Source: Marsupella aquatica (Eukaryota; Plantae; Marchantiophyta). Taken from it: a stretch of DNA of 64,000 bases. The DNA is taken from contig OZ316896.1 in assembly GCA_973895155.1 (NCBI GenBank), forward strand, positions 12,318,549 through 12,382,548, in the 5' to 3' direction. Each line of letters opens with the position of its first letter. Position 1 is the first letter of the stretch. The notes beneath the pieces are model-generated. The model was not told the DNA's origin and did not search any database. It was given only the letters and a program-made list of their open reading frames with translations. Both the position numbers and the translations under genes were made by a program. This document shows positions 1 to 64,000 of this stretch, in pieces.

Positions 1-717
1 AACACTCGTCCAGACATCTCCTTCTCAGTTGGTCTGGTGAGTAGATTCATGAGTCAACCACAACAAGCTCACCTAGATGCAGCCATGCACATCGTGCGCT
101 ACATTAGCGGCACCTTGGATCTAGGAGTGTTCTACAGCAGAGACAGTCAACTTAATCTCGAAGGCTTCACAGATTCTGATTGGGGAAATTCATGCCCTGA
201 TACTCGAAGATCCACCGGAGGATACATCTTCAAGCTGTCTGAAGGTCCCATCACATGGAGCAGCAAAAGACAGCCAACAGTGTCTCGATCGACTACGGAG
301 GCAGAATATAAGGCACTTTCAGATGGCGCCCAAGAAGGTGTGTACCTAAAGCGATTACTCGAAGAACTGGTTGGTAACACATCCTTGCCTACCAAGGTCA
401 AATGTAAAAACACTGGAATAGCAACTGATCTCGAGCAAGCTGCAGTGCCATCCCTTCAGGACTTACATTTGAGGTGCGATAACATGAGCGCTGTTAAGCT
501 CGCCAAAAACCCAGTCTTCCACGCGAGGACAAAGCACTTAGAAATTCACCATCACTTTGTACGTGAAAGAGTTTTGGAGGGAGAACTTTCAGTGCATCAT
601 GTGAAAACAGAAGACCAGGTAGCCGACATTCTGACTAAATCATTATCCAAAGCAAAGTTTCTCAGAAATAGAGATATATTAGGAATGAGGTCGGCAAAGC
701 TGCTACCACTACGATGA
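1..717 (+). CDS. pol: Copia pol C-terminus (RT end + Ty1-type RNase H), open from base 1
   Basis: TRPDISFSVGLVSRFM, GFTDSDW, RRSTGGY, SRSTTEAEY, CDNMSA, HARTKH, DQVADILTK motifs. Confidence 0.95.
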   Translation, partial: NTRPDISFSVGLVSRFMSQPQQAHLDAAMHIVRYISGTLDLGVFYSRDSQLNLEGFTDSDWGNSCPDTRRSTGGYIFKLSEGPITWSSKRQPTVSRSTTEAEYKALSDGAQEGVYLKRLLEELVGNTSLPTKVKCKNTGIATDLEQAAVPSLQDLHLRCDNMSAVKLAKNPVFHARTKHLEIHHHFVRERVLEGELSVHHVKTEDQVADILTKSLSKAKFLRNRDILGMRSAKLLPLR

Positions 718-803
718 TAACACATCTTTGATACATCTCCATCGCTCTAAGATTGTCTTACAGCATCCCACGATTAACTGGTGTCAATAGTCAGTTTCTC
801 CAT

Positions 804-1286
804 CTAGAGAGCTCTAGCCTGCTCTTTCTTTAAGTACAACTCGGCCTCTATCCGAGTCTTGAAAGACTTGTACTTATTGCCTCGGAAGCCACTTACTAAG
901 GGTTCTACCTCCTTCCAAGTCGTATAGATCCCTGGACGTCGGCCTCGAGCCACTGAATAGTATCGCCTTGGCAGCTCTTCTGAGAAATCTCTCACTATTT
1001 CTCCTGACAACGGGTGACAGGACTCCTCTTTATACATTGGAGCACTTGGCTCTACAGGGACTATTAGCTCCCTAGCTCGATCAGTCTCCGTTGATGCACC
1101 TGCCTGCGGCTCAATAGGTGTTTCTTCCGATTGCCCACCAAGGGGTCTCTCCTCCGGTCCTAATGAATCACTATGATTACACACTAGGTAAGCATAAACA
1201 CTCCGCGACAATGCTGAGATAAATCCCAACAAGGAAAGAACGAGTGACATCGCCGATTCCCTTAATGTCATCTCCTCCTGCGCCAT
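804..1286 (-). CDS. Antisense accessory ORF of Copia A (160 aa): N-terminal hydrophobic/amphipathic helix, acidic linker with PSAP, C-terminal RNase H1 N-terminal hybrid-binding domain (Cauli_VI/viroplasmin-like)
   Basis: YYSVARGRRPGIYTTWKEVEPLVSGFRGNKYKSFKTRIEAELYL fits the HBD pattern (YAV..GR..G.Y..W......V.GF....YK.F.T..EA..Y/F); a homolog sits at the same position in element B. Confidence 0.9.
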   Translation of the reverse strand: MAQEEMTLRESAMSLVLSLLGFISALSRSVYAYLVCNHSDSLGPEERPLGGQSEETPIEPQAGASTETDRARELIVPVEPSAPMYKEESCHPLSGEIVRDFSEELPRRYYSVARGRRPGIYTTWKEVEPLVSGFRGNKYKSFKTRIEAELYLKKEQARAL

Positions 1287-1399
1287 GGTGGTTTCTATCC
1301 AATGTACAAAATTTGATTTGGATAGATTCAGTTACCATACCGACGTTCCATATAATTATCACAGCACACTCTCCTCCTGAATCTTTGCGAGCCATGGTT

Positions 1400-1408
1400 G
1401 AGGGGAGG
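1400..1408 (+). other. Polypurine tract of Copia A
   Basis: GAGGGGAGG immediately 5' of the LTR-initial TG. Confidence 0.85.
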
Positions 1409-1738
1409 TGTTGAAACTCACGCGGTCTTGTCTCTTGCCTGCTCCCATGCCTCGCTGTCAGATGTGGTTACTGTACACTCTGGCTGCATCGGATCTTACT
1501 GACTACCTTGAGCTTGCTGCCGGTCGGTAGGCTGTCTGGTCGATCCTGTTTGACTCTGATCCTCTTTCTGTCCTATCTGGCTGTGCCCACTTAGACTGAC
1601 TACTACTTATATTCCCGGTCAGAGTTTACTTGTCGTTTTCCTTTGCTCACGCACTTGGACCCCACTCCATTCATGTATTTAAACGCACTATTGTGCCTTA
1701 CGTTAATCAAGTTTCATAATCATCTGAAAACTTCCACA
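1409..1738 (+). repeat. 3' LTR of Copia A (~330 bp)
   Basis: TG...CA ends; terminal GAAAACTTCCACA plus internal GTCGGTAGGC and CCCACTTAG shared with element B LTRs; the downstream flank resumes a sequence found uninterrupted at ~11933. Confidence 0.88.
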
Positions 1739-2255
1739 GTTTCCCACAATTGTTATTTATTCGTGTGGTAATGCAAGGAAGCGCTCAGACCCTTAGATGT
1801 TCTGGTGTAATAGTTCTCAGTCAGATTGCAGTCAGAAAACTATATATCGAGTTCTTCATAGCGGTCACTCGCACATCACAAAGAAAATTCCCGAACTGAT
1901 AGTGCTACTTCGAAATCACCAGTCACACAAAAGATAGCAAGCTATTGACCAGACCTGTCTCTGAGATAAAACTGTAAAAGCTACTGTTGATGCAAGAAGC
2001 GAAGCTATCCTTCCCGATTTACAGCAATGGATGGGTTATCAAGAAGCTATGTTGTCCTAATTGAAGAAACAACATGAATTACGTAGTATCAGCTTGGATT
2101 CGAGTACACAAATGATATAGTATCCAACAAAACGTACCATACTTCCTAGCGTGTCAAGGAGATGGCCTAGCGGAGTGCTGGATTGAATCTTGCTTCAAAA
2201 GAACGGGCCTCAGACTAGAGAGAGAAGGCACCAGCCAACACAGTGAGAGAAAAGA
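1739..2255. repeat. ~510-bp dispersed duplication, second copy at ~11933-12443 (same orientation)
   Basis: GTTTCCCACAAT..GTGTGGTAATGCAAGGAAGCGCTCAGACCC..GGGCCTCAGACTAGAGAGAGAAGGCACCAGCCA present in both. Confidence 0.92.
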
Positions 2256-2936
2256 AGCCGTTTTGGAGTGGTGGTGGACTTCAAACTCTAGGCGTTGATT
2301 TTCTCACCAGCTTTGCGCTTCTTTGCCCTTCGCGGGAGAACAAGGTCGCCGTGCTCATCAGTTCTGAAAAAGCCGTCGTCATCTCCTCCGTCATTGCTGG
2401 ATGCCCGGCCTTGCAGACTTTCCTCATTTTCCTCGACTGCAGGTCGCCTCCCTTTCAAGAACAACATACCAAAGACGAAAAGCAAATTTATTGAGGAGAA
2501 ACCAAGACGACTATCGTCATATCGGGTATGAATTTCGAAGCAGATAACCCGATGAAAAGAATACCATTCCAACGAGCAAAAACTCCAAGCAAGTTGATCA
2601 TCAATACAATTGGTCGCAGAAAAGTGGTAGACATTTGGAAGCACAATTAGCAAAGACTTATCAAAGAAGGACACACAAGAGAAATAGAGCACGCATTTCT
2701 GGGGCAGCAACTGAGTGATCCACTTGCTGTGAGGAGGGACTGTGAGCGAGCTACTATGGCGAGGAATGGAAAAGAAGGGTATCACATTGGGATGAGATGT
2801 ACAAACCAGCGGGCGGTGAAATCTCAAATACAGAGACTGTCGATCGGATACCGACTTCAGTTCCCACATGAACCTCGCTCATCACCTCCGCCTCCTCCAG
2901 CCATGCCTTCCCTTCCGTGTCTTCTCCAGCATCCAT
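1739..2936 (-). pseudogene. Probable METTL22-like (class I SAM-dependent protein methyltransferase) pseudogene, cut by Copia A
   Basis: Exon 2936-2807 (MDAGE..EVMSEVHVG..SVFEISPP|GT) and exon ~2436-2308 (..DEHGDLVLPRRAKK..|GTGAG) are phase-compatible; then a degraded exon from 1954 (cag|VWSIACYLLCDW*, later VTAM). Resembles plant METTL22 motifs MSEVH.., DEDGDLVL.RR and QVW..A.LL.D as recalled, not searched. Confidence 0.55.
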
Positions 2937-3012
2937 TCTCAGGTAACTACTGTAGCTGTTGCAGCTCTCCTTGGTAAGGCATTCCTTCTGCCTTGGTTCC
3001 AATCATCAAGGA

Positions 3013-3262
3013 AGGGAGCAAATTCACCCTCACCAGAGAACAGAGCTCCAAGGAGCAAGACTTTCTTCAGATTGGAACGGGAGCAAATTCACCCTCGCCA
3101 GAGAACAGAGTTGGCAACCGCCCCAGGAATACTGATTGCTAGTGAAGTACTGATATTTCTTATGAGGGTCAGTAATTACTGACTGTCCAGTAACCAGCAA
3201 GACTTTCTTCAGGTTGGAAATAGAGCAAATTCACCCTCACTAGACAGCGAAGCTGCAACCAG
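3013..3262. repeat. Degenerate ~65-bp repeat, 3 copies
   Basis: GAGCAAATTCACCCTC three times; AGCAAGACTTTCTTCAG twice. Confidence 0.75.
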
Positions 3263-4016
3263 GGAGATTCTCTTCAAGATCTGCCACCATTGATCGAAAT
3301 ATTGAAACAAATTACGACACCTACAGTACCATTCTGAAACGTATTCAAGATTGCGGTGCAAAGCCGTGGTCGGATTCTACATTGTGCTCCAGGCCAAAGC
3401 GATTACTGTGGAGGTTTTTGCATACCGGGCTGTTGTTGAATATGCGTGACACAAACCAACTCAGAGAAGGGGGTTTTGAAGGGGCTTAAAAGTGGTGGGA
3501 TGTAATTTAGGAAGTGTAAGATCGATGGATACACACGTTTGCCGTGATGCCAATGGAAATGCGAAACATTTATATTTACTCACAGAGAGCTCTACCAGGC
3601 TCTTGCAGATAGGTAGGTTTGAGGTTTCTGGTTCCTGATTGTTGGCACTGTGGGACTTTTTGCTGGGGTCCCTCTGGTTTTTTGGCTCCTTGATTGCCGC
3701 CCTCCCTTGATTGGGTTTTTCTCGCCTTTGGGTTGGCTCCCCGTTTGACGTCTTTTTTTTTTGGCAGTTTGAAACACACCATACCATTTTTAATCATGTC
3801 ACCCCCAGAAATGAACAAAATTACTAAGTTACCCCCTAGATTAAATTAAATATTATGTTGTTTGTGGTGGGCCAAATAACTCAAACAATTGGAATCTGCG
3901 GCTAAGATGAACTCATTTGGGCAGCTTACTAATTAAAAACCGTTTTGGGGGTAACTTTGAAAAGTTGTGCAATTTTGGGGGCAAAAAACAGATATATGAT
4001 ATTGTACACTCCAAAA

Positions 4017-4122
4017 ATTTGATTGGTAGTAGAAGGTTTTGAGTGGATTCCTCCTACCTGCATTCTGTCCATTTGATTAGTAGTAGAAGGTTTTGAGTGG
4101 ATTCCTCCTACATGTATTCTGT
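4017..4122. repeat. 54-bp tandem duplication
   Basis: ATTTGATT(G/A)GTAGTAGAAGGTTTTGAGTGGATTCCTCCTAC x2. Confidence 0.9.
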
Positions 4123-5504
4123 GTAGGCAAGTGTCTCCATTCTCATTCAACTGAAGGTTGGGTTCCCTTGGTTACCAAAGTTATTGTGTATACAACATCT
4201 TACAATTGCATATCATAACACTAGACTCCTTCTAGTGACACACTACAGTTCTTGTGACCATCCCAACTTGCAAACTAATGTGAATCAAATAGTGTGCCCA
4301 GGTCAGCATGACACCAACAAGATGTACACTATAAGCTATGAAACACTCATCTTACCAGAACTACTGGGTTTAACTTATGACCAGGATGTTATCAAGTTCA
4401 ATTCCCATGCAGATAGTTCTACTTCTTTCAGCTATGCTATGACAATGGGTTCTACTTCTACATGTAAATTGGTTCTGCTCTAAAAGTTTGCAGCAGGTTT
4501 AATGTGTTGTGCTCAACAGGCGTTTGAACTAGTTGTAGGATTTCACATGAAAACATACAAAAGTCTAAAACGGGGGTTCTTCCCTTCTGCAAGTCAGTTA
4601 GTACATGGATTCCTCAAGGGCAGCTTTCCCTTTGACGAAATGTTGCTGGGTTTCCCCTAACCAGATCTATAGTCTTGAAGGTTAAACTCTCTAAGGCTAA
4701 GATTATATTCTTTTGAATGAGTTCAATTGTCCAATGCTTGAGCTCATCATTTTCAGTGTACGAGTCCTTGAGGCCAAATTCTAATTAATTCAAGGTCCAA
4801 TTCAAAGTTCAGTGGGCATTCCTTATAAGCAGCACTTTGGAGTGACTCCACAAATTCCTCACATATGTAGAGTTTGCTTATCCCAATACAAGCAAATTTA
4901 ACTCCACTTTGCTAATAAGGCTCTAAAAGAAAAATTAACCCTAACTTTGCTGACAATGCTAAAAGAAAACTGAACAAAAATTTGTTACAACAGAGGGTTT
5001 TGGACAGCTAGGGGCTGGTTATCTTCAAAAAATCCTCAAGATATGACTTCAAATGTTGCATGTCTTATGCACACAACGAGCTCTTCATTACCCTAGTTTG
5101 ATTAGTATAATCACTAAGCACATTCAAATCTAAAATTGGAGTCACTAAGCATGTACAAATCTACTGGAATCAATTCCTTTGTGGAAACTCCGGTTATGGA
5201 TGGCAACACGTTTACCCTCCTTACATGCAATTTTAATTTCAGTTTCCTTATAATTATATTATATTGGTTATTCTATATACGCCCGTATATACGCAACCCC
5301 AAAATTAACTTTGCTCATCTAGAGACTTTGCTTAGATAGGGTTGTCTTGTATAATTGCATTTTTGGCAGTATTCAGGGGGAATTTTGTTATGCGTAGGCA
5401 AGGAAACTACTCGTCCAATGACCAACTTCTGGAGTAAGGTCTCACCTTGGTTATATCAAGGGACTCCTCATATTGATGGACCTTATAAATGCGGATGACT
5501 GTTA

Positions 5505-5816
5505 TGTGGAAGTTTTCAATATGTGTGATTCAACTTAATTAATCGGGAGCACTGAGGCTCATTATATACAGCTTAATTGAGGGCGCAAGGAGGCGCCAGC
5601 GGCAAGCAACCGACAGGGATAATCCCGGGATCAGACTAAGTAACTAATTACGGTTAGGACTGTGCTAAGTGGGGCGCAGTCAGACTGATCCAGAAACGGA
5701 TCTAGGGAAGACTGCCTACCGACTACTGCAGCGAGTCCGAGACAGCCAGTAAAGTAACAACTCCCGACAATGAGCCAAAGGGAGTCAGCAACGGACAGGA
5801 CTGACAAATTCCAACA
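5505..5816 (-). repeat. 3' LTR of Copia B
   Basis: TG..CA ends; PPT complement CCCCCTCTC at 5817-5825; about a dozen substitutions and 3 small indels versus the 5' LTR (by eye). Confidence 0.95.
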
Positions 5817-5954
5817 CCCCCTCTCGACCGTGGCTCGCTGTGACCACCAAGGTCGACATAAATTTAGCTGTGAGAGAGAGAAGTGACGTAGCCTTATGAG
5901 TCTACTTGATCTAAGTATATACATGACATAAGTGCACCCAGAGTCCGGACAGCC

Positions 5955-6486
5955 ATGGCACACGAGGAGGCAACGTTAAGTGACGAGAAACAAATAGAAT
6001 TTGCTACGAAATCCAGCTAACGGGGCTGCGTAAGGAATCAGTGATGCATTTGGTTCTTTCCCTGTTGGAGTTCATATCGGCGCTTTCCCGAAGTGCTTAT
6101 GACTATTTGGTATGTAGTCATGGCAGCACACCCAGAGCAGATGAGACGACTCCCCCTGTTGGGGATCCAGAGGCATCGGTGTCACTTGCTGGCACTTCGG
6201 TAGAGATTGAGACAGTTGGAGAGATGATCATTCATTAGAGCCAAGCGCTCCTGTATGCAAGGGAGATCCTGAATGCCTGCCAACAGAAGACGAAGCTCAA
6301 GATTTCTCGAAGGAGTTGCCCATAAGATATTACGCTATGGCACGAGGTCGACGCCCGGGGATCTACACTTCTTGGAAGGAGGCAGAGCCATTAGTAAGCG
6401 GCTTCCGAGGCAACAAGTATAAGTCGTTTAAGACTCGTAGCGAGGCAGAATTGTATCTAGCGAAGGAGCAAGCTAGAGCACGCTAG
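5955..6486 (+). pseudogene. Antisense accessory ORF of Copia B (frameshifted homolog of 804-1286)
   Basis: MAHEEATL.. at 5955; MHLVLSLLEFISALSRSAYDYLVC from 6044; 1-bp deletion near 6232; then LEPSAP..DFSKELPIRYYAMARGRRPGIYTSWKEAEPLVSGFRGNKYKSFKTRSEAELYLAKEQARAR*. Confidence 0.92.
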
Positions 6487-6581
6487 AAATTCAAAATAGG
6501 CTAAATAGAGCAATGTACGTAGGACGTGTTTCCCTTTTTGTTAGTGGCCTTAATGAGGAGAATTTACTCTATGGGTGTCAA

Positions 6582-9500
6582 TCATCCTGACTGCAGTTGG
6601 GTTACTGATCACTTTCCTAATACATCTCGGTTTCTAATGAACTTTATCTTCGACAGTGACTTTGTCAAGATGTCAGCTACTTGATCTTCAGATTTGACGT
6701 GATGTATAGAAAGTTCCCCTTCGAGTACTCATTCTCTTACAAAGTGGTGATGTATATCCAAATGTTTCGTTCGGGCATGGAACATTGGATTTTTTGCAAG
6801 CTTAACAGCGCTCATGTTATCACAATTTAAGTGTAAGTCTTGAAGTGTCGGGGTTGCGTTCACCAGGTCTGTTGTGACGTCACTGTTCTTGCAATGGACT
6901 TTGCTTGGAGGGGAGTCATTACTTTGCAGTTCTTCGCGCGAGTAGCCGTTTAAGATAGACTCCTTCTTGGGCACCATCCGAGAGTGCTTTGTATTCTACT
7001 TCTGTGGTGGACCGGGATACCTTTGGTTGCCTTTTGCTACTCCAGGTGACAGGACCTTTGGAGAGCTTGAATATGTATCCGCCAATTGACCTTCTCGTGT
7101 CGGGGCAGGAATTTCCCCAATCAGAATCAGTGAATCCTTCTAAGTCAAGTGGACTATCCTTGGCGTAGAATACTCCCAGATCAGATGTTCCACTGACATA
7201 GCGAACAATGTGCATGGCAGCATCAAGGTGAGCTTGTTGTGGTTGACTCATAAATCTGCTCACTAATCCAACCGAAAATGAAATGTCCGAATGCATGTTA
7301 GTGAGATATATGAGTTTCCCAACAAGTTGACTGTAATCCGTGGAGTCGATGTCCTGAGTGTTGGTCTCCATAGAGAGCTCAAGGCCTTCTGGTAACGGGG
7401 TGGCTACAGGCTTACATTTATCCAGTTGAGTTGATCTGAGTAGTGCTTCTGATGCAGTAGCATCCCCGTTTCTGTAGCAAGAAAATCAACGCCCAAATAT
7501 CTTTTTGCTCCTCCTAGATCTTTCATTTTGTAATTTGCTTTCAGCTGCTCCTTTACTTCAATTATGAGATCTATTCCACTACCAGTGAGTAGAAGATCAT
7601 CAACAAAGAGCAGAATGATTGCAATTTTTCCGTCCCTATGCATAGTATACAGATTGGGATCAAGGGAGCTACGTGTGCACCCAATTGAGCGAAGGAAGGA
7701 GTCCACTTCTTCATACCATGCTCGAGGGCTTTGCTTGAGCCCATAAATGGATTTTCTGAGTCTACAGGTCACCACCTTTTCTTGGCCTGGGGTCAGAAAC
7801 CCTAGGGGCTGCATCATGTAGATTGTTTCTCTAAGAGTGCCGTTGAGAAATGCCGTCACTACATCCATGTGTGATAAGGGCCAACCAAGAGACGATGCAA
7901 GTGCTACTATCAGCTTGACTGTAGACCACTTGACTACAGGAGCAAAGGTTTCTTCGTAGTCCAATCCCTCACGTTGCTCATGCCCCCTGGCGACTACCCG
8001 GGCCTTGAACTTGACATTCCCTTCTTGGTCAAGTTTTTCTCTAAGCACCCATCTGGCTGAAAGCACTTTCTCTCCGGGAGGGAGATTGACAAGTTCCCAG
8101 GTGCCATTTTTGCGATGTGCATCCATTTCGAGTTGCATAGCACTGACCCAGCGCGAGTCGGAGAGAGCATCATTGACTGAGATATTGTCGATAGATTCAA
8201 CAAGTAGGGCCAGGAAGAGTTGCTCGGTGGTTTCTGAGATGTATGATGTAAAATCAGAAAGCCAATAGGGGTGCAACGTCATCCTACCAGATGGTGATCG
8301 TGTTCGTTGGAGAGCTCGTTGTGATGCCCGTTGACGTGTCCGTCAGACTTGGCGCGCGTGGTTTAGGAACAGTCGTTGGAGTATCGGTGAAGGTTGATGA
8401 AGAGTCAGGAATCTCAGCTGCCTGCTCCATTGGTGAATTGTCGATGGAGTCTGAGGTCGGTGGGTCCATTTCAGGAGTAGTTGAGTCAACAATTGGGACC
8501 TGATTTGCAGTGACTAGCTCGCTATCAGAGTTGTCTTCAAACGGGAACAAGTCAAGTATGCTTTCTTGTTGATGAACTTGAGTTGTTGAGAAATCCCAAT
8601 GAGTGGACTCATCAAAGATCACATCCCGAGAGATGAGGGTTTTACCTGATTGTGGATCGAAGCAACAATATGCCTTGCTATTGTTGTCGTAGCCTATAAG
8701 CACAGTTCGGATTGATTTTGCCTGGAGCTTGTTGCGCATTTCTTTGGGTATGTGGACATGTGCTGTACTTCCTATAATACGAAAATGACTGACGCCAGGT
8801 TTGATACCCATGAGACATTCAGCGGGTGTAGAGAGATTCAAGGCTCGTGTGCTACTAACATCTATTGTTGATGTAATTGGCTGTGTTGACCAATTCTTTC
8901 CATAGGTAGGCTGGAAAGTTTGAGCCAATTGACAAACTACGTACGACATTAAGAAGGGTCCGGTTTTTATGTTCTGCTACCCCATTCTGATGAGGGGTTC
9001 CTGCTACGGTGAGCTGCCTGTGTATGCCTTGCTGGTGACAAAATGATCTGAATAAATCTGACATATACTCTCCCCCTCTGTCGCTGCGTAGACACATGAT
9101 TTTTGCACTAATTAAGAGAGGTCTTGACTTCCTGCTTGAAGATTTTGAATTTGTTTAAGGCTTCCTCTTTGGTTCTAAGAAAGTAGACCCATGAGTGTCG
9201 AGAGAAGTCATCGATGAATGTCATAATTATGTACCTTGCTCCAGAGAGAGAGGCGACCGGTAAGGGACCACAGAGGTCAGAGTGGATTAATTCCAGAGTT
9301 TTAGTTGCACAAGATGTTGCAACCTTAGGTATGCGATGACGAGATTGCTTCCCTTTTATGCAAGTCTCGCATAGTTGGTCAGTGGTAGGGAGTGAAGATG
9401 GAGCTCCCGTGATTAACTCCTTCCGGATCATGTAGCTTATACGTTGATGACTAGAGTGTCCCAAATGTTGATGCCAGAGCTCTGTTTGAGATAGTCGTGA

Positions 9501-11079
9501 TTCGGCCAGGTGACATTGAGAAGATAGCTTGGGGTGCAGCAGCGTAGTATTAGCTAGATTTCTCCCGGGAGGAAGATCTGGCAACTTCACCTTGTATAGC
9601 TTGCTACGAGGATCTCTATAGCCCTTGAGATAGGGTTGTGATGGTCTATTTAAATCAAATATATAGCAGCTAGATGAATTGAACAACACGGAGTGGCCTT
9701 GATCAGTGAACTTGCCAACGGAGAGTAAATTCCTAGTAATAGACGGTACATACAAAACATCTCGAATAGATTTATTTCCTGAAAGTGGAATACATCCGGA
9801 TCCTGTGACTGGCATTTTAGAGCCGTTGGCCGTCAGAACAGTGGAGGTAGAAGCGCCTCCAGTAAGATTCACAAAACCACTATTGTCTCGACTAATGTGA
9901 GTTGAGGCTCCACTGTCAAGAATCCAGGTCTTGTCTTCAGTGCTGTTGACATCAAGTTCACTGAGCATTGCTTCAATAGTGAGTGAAGATTTGGGATCAC
10001 TGGATTCGCCAAACTCAGAGTTGTTGTCTCCAATGTCCCCCTCAACAAAGTACGCCTTGGATGCGGGAGTGGCTTTGATGTCTTTGATTTTCGAGTGCAG
10101 GTCCTTCAACTGAGACACAAACATCGTCTTGATCTCTGTGTCAGCCGTTTTAATGAAGCAGTCAGCTTCCCAGTGGCCTCGCTTCCCACAGAAATTGCAG
10201 TTTCGTCTATCTGGTCCACCATCATATGCTCTATGAGGTCTTCCTCGGTCATGACATCCCTTTCCGCGTCCACGATGACCTCTACTTCCCTCTCCACGTA
10301 TTGGGTAAGTGAGGGCAAGCAAGGATTGCTCATCAGCTTTGTTGTGTGGTTTACGACTGAATTCTTCAGCTTGTAAATACTCCTGACTCCAGATCTGCAA
10401 AAGTGGCTAGAGGATCCTTGGCATACTGTATGACACTATAGACTGATTTGAACGCAGCCTAGCTTGCTAGCAAATTTCTTAGCACAATATGAATGAGGTC
10501 CTTGTCGTCTATTTCCTCTCCTATGCTGCCTAGTTGCATTACGTGGTACTCGATCTTCTTGAGGTAGGCCTCCACTGAGGACCCCTCACTCATGCGAGCT
10601 TCAGCAAGAGCGGACTTGAGATCCAGCTTTTGCTGGAGTGCTGATGACTCAAACTTTTGCTTAAGGATAGCCCACAGCTTGGCAGGATCCTTACTAAGCC
10701 TTCGAACGATAGGAATAATAGAAGAATGGAGGGTCTTGGTAAGTATAATGATTACCCTGTCCTTCTGCTTCTAGACGTCAGCAAGGCTCTTTGATGCACC
10801 TGGTGCGGGTCCACTGGTAGCTGCAGGTCGCTGCTGAGCATCGCCTCCTTCAGAAGATGCTGATGCTGCGCTTTGTGCTTGTGAGGGAGTATGCTGCTGG
10901 GCAGCGTTACTTCCTCCAGCTGTTGGAGTAGGTGTATTCATGGTGGGGTCGACAATCTCCCATAGGTCTCTTTCTCTCAGAATTTGCTCAACATAAAAGG
11001 ACCACACAATGTAATTGTGTGCCCCAGTTAACTTGTCGCTATCTGAGAAAGAGAGCTTGGTTGCGTCGCCTGAAGCCAT
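6582..11079 (-). pseudogene. gag-pol: gag-pol of Copia B with several stops and frameshifts
   Basis: Gag N-terminus KLTGAHNYIVW, zinc knuckle CNFCGKRGHWEADC, protease WILDSGAS, WHQHLGH..CETC, integrase HSDLCGP/LRSDRGGEY/QNGVAE, RT YEETFAPV/FVDDLL, RNase H FTDSDW/CDNMSA. Confidence 0.96.
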
Positions 11080-11129
11080 GGTGATTAACGCTTACTCTAT
11101 CAGTATGAGTCTGAGGATTCCAGAACCTG

Positions 11130-11141
11130 GCTCTGATACCA
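11130..11141 (-). other. Primer-binding site (tRNA-iMet) of Copia B
   Basis: Reverse complement TGGTATCAGAGC abutting the 5' LTR. Confidence 0.95.
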
Positions 11142-11450
11142 TGTGTAAGTTTTCAATATGTGTGAAACTTAATTAATCGGGAGCGCTGAGGCTCATTATA
11201 TACAACTTAAGTGAGAGCGCAAGGAGGCACCAGCGGCAAGCAAGCAGCCGACAGGGATAATCCCGGGATCAGACTAACTAATTACGGTTAGGACTGTGCT
11301 AAGTGGGGCGCAGTCAGATTGATCCAGAAACGGATCTAGGGAAGACTTCCTACCGACTAGTGCAGCGAGTCCGAGACAGCCAATAAAGTAACAACTCCCG
11401 CCAATGAGCCAAAGGGAGTCAGCAACGGACAGGACTGACAAATTCCAACA
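11142..11450 (-). repeat. 5' LTR of Copia B
   Basis: Direct repeat of 5505-5816, followed by TSD TGTTA. Confidence 0.95.
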
Positions 11451-13410
11451 TGTTATTCTCTCCCTCTGCGCAAAGTGAGAACTCTTCACCAACTTAAAGA
11501 AATCGTCTAGTGTAGAAATCATCTTGTTTATATCAAGGGATTCCTCATATTGATGTACCTTATAACTAGGGACGACTGTTATCATCTCCCTCTACGCAAA
11601 GTGAGAACTCTTCAGCAACTCAAAGTAAGCGTTGGTGTAGAAACGGATCCTCTATATTTTGAAAGAGAAGACGGGGCACCACATATCGTCAGCTGAGAAG
11701 TGAAATCAACGCCTCCGCTTGTGACAGATTCCAAGGCTGCAGTTGTTCTCACAAGTGAACATAATGTCGTGTGATTGGTTGGCGTGTACTATCGAGATAC
11801 CGTCTATTTGTCACTTTCATTTTTGGCTCACTGGTTCAATGCATCGAAGGACGGAAACAACTCAGCGTGAGTCTCCTCGTGGCTCCTCCAAGTGAGGGTT
11901 CGGCAAAGTGAAGAATGATGCGGTGGCCATGTGTTTCCCACAATCGTTATTTCTTCGTGTGGTAATGCAAGGAAGCGCTCAGACCCTTAGCTATTCTGAT
12001 GTATTGCAGTCAGAAAACTATATATCGAGTTCATCATAGCGATCACTCGCAGATCACAAAGAAATTTCACGAACCGATAGTGCTACTTCGAAATCACCAG
12101 TCACACAAACGATAGCAAGCTATTGACCAAACCTGTCTATGAGATAAAACTGTTGAAGCTACTCTTGATGCAAGAAGCGAAGCTATCCTTCCCGATTTAC
12201 AGCAATGGATGAGATATCAAGAAGCTATGCTGTCCGAATTGAAGAAACAACATGATTCAATTACATAGTTTTAGCTTGCGTTCGAGTACACAAATGATAA
12301 AGTATCCAACAAAACGTACCATACTTCCTAGCGTGTCAAGGAGGAGGCCTAGCGAGGGCTGGATTGAATCTTGCTTCAAAATAACGGGCCTCAGACTAGA
12401 GAGAGAAGGCACCAGCCATCACAGTGAGAGAAATCAAAGAAGCCCTTTTGTCACATTGAGGTACTTCATATCAGATTCCGTAAGCGCTTAGGCATTCAAT
12501 CCATAACACTTCAGCTCTACCAGTCTGGACTTCGTCATCAATATTTCACTTCAACTGTTTACTTTGTAATCCGCCATCGCTACTCACAAAGATATCTTCC
12601 TCTCAGATTATTACTCCCATGGCGGCTAAGAGGAGCAATGAAAGCACGACTCCTCACATATTTGCTTACTTCGGGCTCGTAACTTCCCTAAAGAACTTTG
12701 AGAAGTGTCCACAAATTCTCCTTTGAAATGCACAAACGTGCACTGACAGTTCAGTTCAATGTATCTTAGGCTGCCCCGGCTGTGCAATATCTGCCACAGA
12801 TCGAGATGGGGCAAATCTGGCCAAGAACATGCACAATCGCTCCCCAGGCCATCATTCACATAGCCGTGCATTAGGTCCCTGAGTGCAGATACCTTGCCAA
12901 TTACATAGGTGCGAATGTTACCAACAAAGGCAGAGGAATCCAAAGGGGATCTCCTCTTCTTCTGCAGGGATTGAGTCCTTTAAATCGAAACAAAACTACC
13001 AAGCTAACTTGACCTGCACAGTTGAATTGGTTCACAAAACAAAATGAACTGGCAAGATTCTTTCACCTGGTATCCTTAATTAATAGCTTGTTTCTCAATC
13101 ATGAAACAACAGTCTTGAACTAAATGCATTTTTGTGCGACCAACACGGCAGATGAGCGCTTCACTAGAACAACACAAACTGTCCAACATCACAAGTCACA
13201 CCACTCGGTATGATATCGTTTACAATAATGGTTTCAAGACATTTTGGAGACCATCAGTTCACGGCAGAGCCAAAATTTACATTTCATGAAGGTATGCATA
13301 TCTAATTGGAATCAGGGTGCCCAGGAGGGTTCACTTGGGAACTCAGCAAAACCGTCATTTTCAGGACTTTCTAGTAATCCCAGCAATACTACTTTCAATA
13401 TAAATCTTGC

Positions 13411-16400
13411 CTAAAATGGTACAGTCCAGTTTGTAGCATTGTAAATCTTCTTAACATGCTTGGATTTAGGAAATATAAATGCCAGCAGTCTCAGGGAAAA
13501 TAAACTGAAGGTCAAAATACACAAAAATCCTCCTATAGAGGCTGTGATGATAGTCAATGATCCACCGGTGGATGTAGGGTTAGCACTCACAACTGCAATG
13601 GAGCTCGAAATAAAAGCTGTAAGTACAAAAATGATTGATGGGAATAATAACGTGACTGCCATGGCCACCATAAACCGAGTTCGTTGCACTTCATCTTTCA
13701 TCTGTTGTTGTGGAACAGGAATGGATGGGATCAAGGATAACGTGATTGCAACGATTGCAAGATAAAATGACATGGTATCACAAAAGATGAATATTCTCAC
13801 CCAGAGGTTCGCATCTTGGATTTGAGAGAGATCTCCTGCAATTCCCATAGGCGGTTGGAGGGGTCCGACATATGATGCAGTTGCTACCAACGTAGCTGTG
13901 ACTGAGATTGCATTTGCTGCAGAACTCAATGTGCGTTGGGCTGAATCAAACTCCGTGGCCTGCCGTGTATACCACCAAGAAAGAAAATTTGAATTCCTGC
14001 TCAATTCACCTTGAGGATATGGAGGTTGTTTTTTCTTATTGGTCTTGAAAATATCACAACCTGCTTGCAACAATAGATTAATACAGCCTTTCCTTTCAGC
14101 TAGAGCATCATCATGTGAAATCTCTTGTTTGTCTATTAAATCATGCCGCCATTTCTCTATGTGTTCAATATTTACAAAGTGCATTAAGTTTGGCTCAAAT
14201 TTGACAATATGGATCACTTTGAGGGCATGATGAAGTGCGCTATTCCCGTCCCAGTCTTCAACATAAGGGTCACAATCAGGATCATCAAGAATCAATTTCA
14301 GCATGTCATAATTGCCAGCATTTGCTGCAATATGGAGGGCTGGCCATGGCCACTTTTCCTCTGTTCTTGACAAGTGCAGCTTGGAATTCAAGTGGTATGC
14401 ACCCTGTCACAAAATGAAAACGATCAGCATGATTCTATCCTAAGAAAGTCAAAGGAAAAATAAATCATGTGAGTTATATATGAGAAAAACTTCATAATGG
14501 TTATAATGTGGTACCATACTATAGTTTTCGCTTCCTTTTATATCTAAGGGAGCAGAACGACTCACAGATACATTGGGGATTTTTGATTATTTTCCTAGTT
14601 GGAAACTACATGCGTCAACTTAAAAATGGGATCTACGTTTTGAAAAAAGTGTGTATAAGTGTAAAATTTCAAACAATATGGCAGACTTGCACAAAAATAA
14701 TGTTCCTTTCAAAATATAATGAGAGTGCAAAGAAAAAAAAGGAAAATGCAAAGAGAACTCAAGGGTAGTTCTGGCTTAGGGGAAAAACCATTTTCCCTCC
14801 TACAATCTATCCAATACAGCATAAGCTAGAGAAAGGAGTCTAGAGTGAAACCAATAGACTGTGACTATCAGGCCATACCTAAATTTGGGGGTGGGGTGAA
14901 AAAGGAACTGGAAATGGCCACCAAGTAGGGGGCCCATGTCAAACAATAACTCACAATGAACTGGAACACAATTGCTGGTTTCAGCAACTTTAATGACTCT
15001 AATCGCCATACCTCTAACATTACAAAATAATAATGGAAAGAGAACAGGTAAGTCACCCTGAACTTATTATTATTAGGCTGCTAGACTCATCTGGTTCGGA
15101 GACTCATGCCGTTTTGGGAGACTCGCCTCTTGAACATTACAAAACAAAAATGCAGGAAGAATGGGTCTGAGTGGTCGAGCATCACGTACCAGCGGCAAAT
15201 ACCTCATCTCCTCTGGGTCCCCAACAAGTGCGGCCAGCTCCGCTGCATGAAGTTCTACACTCTTCTTACTCAACGACCGCCTATCCATAGGGGTCCAGTA
15301 GCTCCAGCGAAATACCGTTTCCAGGCCCCAATCTTCAACGAATTTTGACAACTTGTCGTAACTCCTATGTAGCCTCCAGAGTCCACTGTGGAGGATGGCC
15401 GACTGGAGGGGGCTTGCTTCAACGGTCCATGCCGCTGGCTCCTCGTTATCGCAAACAGTTCCGTCCCCCAAGCCGGTCTGGCTGTCGGCCATGTACCCAA
15501 CGAGTCTTCCGTCATTAGTCCAAGCTTGGACAACGCTGGGGATCGGGTGGCGCCATTGCTTACGAACGAGGGGCGCAAGCTTCTTGCCGCCTCCCGCAAA
15601 ATCAAGCAAGTCTCTCAGGGCCGAATATTGTCCGATCCCGAAGGCGTAGTGTACAGCCGTCCTGCCTGCGCCATCACATGCGGTCATGGCGCATTGGGCA
15701 ACCTCGTGTTCCGCTTCGCCTTTCCCTTCATCACTTCCAAGAATGCGGACGATATTCCCACTACAGTAGCGGTCAATGGCGGCACTCAACGGAGTTCTCC
15801 CCTGCCCATCCTGAAGCTTCAAGAGGAAGCGCCAAGTTGAGTCTGAGCACGACCGAACAGCCGTCCACAAGGCTCTTGCAAAGTGTAACGCCGGTGTGCC
15901 CTCTCGCTGATATTGGCAAAGCGAGAAGTGGAAAAGGTACTCCTGCCAGGGGAGGAAGTTGAAATCTCGGTCCTCTTCATACAGTCTCAAATACTCTGCC
16001 CAGCTATGCGCACCTGATAACTCATGGACGACTCGCTCCGTTGCTCCTCTTAAATTAGCCCTATGCTCCCTGTCCTTCTCGCTTTCCTCCGTGACATCAA
16101 GAGCTGGAAGTCGATTCCTTCCCATGGCGTACAATAGCATCAGGATGATCTTGCGGTTACCGTATAGTACTGCCATTGCGAACGCGGTTAGCTTGTACCT
16201 CCCATCCTTGCAGTCGAGAAGAGTTCTCTCTTTACCATTGGGATGCTCTCGTACAAAGCTGCTGTCATCGACTCGACGTTTCCATTTGTCAACCGCGAGC
16301 CGAGCAATCTCCCGACTCTTCTCGTCTCCGTCACGTTTTGACTGCCTTATGCTTGATACAGCGTTTCGAAAGCCAAGACCTCCACTCGCTGAGCCAGTGT

Positions 16401-16992
16401 GATCGACTAGACGTTTCCAATCGGCAACCGCGAGGCGAGCAATCTCCCGGCTTTGATCAACTTCCTCAGGTTCTGATCGGCTTATGCTTGGTACACCGTC
16501 TTGAAAGTTAGGACTTCCATCAGGTGCGCCAGTCTTATTTGCTGGCTGTCCGTCGCTTCTAGACACAGACTGATCAGCAACAGCTGAGCGAGTCGACTTT
16601 GCTGGCTGTCGATCACCTTCCCCCGTGGTGTTATCCTGAGAAGGATCAGCAATATTGTTGTCATTCGTTTGAGCCTCCTTAGTCTCTGCGAGATCTGGTT
16701 GACCCGTACATCTACGTCCGTCTTCGTCTTCCTTCGTTGAATATTTGCGGATGACTACCTTACAGAGTTTCAAAACTTGCTCAACGAGTTCCGCATTTCC
16801 TCGTCTCACACCCACATGAAGCGCTGTGCGCTCTTTCCATGGATCTCCCTTCCATACAAACTGTGAAGCTTCAATCCCCCATCCCACTTTTAGCAGACTT
16901 GGATGAGCTGCCAAGAGTGCCTTGACCTGCAGGCTATCTTCTTCGTCTAGTGCCTCGTACCATTGTGACAGAAGGTCGGTATCGGTTGTCAT
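13411..16992 (-). CDS. Ankyrin-repeat + PGG-domain transmembrane protein (ACD6/ITN1-like); model exons 16992-15190 and 14403-13411, ~931 aa
   Basis: Ankyrin motifs RTALHVGV, GRTPLSAA, GRTAVHYA, PALHIAA, GNSALHHA; PGG domain (ATLVATASY..LQPPMG..FIFCDTMSFYLA) with 4-5 hydrophobic helices; in-phase donor CTG|GTACGT and acceptor TGACAG|GGT. Confidence 0.88.
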
Positions 16993-17419
16993 GTTTACGC
17001 AGCAAGAACAGAATAGAACTGGTGGTAGATGCTATTATGAACTCTGGGATATTGTGAGGAAGAGCGACATGTCTGTGCGGTGAACAAAGCTGTGGATGGA
17101 GAGGCTGCCGAGACTAGAACGGAGAGAGAGAGAGAGGCTCTTTTACTCTGGCGGGCAACTGGCCAACACGGTAGGGTGGTCTTCAACTTTCCAAGATTAT
17201 AAATCCATCTCTTTCATGGGGTCGTGTCTCGAGGTCGTGATGTCCAGCGAGGTACATGAACGTTTCAGTGTCCAATATCGAGGGAGCTGTGAATGACATT
17301 AATTTTGCCAGAAGCAATATTCATGATTAAAACGAGGGCAAGGACTAAGATTGAGGGACCAACGAAGGACATTTGCCAGAAGCCGTGTTCATGATTGAAA
17401 CGAGGGCAAGTGTCCTTCC

Positions 17420-20400
17420 CAGATTCGGGATCTGATGAAATTCCAGTTCGTCATCGTACATCACACTGTAACACTTAACAATTGCCAGTCGCTGCAGGCT
17501 CACACGCTGTTATAATATTTTCGAGCCCGATTATTATAACCAGGCAATTGATTACAGACTACCATTTCCATGCCCACTATCATGCCATTGCCATTGGCTG
17601 TAAGTATGACTAGCTGTCCACGAAGAGGCTTCCGGTTAGTTCCAAACCAAAGCTGAAGTTAGTGGTTGATGTCATCAAAATAATCTACTCATTGCTGTCA
17701 TAGCGTTAGTCGAGCTTATTTCCAATCATCATTTTGCGATTACCACTGCCTTCAAAATCTGGCACTCACTGCGCCAATACTGTCACGTCTCTCAATTGGG
17801 CTAAATGTTCCGTAATCGAATCGGCCCTCTTCTTGTTGATAACTCCTGTCATCTGCCAGCCATTCCGTTCCTTGCAATGCTGTATTCAACTTGTCAAACC
17901 TTGCTGTTGTCCGCTGTTGTGTTCATCGGTATTAGACATGCTGCGGTCCTTGGTTCTATATTGGACAAGTTCACCACTCCATCGTACTTGGATCTTTTGT
18001 TTTATCCTTGCACTCTGTCCACTCTCGAGCTGATATGACTAAAACAAGGCGAATATTGTCAAACCTCACAAGTGAACGACAGGTCCACTCTGGAGATGAC
18101 TTTAGCCTAACCAACTCCGACTCCATTTCATCATCGTACACCAGAGTAGCACGTACTCTACGACTGCCAGATTTCGCATCTGATGTAATTCCAGTTCGTC
18201 ATGGTACATCGGACCGTAACATTGCCAATCGCTGCATGCCTGACATGTTACGATTTTCATGCCACGATCATGCCATTGCCATTGGCTGTAAGGCATTTTA
18301 CTATGGCTGTCCACGAAGACGCTCAAGGTTAGTTTCAAGCGTGAGAGTCATTAAAATTAATCTACTCACTGCTGTCATAGAGCTAATGAGGCATTTTTCC
18401 GAAACATTCTGCGATAACCACTGCCAGTAAAAGTGGGCACTCACTGCATCAATACGGATGTGCCCCTCAATTGGGCAAAAAGTTCAGACATCCCAAAATT
18501 GGCCCGCTTCTTTTTGATTACGCCTGTCATCTGCCAGCCATTCCGTTCGTTGCAATGCTGCAGTACTGAACTTGCCAAACTCTTGCTGTTGTCTGCTGTT
18601 GTGTACATCTTCATTGGACAAGCTCCGGCCCTTTTCAGTTCACTTGGTTCTCTAGTGGACAAGTTCATCACTCCATCCTCCTTAGATCTTTTGTTTTCTC
18701 CTTGCGCCTTGTCCACTCCCGGGTTGATATGACTTAAACAAGGCAAATGTAGTCATGCCTCACGGTGAATGACACGTCCAATTGGGGGATGACTTTAACC
18801 AAACCAACGCTGAATTTAACGTTCCTCAAAAAAGTGGTCAAGTCGAACAACAATTTTATGGCAAGATGACAAGAAAAAATGTCCTAACTCACGTACTCAT
18901 TGATGGGCAATTCGCTGGACATAATTATGGACAAAACGTATGCAGGTCGACATATGGGCACCTATGGACATAATTCGGTGAACGATGCAACTTGGTCCCC
19001 TGTGAAGAGTTCCGGGTTTGTGTTATGTTGTCTTGCTCAGCAATGCGTGCATTACCCTTCAGTTGGTTGAAATCAATCTTGAAGCATTGAATTCTCTCTC
19101 TAGTGAAAGGGAGAAGTTCGTCATTGAGGGCAGTTCACAACAGGCACTTTCAAATGCCAGGCGTCTAGTACTGACGGGAAATAGCCCAAAGATGGGAGAG
19201 ACAAAATCTGTGCTGCATTTCAAGCTTTCCACAGATATCCATTCGGTTTAGCTTCCAGTCGAAGAGCATTAAATTATTGAATACAGATTTCTGTGACAAA
19301 ATGGAACTCGTGGAGTTTCAAAGCTTTCTTTCATCTGCTCGCCTCCATTGGCTGGGCTCTCACTCATGAAACAACTGGGTAGAACTACATGCATTTTTTT
19401 GTCAATAACACGGCAAAAATAATGAGCGCTGAGACGGATCAGTAATGTTGTTGTCATCCATTTGAGCCTCCTTACTCTCTGCGAGATCTGGTTGACCCGT
19501 ACATATACGTCCGTCTTCGTCTTCCTTCGTTGAATATTTGCGGATGACTACCTTACAGAGTTTCAAAACTTGCTCAACGAGTTCTGCATTTCCTCGTCTC
19601 ACACCCACATGAAGCGCTGTGCGCTCTTTCCATGGCTCTCCCTTCCATTTAAACTGTGAAGCTTCATCTCCCCATCCCACTTTTAGCAGACTTGGATGAG
19701 CTGCCAAGAGTACCATGACCTGCACGCTATCTTCTCTGAAAAGTGCCTCGTACCATTCTGACAGGAGTTCGTTGTCGGTTGTCATCTTCACGCAGCAAGA
19801 AAAGAACAGACAATCGCAATGTTCCAATAGAACTGGTGGTAGATGCTATTATGAACTCTGGAATACTCTAAGGAAGAGCGACATGTCTGTGCGTTGAGAA
19901 AGCTGTGCATGGAGACGCTGCCGAGACTAGAACGGAGAGAGAGGCTCTTCTACTCCGGCGGGCAAGTGGCCAAAACGATGGGGCGGAATCGAATTTTCCA
20001 AGATTAATTAATCGTTTTCAGGGGCCAGATCTCGAGGTCATACTGTCCAGCAAGGTATATGAGCATTTCGAGGACGAATATCGAGGGACCTGTGAAGGAC
20101 AGATGCCACAAGCATGGTTCAATATTAAAATGAGGGCAAGGAACTAGACCCAGGACCAATATTGAGGGACCTGTGAATGACATTTGCCAGAAGCGCTGTT
20201 CATGACTAAAACGAGGGCAAATGTCCTACATAGATTTCCCATTCCTACACAGATTCCGCATCTGATGAAATGAGATTACAGTTCAGCATCGGACATCTGC
20301 CTGTAGCACTTTACCATTGCCAAATTCCAAATTTGATGATATTCCAGTTCATCATCGTTCATCAGACTAGCACCCGTTAACATTACCAGTCGCTGCTGGC

Positions 20401-21490
20401 CATTGCATTATTATAATCCACCATCATGCCACTGCCATTGGCTGTGAGGCGTGTGACTGGCTGACCAGGAAGAGGCTCACTGTAATAATTGTTGATGATG
20501 TCAAGCTTAATAACATGTGCTCGGTCTCGTTCAAGATTGAGACTAATTAAATTAATCCACTCACTGCTGGGTAGAGCTGATCGAGCTTTTTTCGAGCATT
20601 CTGCAATTACCACTTAAAAAATGGCGCTCACTGCACCAATGCAATCCATGTCTTTCAGTTGGGCAAAAAGTTCAGAGATCCCATCAGCCGGCTTCTTGTT
20701 GACAACTCCTGTCATCTGCGAGCCATTCCGTTCCTGTCATGCTGCTTTCGAGCTAGTGAACCTATTACTGTGGTCTTCGTGTTCATTGGTTTAGCTTTGG
20801 CTCTTTCCAGTTGGTTCTCTATTGGAGAGGTTCATCACTCCTTGGATCTTTTGTTTTCTCCTTCCGCTCTGTCCACTCTTGAGGTGATACGAGTAAAACA
20901 ACGCAAATGTGGTGAAACCTCACAAGTGAATGACACGTAGATTCTGGGGATGATTTTCGCCAAACCAACGGCGATTTCACATTCCCGAAAAAAGTAGTGA
21001 AGTCGACGAGCAATTTGATGGCAAGATAATAGGAGAAAAAGTCACAACTTCACTACTCATTGATGGGCAACACCACTCATTGACGGGCAAAGCTTGCATC
21101 TCCAAAACGTGACACAATTCGGTGCGCGATGCAAATTGGTCCCCTAGGAAGTGTTCTGGGTTTGTTATCTTTGTTTTGCCCAGCAAGGCTGCATTACCCT
21201 TCACTTGGTTGGAATCAATCTTGAAGCATTGCATTCTCTGTGTAGTGCAGGGTAGAAGACCTTCATTTGAGGCAATCCACAACAGGCGCTTTCAAATGAA
21301 AGGCGTCTAGTACTGACGGAAAATAGTCCACAGGACAAAATCTGTGCTGGATTTCAAGCTGTCCACAGATACCCATTCAAGTTTGCTTCCACTAGAGTTC
21401 TAAATTCTTGAATACAGATTTCTCAACTATTTACAGGACAGAGCTCTCTGCCGGGTGACAAAATGGAACTCGTCGAGTGTCAAAACTTTT
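17420..21490. repeat. Segmental/tandem duplications upstream of the ankyrin gene: ~16636-19327 repeated at ~19428-21490; an internal ~700-bp unit is present 3 times (~17420-18120, ~18170-18820, ~20250-20990)
   Basis: CCTGTCATCTGC.AGCCATTCCGTTC x3; GGCGTCTAGTACTGACGG..ACAAAATCTGTGCTG x2. Confidence 0.85.
19402..19785 (-). pseudogene. 5'-only duplicate of the ankyrin-PGG gene (first ~120 codons)
   Basis: MTTDNELLSEWYEAL..WKERTALHVGVRRGNAELVEQVLK..DPSQ nearly identical to the 16992 N-terminus, then homology ends. Confidence 0.9.
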
Positions 21491-22129
21491 GCAGCACCCT
21501 AAACCTCACCCGTTTGTACAACATGAAGCGTATCCAAAAACTTTTTAGTGAGATCGTTCTAAGGAGCTACTAAAACTAAGTGCCTGAGACACAGTAGCCA
21601 ATCACAGAAATGATACTCCACCTGCACAACGCTTACATGCTTACTTTGACAGGATGCACCTTTCTCTGCGAGCAGGTTTTTCAGAACACGGAACAGATCA
21701 TAGGGTGATCTGCACACTGTTCAATCGTAATCGAACTTTTCTCAGACAAGTTGACTCTGTACTTGTAAATTCCCTGTCCATCTTCCAGACCATATCACTG
21801 GATTGCTCTAGGGACCAATGATTTCGCTACAAAAAAATCGGATCAAAAACTGCAATCCAGGGCTCCTCCGTATTCATGTAAGTTCGATTCATCAGCTCCA
21901 TCCGTTCTGGTAATTCTAGCTGCCCAGTGACATGGTCAAACTAAATGTCCCCAGGAGGACGCCACTTGAAGGGCAGCGCCAATATTTCAGAATCTGATTT
22001 CGGCCCACTTGAATCGTTATCTGTAATTGAACGGTTATCCGGTCCATGGTTTCCAATTTTGTACATGTATTTGGACTTCTCCTCTTCATTGAGCAGAAGG
22101 GAAAAAAATTCTCAACTTCAGGGACTTTA

Positions 22130-25100
22130 TCATTTGCTGATAATCAATCTGCTCATTGTGAATAAGACCTCCTTACTCAGAACTCCAAATGTAGTATGGA
22201 AGAGGTCCAGCACCCTGGTCTCGATCCGTCGATATGTTTGGCTACCACGGCCATACATATCCTCAACCTGCACAAGCAATAAGGCAGCTCTCTCCAGTGC
22301 ACTTCCTGTCGTGTGCCCAATGCCCAGGATGGCTGTGTTTGTCATGAATTCCAGAATGTTCTCCAATCCCAAAATGAAATCATTCCTGTCTTTGCTACCC
22401 TGAAATCTAGAGATGTAAGCCTCAAGATGAGATGCACCGATCCAGGCTTTCTCTTTGTTCCCCAGCCCCTCCGCCTGAGCCAACAGGCCATCACACCAGT
22501 CGGCGAATTTCCGCAATTGCACAAGCGCAGGTTGTGGATTAGGGAGGAGGACACTCAGCGATTTCTCTCTTCCGCCAAACTGACGCTTCAGCGATTCTCC
22601 CCGCGCTCTCCCCAACAGCGCTCGATAATCTTTCGTCGGGAGAATGCTCTGATCAGTGAGGGACCTCTCTAGAATGCAACGCTCGCAATTGCACACGAAG
22701 CTCCACTCCGCAGACAATTTAGACCGGTCGATGCCGTTCTGGTAGACGTCAAAATAAGCGCGAGTCAGCTCCTCTCCCTGCTGGATACTTCTCGATGCGC
22801 GCACGAACATCGCGTCCCCGACATCGATCATGTGGCAATTCGGAACGCAGGAGTGGTTCATGAAAGACGGAAGGGCCCAGACACCCACGCGGATGGCGTC
22901 GTCCTTCTCAGCATACCGATTATTCTCATCAAGAGGGTTCAGACCGCCTTCAATAGAATTACGTACAGCTATACGAGAAATCCGCTGCAATTTCTGCGAC
23001 TCTTCATCGGGAATTTTGAGACTATCAAAGCCCTGTGGGGGCTTCACAAGTTGAGCTCCTGGGCTGAAGAGACTCATATCAGGGATTGCAATTTCGTCTT
23101 CAGGACTCCCACCACTGAGCGAGTAAAGCTGATAGATCTCTTTATCGGTTCGCAAAGGGGCGAGCCGATTGACAAAATCGTGAAGCCCGACTGGATCCGC
23201 ACCGGGCCTGCTCCTGCGCCATTTCGTGGTGAGGTGGCTGTAATCCTCCTCGTCTTCCGTATTGAGTTGCCAGCGGACTACAAGGAGAGGATTACTTACA
23301 AGAAGGAGGTCCCCGGCTTCAACATCATTGGTAACGAAAAGCCCTCGGCCTTTGCCGAGCACGCGACGGACCTCCACTGGTCCGACAAAGTCACTGCAAG
23401 ACGGTGGAGGGCCGCGGCAACCATTGACGAACCACCCGTCGAGATCGTAGATTCCTTTCTGCGACTGCCGGAGGGCAACTCTGCTCTTGGTGAGGAGATC
23501 ACTGATGGATTTGTCATGGGGGAACCTTTTTAGAGCCTCGTGGAAGACCAGACAAGCCTGTTCGTACTCTCCTAGCCCATGGAAAGCTCTGCCTCTCCGA
23601 ACCTCGTTAAGAAGGTTTTTCACTTCGTAGCCAACGACGCTTTTCGGATAATTATCGGCGATCTTGATCGCAGAGTCAGCATCGCGCAGAGATTTTTCGA
23701 AATCCCCTGTCCAAATCCAAGCTTCTGATCTGTGAGAGTACGCCTGAAACAGAGTCTGGATCACCTTGTCTCGGTTTCTCTGCGGCAGAGCGAATCCTGT
23801 CACTCTGTTGTAAAGCTTCACCGCATCCGACCAATTTCCTTGAGAAAGGATCACATCGGCTGACGACCGTAAGCTGTCCAGCCACGGTGCGAAAGAAGGC
23901 AACTCGGTATCAAGAGCAACATCACTAGTACCAACACCACCGGCCATTTCTTTCTGTGGTTCTGTACTAGAGCGAAGAGTGAGCTTCGAATCCGAAAACC
24001 CGGGAGGTAACGATGAATCACCCCATGCGCCGTTGGCGATCGTAGGCTTTCGTTCAATCACAGTATACTCTTGAATACTATCATCTGCATGAAGACCCTT
24101 CTCCACTTTCGAGCTGTCGGAAGTAGGTGAATCATTCTCCGAATCAGAATCAGAATCCGAACTTTGACTTCCAGAATCAACAGCAGCTGCCGCTGCCTTG
24201 TCCAGATTGGAAAACGTAGCTAGCGCTACTTTTGCAGAACTAGGTGGATCAGAGTTTGCCCTAGTTTGATCAACATTCGAACTAGGTCGACCAGCAGCAT
24301 TCGCACTCGAGAGCTTCTTAGAAGTAGAGGTTACAGATTTAATAACAGGAATAACAAGATTTCTTGACTCCGTATCCCTAGCTTTCGTTACCGTCACAGA
24401 TGAAGCTCCTGGCTTATTCTTCGAGTCAAGAGAGGCACTCTCTGGTGCGGGTGCAGGGGTAACAGGTTTCTTATTTTCAGCAACAACACGATTTTTCGAC
24501 TCCGTACCCCTAAATTTCGTTTTCGTCACAGATGAAGCTGATGACTTCTTCTTCGAGTCAACAGAGGTACTCTCTGCAATGGGTGCAGTGGCAATAGTCG
24601 CAGATGAAGCAACTGGCTTATTCTTCGAGGTAAGAGAGGCACTCTCTGGAGTGGGTGCAGAGGAAACAGGTTTTGAATTTTCAGCAACAACATGATTTAT
24701 CGACTCCGTATCCTTAACTTTCGTTATCGTCACAGATGAAGCTGATGGCTTCTTCTTCGAGTCAACAGAGGCACTCTCGGGAGTGGTTGCAGGGGAAATA
24801 GTCACAGATGAGGCTGCTGGCTTATTCTTCGAGTCACCAGAGGCACTCTCCGGAGTAGGTGGACGGGTAACAGGTTTCGAATTTTCACCATCTACAAGAT
24901 TTATCGACTCCGTATCCGCAACTTCCCTTATAGTCACAGATGAAGCTGATGGCTTAGTCTTCGACTCAACAAGGACACTCTCTGGAGTAGGTGGAGGGGT
25001 AACAGGCTTCGAATTTTCAGTAACAACAAGATTTTTCGGCTCTGTATCGACAACTTTCCTTACAGTCACAGATGAAGCTGATGGCTTAGCCTTCGACTCG

Positions 25101-26296
25101 ACAGAGGCACTCTCTGGAGTCGGTTGAGGGAAAATAGTCACAGATGAAGCAGCTGGCTTATTCTTCGAGTCAACAGACGCACTCGCTAGAGTAGGTGCAG
25201 GGGAAACAGCTTTCGAATTTTTGCCGTTACCTATTGAAACACCAGATGAGGGAGGATTAGATTTGGTGGTGGTCTTACCCTTCGAAGACGTTGGTGCTGA
25301 CTGAGTTTCATCTGTCGGCTTGACCTTTGAGGCCAAAGCCTTGTCTGCAGCATTGGTATCCTCAACTGGTACTTTCGATTTGCTGGCGGGAGTTTGCACT
25401 TTGCCGAACCCCTGCCAAGCCCGGTCTCTGCGCGAGAGACTTTTAAGGTGATTCGGATCGAATTCCAGTGCCTTGTTGGCATCATCCAGCGCATTCTTAT
25501 AATTCGACACCTGCAACCAGACTTCGGACCGATTGGAATAAGCAAGGAGCAAACGCTGGTCAATCTTCTCGTTCTCCTCTCCTTCCTCGAGAATAGCACT
25601 GCCCCGCATAATGCATTTCCGATACTGCCCAATTGCTTCTTTCCACTTCTGCTCAGTGAACAGCTTGTTGCCCTCGGCTCGGATAGCATCTAGCTCTTTC
25701 AGTATACCTTCCAAAACTTCGTCAACAGAACCAGAATCAATTCTCAGAATCTCCTTGTTAGCATCATTGACAAAAACGACGTCCGCGGGATTCTCCACGC
25801 GTATGACGACATTGCCGTCTTCGCAGAACCTGAGGTAGGGCTCCTTGATGGCGGCCTTTCGTCCTGGCGGAAATCGAGCTTCAATCTCCTGAGCTGACAG
25901 CGAGAGCGGCAAATTGAGAATGGAGAGCGAAGCAGCTTTCCCGGACTTGTCGGCCAGGATGGAAGAGATGACGGAGGCAGACATCTTGAAAGGCTGCACA
26001 CATAAAGTCCCGAACAGTACTCGGCCATGGTGCCGCTTGTCAATTTCCAGCTGTCGAAGGAATATCTCTTTGAGAGAAGAGAGAGGCTGTGAACTGAGAC
26101 TGGTCGACGGCGATGATTTCAGCGATTCCGCACTTCCAGCGATGCATGCTTTCTCTAATTTCTGCTTTCCGTTACGCTGCGGCTCCTGTTCAGTCGCGAC
26201 CCGGCTTTTCTCATGCGCAGTCACCAAATTTTTCTTGTTGAAGCATTCTTTCGCAAGTTCCTTTGGCCTGCTCCGAGAGCCATTGCTCGTAGCCAT
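22130..26296 (-). CDS. Single-exon TPR + SET/post-SET protein lysine methyltransferase (SMYD/ATXR1-SDG35-like C-terminal half) with an extra N-terminal domain, a second TPR block and an S/T/P/K-rich repeat region
   Basis: GRGLFVTNDVEAGDLL, SFMNHSCVPNC, GEELTRAYFD, FVCNCERC; TPRs EGNKLF..AIGQY..AYSNRS..ALDDANKAL; uninterrupted 1388-aa ORF. Confidence 0.92.
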   Translation of the reverse strand: MATSNGSRSRPKELAKECFNKKNLVTAHEKSRVATEQEPQRNGKQKLEKACIAGSAESLKSSPSTSLSSQPLSSLKEIFLRQLEIDKRHHGRVLFGTLCVQPFKMSASVISSILADKSGKAASLSILNLPLSLSAQEIEARFPPGRKAAIKEPYLRFCEDGNVVIRVENPADVVFVNDANKEILRIDSGSVDEVLEGILKELDAIRAEGNKLFTEQKWKEAIGQYRKCIMRGSAILEEGEENEKIDQRLLLAYSNRSEVWLQVSNYKNALDDANKALEFDPNHLKSLSRRDRAWQGFGKVQTPASKSKVPVEDTNAADKALASKVKPTDETQSAPTSSKGKTTTKSNPPSSGVSIGNGKNSKAVSPAPTLASASVDSKNKPAASSVTIFPQPTPESASVESKAKPSASSVTVRKVVDTEPKNLVVTENSKPVTPPPTPESVLVESKTKPSASSVTIREVADTESINLVDGENSKPVTRPPTPESASGDSKNKPAASSVTISPATTPESASVDSKKKPSASSVTITKVKDTESINHVVAENSKPVSSAPTPESASLTSKNKPVASSATIATAPIAESTSVDSKKKSSASSVTKTKFRGTESKNRVVAENKKPVTPAPAPESASLDSKNKPGASSVTVTKARDTESRNLVIPVIKSVTSTSKKLSSANAAGRPSSNVDQTRANSDPPSSAKVALATFSNLDKAAAAAVDSGSQSSDSDSDSENDSPTSDSSKVEKGLHADDSIQEYTVIERKPTIANGAWGDSSLPPGFSDSKLTLRSSTEPQKEMAGGVGTSDVALDTELPSFAPWLDSLRSSADVILSQGNWSDAVKLYNRVTGFALPQRNRDKVIQTLFQAYSHRSEAWIWTGDFEKSLRDADSAIKIADNYPKSVVGYEVKNLLNEVRRGRAFHGLGEYEQACLVFHEALKRFPHDKSISDLLTKSRVALRQSQKGIYDLDGWFVNGCRGPPPSCSDFVGPVEVRRVLGKGRGLFVTNDVEAGDLLLVSNPLLVVRWQLNTEDEEDYSHLTTKWRRSRPGADPVGLHDFVNRLAPLRTDKEIYQLYSLSGGSPEDEIAIPDMSLFSPGAQLVKPPQGFDSLKIPDEESQKLQRISRIAVRNSIEGGLNPLDENNRYAEKDDAIRVGVWALPSFMNHSCVPNCHMIDVGDAMFVRASRSIQQGEELTRAYFDVYQNGIDRSKLSAEWSFVCNCERCILERSLTDQSILPTKDYRALLGRARGESLKRQFGGREKSLSVLLPNPQPALVQLRKFADWCDGLLAQAEGLGNKEKAWIGASHLEAYISRFQGSKDRNDFILGLENILEFMTNTAILGIGHTTGSALERAALLLVQVEDMYGRGSQTYRRIETRVLDLFHTTFGVLSKEVLFTMSRLIISK
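24355..25230 (-). repeat. In-frame coding tandem repeats (8 copies of an ESASxDSKxKPxASSVT core, long and short units interspersed)
   Basis: Visible in protein and DNA (GTCACAGATGAAGCT.. recurring). Confidence 0.92.
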
Positions 26297-26394
26297 GGGA
26301 CTCTACAAATACACCACGGTTCGCATCAATCGATGCATTTACAACATCATCTTGACCCTTGAGAAATCATTGTGAGAGACCAGCTTTATAAGAA

Positions 26395-26541
26395 AGTAGG
26401 AAAGAGGAACCGAAAGAATATTAAAGCAAGTCCAGAAAATTCGTGAGGGAAATGGAGCAACATCAAAAGAGTAGGAAAGAGGAACCGACAGAATATTCAA
26501 GCAAGTCCAGAAAATTCGTAAGGGAAATGGAGCAACATCAC
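26395..26541. repeat. 75-bp tandem duplication upstream of the TPR-SET gene
   Basis: AGTAGGAAAGAGGAACCGA.AGAATATT.AAGCAAGTCCAGAAAATTCGT..GGAAATGGAGCAACATCA x2. Confidence 0.9.
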
Positions 26542-27312
26542 AAGATTACATATCGTCCTACCTGACGGTTGAGGTCCTCTGCTTTCAACCCAATCGAGAT
26601 TCTGCGGACGAGCGGTCTTACATACTGCTAACCATTGCCTCCATGAGATAAATTTAGTCAGAAATCCCGGTCTAATCTGTGCTCTCAGAAATGTGCTCCT
26701 CTGCTCTTCTTTATTCAAAGTACTGTCCGTGCTGGCGTGCGCAAGTACCGCAGAGTGAACCACAAACAAGGTGAACTCGAATGGCATTACCCTAAATACA
26801 TCAGCAGCAAGACACCGTGAGCTTCATCCTACCCCGACATGCATATGCCGGGACTTCTACTCCACCAACAGATCGAAATCGCCGAAAATCGGAACACCCT
26901 GACTTACAATCGGATGGTGGCAGCTCCAGTCTTAACACTAGGTATCTCGTTCGACAATCGACAACGCTGATCCCGTCTCTGCTCCTCCTCCTCCTCTGTC
27001 TCCTCTAGTCGAACACTGATCATTCAAAAATGTCCCTAAACCTTTCCCACCACCCTCCAAATATCTTCTTGTTCCTATTCTCACCAGATCTGAGATTACA
27101 TTCCGAACGACTCCTTTCAAAACCGCATCAAAATCATCTTCTCCCGCTCGTGCTCCACAACCTTCCGCAGTTCCGCTGAACCCGTCGAACTCCTCGTTGA
27201 GAAGGTAAAAGGCAATGGATTCTGCGAAAACAATGCAGAGAGCAGACCAACGAAGAAAACCACTGTACCGACTAGTAAGGAGAGAACAAGTTCCTTCGAT
27301 GGTATTGAATCG

Positions 27313-28310
27313 AAGAGTGGGAACAGAAGAATTATGATGGATCGATCAACAGTAAACTTTACTTCTGAACTGTAAACTCCATGCTATGAACTGATTACTC
27401 TAAACTAGATAACTTACGGTGTAACTTACACAGTGTGGAGGGTATGTGTGTTTGGGTGGGGTGTAATGGTGAGAGTACTGGTTTCTCCTCAGCCCCTGGC
27501 TGGTCCGCGTCCCGCTTTGGGGCTCTAGTTCAACCCTAACTCCTCCCGGTCGCGGCCCCTCTCGGATCCCTTTGTGTGACCCCCTTGTGGCTACCCTACA
27601 AAGACACATGCTTTGGAGTAGATAGTCTATCCTCTATTGGATGGGTTTTGCTTTCAGTTTCAAGGCAAATAAAAGAGTGGGAACAGAAGAATTATGATGG
27701 ATTGATCAACAGGATAGTTTTACCTGTGAACTGTAAACTGTAAACTCCATGGTATGACCTGAATACCATAAAGTTTATGGTGTACACTGTAAACTATAAG
27801 GACTTTGTGGTGTAACTGGGTTATGGTCGTATGTGTGTCTTGTCTGCCTAGTCTGCTTTTGGTTTCAGGCCAAATAGAAGAGTGGAAACAGGAGAATTAT
27901 GATTGATTGATCAACAGGAAAGCTTACTTGTAAACTGTAATCTCTATGGTATGAACTGAATACAGTAAACTTTATGGTGTAACTGTGTGTGGGTGGGTGT
28001 AGTGATGGGAGTATTGGTTTTCTCCGCAGCCCCTGGCTGGTCCGCTTTGGGGCTCTGGTTCAAGCCTCTCTCCCTCCTGGTTTGAGTCCATGTCCAATCC
28101 CTGGGTATGACCCCCTTGTGGCTGGGCATGCTCCAGAATAGATTTGCTATCCTGGGTTGGATGGTGCAAAGAAAAGAATGGGAACAGTAGAGTTATGATT
28201 GATCAACAGAAAAGTTCAGTTCAAAACTGTTAACTCCATGGTATGAACTGAATACCAAAACTTTATGACGTACAGTGTAAACTATATGATCTTTATAGTG
28301 TAACTATAAA
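27313..28310. repeat. Higher-order repeat: 4 units starting AAGAGTGGGAACAG..ATTATGAT..GATCAACAG; units 1 and 3 carry a GC-rich, SINE-like insert
   Basis: Unit starts near 27313, 27672, 27878, 28174; insert CAGCCCCTGGCTGGTCCGC..TTTGGGGCTCT.GTTCAA x2. Confidence 0.8.
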
Positions 28311-30321
28311 CTATAAACTTTTTCTTTTTTTCTTATCTTGAATGGAGCAGGTTACCGAGAAAAGTAAAACCCAATAGAACAGGGAGTAACTGGCCAGACC
28401 CGATATAGGTAGGGGACCAATAACAACGCGAGGATCAAACACATTTGATAGTGAGGGCACAAGGCAAAAAGGAACCAGTGAAAAATAAACTTTTGTCACC
28501 CACCAGAGATCCACCGTAAACATGAGGGCTGATTCAATCCAGAGCCCAGAAAGAGATACAACAAAACTTAGATCTGAACAACCCAACAGTGACAACAATC
28601 CAAAACAAGGATAATCTATATGCATAGACCATTAACTACCAAACTTGGAACAATCACCAAAAAGTGAACTCAAGTACCACAATCAACCTATTCAAGGTGA
28701 TAGAAACACCACAAGGGACTCCAGTCCAAACTCTTAAACTTGAGGCAGAACACCGGGAGGTGTAAATTGCAAAGTGTAAACCATAAATATATATATTGTA
28801 AGGTGTACACCTAAACAATACCTTAGCAATTGGGGCGACACTGTCACTCTGTAAAGGGGACCATGTTAAACAAGAGGCAGAGAGCTTCTGGAGTCTGTCT
28901 GCAAAGTCGACACCCATCTCCCCTGCGTGTGGATGCACGCTGACTGGTGTAGGCTTAAAGGATGGGAAGCTCTTAGTAGGACATTTTGTTTGACGGCACG
29001 GCAGGAAAAGCCAGTTTCTCCCGGTACGCAAGCCTCTACAGTGATCGCTTGACGAATGTTTGTTGTTTGGGTTTTGCGTTTAGAGGAATCTGGGATATCG
29101 ATGCTAGGAGAAATGTCCCTCTCATGTATGCTCGTTATGGGTTTTCCGGTTTCTATATTCAATCTATCTGTTCCACAAGTCCATTTCGTTACGGTAAGTA
29201 GGCAACTCGGACTGTTATGCAAAGGAATGCGACTTGCCAAAGGCGACTGTATTCTACGTCTATTTATTATGATGAAGCAAAACCCTTGAATTCCTCAAAG
29301 AGATAGCATGTTTTGAAATCGTTTGAACTTGATTTCTACAGGTATGGGTATAGGTTACTATGACCAAGGCAAAGGGGTTCACACTGTCATAGTATCACCC
29401 CAGTCACCGGGATCTTCTCCCTGCTCATATACCACTTATGACCCATTGCTGTCACCGAGTTCTTCTTACTGGAGTGTACCATCCGTTGTGACTCAATGTT
29501 GGAATGAGTTGAATAAATGAATTCAATTGAATTTCACCACATCCTCAACTAGGCGCGCTTCAGATAGAGGAGCTGTTAATGACTCCAAACATTCCTAAAT
29601 GAGATTTCAACCAAATATAACACGTTGCAATTTCATTGGCTAAAATTTCGTGAGATCACAGGACAAAACTAAGAACTTGATTCTGCAAGAAAAGAAAACA
29701 CCATATATCCAAATCTTAAGCTAACCTCTATTAGTGTAGTCGTATGTACAACATTGATACAGGAGGATGATTTGATATACAGAGTAGTATATATAGATCA
29801 CAAGAGACAGCTATATAAGAACCTTCAAATAGAAGTACCGCGACTGATCTTGAGACAAATCTGTAGAACCCATAGAACAGAAAAGACTGCCAAAAACGCA
29901 GCAGGAAAACTTCACGATTCATTTAAGCTGAGGCATCCAGGAGCGTCAAAATCAATGTCAGCAAATGACATTCTTATGACCCCGGTAGATATCATTCAAC
30001 TGTGCGATTCAAAAGAGCTTTCCAGTTTGAAGAGGGTTCAAACATGAACATTCAAGAAGGTAGGCGACTAGTCACCACTACGACATCTATACACTTTACT
30101 ATATACATCTAAAAGCTTCCAACGACATAACTAGCAGATTCAATCATCTAGCCTTCTGAATGCAACATCATCAAGCACTTCAAAGAATTGAGCTGCAACA
30201 ACGACAAACCATGTGAGAGTAAGTCGTAGCGTCTGTCCGTGTTCTCAGCTCCAGAGGTCCATTCTACCGTTTATACACATAGTACCCGAGAGCTATTACA
30301 GTGCCCTAGTTCCAGGTTTTC

Positions 30322-32103
30322 CTACAGGAGGGGGTACTGGTCGTCGAAGAAATTATAAGGCTGGTCATTGGCATGCCATGGAATATCGTAACCACGATAA
30401 ATCTTTCCCTTCATTTCATGGAACAAGTTGAGGTTGTCCACCAACTTGTGAAACACAAGACACCCCTTACACTGCAGAAGCGAGAACCAGATCATTAGTT
30501 GCTGAAGGGAGCATCCCGACGAGATGAGGAAATGTCCTAAAGAAATCTGTTACAAAACTTGATCCCAATGGTAACAACTTTGACAATCAAGTGACAAGGC
30601 AAAAAACAAGTAGGGTATACCTGCACAAAGACGGTGCCATCGGTATAAGCGAGAGGGTTCATTGCACGGATGGTTCTTTCCCCACACACATTGCAGGTGA
30701 ATGCCACCCTCATCTTTCTCCTTGGAGACTTGCTCAAATCAGGAAACTTCAGTTCCTCTTTGCTCTCAGGCTCTACGCCGCCGGCAGGGCCCTCCAACCC
30801 CGAGCCAGTGGTCCAACTAGTTCCAGCAGCTTCGCGTAACACCAACCCCATAGCCACATCCTACAAAACATTCCACAAAGTATGCATCCATAAACAAGTG
30901 GGAAACGGGCTCCAGCATACTACAAAACGAACAATTATTCTCTCCCTCCTGCCAACATGGAACGGCTGATTGTGAACACCACTTTAAATTTACCCGTGGA
31001 GAGCAAGTCGTGCTAAACATTCCACTGCCTCTACAGGCAGCGTCCTTGCTTGTGTATCCGAAGGTTCGTTCGAGAAATCAATATACATATCGACTGAAAT
31101 CAGTATTCTTCATTTTTTCATTTGAACCTTCAGGTTCTTACATTCATACTTAGCATACGTATTAATTAATTCCTTCCCAAACCGACAGTACTGTATTTGT
31201 TGTCCCTCGGCCCAGTTGCGGATCTATGGACAATTCTATTTTGCAAGTGATGTCTCATTGACAACAGATTGTCTTCACCTAGCAACTTGCCCTATAAGGC
31301 CACTGAGCTCTAAATCCAAGTCGACTCCAATCCCCCTTACGAATTCGTTCGTACTTCCACACTCGATGCAGAGGTAGGACGAACCCTGAAGACATTGGCA
31401 TTCCAGAAGTCCTTCCTCGCAGAAAATGCATGCTAAGAATCCTCAGGGTCGTTTCAGCTACCTCCACGCCGTTAACCAGACAACAGTTGGGATAACAACG
31501 AGCTGTGTTCGGCACTGGAAGAATGGCAGACCTGAGTCAGACGCTGAAGTTTGTTTCCTTTAGCGGGCGAAAGAACAATTCCCTCTTGCTGCATCTCCGG
31601 CGAGGTGCTCCACCTGATGGGAGTATCGATGGTGGACTCATCCTCGTTTTCCAGCCCAGCTGCAGAGCAAATAGTTAATTTAGATAGCTTCGAAGCTCCT
31701 TCTCGAAAGTTCCGGATAGCATCAACTTGAGAGAATGTAGGCTCAAAAATCACGACGGGGATTCCAAACGGTAGAGCAGAGGAATTCAGTGCAAATTGAC
31801 AAATTCTGTGTATACAGAAGACGCACCACTTGAGGCAGAAGACGAATCTTCCACGGAATCTGGAAAACTTCCGGCGGCCCTTAGAACCGTACATGGAAAG
31901 CTTGACGAAGTCCGAAACTGAATTCCAGAAGATCCGATCTTATCACCACTATAATGCGCCTTCGCAACTCCCCGCTCATTGCGAACAGGCAGTGTCTGAG
32001 AAGTCGGAGAGCAATCACGAAGACACTTCGACACAGATAGGTGCGCAGAAGAACTCAAGCCCACGCACGGCGCTAACGTCTGCAATACTACCGAATTTGC
32101 CAT
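30322..32103 (-). CDS. DNL-type (Zim17/Hep) zinc-finger Hsp70 escort protein, probably plastid-targeted; exons 32103-31827, 31659-31532, 30860-30621, 30471-30322 (264 aa)
   Basis: WTTGSGLEGP..PRRKMRVAFTCNVCGERTIRAMNPLAYTDGTVFVQ|CKGCLVFHKLVDNLNLF; phase-consistent GT-AG junctions; Ser-rich N-terminus. Confidence 0.9.
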
Positions 32104-33599
32104 GGTCAAGCTTCCGAAACGAGGATCAGCAGAATCAGAGCCTTTCGGACACTCGTGCCACAGAACCTGATTCTCACCCAACCTTGCGATTGATCGATTC
32201 CCTTCCTCGAGACCAGAAGAATTTTATCGAACCCTAATATAAGAAGAACACTGAAACGACTCGTCTTCCTCGAGTAAATTCTTGAGCAATGCGAGTTCGA
32301 TTCAATTCTCGACCAATTCTTTCAAAGCGCGTTCGTTGGGTCTTCGGCATGCCCTCTCCACACTCAGCTCGTTATCTTTCCACTTTGTCGGTAAAGTGTG
32401 CCGATCCATCCAATCCCAAGAAAAGAGACAAACCATCATCACGGTGCGTTCTCCATTCCTTACTATTCAAGGCACGAAGGTGTGCGCAACACCGGCGACG
32501 CGAGACGACGCGGATACCGACGGCCGTTCACTAGGAGACGGCGATGATCCCTAGATTTCCGACGCCAGCCTAGTTTACTGGCCTCTGATCCGGCGGCCGA
32601 TGTGGTTCGGCCTGTTTTGGGTGAATTTCGGCCGTGGATTCTTGGCGGGCTTGAGATAAAGATGCATGGCTTTGTCTGAGGCGTGCCGACGGCGATAGAC
32701 TCGCGAAATTCGCCATGAGAGGCGATGTTACTTACCGTCGACGGCACCGCATCCAGATTAATTTGTGCTCACTTATGAATAACCGTGGGCTTCGGGGTAT
32801 TGGACAATGAGAGTTTCAATTGGCATTGTTTGTAGTATTGGGGAATGGTGACAATTTTATTTTATTTGAGAGTGGCTTTATAAGATTTCTTGGGCAAGTG
32901 ATTTTTTTTCACCAAAGCAAATTGTAATAGCACCACGGCGGGAGATAGGATCACAAAGACAGTAGACCCAGTAATAGGGGAACCAAGGAAACAACCCAGG
33001 AGAGCCAAAAAGCCAAAGATTCCTTTGGCAAAAGAACTAAAGCCCAATGGATCAGTACACCCAGAACTAAATCCGTTAAAGCTTTGGCATTAAGAGCTTA
33101 GCAGGGTCCTTTATTTTTTATGGAGGGAGAGAAGCTTTGGAAATAAGAGATTAGCAGGGTCCTTCATTTTTTATGGAGGGAGAGGCCCCATGGGATGCAA
33201 TGACTAGGGTCTCCTCACAAAATTAGACCTTACCCAAAACACTAGATCCATATTTTCCCTTCAATCTCAACCCACTTTGGATAAGCTCAGCCCCACTTAA
33301 CATAGGCAACTCCTCAACATGAGCCAGGTGTGACTGTTTGAAATGTTCTTTGCTTTTAAATATTTACACCTTTGTAGGTTTGATTGACTTGGGCCAAAAA
33401 ACCTAGAAATTGGATGAAAAACCTAACAAATCACCTCAAGATGGATAACGCCAAGGCCCATTTTATGCAGATTTCTAGGTCACCAATGGTGCTCTCCTGA
33501 GATGGGGAGAGTAAACTCTTAATTGGGCCTTAGGTTATGTAAAGGGGCCTTAAGAGGGAGAACTAATACAGAATGTGTGGGAAACTTTGAAGCAATGGC

Positions 33600-35150
33600 C
33601 AAATGTGCCTAAGTAGGTGGACTCCAGGCAACCTGAAGTGGTGGCTGAGGTGGCTAGTTAGCAAGCAAAGTTTCTTTCCTACCCTTGGTGCTGTAATGAG
33701 TGTCCCTGATGTACTGAGCATTCACCTGACTCCTTTGAGTAAAGTGTTGAATGTGGAAAATTTGGCTTTCTAGGTGTATAGGGCAGAGCACAGCCGCAGC
33801 ACACTTAGGGGGAGGAAATATTTAATCTGCTGGATCAGTCTGATAATTGGATCTTCATGGGTGACTTCAAATGATTGAGGGCAGGAATGACCAGAGAGGT
33901 GGAACCACCAGCATCCTGGTTGGAAGTGAACTGAGAGCCTAGCAACATCTGAAGTGGAGATTTCACTACTTGGAAGATATGTTCCAGCAGCAACCCTGGC
34001 ACCTCGAATTCAGTTGGGACAGTAAGAGGAGTCAATGACACAATTCTCAGACTCAGGCTGGACCCAAGGGGGACCAAGTCATCAATTGGATTGACAGGAT
34101 TTACTCGTTGTCATGGGAACATAATTCCAAATTCACCATCATGTCTACAATCCTGCCGGGGATGTCTGTCCGATTATGCTCCAGTCTATGCCACAATCCG
34201 ACAATCAAGGTCATCAAACGATTCTTGCAACACAGAATGAACACTGCACACAATTACAGACATCATACCAAGATATATTGAGTTGCACAAATGTGGGTGG
34301 AGGAGGTGGGTAATCTGTGAGTGGGAGGAACTTTCACTTGAGGTCACACTATCTCATTCTATTAAGGTTGCTAGGAAGATGGACTGATACTGGGGCAAGC
34401 AGAGGGCAACAAAGAGGGAGGATGGCCCTGGCAGAAAGTTTGGAATTGGGCCCAGTACACTTTATGTATGGTGTCCCCATTGGTCCTGCTCATTGTTGGG
34501 GATAATCCCTATCCCGAGACACCATGCACATGAGAACACCATACAAAGTAGTCGACACAACGAGTACGTGGTTCACCTCATGACCGAGGCTACGTCCACG
34601 GGAAAGCAAGAGACCTTTACTTCTCTCTTGCTCAACTCCAACAATGAATTGAAGATCCTCCAGGGATTGGCACCAGCCCTGGCTATATACACAACAACAC
34701 TACCGCTAACCTTAGCTAAGTCCTAACCTGAGTTAGCCTAATTATGGTTAGCTCAAGAGTCACAAGACTAAGAGCAATACCTAACACTCATGTTAACCTT
34801 CAGCCAAGACACATCTTTGTGGCCAAACCCTACCAGAGGAGTGAGATGGCATGTCATTGTATGTTGGATTTTGTTGAAAGACCGTAGCTCTCACTTCATT
34901 GAGCATACTAGGTCCAATTCCCATGCTGTCATTCAGAAATCATGGCACCGGTTGGGAGTTTATCTTATCAAGGATTGGGCCAAACACCGCATTAAGATCC
35001 AGGTAGAGAAGTCAACCACGACAAAGGCCTATCTTGATATGTGTTTTGATTATGGAGCCTATGCAAGTCTTTGGGAAGTCCACATGGACAGATTGCAAGT
35101 TCCCCCGATCCCACCACGCCCTCCATGATCGTAAGGTAACTCTATCACAA
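33600..35150 (+). mobile_element. Degraded L1-type LINE remnant (APE endonuclease fragments plus C-terminal fragment), interrupted by a solo LTR
   Basis: Broken-frame peptides FLGVY, DNWIFMGDF..MIEGRNDQRGG, WIDRIY, LSDYAPV and, after the LTR, CWILLKDRSSHF; boundaries approximate. Confidence 0.7.
34494..34786 (-). mobile_element. Solo LTR related to Copia C
   Basis: TGTTG..CTAACA; internal GTGGTTCACC..GAGGCTACGTCCACGGG; 5-bp TSD CTCAT on both sides. Confidence 0.93.
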
Positions 35151-37682
35151 AACCATTGGATATTACGGGTACTTGAGCACTAGCTAGTCTAATGGTCTGT
35201 GCTTCTCTTGCGGCAGTAGTTAAATTGTTTGTTTGGCTGTTTCTGTTGGGAGGCCTGACATCTGTCCTGGTATCGCCCCCCCTGCAGGCACCCTGTTGTA
35301 TGCTGCTTTGTGAACTGAAGACTTTTGCTCAGGGGTCTCACTACATGGGGACCTCCCCATCACCTGCGACGTTTTTAGGCCTTGGACCCCCTAAAATGTA
35401 AGAAAAAAATATTATTTTTTAACCCCTATAAAGTTGGAATATTCTTGGAATATTACAAAATTTGGATTAAAAAGGCCCTAATGTTCTTATAAGTCTCAAA
35501 ATTGAATTTAAAAGACCCTATTATTCTTCTACAAAAATTCTTAAGTCTTCCCTTACAACCAATAAAATGACCCTATCCTTCGTCGCACGTGATATGCCAT
35601 TTTTGTGGAAGTGAAACCCCCGAGGACTTTTGGAGGCAAAGTGTTGGTTGTGTGCTGTTGTTTGCATAAAAAGAGGGGGAACAACTACATGATGTTGAGA
35701 GAACTTTGAAGCAATCAACTGGCTAAGAGTCATTCTCCATGTCTCATCCTTACTAGCAAAGGCAATTGTGTTATCCTAATTCACACATGCAGTTTCCCTG
35801 CCTTTTGTTGATCTTCCTTATGCCTTTGTTGTTAGGGTGCAAACAAACTGAGCTTAACTCTGTAGGTAACTGCCCTAAACAAAAAGCTATACTCGTGACC
35901 AAATAGTCTTGTGATTCCCTACCAATGTATCTATTGGATTCGCAATTCCATCTCTCATGTACATATGGTCAAGAATGATTTGATTGTTTTGTACAATTGT
36001 TGATGTCAGAGATACTCAAGAAAGATATCGAACCTTTGGTACCTTGGTTGATATGGAGACCCAAGCTGCATGTTAGCATCAACAGTCCTGTCATGAGCAG
36101 AGCGAGGCTCTAGATGGGCAAAAAACATATGTCCATCTGGCCCATACAGTATGCCCTTGCACATTACTTGGAACGTAGGGATGCACATGTTGAATGATGT
36201 TTCTCAATTCTTGTTCATCAATCCTACTTCTTATTCATTGGTGAACAGGAAAAGTGAGGCTATTTGTCCATACCAGAATTTGAGGCCCTTGCATACTCTT
36301 GGAACTCACAAATGCACATGATATTTCTCAGTGCATGTTCATGAGTCTTGACTCTCAATCATGGTGAAAGGGGACAATAAGGTTTACTTAGAATGTTTGG
36401 TTTAGAAGGTCATATCAAAATTACTCCTAATTGGTTGACGCTGGCCCTACTTCCCCATTCCATCTCAATCTATGATAAATTAGTTGCTTTATTAATGTTG
36501 TTTTAATGGATGTTAGTTGGGCAATATTATTATTTTCCCTAATTGGTCCATGGAGAAGTGCTATTCCTATTTTCATCTAAATAACAAAGGAGGACACCCT
36601 TTCTAATTATGCAGCCTTGCCAGGACTAACATGGCTCACCTTGTGAGTGCCAAAAATTGCTTGGTGCATCAGAGTCCTAAGGTCAAACATTGTGGTCTAT
36701 CTAGGAGCAATAGTCCAACTAGTGTGGAAAATGTAAATCTTGAATGAAGATAGAAAAATCAAATACCTTGTTACCAAGGTTTTTACTTTCATAACTTTCT
36801 CCATAGCGTGAAGCTATAGACCATAATCTATCTGTGAATACAGACAGGGAAGGGAGTCTGGGACGGTAACCGTAATCTATGTGATAACAAAACTTTGCTG
36901 ATGTTTAAACCATGTATGTGCATATGGACACGAATGGGAAGAGAATTCTGTTTATACTTAGATTATGCATGTGAATAGGGACACGCACGGGAGTCATACA
37001 CATCCATAGTCATAAGTGTATAATTACAAATACAAGCTATGTAGGCCTATGGTCTAAAGTGAAGCCTCTAGCTAGTGATTCAAAGGGGAAAACTAAACTC
37101 CTGACATAGAACAAGGATGGGGCAAAGATGAAAGGGAAATATTGCAACAACAAAATTGCAACCTTTTTTTGGTTGCATCTCTCGTTTAATTCAAGGTACC
37201 AGGAGTGAGACCAGTGAGTACCTAGTATCAAAGTAGTGAAACATGGACTGTAGCTCCAAACGATAAGAATACCGTCTCCTTCCACAAGTCCACTTGCCTG
37301 AAACTCTATCTGCCAAGTGGCCCCGACTGCAACTGTACCCTACCATAATACCAGTCCTCGCCCACAACGCACCCATCACGGTTCGAACTCCGACCGCACC
37401 GCACTTTTAGTACAGTACACCACCCCCATCGCACCCCACCACCCCACCAGCCCCCGACCAGGGGTTTGTCCACGATCCACCACCTGCCCCCAGCGTCGTA
37501 CCTATCCCCTCGTGTCGCCATGGAACCCCTTCCCTTTTCTCAGGTACTTCGGTTACGGTACCGGGGCCGTCGTTGGCCATTCATTGACAGCCACATCTAC
37601 AGTTGCGCTGCGCTGCCCTCGTGGCCTGCCGCGCTGGCTCTCTCGGCTTGGCTCCTTCAGCTCGGCTGCCGTGCTCGTTCGC

Positions 37683-37730
37683 GGGCTCGATCCCGCACTG
37701 GATCCCGGGCTCGATCCCGGGCTCGATCCC
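37683..37730. repeat. 12-bp minisatellite (GGGCTCGATCCC) x4, one copy degenerate, upstream of eRF1
   Basis: Read directly. Confidence 0.8.
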
Positions 37731-38677
37731 GTGCGTAATTTCCGAATGTTCTGTTCATCTGCTTTGAACCTTTTGTCGAGAGGACGACGAAGACGTGAGC
37801 AAAGGAAGAGAACGACCGTCTTTCTTCCTTTCGAGGATGTGATCAATCTGTTCGACGTGACGTATACAGAAGGGGTTTCATTCGAGACCAGGGCGACAAG
37901 AGAACACGCCGCACCCACACCGCGGCGTGAGTGCATTTTGAGGCATGTGAAAACTCTCTCGTTCCGTGGAGTATTGGGGTTTGGGTCGAGAGCAGAAGAG
38001 ACCTGGCCGCATCCTTACCACCGCGGCGTGAAACTGCGCAGAGCATTGTTTACGGAAAAAGTGCATGCGAAAATACGTTGGCTGGACGGGCGGTCGGGCA
38101 GCAGCTGCCCACCAGGGGAGGAGGAGAGGAGGGTGGTGGTGACACGGGATCGCTGACGCCAAAGCTGGTGTAGTCTGTGTTGTGGCGGTGTTGTTTTTCT
38201 GTTTCTTCTTCTGCACTCGACGGGATTGGGAGGAGGAGGGAAGGGAGAAACAAAGCAGTGGTGGGAGGCAGGGAGTAAGCGAGACACGGCGGGTCTTAGT
38301 GGACGCGTTCACTGGTCCCAGGAATTGATTGATAGACTCCATTGGGCAGGGGGAGATTGCGTAGGGCGAACGAAGCGCTGAAGAGACCATCGGCTAGTGT
38401 TCTCGGGTGGGGATTCTTAGGTTGAACGTCTTTGTGGTTGTGAGATTGTTGTCAAAAGAAGCAGTAGGAGCTGTTTGTCCACTCATAGAGCAGTGTGAGG
38501 CGATTTTGCAAAGCAGGTTGATTGGTCGCAGCGGCTCGGTTCTGTGCTGTGTTGAGAATACTGATTGATCGGCTCCTACAAGTCGTTGAGGCAGGTTGGC
38601 AAGGAAGAAGGGTTGGAGTAAGGGTTGGAGTAAGGTGGCTAGGGTTAGGAGGCGGTACTGTGATAAGATTTGGATAG

Positions 38678-39994
38678 ATGGCGGACAACGGGGGGGAGAC
38701 GGACAAGAATATCGAGATATGGAAGATAAAGAAGCTAATCAAGGGTTTGGAATCCGCCAGGGGCAATGGAACGAGTATGATATCGCTCATCATGCCTCCC
38801 CGGGATCAAATCTCTCGTGTTACGAAAATGCTGGGTGATGAGTTCGGGACAGCTTCCAACATTAAGTCTCGTGTGAACCGACAGTCAGTGCTGGGCGCCA
38901 TAACGTCGGCCCAACAAAGGCTAAAGCTGTACAACAAGGTGCCTCCCAACGGGCTAGTGCTGTACACGGGAACTATCGTTACGGACGATGGCAAAGAGAA
39001 GAAGGTGACCATAGATTTTGAGCCCTTCAAGCCCATCAATGCGTCATTGTATCTCTGTGACAACAAATTCCACACCGAGGCGTTGAATGAACTTTTAGAG
39101 TCGGACGATAAGTTCGGATTCATTGTCATGGATGGAAACGGAACACTCTTTGGTACGTTGAGCGGTAACACCAGAGAAGTTCTGCACAAGTTCACTGTAG
39201 ATCTTCCAAAGAAGCACGGTCGTGGAGGGCAGTCTGCTCTTCGTTTTGCCAGGCTTCGAATGGAGAAGAGGCATAATTACGTGAGGAAAACGGCGGAGTT
39301 GGCCACCCAGTTCTTCGTCAATCCGGCCACCAGTCAGCCGAATGTCGCAGGGCTCATCTTGGCTGGTTCTGCGGACTTCAAGACAGAGCTTAGCCAGTCG
39401 GACATGTTCGATCCACGGCTTCAAGCCAAGGTTCTAAACGTTGTCGATGTGTCATATGGCGGAGAGAATGGGTTCAGCCAAGCCATCGAATTGTCGGCAG
39501 AGATTCTATCTAATGTGAAGTTCATCCAAGAGAAAAGATTGATAGGGAAGTATTTTGAAGAAATTAGTCAGGATACAGGCAAGTATGTGTTTGGAATTGA
39601 CGATACCTTGAAGGCTCTGGAAATGGGGGCTGTAGAGACTCTCATTGTATGGGAGAACCTGGAAGTGAATCGCTACATTCTGAAAAATGGGGTAACTGGG
39701 GAGCTTGTGGTTCAGCATTTCAACAAGGAACAGGAGGCGGATCAATCGAACTTTAGAGATTCGGAGACACAGGCGGAGCTAGAGGTGCAAGAGAAGATCT
39801 CTTTACTGGAATGGTTTGCCAACGAGTACAAGCGTTTCGGTTGTACTCTTGAATTCGTGACGAACAAGTCTCAAGAGGGTTCACAGTTTTGCAGAGGATT
39901 TGGAGGCATCGGAGGCATCCTTCGTTACCAACTCGATATGCGTACCTTTGACGAGCTGTCTGATGACGAACAGGTCTACGACGAAGACGATTAG
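38678..39994 (+). CDS. eRF1: Eukaryotic peptide chain release factor 1 (438 aa, intronless CDS)
   Basis: [15 protein letters not shown] and GRGGQS motifs; full-length plant-type sequence. Confidence 0.99.
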
Positions 39995-41200
39995 ATTAGC
40001 CACTAGGTAGTTTGCATGGTGAGGGTTCACTCAAATACGCCTTGAGCCCCCGTCCGGTTACCCTTTGTAGAGCTTGTTAGGGTTTCTCAGTGATTACTGA
40101 TTCTTTTATCCAGACACCCATGATTTGTAAGATGTAATCTTTAACATCTCTACTTCGATTCTCACAGCATAATCCACTGAATAGGCGAGGAAGTCTTCGA
40201 TTTTCTCAACTATTGCTGTTCAGTTTTGCATCTAATAGTGGTAGCGTAGGCAGGCTTCACATCTTCCTCGTGACAGATTGTGAAGCGAGGTGGTGGTTTG
40301 TATCCACACCTGATGAGTTAGTTAGATCCTCTTCATTCCCGTGTCTCCATCTCGAGTCTCACACTTCTCGACTCGTCGATTCTGCACTGTCGCCCTTAAC
40401 GGGACCTTTCCAAGTCGATGAGGACTCTGTGGTAAGGCCTACATCGTGCAGAACTACCCTGGACTCTGCTGTACCGTAGTCATTTCAGTGTTAACTAGGA
40501 CACCTAGGAACATGGTAATTCCTCCGGTGACTGGTGAGATTTGCTTGACAGACCTGCCTCTAATGCTGTGCATTGACAATACTCTTGAGCACAAGGATTT
40601 CTGCTAGCTCCTACGTACATTCAGTCTCCTGGATTAGTCAATCACCCAAAAGTATTGGGTGGTACTTATTTTATTGACAATTATGTAAGCTCTTAGTGTT
40701 GTCATGTTGATATCACCATGCGTTGAGCTATATCTTTCCTGAGAATGGCAGAAGAGAGGGGGTCCGTCATTTCTGCAGTTTTGACTCTTGCATTAACTAA
40801 ACTGGAGAGTATGTGCTAATGATCGTGTACACATACCAGCAAGTTAGATGATTTGATTGTCAAACTCTTTGGAACAATAGTGTGAATTAGGGGTAGTAGT
40901 GGCCGAGAAGATGCGCGCAGAAGTCTCTGACTACCGAAATAAAAGCAAGGCATTTGGAAACGCCGTAAATTATTCTAAATGTGTAGCGTAAGCTTCCTGA
41001 TAGGCACCCAGTATTCAGTCCGAGGTGAGGCTTTCAGCACTTGCTAATACCTAGACCCATTTCATCCAGGCCAAGGACTCGAATCCAATCGAAAAACGAT
41101 TGACACAGAAGGCTTAACTGAGTTGTGCAACCTGACAATCTATTGAGAATTTAGCGAACTCTTGCACTTTGGTCGAGTGGCTCCCGATTAACAATACAAT

Positions 41201-41540
41201 CATTGTTCACCTTAATTAACCAGAGGTACATTGTTCACCTTAGTTAACCAGAGGAAGGAACTAATTGTTTTGTATTTTTCAAAATAGTTTTTTTCTTCCT
41301 ATTTTGCCTCTTTAGATCACATTAACACTAATTGCTCAAAAATAATGTTAGTACAAAATTAATGTGACTAAGAGTAATTCATGAGTAAACCTTGAAAATG
41401 TACTTGATTGAATTAGTGTTAATTACATTAATTATGGTAACATTGTTTGGGCCCTTTTGAGTTAATGTTAGTCACACTAATTATATAACAATGTTTGGGC
41501 ACTCTTGAATTAGTGTTAATCACACTAATTATGGTCAAGA
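41201..41540. repeat. AT-rich short tandem duplications (28-bp x2; ~50-bp x3)
   Basis: CATTGTTCACCTTA.TTAACCAGAGG x2; TTGA.TTA.TGTTA.T.ACA.TAATTAT x3. Confidence 0.7.
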
Positions 41541-41956
41541 GTGTTGGGCAAGTAGTGGAGACTTCATTGGGAATATAGGAGGATGACATGATTGGCTGTA
41601 AGCTTGCTGTTGAGAAATTCTCAAGGCCTTAATTGTGGAAAAGTTTATGCCAACTTCTCCATGACCAAAGGGTGTGTCAAAGGCCCAGGCATGCCTTTTT
41701 AAACCACAACTCAAGGTATAAAATGACCCCTACACCCTGCCCAGGGGCCTCTGAGCCTGCCCAAGGTGGCCAGTCCAACTAGCCCCTTGGTGAGCAGCCC
41801 GTGGTTTGCAGGGCCTAACTCTCTTTTGCTGCACATGGCCTGGCTCATGCCTGAGTTGCTCAGTCTACAAGGAAGACAGTGGCTGCCCATATAAGGCAAC
41901 AAATGTTGTTGGAACTTTGAACAACATGGACTGGCTAAGAATTGAACCTAGGACCG

Positions 41957-44900
41957 CTACCGCTAACATTAGCTAAGTCCTAACCCAAGTTAACCTAACT
42001 ATAGTTAGCTCATGAGTCACAAGACTAGAGCAATATCTAACAAACTCCCCCTTGACTCTTGTCTTGGGGACTGAACTAAATGTCATCATATGGAATCCTC
42101 AGCGGGAAGTTCTAGACAATCACCAAACCAGGTCTCCCCCTAAAAACCACAAGGGTTAACTAAGGGTTAACTAGAACTAAGCCGTAGCCTAACAAGAATG
42201 AGTAATCCATATACAAATAGTCACACATTGCTAAATAACTCTACTTACACTACAACTGCAAAACCTGCAAAGTAGCACGGTGTCTTGAGAAACTCTCCAA
42301 AGGAATCACTTTGGTAAAGGCATCAACGGGATTGAGCATTCCATCAATCTTGACTAGCTCAAAAGTTTTATCAGACACTGCTTGCCTGATAAAGTGGTAC
42401 CTGATATCAATGTGCTTCACCCTGCTATCCATCACCTGGTTAGCAGCCAAGTGAAGAGCACTCTAACTATCACAGTTTAGAGACATTTTGTCATGCTCTA
42501 AACCCATTTCCGTGATCAACTTGTCCAACCAAATTGCTTCCTTTGTTGCTTCTGTTGCTGCAACATACTCTGCTTCTGTAGTAAACTGAGATATACACTT
42601 CTGCAAGATAGATTTCCAACTAATGCATCCTCCTCCAAGAGAAAATACAAACCCAGTTGTAGACCTCCTTGTGTCCAGACAGCCTCCATAGTCAAAATTT
42701 ACATAGCCAACTAACGTTCTATCCGATCTATTATCAAATAGTAATCTATAGTCCTGTGTTCCCTTCAGATACCTGAGAATCCACTTCACAGCTTCCCAAT
42801 GTACCTTCCCTGGATTTGACATGAATCTGCTAACCTTGCCCATCGCTAGGGCCAAGTCAGGCCTAGTACAAGTCATCAAATACATCAGACTGCCTACTGC
42901 CTTCTCATAAGGAATCTTAGCCATCAGACCTTTCTCCACAGCATCCGTAGGAGAGAAAGCCGATGATAACTTGAAATGTGAAGCTAAAGGAATACTCACT
43001 GGCTTATAGTTTTCCATGTTGAATCGTGCAAGTACTTTCTCGCATATTGGCCTTGACTCAAGCACAACTGTCCAGTATCATATCATCCACATAAATAACC
43101 AGAATGATGAACCCAAATACATCATTCTTGATTGATTTCGTATACACACAAGGACCATACACCATCCTTGTATAACCTTGAGCAAGCATGAAATCATCAA
43201 ATCGCTTGTTCTACTGTCTGGGAGACTGCTTCAATCCATACAAGGACTTGAGCAATCTCCAAACTAAGTTCTCTTGGCCCTTCTTCATAAAGCCTAGTGG
43301 TTGTCTCATGAAGATCATCTCTTCCAAGTTGCCATAGAGAAAAGCAGTAACAACATCCATCTGATCCATCACCAGACCAAAAAATATAGCACAAGCTGAC
43401 ACAAGATCTGAATTGTGGAACACTTAGCCACTGGTGAAAAGACCTCATTGTAATCCACTCTTTTTTCCTGAGTGAATCCCTTGGCAACAAGCCTTGCCTT
43501 GTAGATCTTATCTCCACCCTCTGAAGGACTGTCCTTCAACTTGTAAATCCACTTGCTGTCCACCACTTACTGACCTCTTAGAAGCTCCACCAGCTTCCAT
43601 GTCTTATTTTCACTCAAAGATTGCAACTCCCTTTGCATTACTGCATTCCACTCATGTTTCTGCTCTAAAGCACAAGCCTCACTGTACGAAGAAGGCTCTC
43701 CTTCTTCCAAGATCAAAGCCATGTCATCTTTATCAGGTGCAATGTCAATATCATCTAGCTTAGATGAGTCTGCCCATTGACCATACCTGGTAGGAGCTCT
43801 AGTAGAACGACTGGAAGTTCTTCTAGTAGATGACTCAGGCTGATCTATTGCTGTTGCTGGCTGAATTTGAGGTACCCCAAGAACAATCTGCTCCTCTTGT
43901 TCCATCACAAGAACCAGCTCCAAGCCCAGAGCTTCTCCATCTTTCCTGTCATGAACAACATCATGACTAATCTCCCCCTCAACCCAGTCCGGGATGGGAG
44001 ACTTCCCCTTGTCAGTATAAGAGTCCTGAGAACTCTCCCCCTCCTTTGATGATCTGGACTCATTAAAGGACACATCTCTACTGATAATTAGCTTATAGGT
44101 TACTGGATCCCATAACCTATAACCCTTCACACCTTTCTGATAGCCAAGGAAAATGCACTTCTTTGACTTGGACTCCAGCTTGGATCGAAGCAAATAAGTT
44201 GCAGTGTTGACAGCTTCAGCCCAAAACTCATGTGGTAAGCATGATTGACTCAACATACTCCTCGAGTGGTCCAATAGTGTTCGGTTGAGTCTCTCAAAAA
44301 CACCATTCTGCTGAGGAGTATAACTTGTTGTGAGATGGCGGGTAATCCCCTGCTCCTTACAATCCGTTCCAAATTCCCTGAAACTATATTCACCGTCGTT
44401 ATCCGATCAAAGATATTTCACCTTGTTACCAGTCTGATTTTCAACTTGGGCTTTCCACTCCTTAAAAGTGGCAAAAACATCAAACTTACGGTGTAGAAAG
44501 TATATCCACACATACTTTGAGTAATCATTTATGAACGTGACATAGTATAACCGTCCAGAATGTGAGGGAGTAGGGGCTGGACCCCACACATCACTATGTA
44601 CATACTCAAGTACCTCCTTGCTGGTGTGAGTTCCAACTCCGAAGGGTTTTCTGTGCTGCTTCCCAAGCACACAGTGCTCACAGAAATCTAACTTACTAGA
44701 CTGCAAATTAGAAATCAAAGCTCTTTTCAGAAGTACAGCCAAACCTTTTTCACTCATGTGACCTAGCCAGAAATGCCACAGCCAGGCCGTCTCCTCATGA
44801 GATAAGGTTACATTGGCTTTATCACATACTACTCTGCCCTCCAAAACATACAAATTTTTGTGCCTCTTTCCCTTCAACACAACCTTAGTACCGGTTGAAA

Positions 44901-47900
44901 CCTGAAGGACACCATTAGCAGAACTCCACTGATGACCATTTGCTTCTAACATTCCAAGTGAAATGAGATTTTTCATCATGCCAGAAATATGTCTCACAGT
45001 CCGCACTGTTCTTACAACACCATCAAACATCTATAATCTCACAGATCCAAGTCCAACTACTTGGCATGGGATTCCATTTCCCATCAACATTGACCCGTTG
45101 GAAACCGTGTAAGAACTGAAAAAATCTCTCCCAGAGCAAATGTGAAAAGTACATGCACTATCTAGAATCCAGTCATCACTATCTGGATTTGAAATTACGT
45201 TGAGAGCATAACCTTGACATCACAATATGTCATCATCATCGAGTAAATCTATCTCAGGTGTGCTCAAAGCCGCGTTAGCTAATGCAATAGGGTCCTTTAC
45301 TCGACAATCCCTTTTCATGTGGCCAGGCTTGCCACATTTCCAACATGCAAGAGGCTTCCTCTCTTGCGATTTCCCTCTGGATTTAGATCTCCCCCGTGAT
45401 GTAGATCTAAACCTATTATGCCCATTCGTGCGCTGCGCTGGTCTTCCCCTATTCACGTTCAGTGCAATTCCAGAAGAAGATGTTGTCTGTGATTGACCCA
45501 GCTTCTTTTGAGCATCATCAGATAGTAAAGAACTCACCACCTCATTATACAAAATGGACTTCAAATCTCTGTACAAGAGCACCTGTTTCAAGCCCTGATA
45601 TGACGGCGGTAAGGAGCTTAGCAAAAGCAAGGCCTTATCTTCATCTTCAACTCCTTTTCCCAGGTTTGACAGATCCACCGCTAGACTGTCAAACTCATCC
45701 AAATGATCCTACATCTTGCTCCCTTCCTTAAGCTTGAGGCTCATCAAGAGAGACTTCTTGTATAACCGGTCTGACGCACCTTCTCGGTAGTACTTCTCTC
45801 TTAGAGCCTTGAACAGTGATGCGCAATCCGCATAATCATCCAACTGCTTGATGATGTGCGGCTTGAGATAAAGCATCACTACATTGACAACAATCACCTG
45901 CTCCTATCTCCACTGCTTCTCTGAGATCTCCTCCTCTCCATCATACTACTCTCGTGAAGAGAGCAGATGAGCTAAGCCCATGGCCCGTAGAACACCCTTC
46001 ACTTCCTTCTCCCACAGTAAGTAATCAGTACGACCATCGTACTTCTCCACCTCAAACTTCACTCCTCCAAATCTAACCATCTCCCTTTTCTTCCCAACTA
46101 CCGACACTTCTGGTAGTAACACAGCTTCCTCCATTGCACGTCGCACCGGTGATCGTACCGGTGTCACTAGTTTCTCCTCAAATGGTAGCAACTCCTCCTC
46201 AGACTCTCCGTCTGACCGTCGCAATCCTGAAGCTCCACTGACGCCAATTCTTCCAGTATCCTCCGAGTCACTCATATGAAACAATCACGAAAAAATATCT
46301 TTTTTCAAAACTTTGCACAAAACTAAAAACTCAACGCCGCCGCGTAGCCCACGAAGCTAGGAGTCCAATACTGAAAGCCAAAATCAAAATCAAAATTCAA
46401 CGGAAAAGTTATTCAAATTTTGGTTGGGGTGGGTAAAACCTTGGGAAACTCCCCCGTTTTGACCACCTCAGAGAATAACCAAAATACCAAGTACAACCCG
46501 TCGTTGAAATTACGATGTGATCGGTGCGCCGCGTTGCTAACTCCAGTGGCAACGTCCACACCAAAAAAGAACCAAAAAAGTTACCGTTCGGCGGACGGAA
46601 TCTTTGTCGGACGGCCAAAAAACAGCTCTCTGTTTTTTGGAAATATTCTTGCACAGTCCGAGAGGTCTCACAGGGTCCGTTCCCCCTGTCAGAGCGGTTA
46701 AAACAGAGGGCGGCAGGTCCCGACACGAAGGGAAAACAAGAGGAAGAAAAAACGACTTAAAATAGGCCCTTAAAGGGGGTGCAAAATCCCTAAATCCTAA
46801 AAATACAGGTATAACCACAGGCGCGACGCGAGGCGGGACAGGCACTGTCGAGGGTCGAGGAGGGGGAAATACAAGGGAAAAATATGCCGGCAGGGCACGA
46901 GCCGGTAGGGAGGGCGCGGGGGTTCGCGAGGGCAGGACCGTTTAAAGGGAGGGGGGACTGGCGCCGGCAGGGCGCGAGCCGGAAGGAGGGCGTAGGGGTT
47001 AAGGCCGGCCCGCAGCCGGAAAGGCTCGCCAAGAGCCAAGAGGCGCGCGGGGGTAAAGGGCAGGGCCGGCAGTAGGCGTCCGGTCGCGCTTAGTGCGCCG
47101 GCCGGCACTGCGTGAGGCGCCGCTACGCCTACAATAACGGGAGTGCGGGGGGGGAAGGGCGAATACACGGGGGAGGGGGGAGAGTATTGGGAGGGCAGGG
47201 TGTGTGTATACACACACAAGGCCCAAAAGACCCCCCTAAAGGCAAAAAACTCCCCCCGGGGAAAAAGTGAATGTTTAACTGACCTAAAAGCTGCCGTTTC
47301 TCATGAGTAAAGGATTGCCGCTGACGGGAAAAGTTGCCGAATTGCACCGGCACAGTCTACAACTCCAGCACTATAAACAAGTTCCGCCGCGTCGTCTTAA
47401 CTCCGCCTCAAGTGCCAATCCCGGGCTCAAAATGACCGCCTCGCCGCGATCAATCCGTTGAGCCATAGCACTTTGCGTTTCTTCCACCGAGTCGGACGTC
47501 ACAAAGAGAAACCCGATTCAGATGGGAACAAGCTCAGTCCATAGCTTGTGAAAAAACCTGAACGCCTCCGTCACTCGTCACGTCGCACTCGGTAACAACT
47601 CGGCAGCAACTCAGCTACCGAAACGACCAGCTCGCTTCAACCTTCAACTTGAGCAATAATGTGCGATCCCTCCCGTACCGCACTCACACCGTTGAAAAAA
47701 GCAAACTCTGGTCTCTCCCCCAAAATACCGTCGAACACGAATAAACCCTGAACGATGCAAACTTCAATTCCTCCGCACCACGGATACCGATTAGCAAGTT
47801 CTAACCACCATTAGAAAGTCCTCTCACTAACCTATCTACTCAGCCACACACATGAAACTTTGAATGTGCCACCGACAATGAACGCTGGAAAAACCTATCA

Positions 47901-48286
47901 TGAAAAAACCTCGTCATCTCCCAGGCATGCTCTGATACCACTTGTTGAGCATAGATAACATTTGTAACGGCAAGCCCATGAACCATCCAATGCACAAGAG
48001 TCGACACAGAGAGATACGTGGTTCACCTCCACATGAGGCTACGTCCACGGGAACACACAAGAGCTTTACTGCACTCTAGGCCGACCGGCCATACCAAGCA
48101 TCCACAGCACAAGCTCTCCCTATCTCTCAACTAGCTCCGTAACAATGAGCCTAAGTTCCACCAGGGTTTGGCATCAGCCCTGGCTATATGCACAACAGCA
48201 CTACCGCTAACATTAGCTAAGTCCTAACCCAAGTTAGCCTAATTGTAGTTAGCTCATGAGTCACAAGACTAGAGCAATATCTAACA
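41957..48286 (-). mobile_element. Decayed Ty1/Copia element C (Tnt1/Tork-like) with complete 5' LTR (47943-48286), PBS (47929-47940), long leader, and a 3' LTR truncated to ~86 bp (41957-42042)
   Basis: PBS TGGTATCAGAGC; PPT complement CTCCCCCTT just inside the 3' LTR remnant; gag KFEVEKYDG..W; LTR homology stops at ~41957; no TSD recoverable. Confidence 0.93.
42250..46275 (-). pseudogene. gag-pol: gag-pol of Copia C, many stops and frameshifts
   Basis: CWKCGKPGHMKRDC, WILDS, WHFWLGHMS..CEHC, HSDVWGP, YKARLVAKGFTQ, LYGLKQSPRQ, TRPDLA, KHIDIRYHFIR. Confidence 0.95.
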
Positions 48287-48292
48287 CTTAGT

Positions 48293-48530
48293 TGTTGAGT
48301 AATGATTGCTACTCATTAATAACATCCAATAAACACACAAGCAGTCCACACAAGCAAAATTTATGGTTCACTTCTCCAAAGGTTACTTCCACAGAACACA
48401 CAAGGGAATTGTACTAAACTCCAAGCCTCTATTCTACTTAGAGTTTAAAGCTCTCCCTATGATGTCTAAGATGGTTTCGTAACAATGAGCCTTTGTTCCA
48501 CTCACTATATAACCAAGTCTTGCTCGTGAA
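48293..48530 (-). mobile_element. Truncated degenerate LTR of the same group, 6 bp from the Copia C 5' LTR
   Basis: TGTTGAG start; TGGTTCACTT..GGTTACTTCCAC; CGTAACAATGAGCC. Confidence 0.7.
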
Positions 48531-48880
48531 TATAGTAGTGGCACGTCTAACCCTCGAGAGAGTTACTCAGTGCATATTTTGGGATATTTTACTATGCACG
48601 ATCCTGCCTAATATAAATAACTTTTTATAAAGAACATTCTAGGAATATTCTCTATTTCACTACTAATTACCTATTTTACTCTGGAGAAGGTGTATATTAA
48701 TTTTGAGAATATTCTATAACTTTGAGTTTATAATTATACCTTCATTTACCTCAGCGCCTATTTTGGATTGCACTTGGTTCCTATAGTTTCTGGTATTCGA
48801 CCCCCTGAAGTCTAACCTTAACCAAGTATCAAACTGCAATTGCGTCCCACCCATACCCCTAAATTGTAACACCATGAGCT

Positions 48881-49224
48881 TGATGAAGGATCAAGACAGA
48901 CAACATAACCAAGCTCACTGATCACAAGTTTACCAACACCAAGATACATGGTTCACCCCCGCAAGGCTACATCCATAACTGGTAGAGAAGCTTCACTATG
49001 CACAAACCATCACATCAGTCATAGCATGGCAAGCTGCTCTAGGACTAATTCTCTATCTAGACTGCTTCAGCCTCTCTCTCGCCCCAAATTAAGACTCTCT
49101 ACTATGTGCAGAATGAGAAGCTCCAAGAGCTACATAGTCTAGTGTATGCTCCAAGTTACTCTAAAATAACTCTGATTAACTAACTCTAGTTAACCTAGCA
49201 AATGTAAGAGTCAAATACCTAATA
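48881..49224 (-). mobile_element. Degenerate LTR of the same group
   Basis: AGATACATGGTTCACC..GGCTACATCCA; ends ..AAATACCTAATA; no TSD found. Confidence 0.65.
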
Positions 49225-49997
49225 GTCCAGCCTGCTAGTGTATAGCAAAATACATTGCCCAACTCACCTCCCGTCATTTGTAGGATCCAAGGCCTTACTG
49301 CCAATTTTGTGCATCCCTACTAGAAGGATGTCCGATGGCAGGCATACTCAATCGTGGCCGCTACTGGAGTGTAAAAATGGCACAGTGGGGATGAATGTCG
49401 CTGGGGCTGGGACATTAGCTAAATAGTGTTGAGTTCAAGTGGGAGCCAGAATATGGGTTTCCAGGCCCCTGGCCCAAGCTGAAGCCTATATACACCACCA
49501 GCCTCTAAACCCTATCTCTGATTCTACAGCAGACTGGTATGAATGCTAGCTCTAGTATTCCAGTTTGCGTAAATAAATATACAATTATTAATGGACTTGA
49601 TTGAGACCTCGTTATATTTTGTGACAGAATATGCTAAGCATCTTGATGTCAACATTGACTTTTTGATGTATACATTATATTCAAAAAAAATAAAACAGGA
49701 GAATAATATTTTGGCCTTGGATTATTTCCTGGCATAAATTATTTATTTTGTGCCAACCAGAAGGGCACTATCGCATGTCAATTTTCAGCCAAGGGAGCTC
49801 CCCTACTTTTGGTCCTCATTGGCTTCTTTTGACAACAGGCATCAGTTGCACTAAATAAGTATTCACTTTTATTCATTGGGCCAAGGCTGTTGGTTTTAGA
49901 TACTCTAGTTGAATTCCTTTCCTTGCGAAAATTGTACCAGGCTTTGCAATTTGTTGCTTAATAGGGCTTTAGTTCTGTTGTGGTTGTCACGGATACT

Positions 49998-50478
49998 TGG
50001 TCATTTCCCTCCTTGTTCTTCCTGGTTTTTCCCTTGTTTTCCATCCTTATGTGATGTTTTCTGCCTGCCCTCATGGTATGGAGCTTTTCCTTCTTTGGCA
50101 TTCATTTGTTCTTTATAGTTTGCACTATCGTTTTGAAAAGGACACAATCATATCTAGTAGTGGTTCATTTCCTCCTTGGTCTTCATGGTTTTCCCTTGTT
50201 TTCCCTCCTTATATGGTAGTTTCTTATGGTGTGGCGCTTTTCCTTCTTTGGCATTGTTCTTTATATTTGCACTGTCCTTTTAAAAAAGGACACAAGTAGC
50301 ATCCTGTACTGGCTCATTTTCCCCCTTAGTCTTCCTGGTTTCCCTTATCCCAGCCCCTCCTATATGGTGTTTTCTGTCTACCCTTTATGGTGTGGCGCTT
50401 TTTTTTGTCCTTTGGCATTGTGCTTTATATTTGCTATGTCGATTTATTTAGAAAGGACACAAGCAGCATCTAATAGTG
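49998..50478. repeat. ~155-bp tandem repeat x3
   Basis: TGG.TCATTT.C..CTT...AAAGGACACAA repeated three times. Confidence 0.85.
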
Positions 50479-50817
50479 GGACCCAATGTACGTAAAAATG
50501 AGTGAAGCAGCATCTAATAAGAGTAGACCAAAGGATTATACTATATGAGGTTCCACGAAGTGTCGACCTGAAGGATGATGCGTCCGCTGTACGCCATAAT
50601 CATGTCGATTTAAAAAAGGATTGGAGACTCGAGAGAGACCCAGAGAATACAGCACAATTGCATGCGCATCTGAGTCAAACACCGCGTTGATCATTCTTTC
50701 TGCGTGGTGGGTTTCTTGCGAACTAAGCTAAGTTCCCCACCTGTTCGTCATCTTCGTTCCTCTCATTCGGACCAAACGCGATGATGGGCTTATAAAGAAG
50801 AATTCTCTATCAAAGTA

Positions 50818-51108
50818 TTCAATTTACTGCAGGACAATCGCCGCAGAAGAAGAAAGTGGTGTGTGGAAGAGGAGATTCAGTTTACGGAAAGACAATCTCC
50901 ACAGAAGAAGAAAGTGGTCTGTGGAAGAGGAGATTCAATTACGGAAGGACAATCTCCACAGAGGAAGAAAGTGGTGTGTGGAAAAGGAGATTCAATTACT
51001 GAAGGACAATCTGCACACAGAGGACGAAAGTGATGTGTGGAAGAGGAGATTCAATTTACGGCAGGAGGATCTCCACAGAAGAAGAAAGTAGTGTGTGAAC
51101 GAGAAGAG
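50818..51108 (+). repeat. ~58-bp tandem repeat x5 just upstream of the ZNF598/Hel2 CDS
   Basis: TTCAATTTAC.G.AGGACAATCTCCACAGAAGAAGAAAGTGGTGTGTGGAAGAGGAGA units. Confidence 0.92.
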
Positions 51109-51221
51109 GAGGGCGTGTGATTGACTGGACAGGAATTGCAGGAGGATATTCGTCATTCTACTGTACGTAATTGTCCAGAACTTCGTACTTTGCTTTGCAG
51201 GTAATCGAATTCCAGTACAGT

Positions 51222-52643
51222 ATGGAAGATTGCTGTGCTGTGTGTGCCGAGCCTTTGGAGTGGATCGGATACGGGCCTTGCGGTCATCGTGAAGTGTGTT
51301 TCACTTGCGTTGCGCGGCTTCGAGTTGTGCTCAAAGATGAGCGTTGTTGTATTTGCAAACAACATTGTCCGACGGTGTATGTTACAAAGGCTTTAGGTGA
51401 CTACACTAGACTTGTAACGGACTGGAAGCCATTACTGAATCACAGCGATGGCTCACGGCAGGGGGGACTGTGGTATGACAAGGTGGTTGAGGCATACTTC
51501 GACGATGAGGAGCCCTTCAAAGTCATCCAAGCCATGTGCAGGCTGTCTTGCAGCATGTGTGAAAGGGCAGCCATTGAAGGAGGAGAGGGTACGGTGAAGA
51601 GAGGATACACTTTTAAAAGTATAGATGCCTTAAGGCGCCATGAGTCCAATGTGCACCACGTCTCCATGTGTGGATTGTGCTTAGAGGGCAGGAAGGCATT
51701 CATATGTGAGCAGAAGTTGTACACCAAGTCACAGCTGCATCAGCATCTGCGGAAGGGAAACTCGGAGGTTGATGGAGATGAGGCTTTTGCGGGGCATCCT
51801 TTGTGTGCTTTCTGCCGAAAGCGATTCTATGGAGACAACGAGCTCTACCAGCACATGTCACAAGACCATTACACCTGCCACATTTGTCAAAGGGCGCGCC
51901 CTGGCCATTTCGAGTATTATCACACTTACGATGATCTGGAGGTCCATTTTGGACAAAAGCATTGGTTCTGTGAGAATTCAGAGTGTCTTGCCAAGAAGTT
52001 TGTTGTCTTTCCCAGTGAGGCAGAGCTGAAGAGACACAACGCTTCCACGCATGGAGGGCACATGTCACGGTCGCAAAGAAATTCTGCCCTACAAATACCG
52101 GTGAGTTTTGATTACCGTCGACCTGGACAGGACTCTTTAGACTACGACGGTGGTGGATATTCCTCCCGGCGACTTGGCAGAGGGAGGGGATTGGATGGAA
52201 GAAATGAGCAACAAGGTGTAGCTGTACCTGCCAGTTTCGAGTCAACAAATCTTGAGTCACTCGAAATTTCACACAGTTCTCATGATTCTGGAGTGATGGA
52301 TACTGGAGATGCTGTTGAGAGACCAACTACCAATCATCTTGATAGGGGGATGGCTCAAATTCGACGAGATGCTGAGATTGGGCGTTCTCGATATCTTGCC
52401 GCTGTTGGGGGTGGAGGTGGGGGTGAGAGGGGAAGACCCTCAGCTACCGGTGAGACTGCCTTTCCACCACTACCTGGACCGTCCCAAAGTGCGTCACGCC
52501 AAGCAAGAGCGGAAAGCCATGGTCCAGCATCGATAATGGCAGCTTTGCTCAATGGGAATGGATCCAAGAGGAATGCGAGGGGCGGAATACGGGTTCTGAA
52601 TAAGGCGCACTACAGGTCATCTCCAGTTTCGGCTCAGTTTTGA
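51222..52643 (+). CDS. ZNF598/Hel2-like RING + C2H2 E3 ubiquitin ligase (ribosome-collision quality control); intronless, 473 aa, possibly C-terminally truncated
   Basis: MEDCCAVCAE..CGHREVCFTCVARLR..CCICK RING; GHPLCAFC..ELYQHMSQDHYTCHIC; HWFCENSECLAKKFVVF..LKRHNASTHG. Confidence 0.9.
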   Translation: MEDCCAVCAEPLEWIGYGPCGHREVCFTCVARLRVVLKDERCCICKQHCPTVYVTKALGDYTRLVTDWKPLLNHSDGSRQGGLWYDKVVEAYFDDEEPFKVIQAMCRLSCSMCERAAIEGGEGTVKRGYTFKSIDALRRHESNVHHVSMCGLCLEGRKAFICEQKLYTKSQLHQHLRKGNSEVDGDEAFAGHPLCAFCRKRFYGDNELYQHMSQDHYTCHICQRARPGHFEYYHTYDDLEVHFGQKHWFCENSECLAKKFVVFPSEAELKRHNASTHGGHMSRSQRNSALQIPVSFDYRRPGQDSLDYDGGGYSSRRLGRGRGLDGRNEQQGVAVPASFESTNLESLEISHSSHDSGVMDTGDAVERPTTNHLDRGMAQIRRDAEIGRSRYLAAVGGGGGGERGRPSATGETAFPPLPGPSQSASRQARAESHGPASIMAALLNGNGSKRNARGGIRVLNKAHYRSSPVSAQF

Positions 52644-54420
52644 CCTTCAGCCGCTACTTTTGAGGCAGCCCAAGCTCATCAGGGTTCTAGCCGCACAAAC
52701 CGGAATGGATTATATATAATTAATTCTGGTTTGGACTCGGGCTCCACTTTCCAAGGGCTAGGGTGATGTTACAGTGACTGCAAATCTGTCGACGTCACCC
52801 ATGTGGAGAGTTTTGCTTACAGAGTTTTTCCTTTACTGTTTGCGACGTAGCTGAACCAGGGTGGAAATCTCAGCGGTCGAAAATCAATTCTTTGTGACTC
52901 TAATGCCCAACACATCGAAGCCATTGAGTGTACAGATTCTTTCCTGAAGGCAGAGAAAAAGCATTCGATTAGCTGCTCAGGGCAGCGTGAGCGGAACTTA
53001 AAATTGTAATTGTAACAGTCAAGATGTAAGCAGTGAAATTTGAAACGATGATGAAGGGGCAGAAGAGATGAAGAGTCAGTTCTTCGTTGGAAAATAATCT
53101 GCCCAGAACTAGACTCCAACAGCAACAGGAGAACTTGGATGTAATGTTTCTACAGAGAGCACGAGGAAAATTGAGACCTATTAACTGTCTCGGGATATGC
53201 CCAAAAGTTGCAGAAGAGAATTTGAGGGGTTCGAAATCCTATGCAACGAGTGCGTTGAAAATTGAGTATTGAGTAGGATCAGAGCACACTTTTTAAATGT
53301 GATCCGTATCCACTCAAATTGCTACTACTCGTTGCTTGTATGAAACACTACTAACCGACCCGTTTCCACGTTGGGATAAACTTGGCAGATGATGCCGAGA
53401 AATTGTACAATTGTATCAAGCAAGAAAAGTCCTGTAGGATAGGTTGAGCTCGTTCCTCTCTATCTTTTCTTTGGACACCTCTATTGCACATCTGGTGCAA
53501 TAGCCTCCGCGATTTTGATTCCGGACAGCAAAAGTGGACCCACCAGGATAGAACTGAATCGTCTGGGACTGCCACGTCTTTGACATGAAGGGCTTCAAAG
53601 CCTTTATCCTCATCAGCAGGTATACTATTTGCAGAAGCCTTTGTTAGTGTGTCATGTGCTACGCTTCCTCCTAGTTGACTCAGTTGTCACGCATATCAGG
53701 CTGGCAATTTTAACTCTCATTAGATTGCGGCCACTTCATCGGCATTTGTCCTTCGTAAGCTCCTCACGGCGTGTGGGAACCTCTGCACCCTTATCCTCGG
53801 CAGTAAGAAGGCAAATTCAGAGGATGTAGTTGACCCGTCGGGTTCCTTCGTATTCGACTTCTTTCTCACCTGGACCCGCTCTTCCTCTTTTCAGCACCAC
53901 CTAGAAGATTGGCTTCAACAGTGTACAGATTGACACAAATTGTTAGTTGCTACTCCTTCGCAAGCTGTTTATGAGAGATGGGCGAAGATTTGGAGGTCCA
54001 TGTTTATCCCCGATAGGAGAAATCGTCCTGGCAAAATTTGCTTTACTAGCAACCTCCTACGCCATACTCTACCCGTTGTTGACATTGTCAGATATTGTCA
54101 CAATTTCTGCCTCATTAACACCCTCATAATCAGTGACTTTAACAGATGCTCAAAACACTGCAGTGCTTTTCGGAAGAGACTGTGATGGCCGTTGCCCCCA
54201 GCCTCTATGAGAATGAATGTTTCGTGCCTTGGGATTTTGGAGTGACAATATATTGTTACAGAGGAGTTTATTCCCCATAGGAGAAATCGTCCGGGCTTCT
54301 ACCTGCTACGCTAGAAACACTGCAACATTTTAAGGAAGAGATTGGGATGGCCATCGCCCACAGCCTCTACGAGTGTGAATATTTCGTGCCTTGGTGACAA
54401 TATATTTCTACAAAGGAGTG

Positions 54421-56913
54421 CTATTTAGAAACCCGTCGTGTCGAGGAATCTCTCCATTGGAAAAAGTTCATATTCTTGAGCAACAACCCTTGCACCAGGC
54501 CATCATCAGCGGTAGGCCAAGGAAACGATCCTTGGGGCTCGAACAGCATTCCCTGCTTGAGCTGCCCGACGTGTCTAGAGAACAGAATTTGTTGTGAAAT
54601 GGTGGGAAGTCTGGCCGACTCATATTCAACTAGAGCAGAACGGATATTATTCGCGCCCCACTTTTGAAACGCCTTCCCCAACACATGTGCATCCACTATC
54701 GACATGTTGGTACCTCTACTCGCATGGGGACTCGTGGGATGAGCGGCTTCACCAATCAAAACCACCCTCCTCCATGCCAGCTGCTTGACGGGATTTTTAT
54801 CGTAGATCCCCTTCATGAAAGGTTGAGGAGAAAGTTTTATCACTTTAGCAAGCGCTGGCATCCATGTGCGATCTGCTTCATCGTGCATTGCTACGATGCT
54901 CTCATTCTCAGGATGTTTGGTAGCGGAATGGTCCTGAACGAAAACACCCACACTGGTTGGTCATTTGTGAGGTGGTATTGTGTAATCGTTGCATTTCAAA
55001 AAGAAGCTAGACAATTATAAACTGATTGTAGTCAGAGACAGAAAGCTGCAAACGAATGCCAAAGCCATAGTCGTTAGACGTTTCTTTCAGAGACAGTAAG
55101 TTGCAAACGAATGCCTTCCACGAGTTCTCAAAACTGTGAACACAGTGAACCAACAAGTAATATCATAAAAACTAAACCTTATTCAGTTTTGGGAAATAGG
55201 CAGACAACGTCCACCCTTAATATCAGCTTCACGTTTTGAAAAATGGGGTCTCGGGTAAATGGACGGATGTCTCACCTGGAAAGTAGGTTCCGGCATGTTG
55301 ACAAACCAAAGCCAGTTCAGCCGCTTCCCCTTCAATTCATATATTACTGCGTGTGAACCCCGAGCTAACTCGAAGTACATGGTTTCCCCGATTTCTGGAT
55401 AATCTCTCTTCACAGCTTCATAGACTTGTTGGTCGTGGGTACAGTCTAGAATTCCTCTCCAAGCACAATAGCCAGAGTACCTGCAGAATTGACCTCCACG
55501 TTAGTTAATCCCGACATCAATTGATCAGGGCACGGCAATCTCAAACGAGGTCGGTGGTCGGACTACTAGGCCACACAGCGATCCTGTCTGTCGACCAACC
55601 TCCAGCTGCCAGTCTTCCAGCACGTATCAGAAGACATTGGACTACAGTATGCCACTTTTAGAGATTTACTGGTTGACAGCTCTAACAACTGCTCACCTAA
55701 CTTTTTCAGCTACTGGGAGCCATTACATAATGTAAGCAATACCACTGGCTTCTCCTCACAGCAACACAAAGGGGTTTTGTACAATACCGTCTGGTCTCAT
55801 TTGGTAGGTAAAACTGCCTTGTTCGAGACATGCTCCCGTCTGCTGCCACTATGATATCACCGTGCAATTCCTTACTGACTTCAGCCTTGCCGTCTCCTTC
55901 GTCCTCTGTCACTGAGACGGACACTCTGACGAATGAGTGATCTCTGCTCTCTTCTAAGGATATGGCTTCATGCCCAAACTGGGCAATGCCAGATGGCAAG
56001 GACTCGTACAGAACGCGGTGCAAGTCATTCCAATGAACGGCCCGGTGCCGAAATTCTTCATCCCTCGAGAGAGTTACGAAGACCTTTCTCTCTGTGTCTA
56101 CGGACCGGTTCTGTTCGATCCATTCCATTCCATTGTCAGAGATAAAACTGATGAATTCATTCACATCAAGAGCCCTGTGAACTAACTACCAAAGGAGTCA
56201 AATTGGTGGATAGATAACATGACATGAATCGAGAGATACACTATCAAATTGTGGGATAGACATTTTTCCTCAACAGTCCAGCCATAAATTACACCACATC
56301 TAACAATTCATTCCGTTCCATCCCATTTTCAGAGATAAGATTGATGACTTCATTCACATCAGGAGCCCTGTGAACTAACTGCTGTAGTAAAGGATAGATA
56401 CCATGACATGAACAGACAGGCAAACTATCAAACTTGGGAAATGACAGACATGAAAGTCAAGTTCAGTTACCATGACTGATCCCACTTTTATGGCTGGATG
56501 GACGGTTGACAAAGGAAGGACTACAATAATGGAAAGTCCCAAAGGAAGTCAGTGGACATGATGATGAGTGATCGAAAAACACGAAAAATACACCACACCT
56601 CTTCGATGTCGAGAGGTTTAGACACGCGGAACAGAGCATCACGAAGGCCCCAATCTTCAAATGCTGCGCAGGAAAGCTGGTCGATAGCCAAACCGGCCCC
56701 AGCAGCAGCAGAAGTAAGTGACCTCGCTCGCTCCAGCACCATCACCCTGCACACCCCGGATTTCAGCAACGCATGGGCGCAGCAGAGGCCGGCTACACTG
56801 CCGCCGATGATTATCACTCTCACTCTCCCATCGTTCTCGAGCATTCTGTTCCCGCTCCCCTTGGAACCGTGCCCACCGGCGCCCGGACTTCGGCTATCGG
56901 TCGGACTCTCCAT
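54421..56913 (-). CDS. FAD-dependent monooxygenase (group A flavoprotein hydroxylase, 2,6-dihydroxypyridine/6-hydroxynicotinate 3-monooxygenase-like); exons 56913-56599, 56110-55788, 55480-55276, 54933-54421 (451 aa)
   Basis: IIGGSVAG, GAGL, IVAADGSMS, RYSGYCAWRG, LNWLWF, VVLIGEAAH..PH..RGTNMSIVDA; phase-consistent GT-AG sites. Confidence 0.9.
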
Positions 56914-59900
56914 CTCCCAATAATGACACTTGTGATTTTAATGAAAACCTCACCTGTCCTTTCAGACTGCGGCTTCTTGTAATGAAAAAAAACCTACTAC
57001 CACACGGCCGATCTCTGCCCTGGAAGAGGCCACTCCTGTGGATTACCATGACCCACAATCGAAGTTCAAAGCTCTGACAGCGTTTTGGGCACGAAAATAT
57101 CTTCTCTTCTCATCCGCACTCAAATTGCAATTTCTTGAGTCGACTCAGCAAAGTCAGCATCCCTGTACTGTAAATCTTCGCTCAAGGCTGACGCTTACCC
57201 CCAAAAAATATGTCAGCGAATCCGCAGAAAGGCCAGAAATTATGCACAGGAAGAATCTCAATTCAACGCCGGCGCATAATTATTCATATTCAGGGGGTAG
57301 GATGACGGAAGCGTACGAGTCACGTGTCATCCGATGCTACGGCTGCCACTCAATGGGATTTTATTGTTCTCGACCACCCGCATATTTCCACGTGGTGAGT
57401 TTATTTTTTAGGCTTTTGCTTTGCCTTGCACGCATTGGAGGATAACACCCACCTGGCAGCATGGCATGTATCCAAAAAAAGAGGAACAGTACCTCTGAAC
57501 CCGACCCATGAAAAGCGCACAGAATCTCATACAGTAATGTTCCCTTTGAACTTGGAAATATTTTTCAAAATCTACTTATATAAGAAGGCACCCCATGGTA
57601 GATACTCCCATGGTCTCCTTTCAAACTTGAGATGAGTGAGCTAGACCGATCCTTGTGATGTTTTCTGGTGTTTTTATAGACAGTTGGAGTGAGATTGACA
57701 TGTAATGTCCAAAGGAATTTGGACATGTGTTTGCTGGATTAGATGCCAATGTATAGACTTACTTTCTAGTACCCTTTTTACCGGATTGTATTTTACGCTG
57801 TACTACATGCCAATGGATAGGTTGACGTGCTTTCTAGTGCCCTTTTTCCTTATTGTACTGGTACACAAAACCATGGAGGTTTTTGGCTTTTGAATTGCTT
57901 TTTGGGGGTTAAATTTGTTTTTGTACTCCAAGCTTGCTTTCCCTTTTTTTCATCTTGGTGGAGGGAAGAAATGGAGGGGAAGGTGTTTTAGTTTTTCCTC
58001 TTTTGGGGGCGTGCAGCTGGGGCGGTGTTAATGTGGCCAAAATGAATCCTTAACCCCCTCCCACCTTGCCTGCTTTCTTGGAGGTGGGGTGGATTCCTTA
58101 TTTTCCCTTGGGGGCTGGGGTGAATTGATGGGGGCAAGGCGAATCCTTAAAGAGCCCTTTTCCCACTTTGCTTGCTTTCTTGGAAGTGAGGTGGATATTT
58201 CCTTTCCCTTTAGGGGTGGGTGCGGTTTGGTGATTCTACCTTCCACATTGCTACAATTTTGGTTTTGGTCGATACAAAAGTTTGTGGTCGACCAAGGGGG
58301 TGAATTAAAAACCTTGCTCTGGCTCTTAAGTGCAACTCTCTCTATGACTTCTATCCTTTGCTGCCAACTTGTAGTCATCTGCTTCATTTGACAACCCTTG
58401 CTTTCACCTTGCAACCAGCTGAACCCAATGACACCCAAGTTTCACTGTCCATAGGTATATTTTTGTTCTGCAGTTGGAATGTACCCATAAACCAGTGCCT
58501 TGACTGGTTCCCAACTTAGGGACTTCTAAGCCATGGCCGACGCCTTAAGTAACAGTCTGATATTACAGTGTCAAAAACACAACTCATAATCGCTGATGCA
58601 CATCAACTTGAAAAATAATGGCACGTTAAATTAAATCACTCCTCAATTTAAACAGTAAAAAACTACTTAACTTATGCTTACTTTTTTAGCACTCTTAGTA
58701 AAAGATTGTAAACATCAGAATTTTTCCATGACACCCTTCCAAATTCCCAGCTAAATACTTCCAAAATGTTCAATTTTTTCTCACAAGCAGCTTGATCTTC
58801 AAGGGCATGTCCTGCAGACCCATTGCAATATCCCTTAAGTTCAAGAAGGCACCTTGAGAAAGATGGTCATCAGTAGATGTTGGCAACAACACTATAAAAT
58901 CTCAATCCAACTGAAAATGGTGCTATATGTACTAGTGTCGCCAACTGAGTCAAAGGTTGGAAGCTATGATCCTCACTAGACAGAGCTTGCCTGCCATAAA
59001 CAGGGCTAAGGGACTAAAGCTAATCCTTAGGTGACAGGTTCCCAAAAACATATATATGAGAGGAGTATATGTTCTATAAACCCCACTATAAACCCTCATC
59101 AAACGATCAGACTATCATGGTCAGTTCAGGTATATCTCTACCCCCTCAATGCCAAAGAGTGACACCAGGGGATGGATGCATTCAAGGGAGGCATTAGGGG
59201 AGGTTGGCATAATATTTGTATGGCACGCCAATGGTGCCTTCATCATTGCTTGGGGCCGACAAACCATAGCTTGAGATCCACTCATGGTGATCTCAAGGAC
59301 CTAGTGGGTGCACTATGGAGCAAGCAAAAGGGGCTACCAAAGGAGGCGGACTGCGGTTGAGGTTTGGGCACTACAACATGACTGGAAAAAATTCAGATCA
59401 AACCAAGTTCAAAAAGGCTTTTGGCAAAATGAGACGTCTTCTCAAACTGCTCAACTAAGGCATCCTTTGTACAATCTAGAATCTCCTCAACACTCCTTGC
59501 AATAGTGTCTCACCTCACTTGATAGGCCTTCTGAAAGAAAACTACAATGACCCATGCTTCAAGCTCATACCTCGGCTCATACAACTTTCCTCTCCTCTCT
59601 CTTGAAAGCATCTCTTCAAAATAGGGACTTGATCAGTTGTTGCTGTCACACGCTAGTTATCACTGGACTGAACCTGATCCAAAAATTTTAAGGCATCCTT
59701 AAGAAAGAGTGCCTTGTGTCCTTCAAAAGTGTTTGCAACACCCTTTGGAAAGTATCCATACCCTAAGTACACTTTTGTCATCTTGTCACTCATGACCATA
59801 CTAAATAATGCATTAATATTAAGATGTTTAAATTAAAGATTTAACTATTCCTTTAAATCCAAACCATTTTTTCTTGTATTCTCCCTATTCTGCCACTACC

Positions 59901-60639
59901 CTCTGATCAAGTGATTGAAAACCAGAACTTTGGCATACTCCAAGACACATTGGCCATAGCCTGCTTGCTGACATTGAATGATTGTAAAGCTACCCTTAGA
60001 GGGTAAGTTCTTAAGTTCCAATATGTCAAAAGCAAATTAAAGCAAAACAAAAAGTTACAGTATTTCACTCCACCATCCACTCCACCGTAAACAGTAAGGA
60101 ATAAATCACATAATTATATTATCCCTAGTGTGACTGGCCCAATGCTCATGCTGTGCACAAAGTAGTTGAGAGGAAGTGTTGTCAAAGTTTTTTTTTTTTT
60201 GCTGAGAAAGGAGGCGTAGAGGCCAATGCATACCACACAAGGGGACATCAACCACCCAAGCAAAAACAACGATGGCAAACTGCGCCAGGGGAGTTGACCC
60301 CACAATTCAACCACAAAGCACATAACTAGTAAGGTCATGCCATCCTAAGCAGCCATTGCAACATGTCTACCTCAACCTCCAAGTGCTGCTTAGTTCTGCT
60401 CAGCAAGAGGCTACCGTGAAACCTAACTAGGACTCAATAACTTCTGTTGTTGCCCAGACCTCTTTAAGAACTTCAACCAACTTGTACTCGCAACTGTGTT
60501 CTGAAACAAAACCTATGTCTAATGCTAAATGGTTTCTGTTGCTTGAAATTCCAGCACTGAAGAAACATTACAAAAGCCTATTGCTGTCGTTGCCTCTAGT
60601 GTCCTGTCCTTGGATGTAATTATATATCTTCCTCTCACT

Positions 60640-60994
60640 TGTTGAGCATACAACAATGGCAACGGCAAGCCCATGAACCATCCAACGCACAAGTAGTCTC
60701 GCAAGTAGTCAACATGGAGAGATACATGGTTCATCTCAGCTTGAGGCTACGTCCACGGGAACACATGAGAACTTTATTGCACTCTACGTCTGTCGGTCAT
60801 ACTAAGTCTCTGCAACACAAGATCTCCCTATGTCTTAACTAGCTCCGTAAGAATGAGCCTAAGTTCCTCCTATCCAAGCAAACACCACTTGGGATATAGT
60901 GTGTGCAACCTAGTTAACCTAACCTAGTCTGCGACTAAACTAAGTCCTAACTACGGTTACAATGTAACCCTAGACTAAGAGTAAATGCCTAACA
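60640..60994 (-). mobile_element. Solo LTR related to Copia C
   Basis: TGTTGAGCATA..AACGGCAAGCCCATGAACCATCCAA..GAGGCTACGTCCACGGG..CCTAACA; 5-bp TSD TCACT. Confidence 0.93.
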
Positions 60995-62663
60995 TCACTT
61001 TGGGGGTTTTCAAGCATCAACATCATTGGTGTTCAGTGCAATTGGGTTCTCCCTAGTCTCCCAACCAGGGCTTGAAGGCAACCTGGAGTTGATTAATGGT
61101 GTGTCTGAGCTATTTGCTCTTTCTTGCATACGGGCTTGCATAGTGACAAGTACCCAAAATGATTTCAGATGTGTTTCTGTTTGCTCAAAGTCAAAGTGTT
61201 GTCAAAGAGAACTATAATTGTAGTGTTGTGGTCGGGGTTGTGGTGGCAGGAAGAATGTAGTTGAATAGTAGACTGAGTAGTACTGTCAAGCAAAGAGTTG
61301 TCAAGCAAAAAGTTTTGCCATGTGCCCTTCCTCTGAAAAACTTAAAGGAATGTAAGTTCTTAAAGGAATGTGCCAGAAAAGAAGAGTCAGGAAACTAAAA
61401 CCACAACAGCCCTAGCTGGTCCCTTGCCCCAATTGCATGTCTCAATTGTTTTAAATATATGCTCCTTTCCCTTCCTACCTGGTCTACTTTTCTAGGTACT
61501 TTTGCACAAGCAAATCTTTTCATCCATGGTGTGGCTACACTACCTGTACCCTAAACCCTTTTCAAAAGATCTGATGATCACTATAAACAATGTGATGAAT
61601 TGGAAGACTAAAGAACATTCCCACATTTTTTGTGTTTGTCAATACTAGACAACACCCACCTTTTGGCCGGGTTGCATATTATAGACTTTTTCTTCTATGG
61701 TGGACGCAAGCTGGAAGTCATACAATTGTTACCACTAGACTTTATTTGTGGAGCCCAGAGAGGCATGGCTATGTGGTAGCTCACTTGAGTTGAGACTCAT
61801 AGGTCTAATGTTCAAAAGTCATGATTGACTATTCCCTTTCTGTGGGGTTTCATAGATTATTTTCCCCTTAAAATGGAAATAAAAGACATTATTTGTGTAA
61901 AATTAGTGAGCCAAGTGAGGGCTCTAGACACTCAATAGGCTGTCCATCAGTTAATTTCCCACGGCAGGCTTTTGCAAAGCTTTAGTAGAGGATGGAGGCC
62001 CACTACAACATTCCATAAGTGCAACCTCCATAAATGGAGTCCCTCAATTAGTGCAAGTCTTTTGGTACTTCTAAAAAACATGGGATTTGTAGGATTGCAG
62101 CTTATTCATCCGTGCAATTGGGATTCACCAGACAGAAAAATGAATAATTGCAATCCTCTACAAGAGAAATATTGCACTTATGAATGATTGCAACATTACA
62201 TGGTGAAGCTTTTTCAATTGCATACATCCATAACTAAAAATGGCTATCAACCCCTGTGTACACATTACAATTAGTCAGGTTTCTTGATAAACTTGAAAAG
62301 GGATTCTCCTTCATGCTTGCTGATCCTGCGTAGCACAAGGTTGAACAAGCTGCCCGTTTCTGGGAAGGAAGCATGAAGAAGAGATGTGTGATACCCTAGC
62401 AATGAAGGCTGCCCTGCCTATGATACATTTTTAGTTGGAGTTGAGTAAAGGTGCCCTCAAATTTTACATGTGAGACTCTCCAATTCAACTTCTCAACTTC
62501 TTAACTTCCTCTCAAGATATCCCTCCACTTTGTTGCTTTGCAAATGTGCTAGTAGACAACACAAGAATCCATTGGACCCAAAGCATGAGGCGTTGGGAGG
62601 GTTGGCTCAATATCCACAATCCTTCTACAATTTAGAAATTTTGCCATGAATTTCATTTATGAG

Positions 62664-63160
62664 TAATTGTGATAGGTGCAACTTTTGACTAAAATGCACT
62701 TATGGTATAGTGGAATACCTCTGTAAGTGCTCATCCAATGGTACTCCTGTGGAATTGCACTTAGGGAGGGATGACTGTGCGTCCAGTCAAGTACAAAAGG
62801 GCAGTTGGCTTAAAATGCACAAAAAAACCTATACAATTCCAGGTGTTCCCTCAACTTCAGTTAATTGTGATAAGTGCAACTTTTGGAGGAGTGGAATACC
62901 TCTACAAGTGCAACTCTCAAGGTACTCCTGTGGCATTGCACTTAGGGAGGGATGACAGTGCTTCAAAGACTTTCCTGGTCAGGCACAAAAGTGTAGTAGA
63001 CTCAAATTTCACAGAAAAACCTCTACAAATTCCAGTTATGGACAATTGTGATAAATGCAATTTTTTACTAGAACTGTACTTGTGGCGGAGTGGAATACCT
63101 CCATAAGTGCAACTCCAAAGGTACTCGTGGAATTGCACTTAAGGGACAGGTGACTGTGGT
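62664..63160. repeat. ~190-bp tandem repeat x3
   Basis: AATTGTGATA..TGCAA.TTTT..AGTGGAATACCTC..AAGTGC..GGTACTC..GTGG.ATTGCACTTA x3. Confidence 0.85.
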
Positions 63161-63308
63161 GAAAGAGTATGGAAGGTACAGAAAGTGTAACTAGAGTGTG
63201 AATGATCTACATTTTTGGGTGAGGTGAATAACAAAAGCATTCACGGTTGCTAGCCAGATTTGAATCCACTTCCCAAAGAGCTCCTCTACCACTCATTGTA
63301 GGGGCAGC

Positions 63309-63699
63309 TGGTGTCCATACTGATTCATTCCAGGTAATTAACCCAATACTAACTTCATGAATTGGTGTCCATACTGATTCATTCCAGGTAATTAACCCAA
63401 TACTAACTTCATGAATACTGGCACCGGGCAGCCAGGTAGAGGACTAATCAATGTTAATTTCATTAATTAGCCTCTTTGTCTCTAATTGTGTGTAAGGGGA
63501 TTAAACCTAGGACCTCTCAATCTTAGGCTAATCATTAACCTAAGCCAGTTAGTTAACTCTGCGTAAGTTAGGGTTTAGGGTTTAAAGAGCATTATTGTTT
63601 TCGATTGCCCTTCCCCTTCGTTTTATCTTGAAGCTGCAACCTGAGCATTATTGTTTTCGATTGCCCTTCCCATTCGTTTTATCTTGAAGCTGCAACCTG
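63309..63699. repeat. Two short near-perfect tandem duplications (54 bp x2 at 63309-63415; 56 bp x2 at 63587-63699)
   Basis: TGGTGTCCATACTGATTCATTCCAGG.. x2; GAGCATTATTGTTTTCGATTGCCCTTCCC.. x2. Confidence 0.9.
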
Positions 63700-64000
63700 C
63701 ACGGTGTTTTACGTTAAATCTGGAGATGTTCATGGAAGAATTGAAATGTGACTGGACAAGCGTTTAAGGTTAGTGTTCTGCCCTTCGAATGCTTGCTGCT
63801 CCGCTCTAGTCCAATATGGTGCTGGAAATTTGAATGTGCGAACCATCTGTTCCTGACATTTTTCTTCTATGGAACAATTGATACTAAGACCGCTCATTTG
63901 ATAGGACTAGCGTTTAAGGTAAAGGGTTCTGCCTTCGAATGCTTGCTGCTCTGCTTGAGTTCAATGTTGTGCTGAAAATTTGGATGTGCGAAACTCCTGT

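Follow-up and report, generated by a model that had tools for sequence, protein, structure and literature searches.

An antisense gene for a stand-alone hybrid-binding domain protein in Copia retrotransposons of the liverwort Marsupella aquatica

The locus and its Copia elements

The window, i.e., the whole 64-kb stretch of Marsupella aquatica DNA analysed here, contains three Copia retrotransposons (Table 1). Element A is present with the 3' end of pol, whose stop codon lies at 715-717, and continues to its polypurine tract (PPT) and 3' LTR. In public contigs, the A-type LTR of another copy ends at the base equivalent to 1738 and a Met-tRNA-type PBS follows, which confirms the LTR end. Element B is complete in outline. 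Its LTRs (TG...CA) differ by 11 substitutions in 304 aligned bases, and a Met-tRNA-type PBS, a PPT and a matching 5-bp TSD are all found; for A, the PPT and 3' LTR are seen in the window and the PBS is taken from the A-type contig. The domains of B follow the order gag-PR-INT-RT-RH (DUF4219, Pol_BBD, gag_pre-integrs, a weak rve, RVT_2 with E 1e-66, then RNase H), and its gag-pol is split into several frames. This order and the RVT_2-type RT place the elements in Ty1/Copia, the 5' part of A lying outside the window. A search of the ESM Atlas returned generic Streptophyta RVT_2 clusters only. In the available part of the REXdb survey (PMC6317226), Bryco and Osser are reported to have a half-tRNA-Met PBS, unlike the full-length Met-type PBS found here.

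Elements A and B are 71% identical over 1-717 (RNase H) and their LTRs are 58% identical, compared with 48% for shuffles; by these values they are different families. The RNase H of A (~364-468, +) and of B (~6835-6935, -) carries an insertion of ~25 aa before the third catalytic Asp, which is missing from the distant Copia. The sequence of the insertion is variable, and it may mark the lineage or act as a docking loop. A duplication of 92-96% identity, with one copy after the 3' LTR of A and the other just outside the 5' LTR of B, suggests either a segmental duplication at this locus or a further repeat. The window also holds three further loci with TPR and SET, ankyrin-repeat and eRF1 coding sequence.

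Table 1. Positions of the elements, the antisense frames and other features in the window
Feature	Position	Strand	Basis or remark
Element A, pol 3' end (end of RT, RNase H)	1-717	+	ORF translation
Antisense accessory ORF of A, 160 aa, intact	804-1286	-	ORF translation, Pfam, codon comparison
Hybrid-binding domain (HBD), PF01693, residues 108-151	834-965	-	Pfam, phmmer, AF2 model, superposition
Acidic linker, predicted disordered	984-1166	-	weakly conserved
N-terminal hydrophobic helix, residues 8-40 (predicted)	1167-1265	-	pLDDT 83-97; family-conserved
TATA-like word, weak candidate internal promoter	1351-1356	-	~70 nt before antisense ATG of A
PPT of A	1400-1408	+	
3' LTR of A	1409-1738	+	TG...CA
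Duplicated segment	1825-2252 and 12003-12433		
Element B, complete outline, gag-pol broken	5505-11450	-	LTRs, PBS, PPT, TSD
LTRs of B	11450-11142 and 5816-5505	-	
PBS of B	from 11141	-	
PPT of B	5825-5817	-	
Antisense ORF homolog of B, two frame breaks	5955-6486	+	helix and HBD codons kept
Ankyrin-repeat gene pieces	13411-21333		tandemly duplicated
TPR + SET-domain ORF, 1388 aa	22130-26296	-	intronless; internal tandem repeats
eRF1 gene	38678-39994	+	intronless
Third, distant, degenerate Copia	~42050-46275	-	RNase H 35% identical to A; internal control

The antisense open reading frame

An earlier note on this DNA had described an intact frame for 160 aa between the pol stop and the PPT of element A, on the opposite strand, and the frame is present as described. 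Its start codon is the ATG in ACCACCATGG. When 718-1398 was shuffled 2000 times, an ATG ORF of at least 160 aa arose by chance in 2 cases. The note had also placed a homolog at the same position in element B. Location and orientation hold, since the homolog lies between the pol end and the PPT, antisense to pol, with its stop codon at 6484-6486; what the note did not mention is that the reading frame is broken twice, by a 53-nt insertion near the start and by a second change at ~6211-6238, in the linker. Reading the 53-nt insertion as an intron was rejected by inspection, as no GT-AG excision keeps the adjacent conserved residues. The antisense frame is the only stop-free one of the six in both copies; the other five contain 2-5 stops.

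Initiation of the antisense transcript on the side of the 3' LTR, as proposed in the note, is doubtful because a transcript that starts within the LTR would include 9 upstream ATGs in A and 5 in B. A TATA-like word precedes the ATG in both elements, by ~40 nt in B, at positions that do not align between them, and these words are a weak hint of an internal promoter. Antisense promoters are described in other elements, e.g., AtRE1 and Mdoryco1-1 (PMC7264820).

The hybrid-binding domain

The C-terminal part of the ORF protein matches PF01693 with E 3.4e-18 and 66 bits, against a cut-off of 21, and all nine relatives tested also pass the gathering cut-off of the family. In the PDB, phmmer matches were the yeast (1qhk) and human (3bsu) RNase H1 HBDs only (three distinct sequences). 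The predicted fold is beta-beta-alpha-beta-alpha (E109-112, E119-121, H124-131, E139-142, H145-159), and the AF2 model superposes on the human HBD-hybrid complex 3bsu with an rmsd of 0.7-0.8 A over 45-47 columns. Profile and human structure thus agree on the HBD that had been read from the sequence alone. The proposed stand-alone, non-catalytic layout is borne out as well: PF01693 is the sole Pfam family in the ORF and in the nine relatives, and the stop codon, at the same place in A and B, comes 9 residues past the HBD, so that an RNase H1 enzyme with the catalytic domain in the same chain is not encoded. The nearest ESM Atlas clusters to the protein are fungal PF01693 proteins (top score 0.92), which carry no family-level information. 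A tree of 84 of 196 HBDs (59 columns, quick method) places 11 family rows in two groups and leaves 53 of 81 inner branches open and the origin unresolved.

Ten rows were compared in the register of the human residues, fixed by the phmmer alignment. The equivalent of Y29 is Y in all ten, that of W43 is W in nine, that of F58 is F or Y in nine and that of K59 is K in eight; we take W43, F58 and K59 to be hybrid-contact positions of the human domain. The equivalent of K60 is S or A in every row, and S is also common there in the RNase H1-type HBDs retrieved for comparison. An Arg in the RNA-facing loop is invariant. Because the Y29, W43, F58 and K59 equivalents are largely kept, the domain is likely a working duplex binder, whose specificity could go either way between hybrid and dsRNA. 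According to the available text of PMC7657459, the human HBD contacts the hybrid via Y29, K60 and the main chain of R52/A55, with K60 touching the DNA backbone; the human and fly HBDs favour hybrid by one to two orders of magnitude, whereas for the yeast HBD tighter binding to dsRNA than to hybrid is reported.

This ambiguity bears on the possibility that the protein is an anti-silencing factor, the HBD of which would coat dsRNA and block access of Dicer/DRB. The ORF lies within the internal region on the opposite strand; its mRNA would be fully complementary to the genomic RNA of the element, so the element itself would make dsRNA. The replaced K60, the invariant Arg and the yeast preference would also fit, and caulimovirus P6 proteins are the top viral fold matches. 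However, the strong preference of the human and fly domains for hybrid argues in the other direction, and the long P6 alignments have an rmsd >19 A, which means that only the HBD matches P6. The analogy with silencing suppression by CaMV P6, drawn in the note, is also weakened. In the available part of PMC3836500, suppression maps to domain D-I of P6 and survives the miniTAV deletion (aa 166-201), which abolishes replication. An anti-silencing role is judged unlikely.

The N-terminal helix, the linker and the protein family

The note had overlooked the conserved hydrophobic helix at the N-terminus. Its 19-residue Kyte-Doolittle maximum is 1.65-2.11 in six of eight sequences, which is the transmembrane range, and a central Glu lies within the helix of element B and of P0023. 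The predicted helix is possibly a membrane anchor, an oligomer helix or a partner-binding helix. No helix match was found among the RNase H1-type proteins retrieved.

Among the best 150 phmmer matches from 1.84 billion representatives, five proteins (P0001, P0023, P0057, P0072 and P0091) align from the N-terminus through the HBD. P0031 also matches the first 44 residues of the element A protein, and P0002, P0095 and P0113 are shorter or partial proteins with the HBD signature only. Identity of the family to the element A protein is 32-53%. The six full-length outside clusters consist of the same three parts, namely the hydrophobic helix, a linker of 50-70 residues that is acidic (net charge -5 to -12) and the HBD, which is basic, and a second Pfam family was found in none of the nine family proteins tested. 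The sole named member (CAM6101554.1) comes from the liverwort Calypogeia fissa; the remainder are Logan predictions. Linkage of the HBD gene to Copia is seen in elements A and B and in a third lineage from contigs (see below), the outside clusters being known as proteins alone.

No longer, fused form of the protein turned up in 7,994 candidates of 441-2000 aa, a weak result in that the companion search missed four known family members. At 82 HBD loci of metagenome or viral contigs, tblastn gave no match to the RH, RT or integrase of the element; in each of the 11 such loci inspected, the gene is of RNase H type and its HBD is N-terminal or internal, and two further viral contig scans for HBD-linked elements were empty. 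Three more distant stand-alone HBD proteins (P0155, P0157 and P0156) have a comparable leader-linker-HBD layout, and the C-terminal ends of P0155 and P0157 carry a CxxC motif. The helix profile does not detect any of the three, so they may represent a separate acquisition.

The helix is also relevant to the proposal of a nuclear R-loop binder, which would protect or resolve R-loops at element loci or tether the integration complex to R-loop-rich chromatin. Chromodomains, which target some Gypsy elements, offer a parallel for such tethering. Constructs containing the HBD bind R-loop substrates (PMC7657459, available part), and other proteins of antisense extra ORFs are nuclear, e.g., Grande GENE23 (PMC7264820). 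Against this stands a helix hydrophobic enough for a membrane anchor, and the R-loop proposal is considered quite unlikely.

Selection on the antisense frame and further copies

To compare codons, each piece of B was set in its own frame against A; this is a single pairwise comparison, with codons picked by local protein alignment. Over 56 codons the HBD is 88% identical in amino acids, with pS 0.65, pN 0.07 and pN/pS 0.11 (95% bootstrap 0.04-0.22), and differences at the three codon positions number 7/4/26. For the helix (33 codons) pN/pS is 0.26 (0.13-0.42), and for three pieces of the pol RNase H it is 0.07-0.10, so that selection has kept the antisense frame with roughly the same strength as the enzyme of the element. 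The mirror frame on the pol strand also gives a pN/pS of 0.26, an expected echo, yet it contains stops. The spacers either side of the ORF score 0.45-0.47 between A and B versus 0.43-0.45 when shuffled. The contrast between frame and spacers is marked. With 65-75% of synonymous sites different, the codon pattern shows that the antisense frame was maintained as protein while the A and B lineages neared synonymous saturation.

Further copies were sought in contigs from four DNA runs of two studies, compared at 80% likeness. One contig (record 10/24, 2713 nt) is collinear with 16-368, 454-690 and 830-973; other DNA replaces the spacer that separates pol from the HBD, and the HBD DNA has the same position and orientation as in element A. 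Element B is marked by a 3-nt shortening at 369-454; the contig does not have it and thus represents a third element lineage. In an A-type contig (9/23) the RNase H part has no gap, and the antisense ORF is broken by a 14-nt insertion at 1194. The insertion is a plant telomere-type repeat, seen in contigs of runs X2 and X4 and as loose ends in X3, and possibly reflects telomerase-type healing of a break.

Purifying selection between A and B and HBD DNA in the third lineage uphold the view, already taken in the note, of an accessory gene that is not a one-off capture. A neutral passenger, i.e., a captured fragment of host RNase H1 or of a caulimovirid that has not yet decayed, would agree with the broken state of two of the three near-complete copies (B and contig 9/23, the window copy A being intact), and a one-off capture of PF01693 is reported for one fungal Helitron copy in the available part of PMC4289320. 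It is largely refuted by the codon comparison, in which the HBD stays nearly constant over strongly diverged synonymous sites; the shared stop codon position and a helix that the retrieved RNase H1-type proteins do not match also speak against it, and we regard a passenger as extremely improbable.

Since one A-type contig has a broken ORF, the ORF may be dispensable in cis. Among the recent variants within the ORF that were listed (40 of 267 variants listed), 8 of 10 are non-synonymous, as expected from drift in recently inserted copies. It is also conceivable that the element keeps its own copy number down through the protein or the antisense RNA, by competition with RNase H for the hybrid. 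An HBD with no catalytic activity would readily compete in this way, the A-type contig with the broken ORF occurs at substantial depth (depth is not copy number), and Ty1 is restricted by antisense RNAs (PMC12786077, available part). However, for a restriction gene carried by the element to stay under purifying selection in the long term, selection at the level of the host is required, and self-restriction appears very unlikely.

A possible helper of replication

The best explanation of these data, the probability of which we put just short of even, is that a Copia clade uses the antisense frame between pol and PPT to encode a helix-linker-HBD protein, a trans-acting, non-catalytic, duplex-binding helper of replication. 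Expression is proposed to run through a short antisense mRNA whose promoter would probably lie in the 120-nt gap beside the PPT. The basic HBD would grip RNA:DNA hybrid and have a weaker hold on dsRNA; tethering, be it to a membrane, to a partner or to another molecule of the same protein, would fall to the hydrophobic helix, and the flexible acidic linker would let the HBD reach the duplex. The likeliest substrate would be the RNA:DNA hybrid that forms during reverse transcription. Cellular RNase H1 carries an HBD in cis, the RNase H of the element has none, and the protein would provide one in trans. A helper is favoured because the element must make a long RNA:DNA hybrid, because its own RNase H has no HBD, and because of the CaMV miniTAV result described above. 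That deletion may or may not fall within the HBD and could also remove translational transactivation. Against a helper, the protein would have to enter the particle, and the replaced K60, the broken ORF in two of the three near-complete copies and the mostly non-synonymous recent variants also count against it. No HBD frame was found within the 197 nt between the pol stop and PPT of the distant third Copia, so Copia replication in this host has no general need of the gene.

A broader proposal is given a probability somewhat below even: a bryophyte-wide Copia clade would carry a minimal P6-like helix-plus-HBD factor that binds RNA:DNA or dsRNA and is needed for efficient transposition or silencing evasion.

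Comparison with known systems

No description of an HBD gene in Copia was found in the full-text literature searched, which agrees with the note; subscription papers, Repbase entries and supplements could hold one. In their available parts, PMC12786077, PMC11363490 and bioRxiv 10.1101/572842 contain no precedent. The REXdb survey counted extra ORFs of at least 250 codons in 582 Copia elements; in the available part of this source, PF01693 is not listed in the extra-ORF table (domains in at least five elements) and the words Marchantia and liverwort do not occur in the main text (PMC6317226). As 160 codons fall below this cut-off, similar genes were possibly missed systematically. The arrangement thus appears to be new within the literature searched, antisense accessory ORFs and the RNase H1 HBD being already known. 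The sense env-like eORF-3'F of SIRE elements has at least 250 codons and is heterogeneous, with no CDD domain listed (PMC6317226, available part).

The closest likeness in arrangement is found in Ty3/Gypsy. The antisense orientation, the placement between pol and the 3' LTR and the conservation among copies and families put the ORF in the aORF-3R class, together with Grande gene23, RIRE2, Retand (Transposase_28) and Ogre (plant mobile domain), which share its position and orientation and are conserved across copies. Antisense extra ORFs are described in Grande, RIRE2, Retand, PvRetro13 and Boty with their function stated as unknown and no HBD mentioned; a retrovirus-like accessory role was proposed, and Grande has its own upstream promoter (PMC7264820). 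Retand domains include TRP28, SMC and others (PMC11963269, available part). The Gypsy elements have long 3' regions and other domains, whereas the present element is a 5.9-kb Ty1/Copia with a 3' region of ~680 nt, and antisense accessory genes are extended to Copia. What antisense extra ORFs do in plant LTR retrotransposons is still open (PMC7264820), largely since their products have little in common with proteins whose biochemistry is known. In contrast, the HBD is a domain with known structure and ligand; its solved nucleic-acid complex makes point mutants and binding assays straightforward. If the broader proposal above is correct, this antisense accessory gene would be the first in any retrotransposon with a ligand predictable from a solved structure.

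With the RNase H1 HBDs (human 3bsu, yeast 1qhk) the protein shares sequence, predicted fold and the Y29, W43, F58 and K59 equivalents. It differs in that no catalytic domain is present, the HBD follows a hydrophobic helix and takes up the C-terminal part, S/A stands in place of K60 and the gene is transposon-encoded. Caulimovirus P6 is sense-oriented. P6/TAV resembles the present case in that a reverse-transcribing element encodes it as a separate gene, under a promoter of its own (a candidate one in the Copia case), and in that a short helix at the N-terminus is combined with an HBD (PMC3836500, available part). However, P6/TAV has ~520 aa and domains D-I to D-IV, and only the HBD of the 160-aa protein superposes on it, so the ORF is not a P6 member; the likeness of the helices is one of layout alone. 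Retrotransposons have also taken part of cellular RNase H as the aRH of Tat Gypsy and plant L1 elements (PMC4408406, available part), the capture by Tat elements being described in the available parts of PMC4408406 and PMC13468544. The aRH is a catalytic domain in frame within pol, whereas here the binding domain alone forms a separate antisense gene. After the Tat/L1 catalytic domains and caulimovirus P6, this makes three cases in which a reverse-transcribing element has borrowed a part of RNase H1 and, if the broader proposal is correct, it would represent a split-RNase-H1 design with the catalytic and binding domains on opposite strands.
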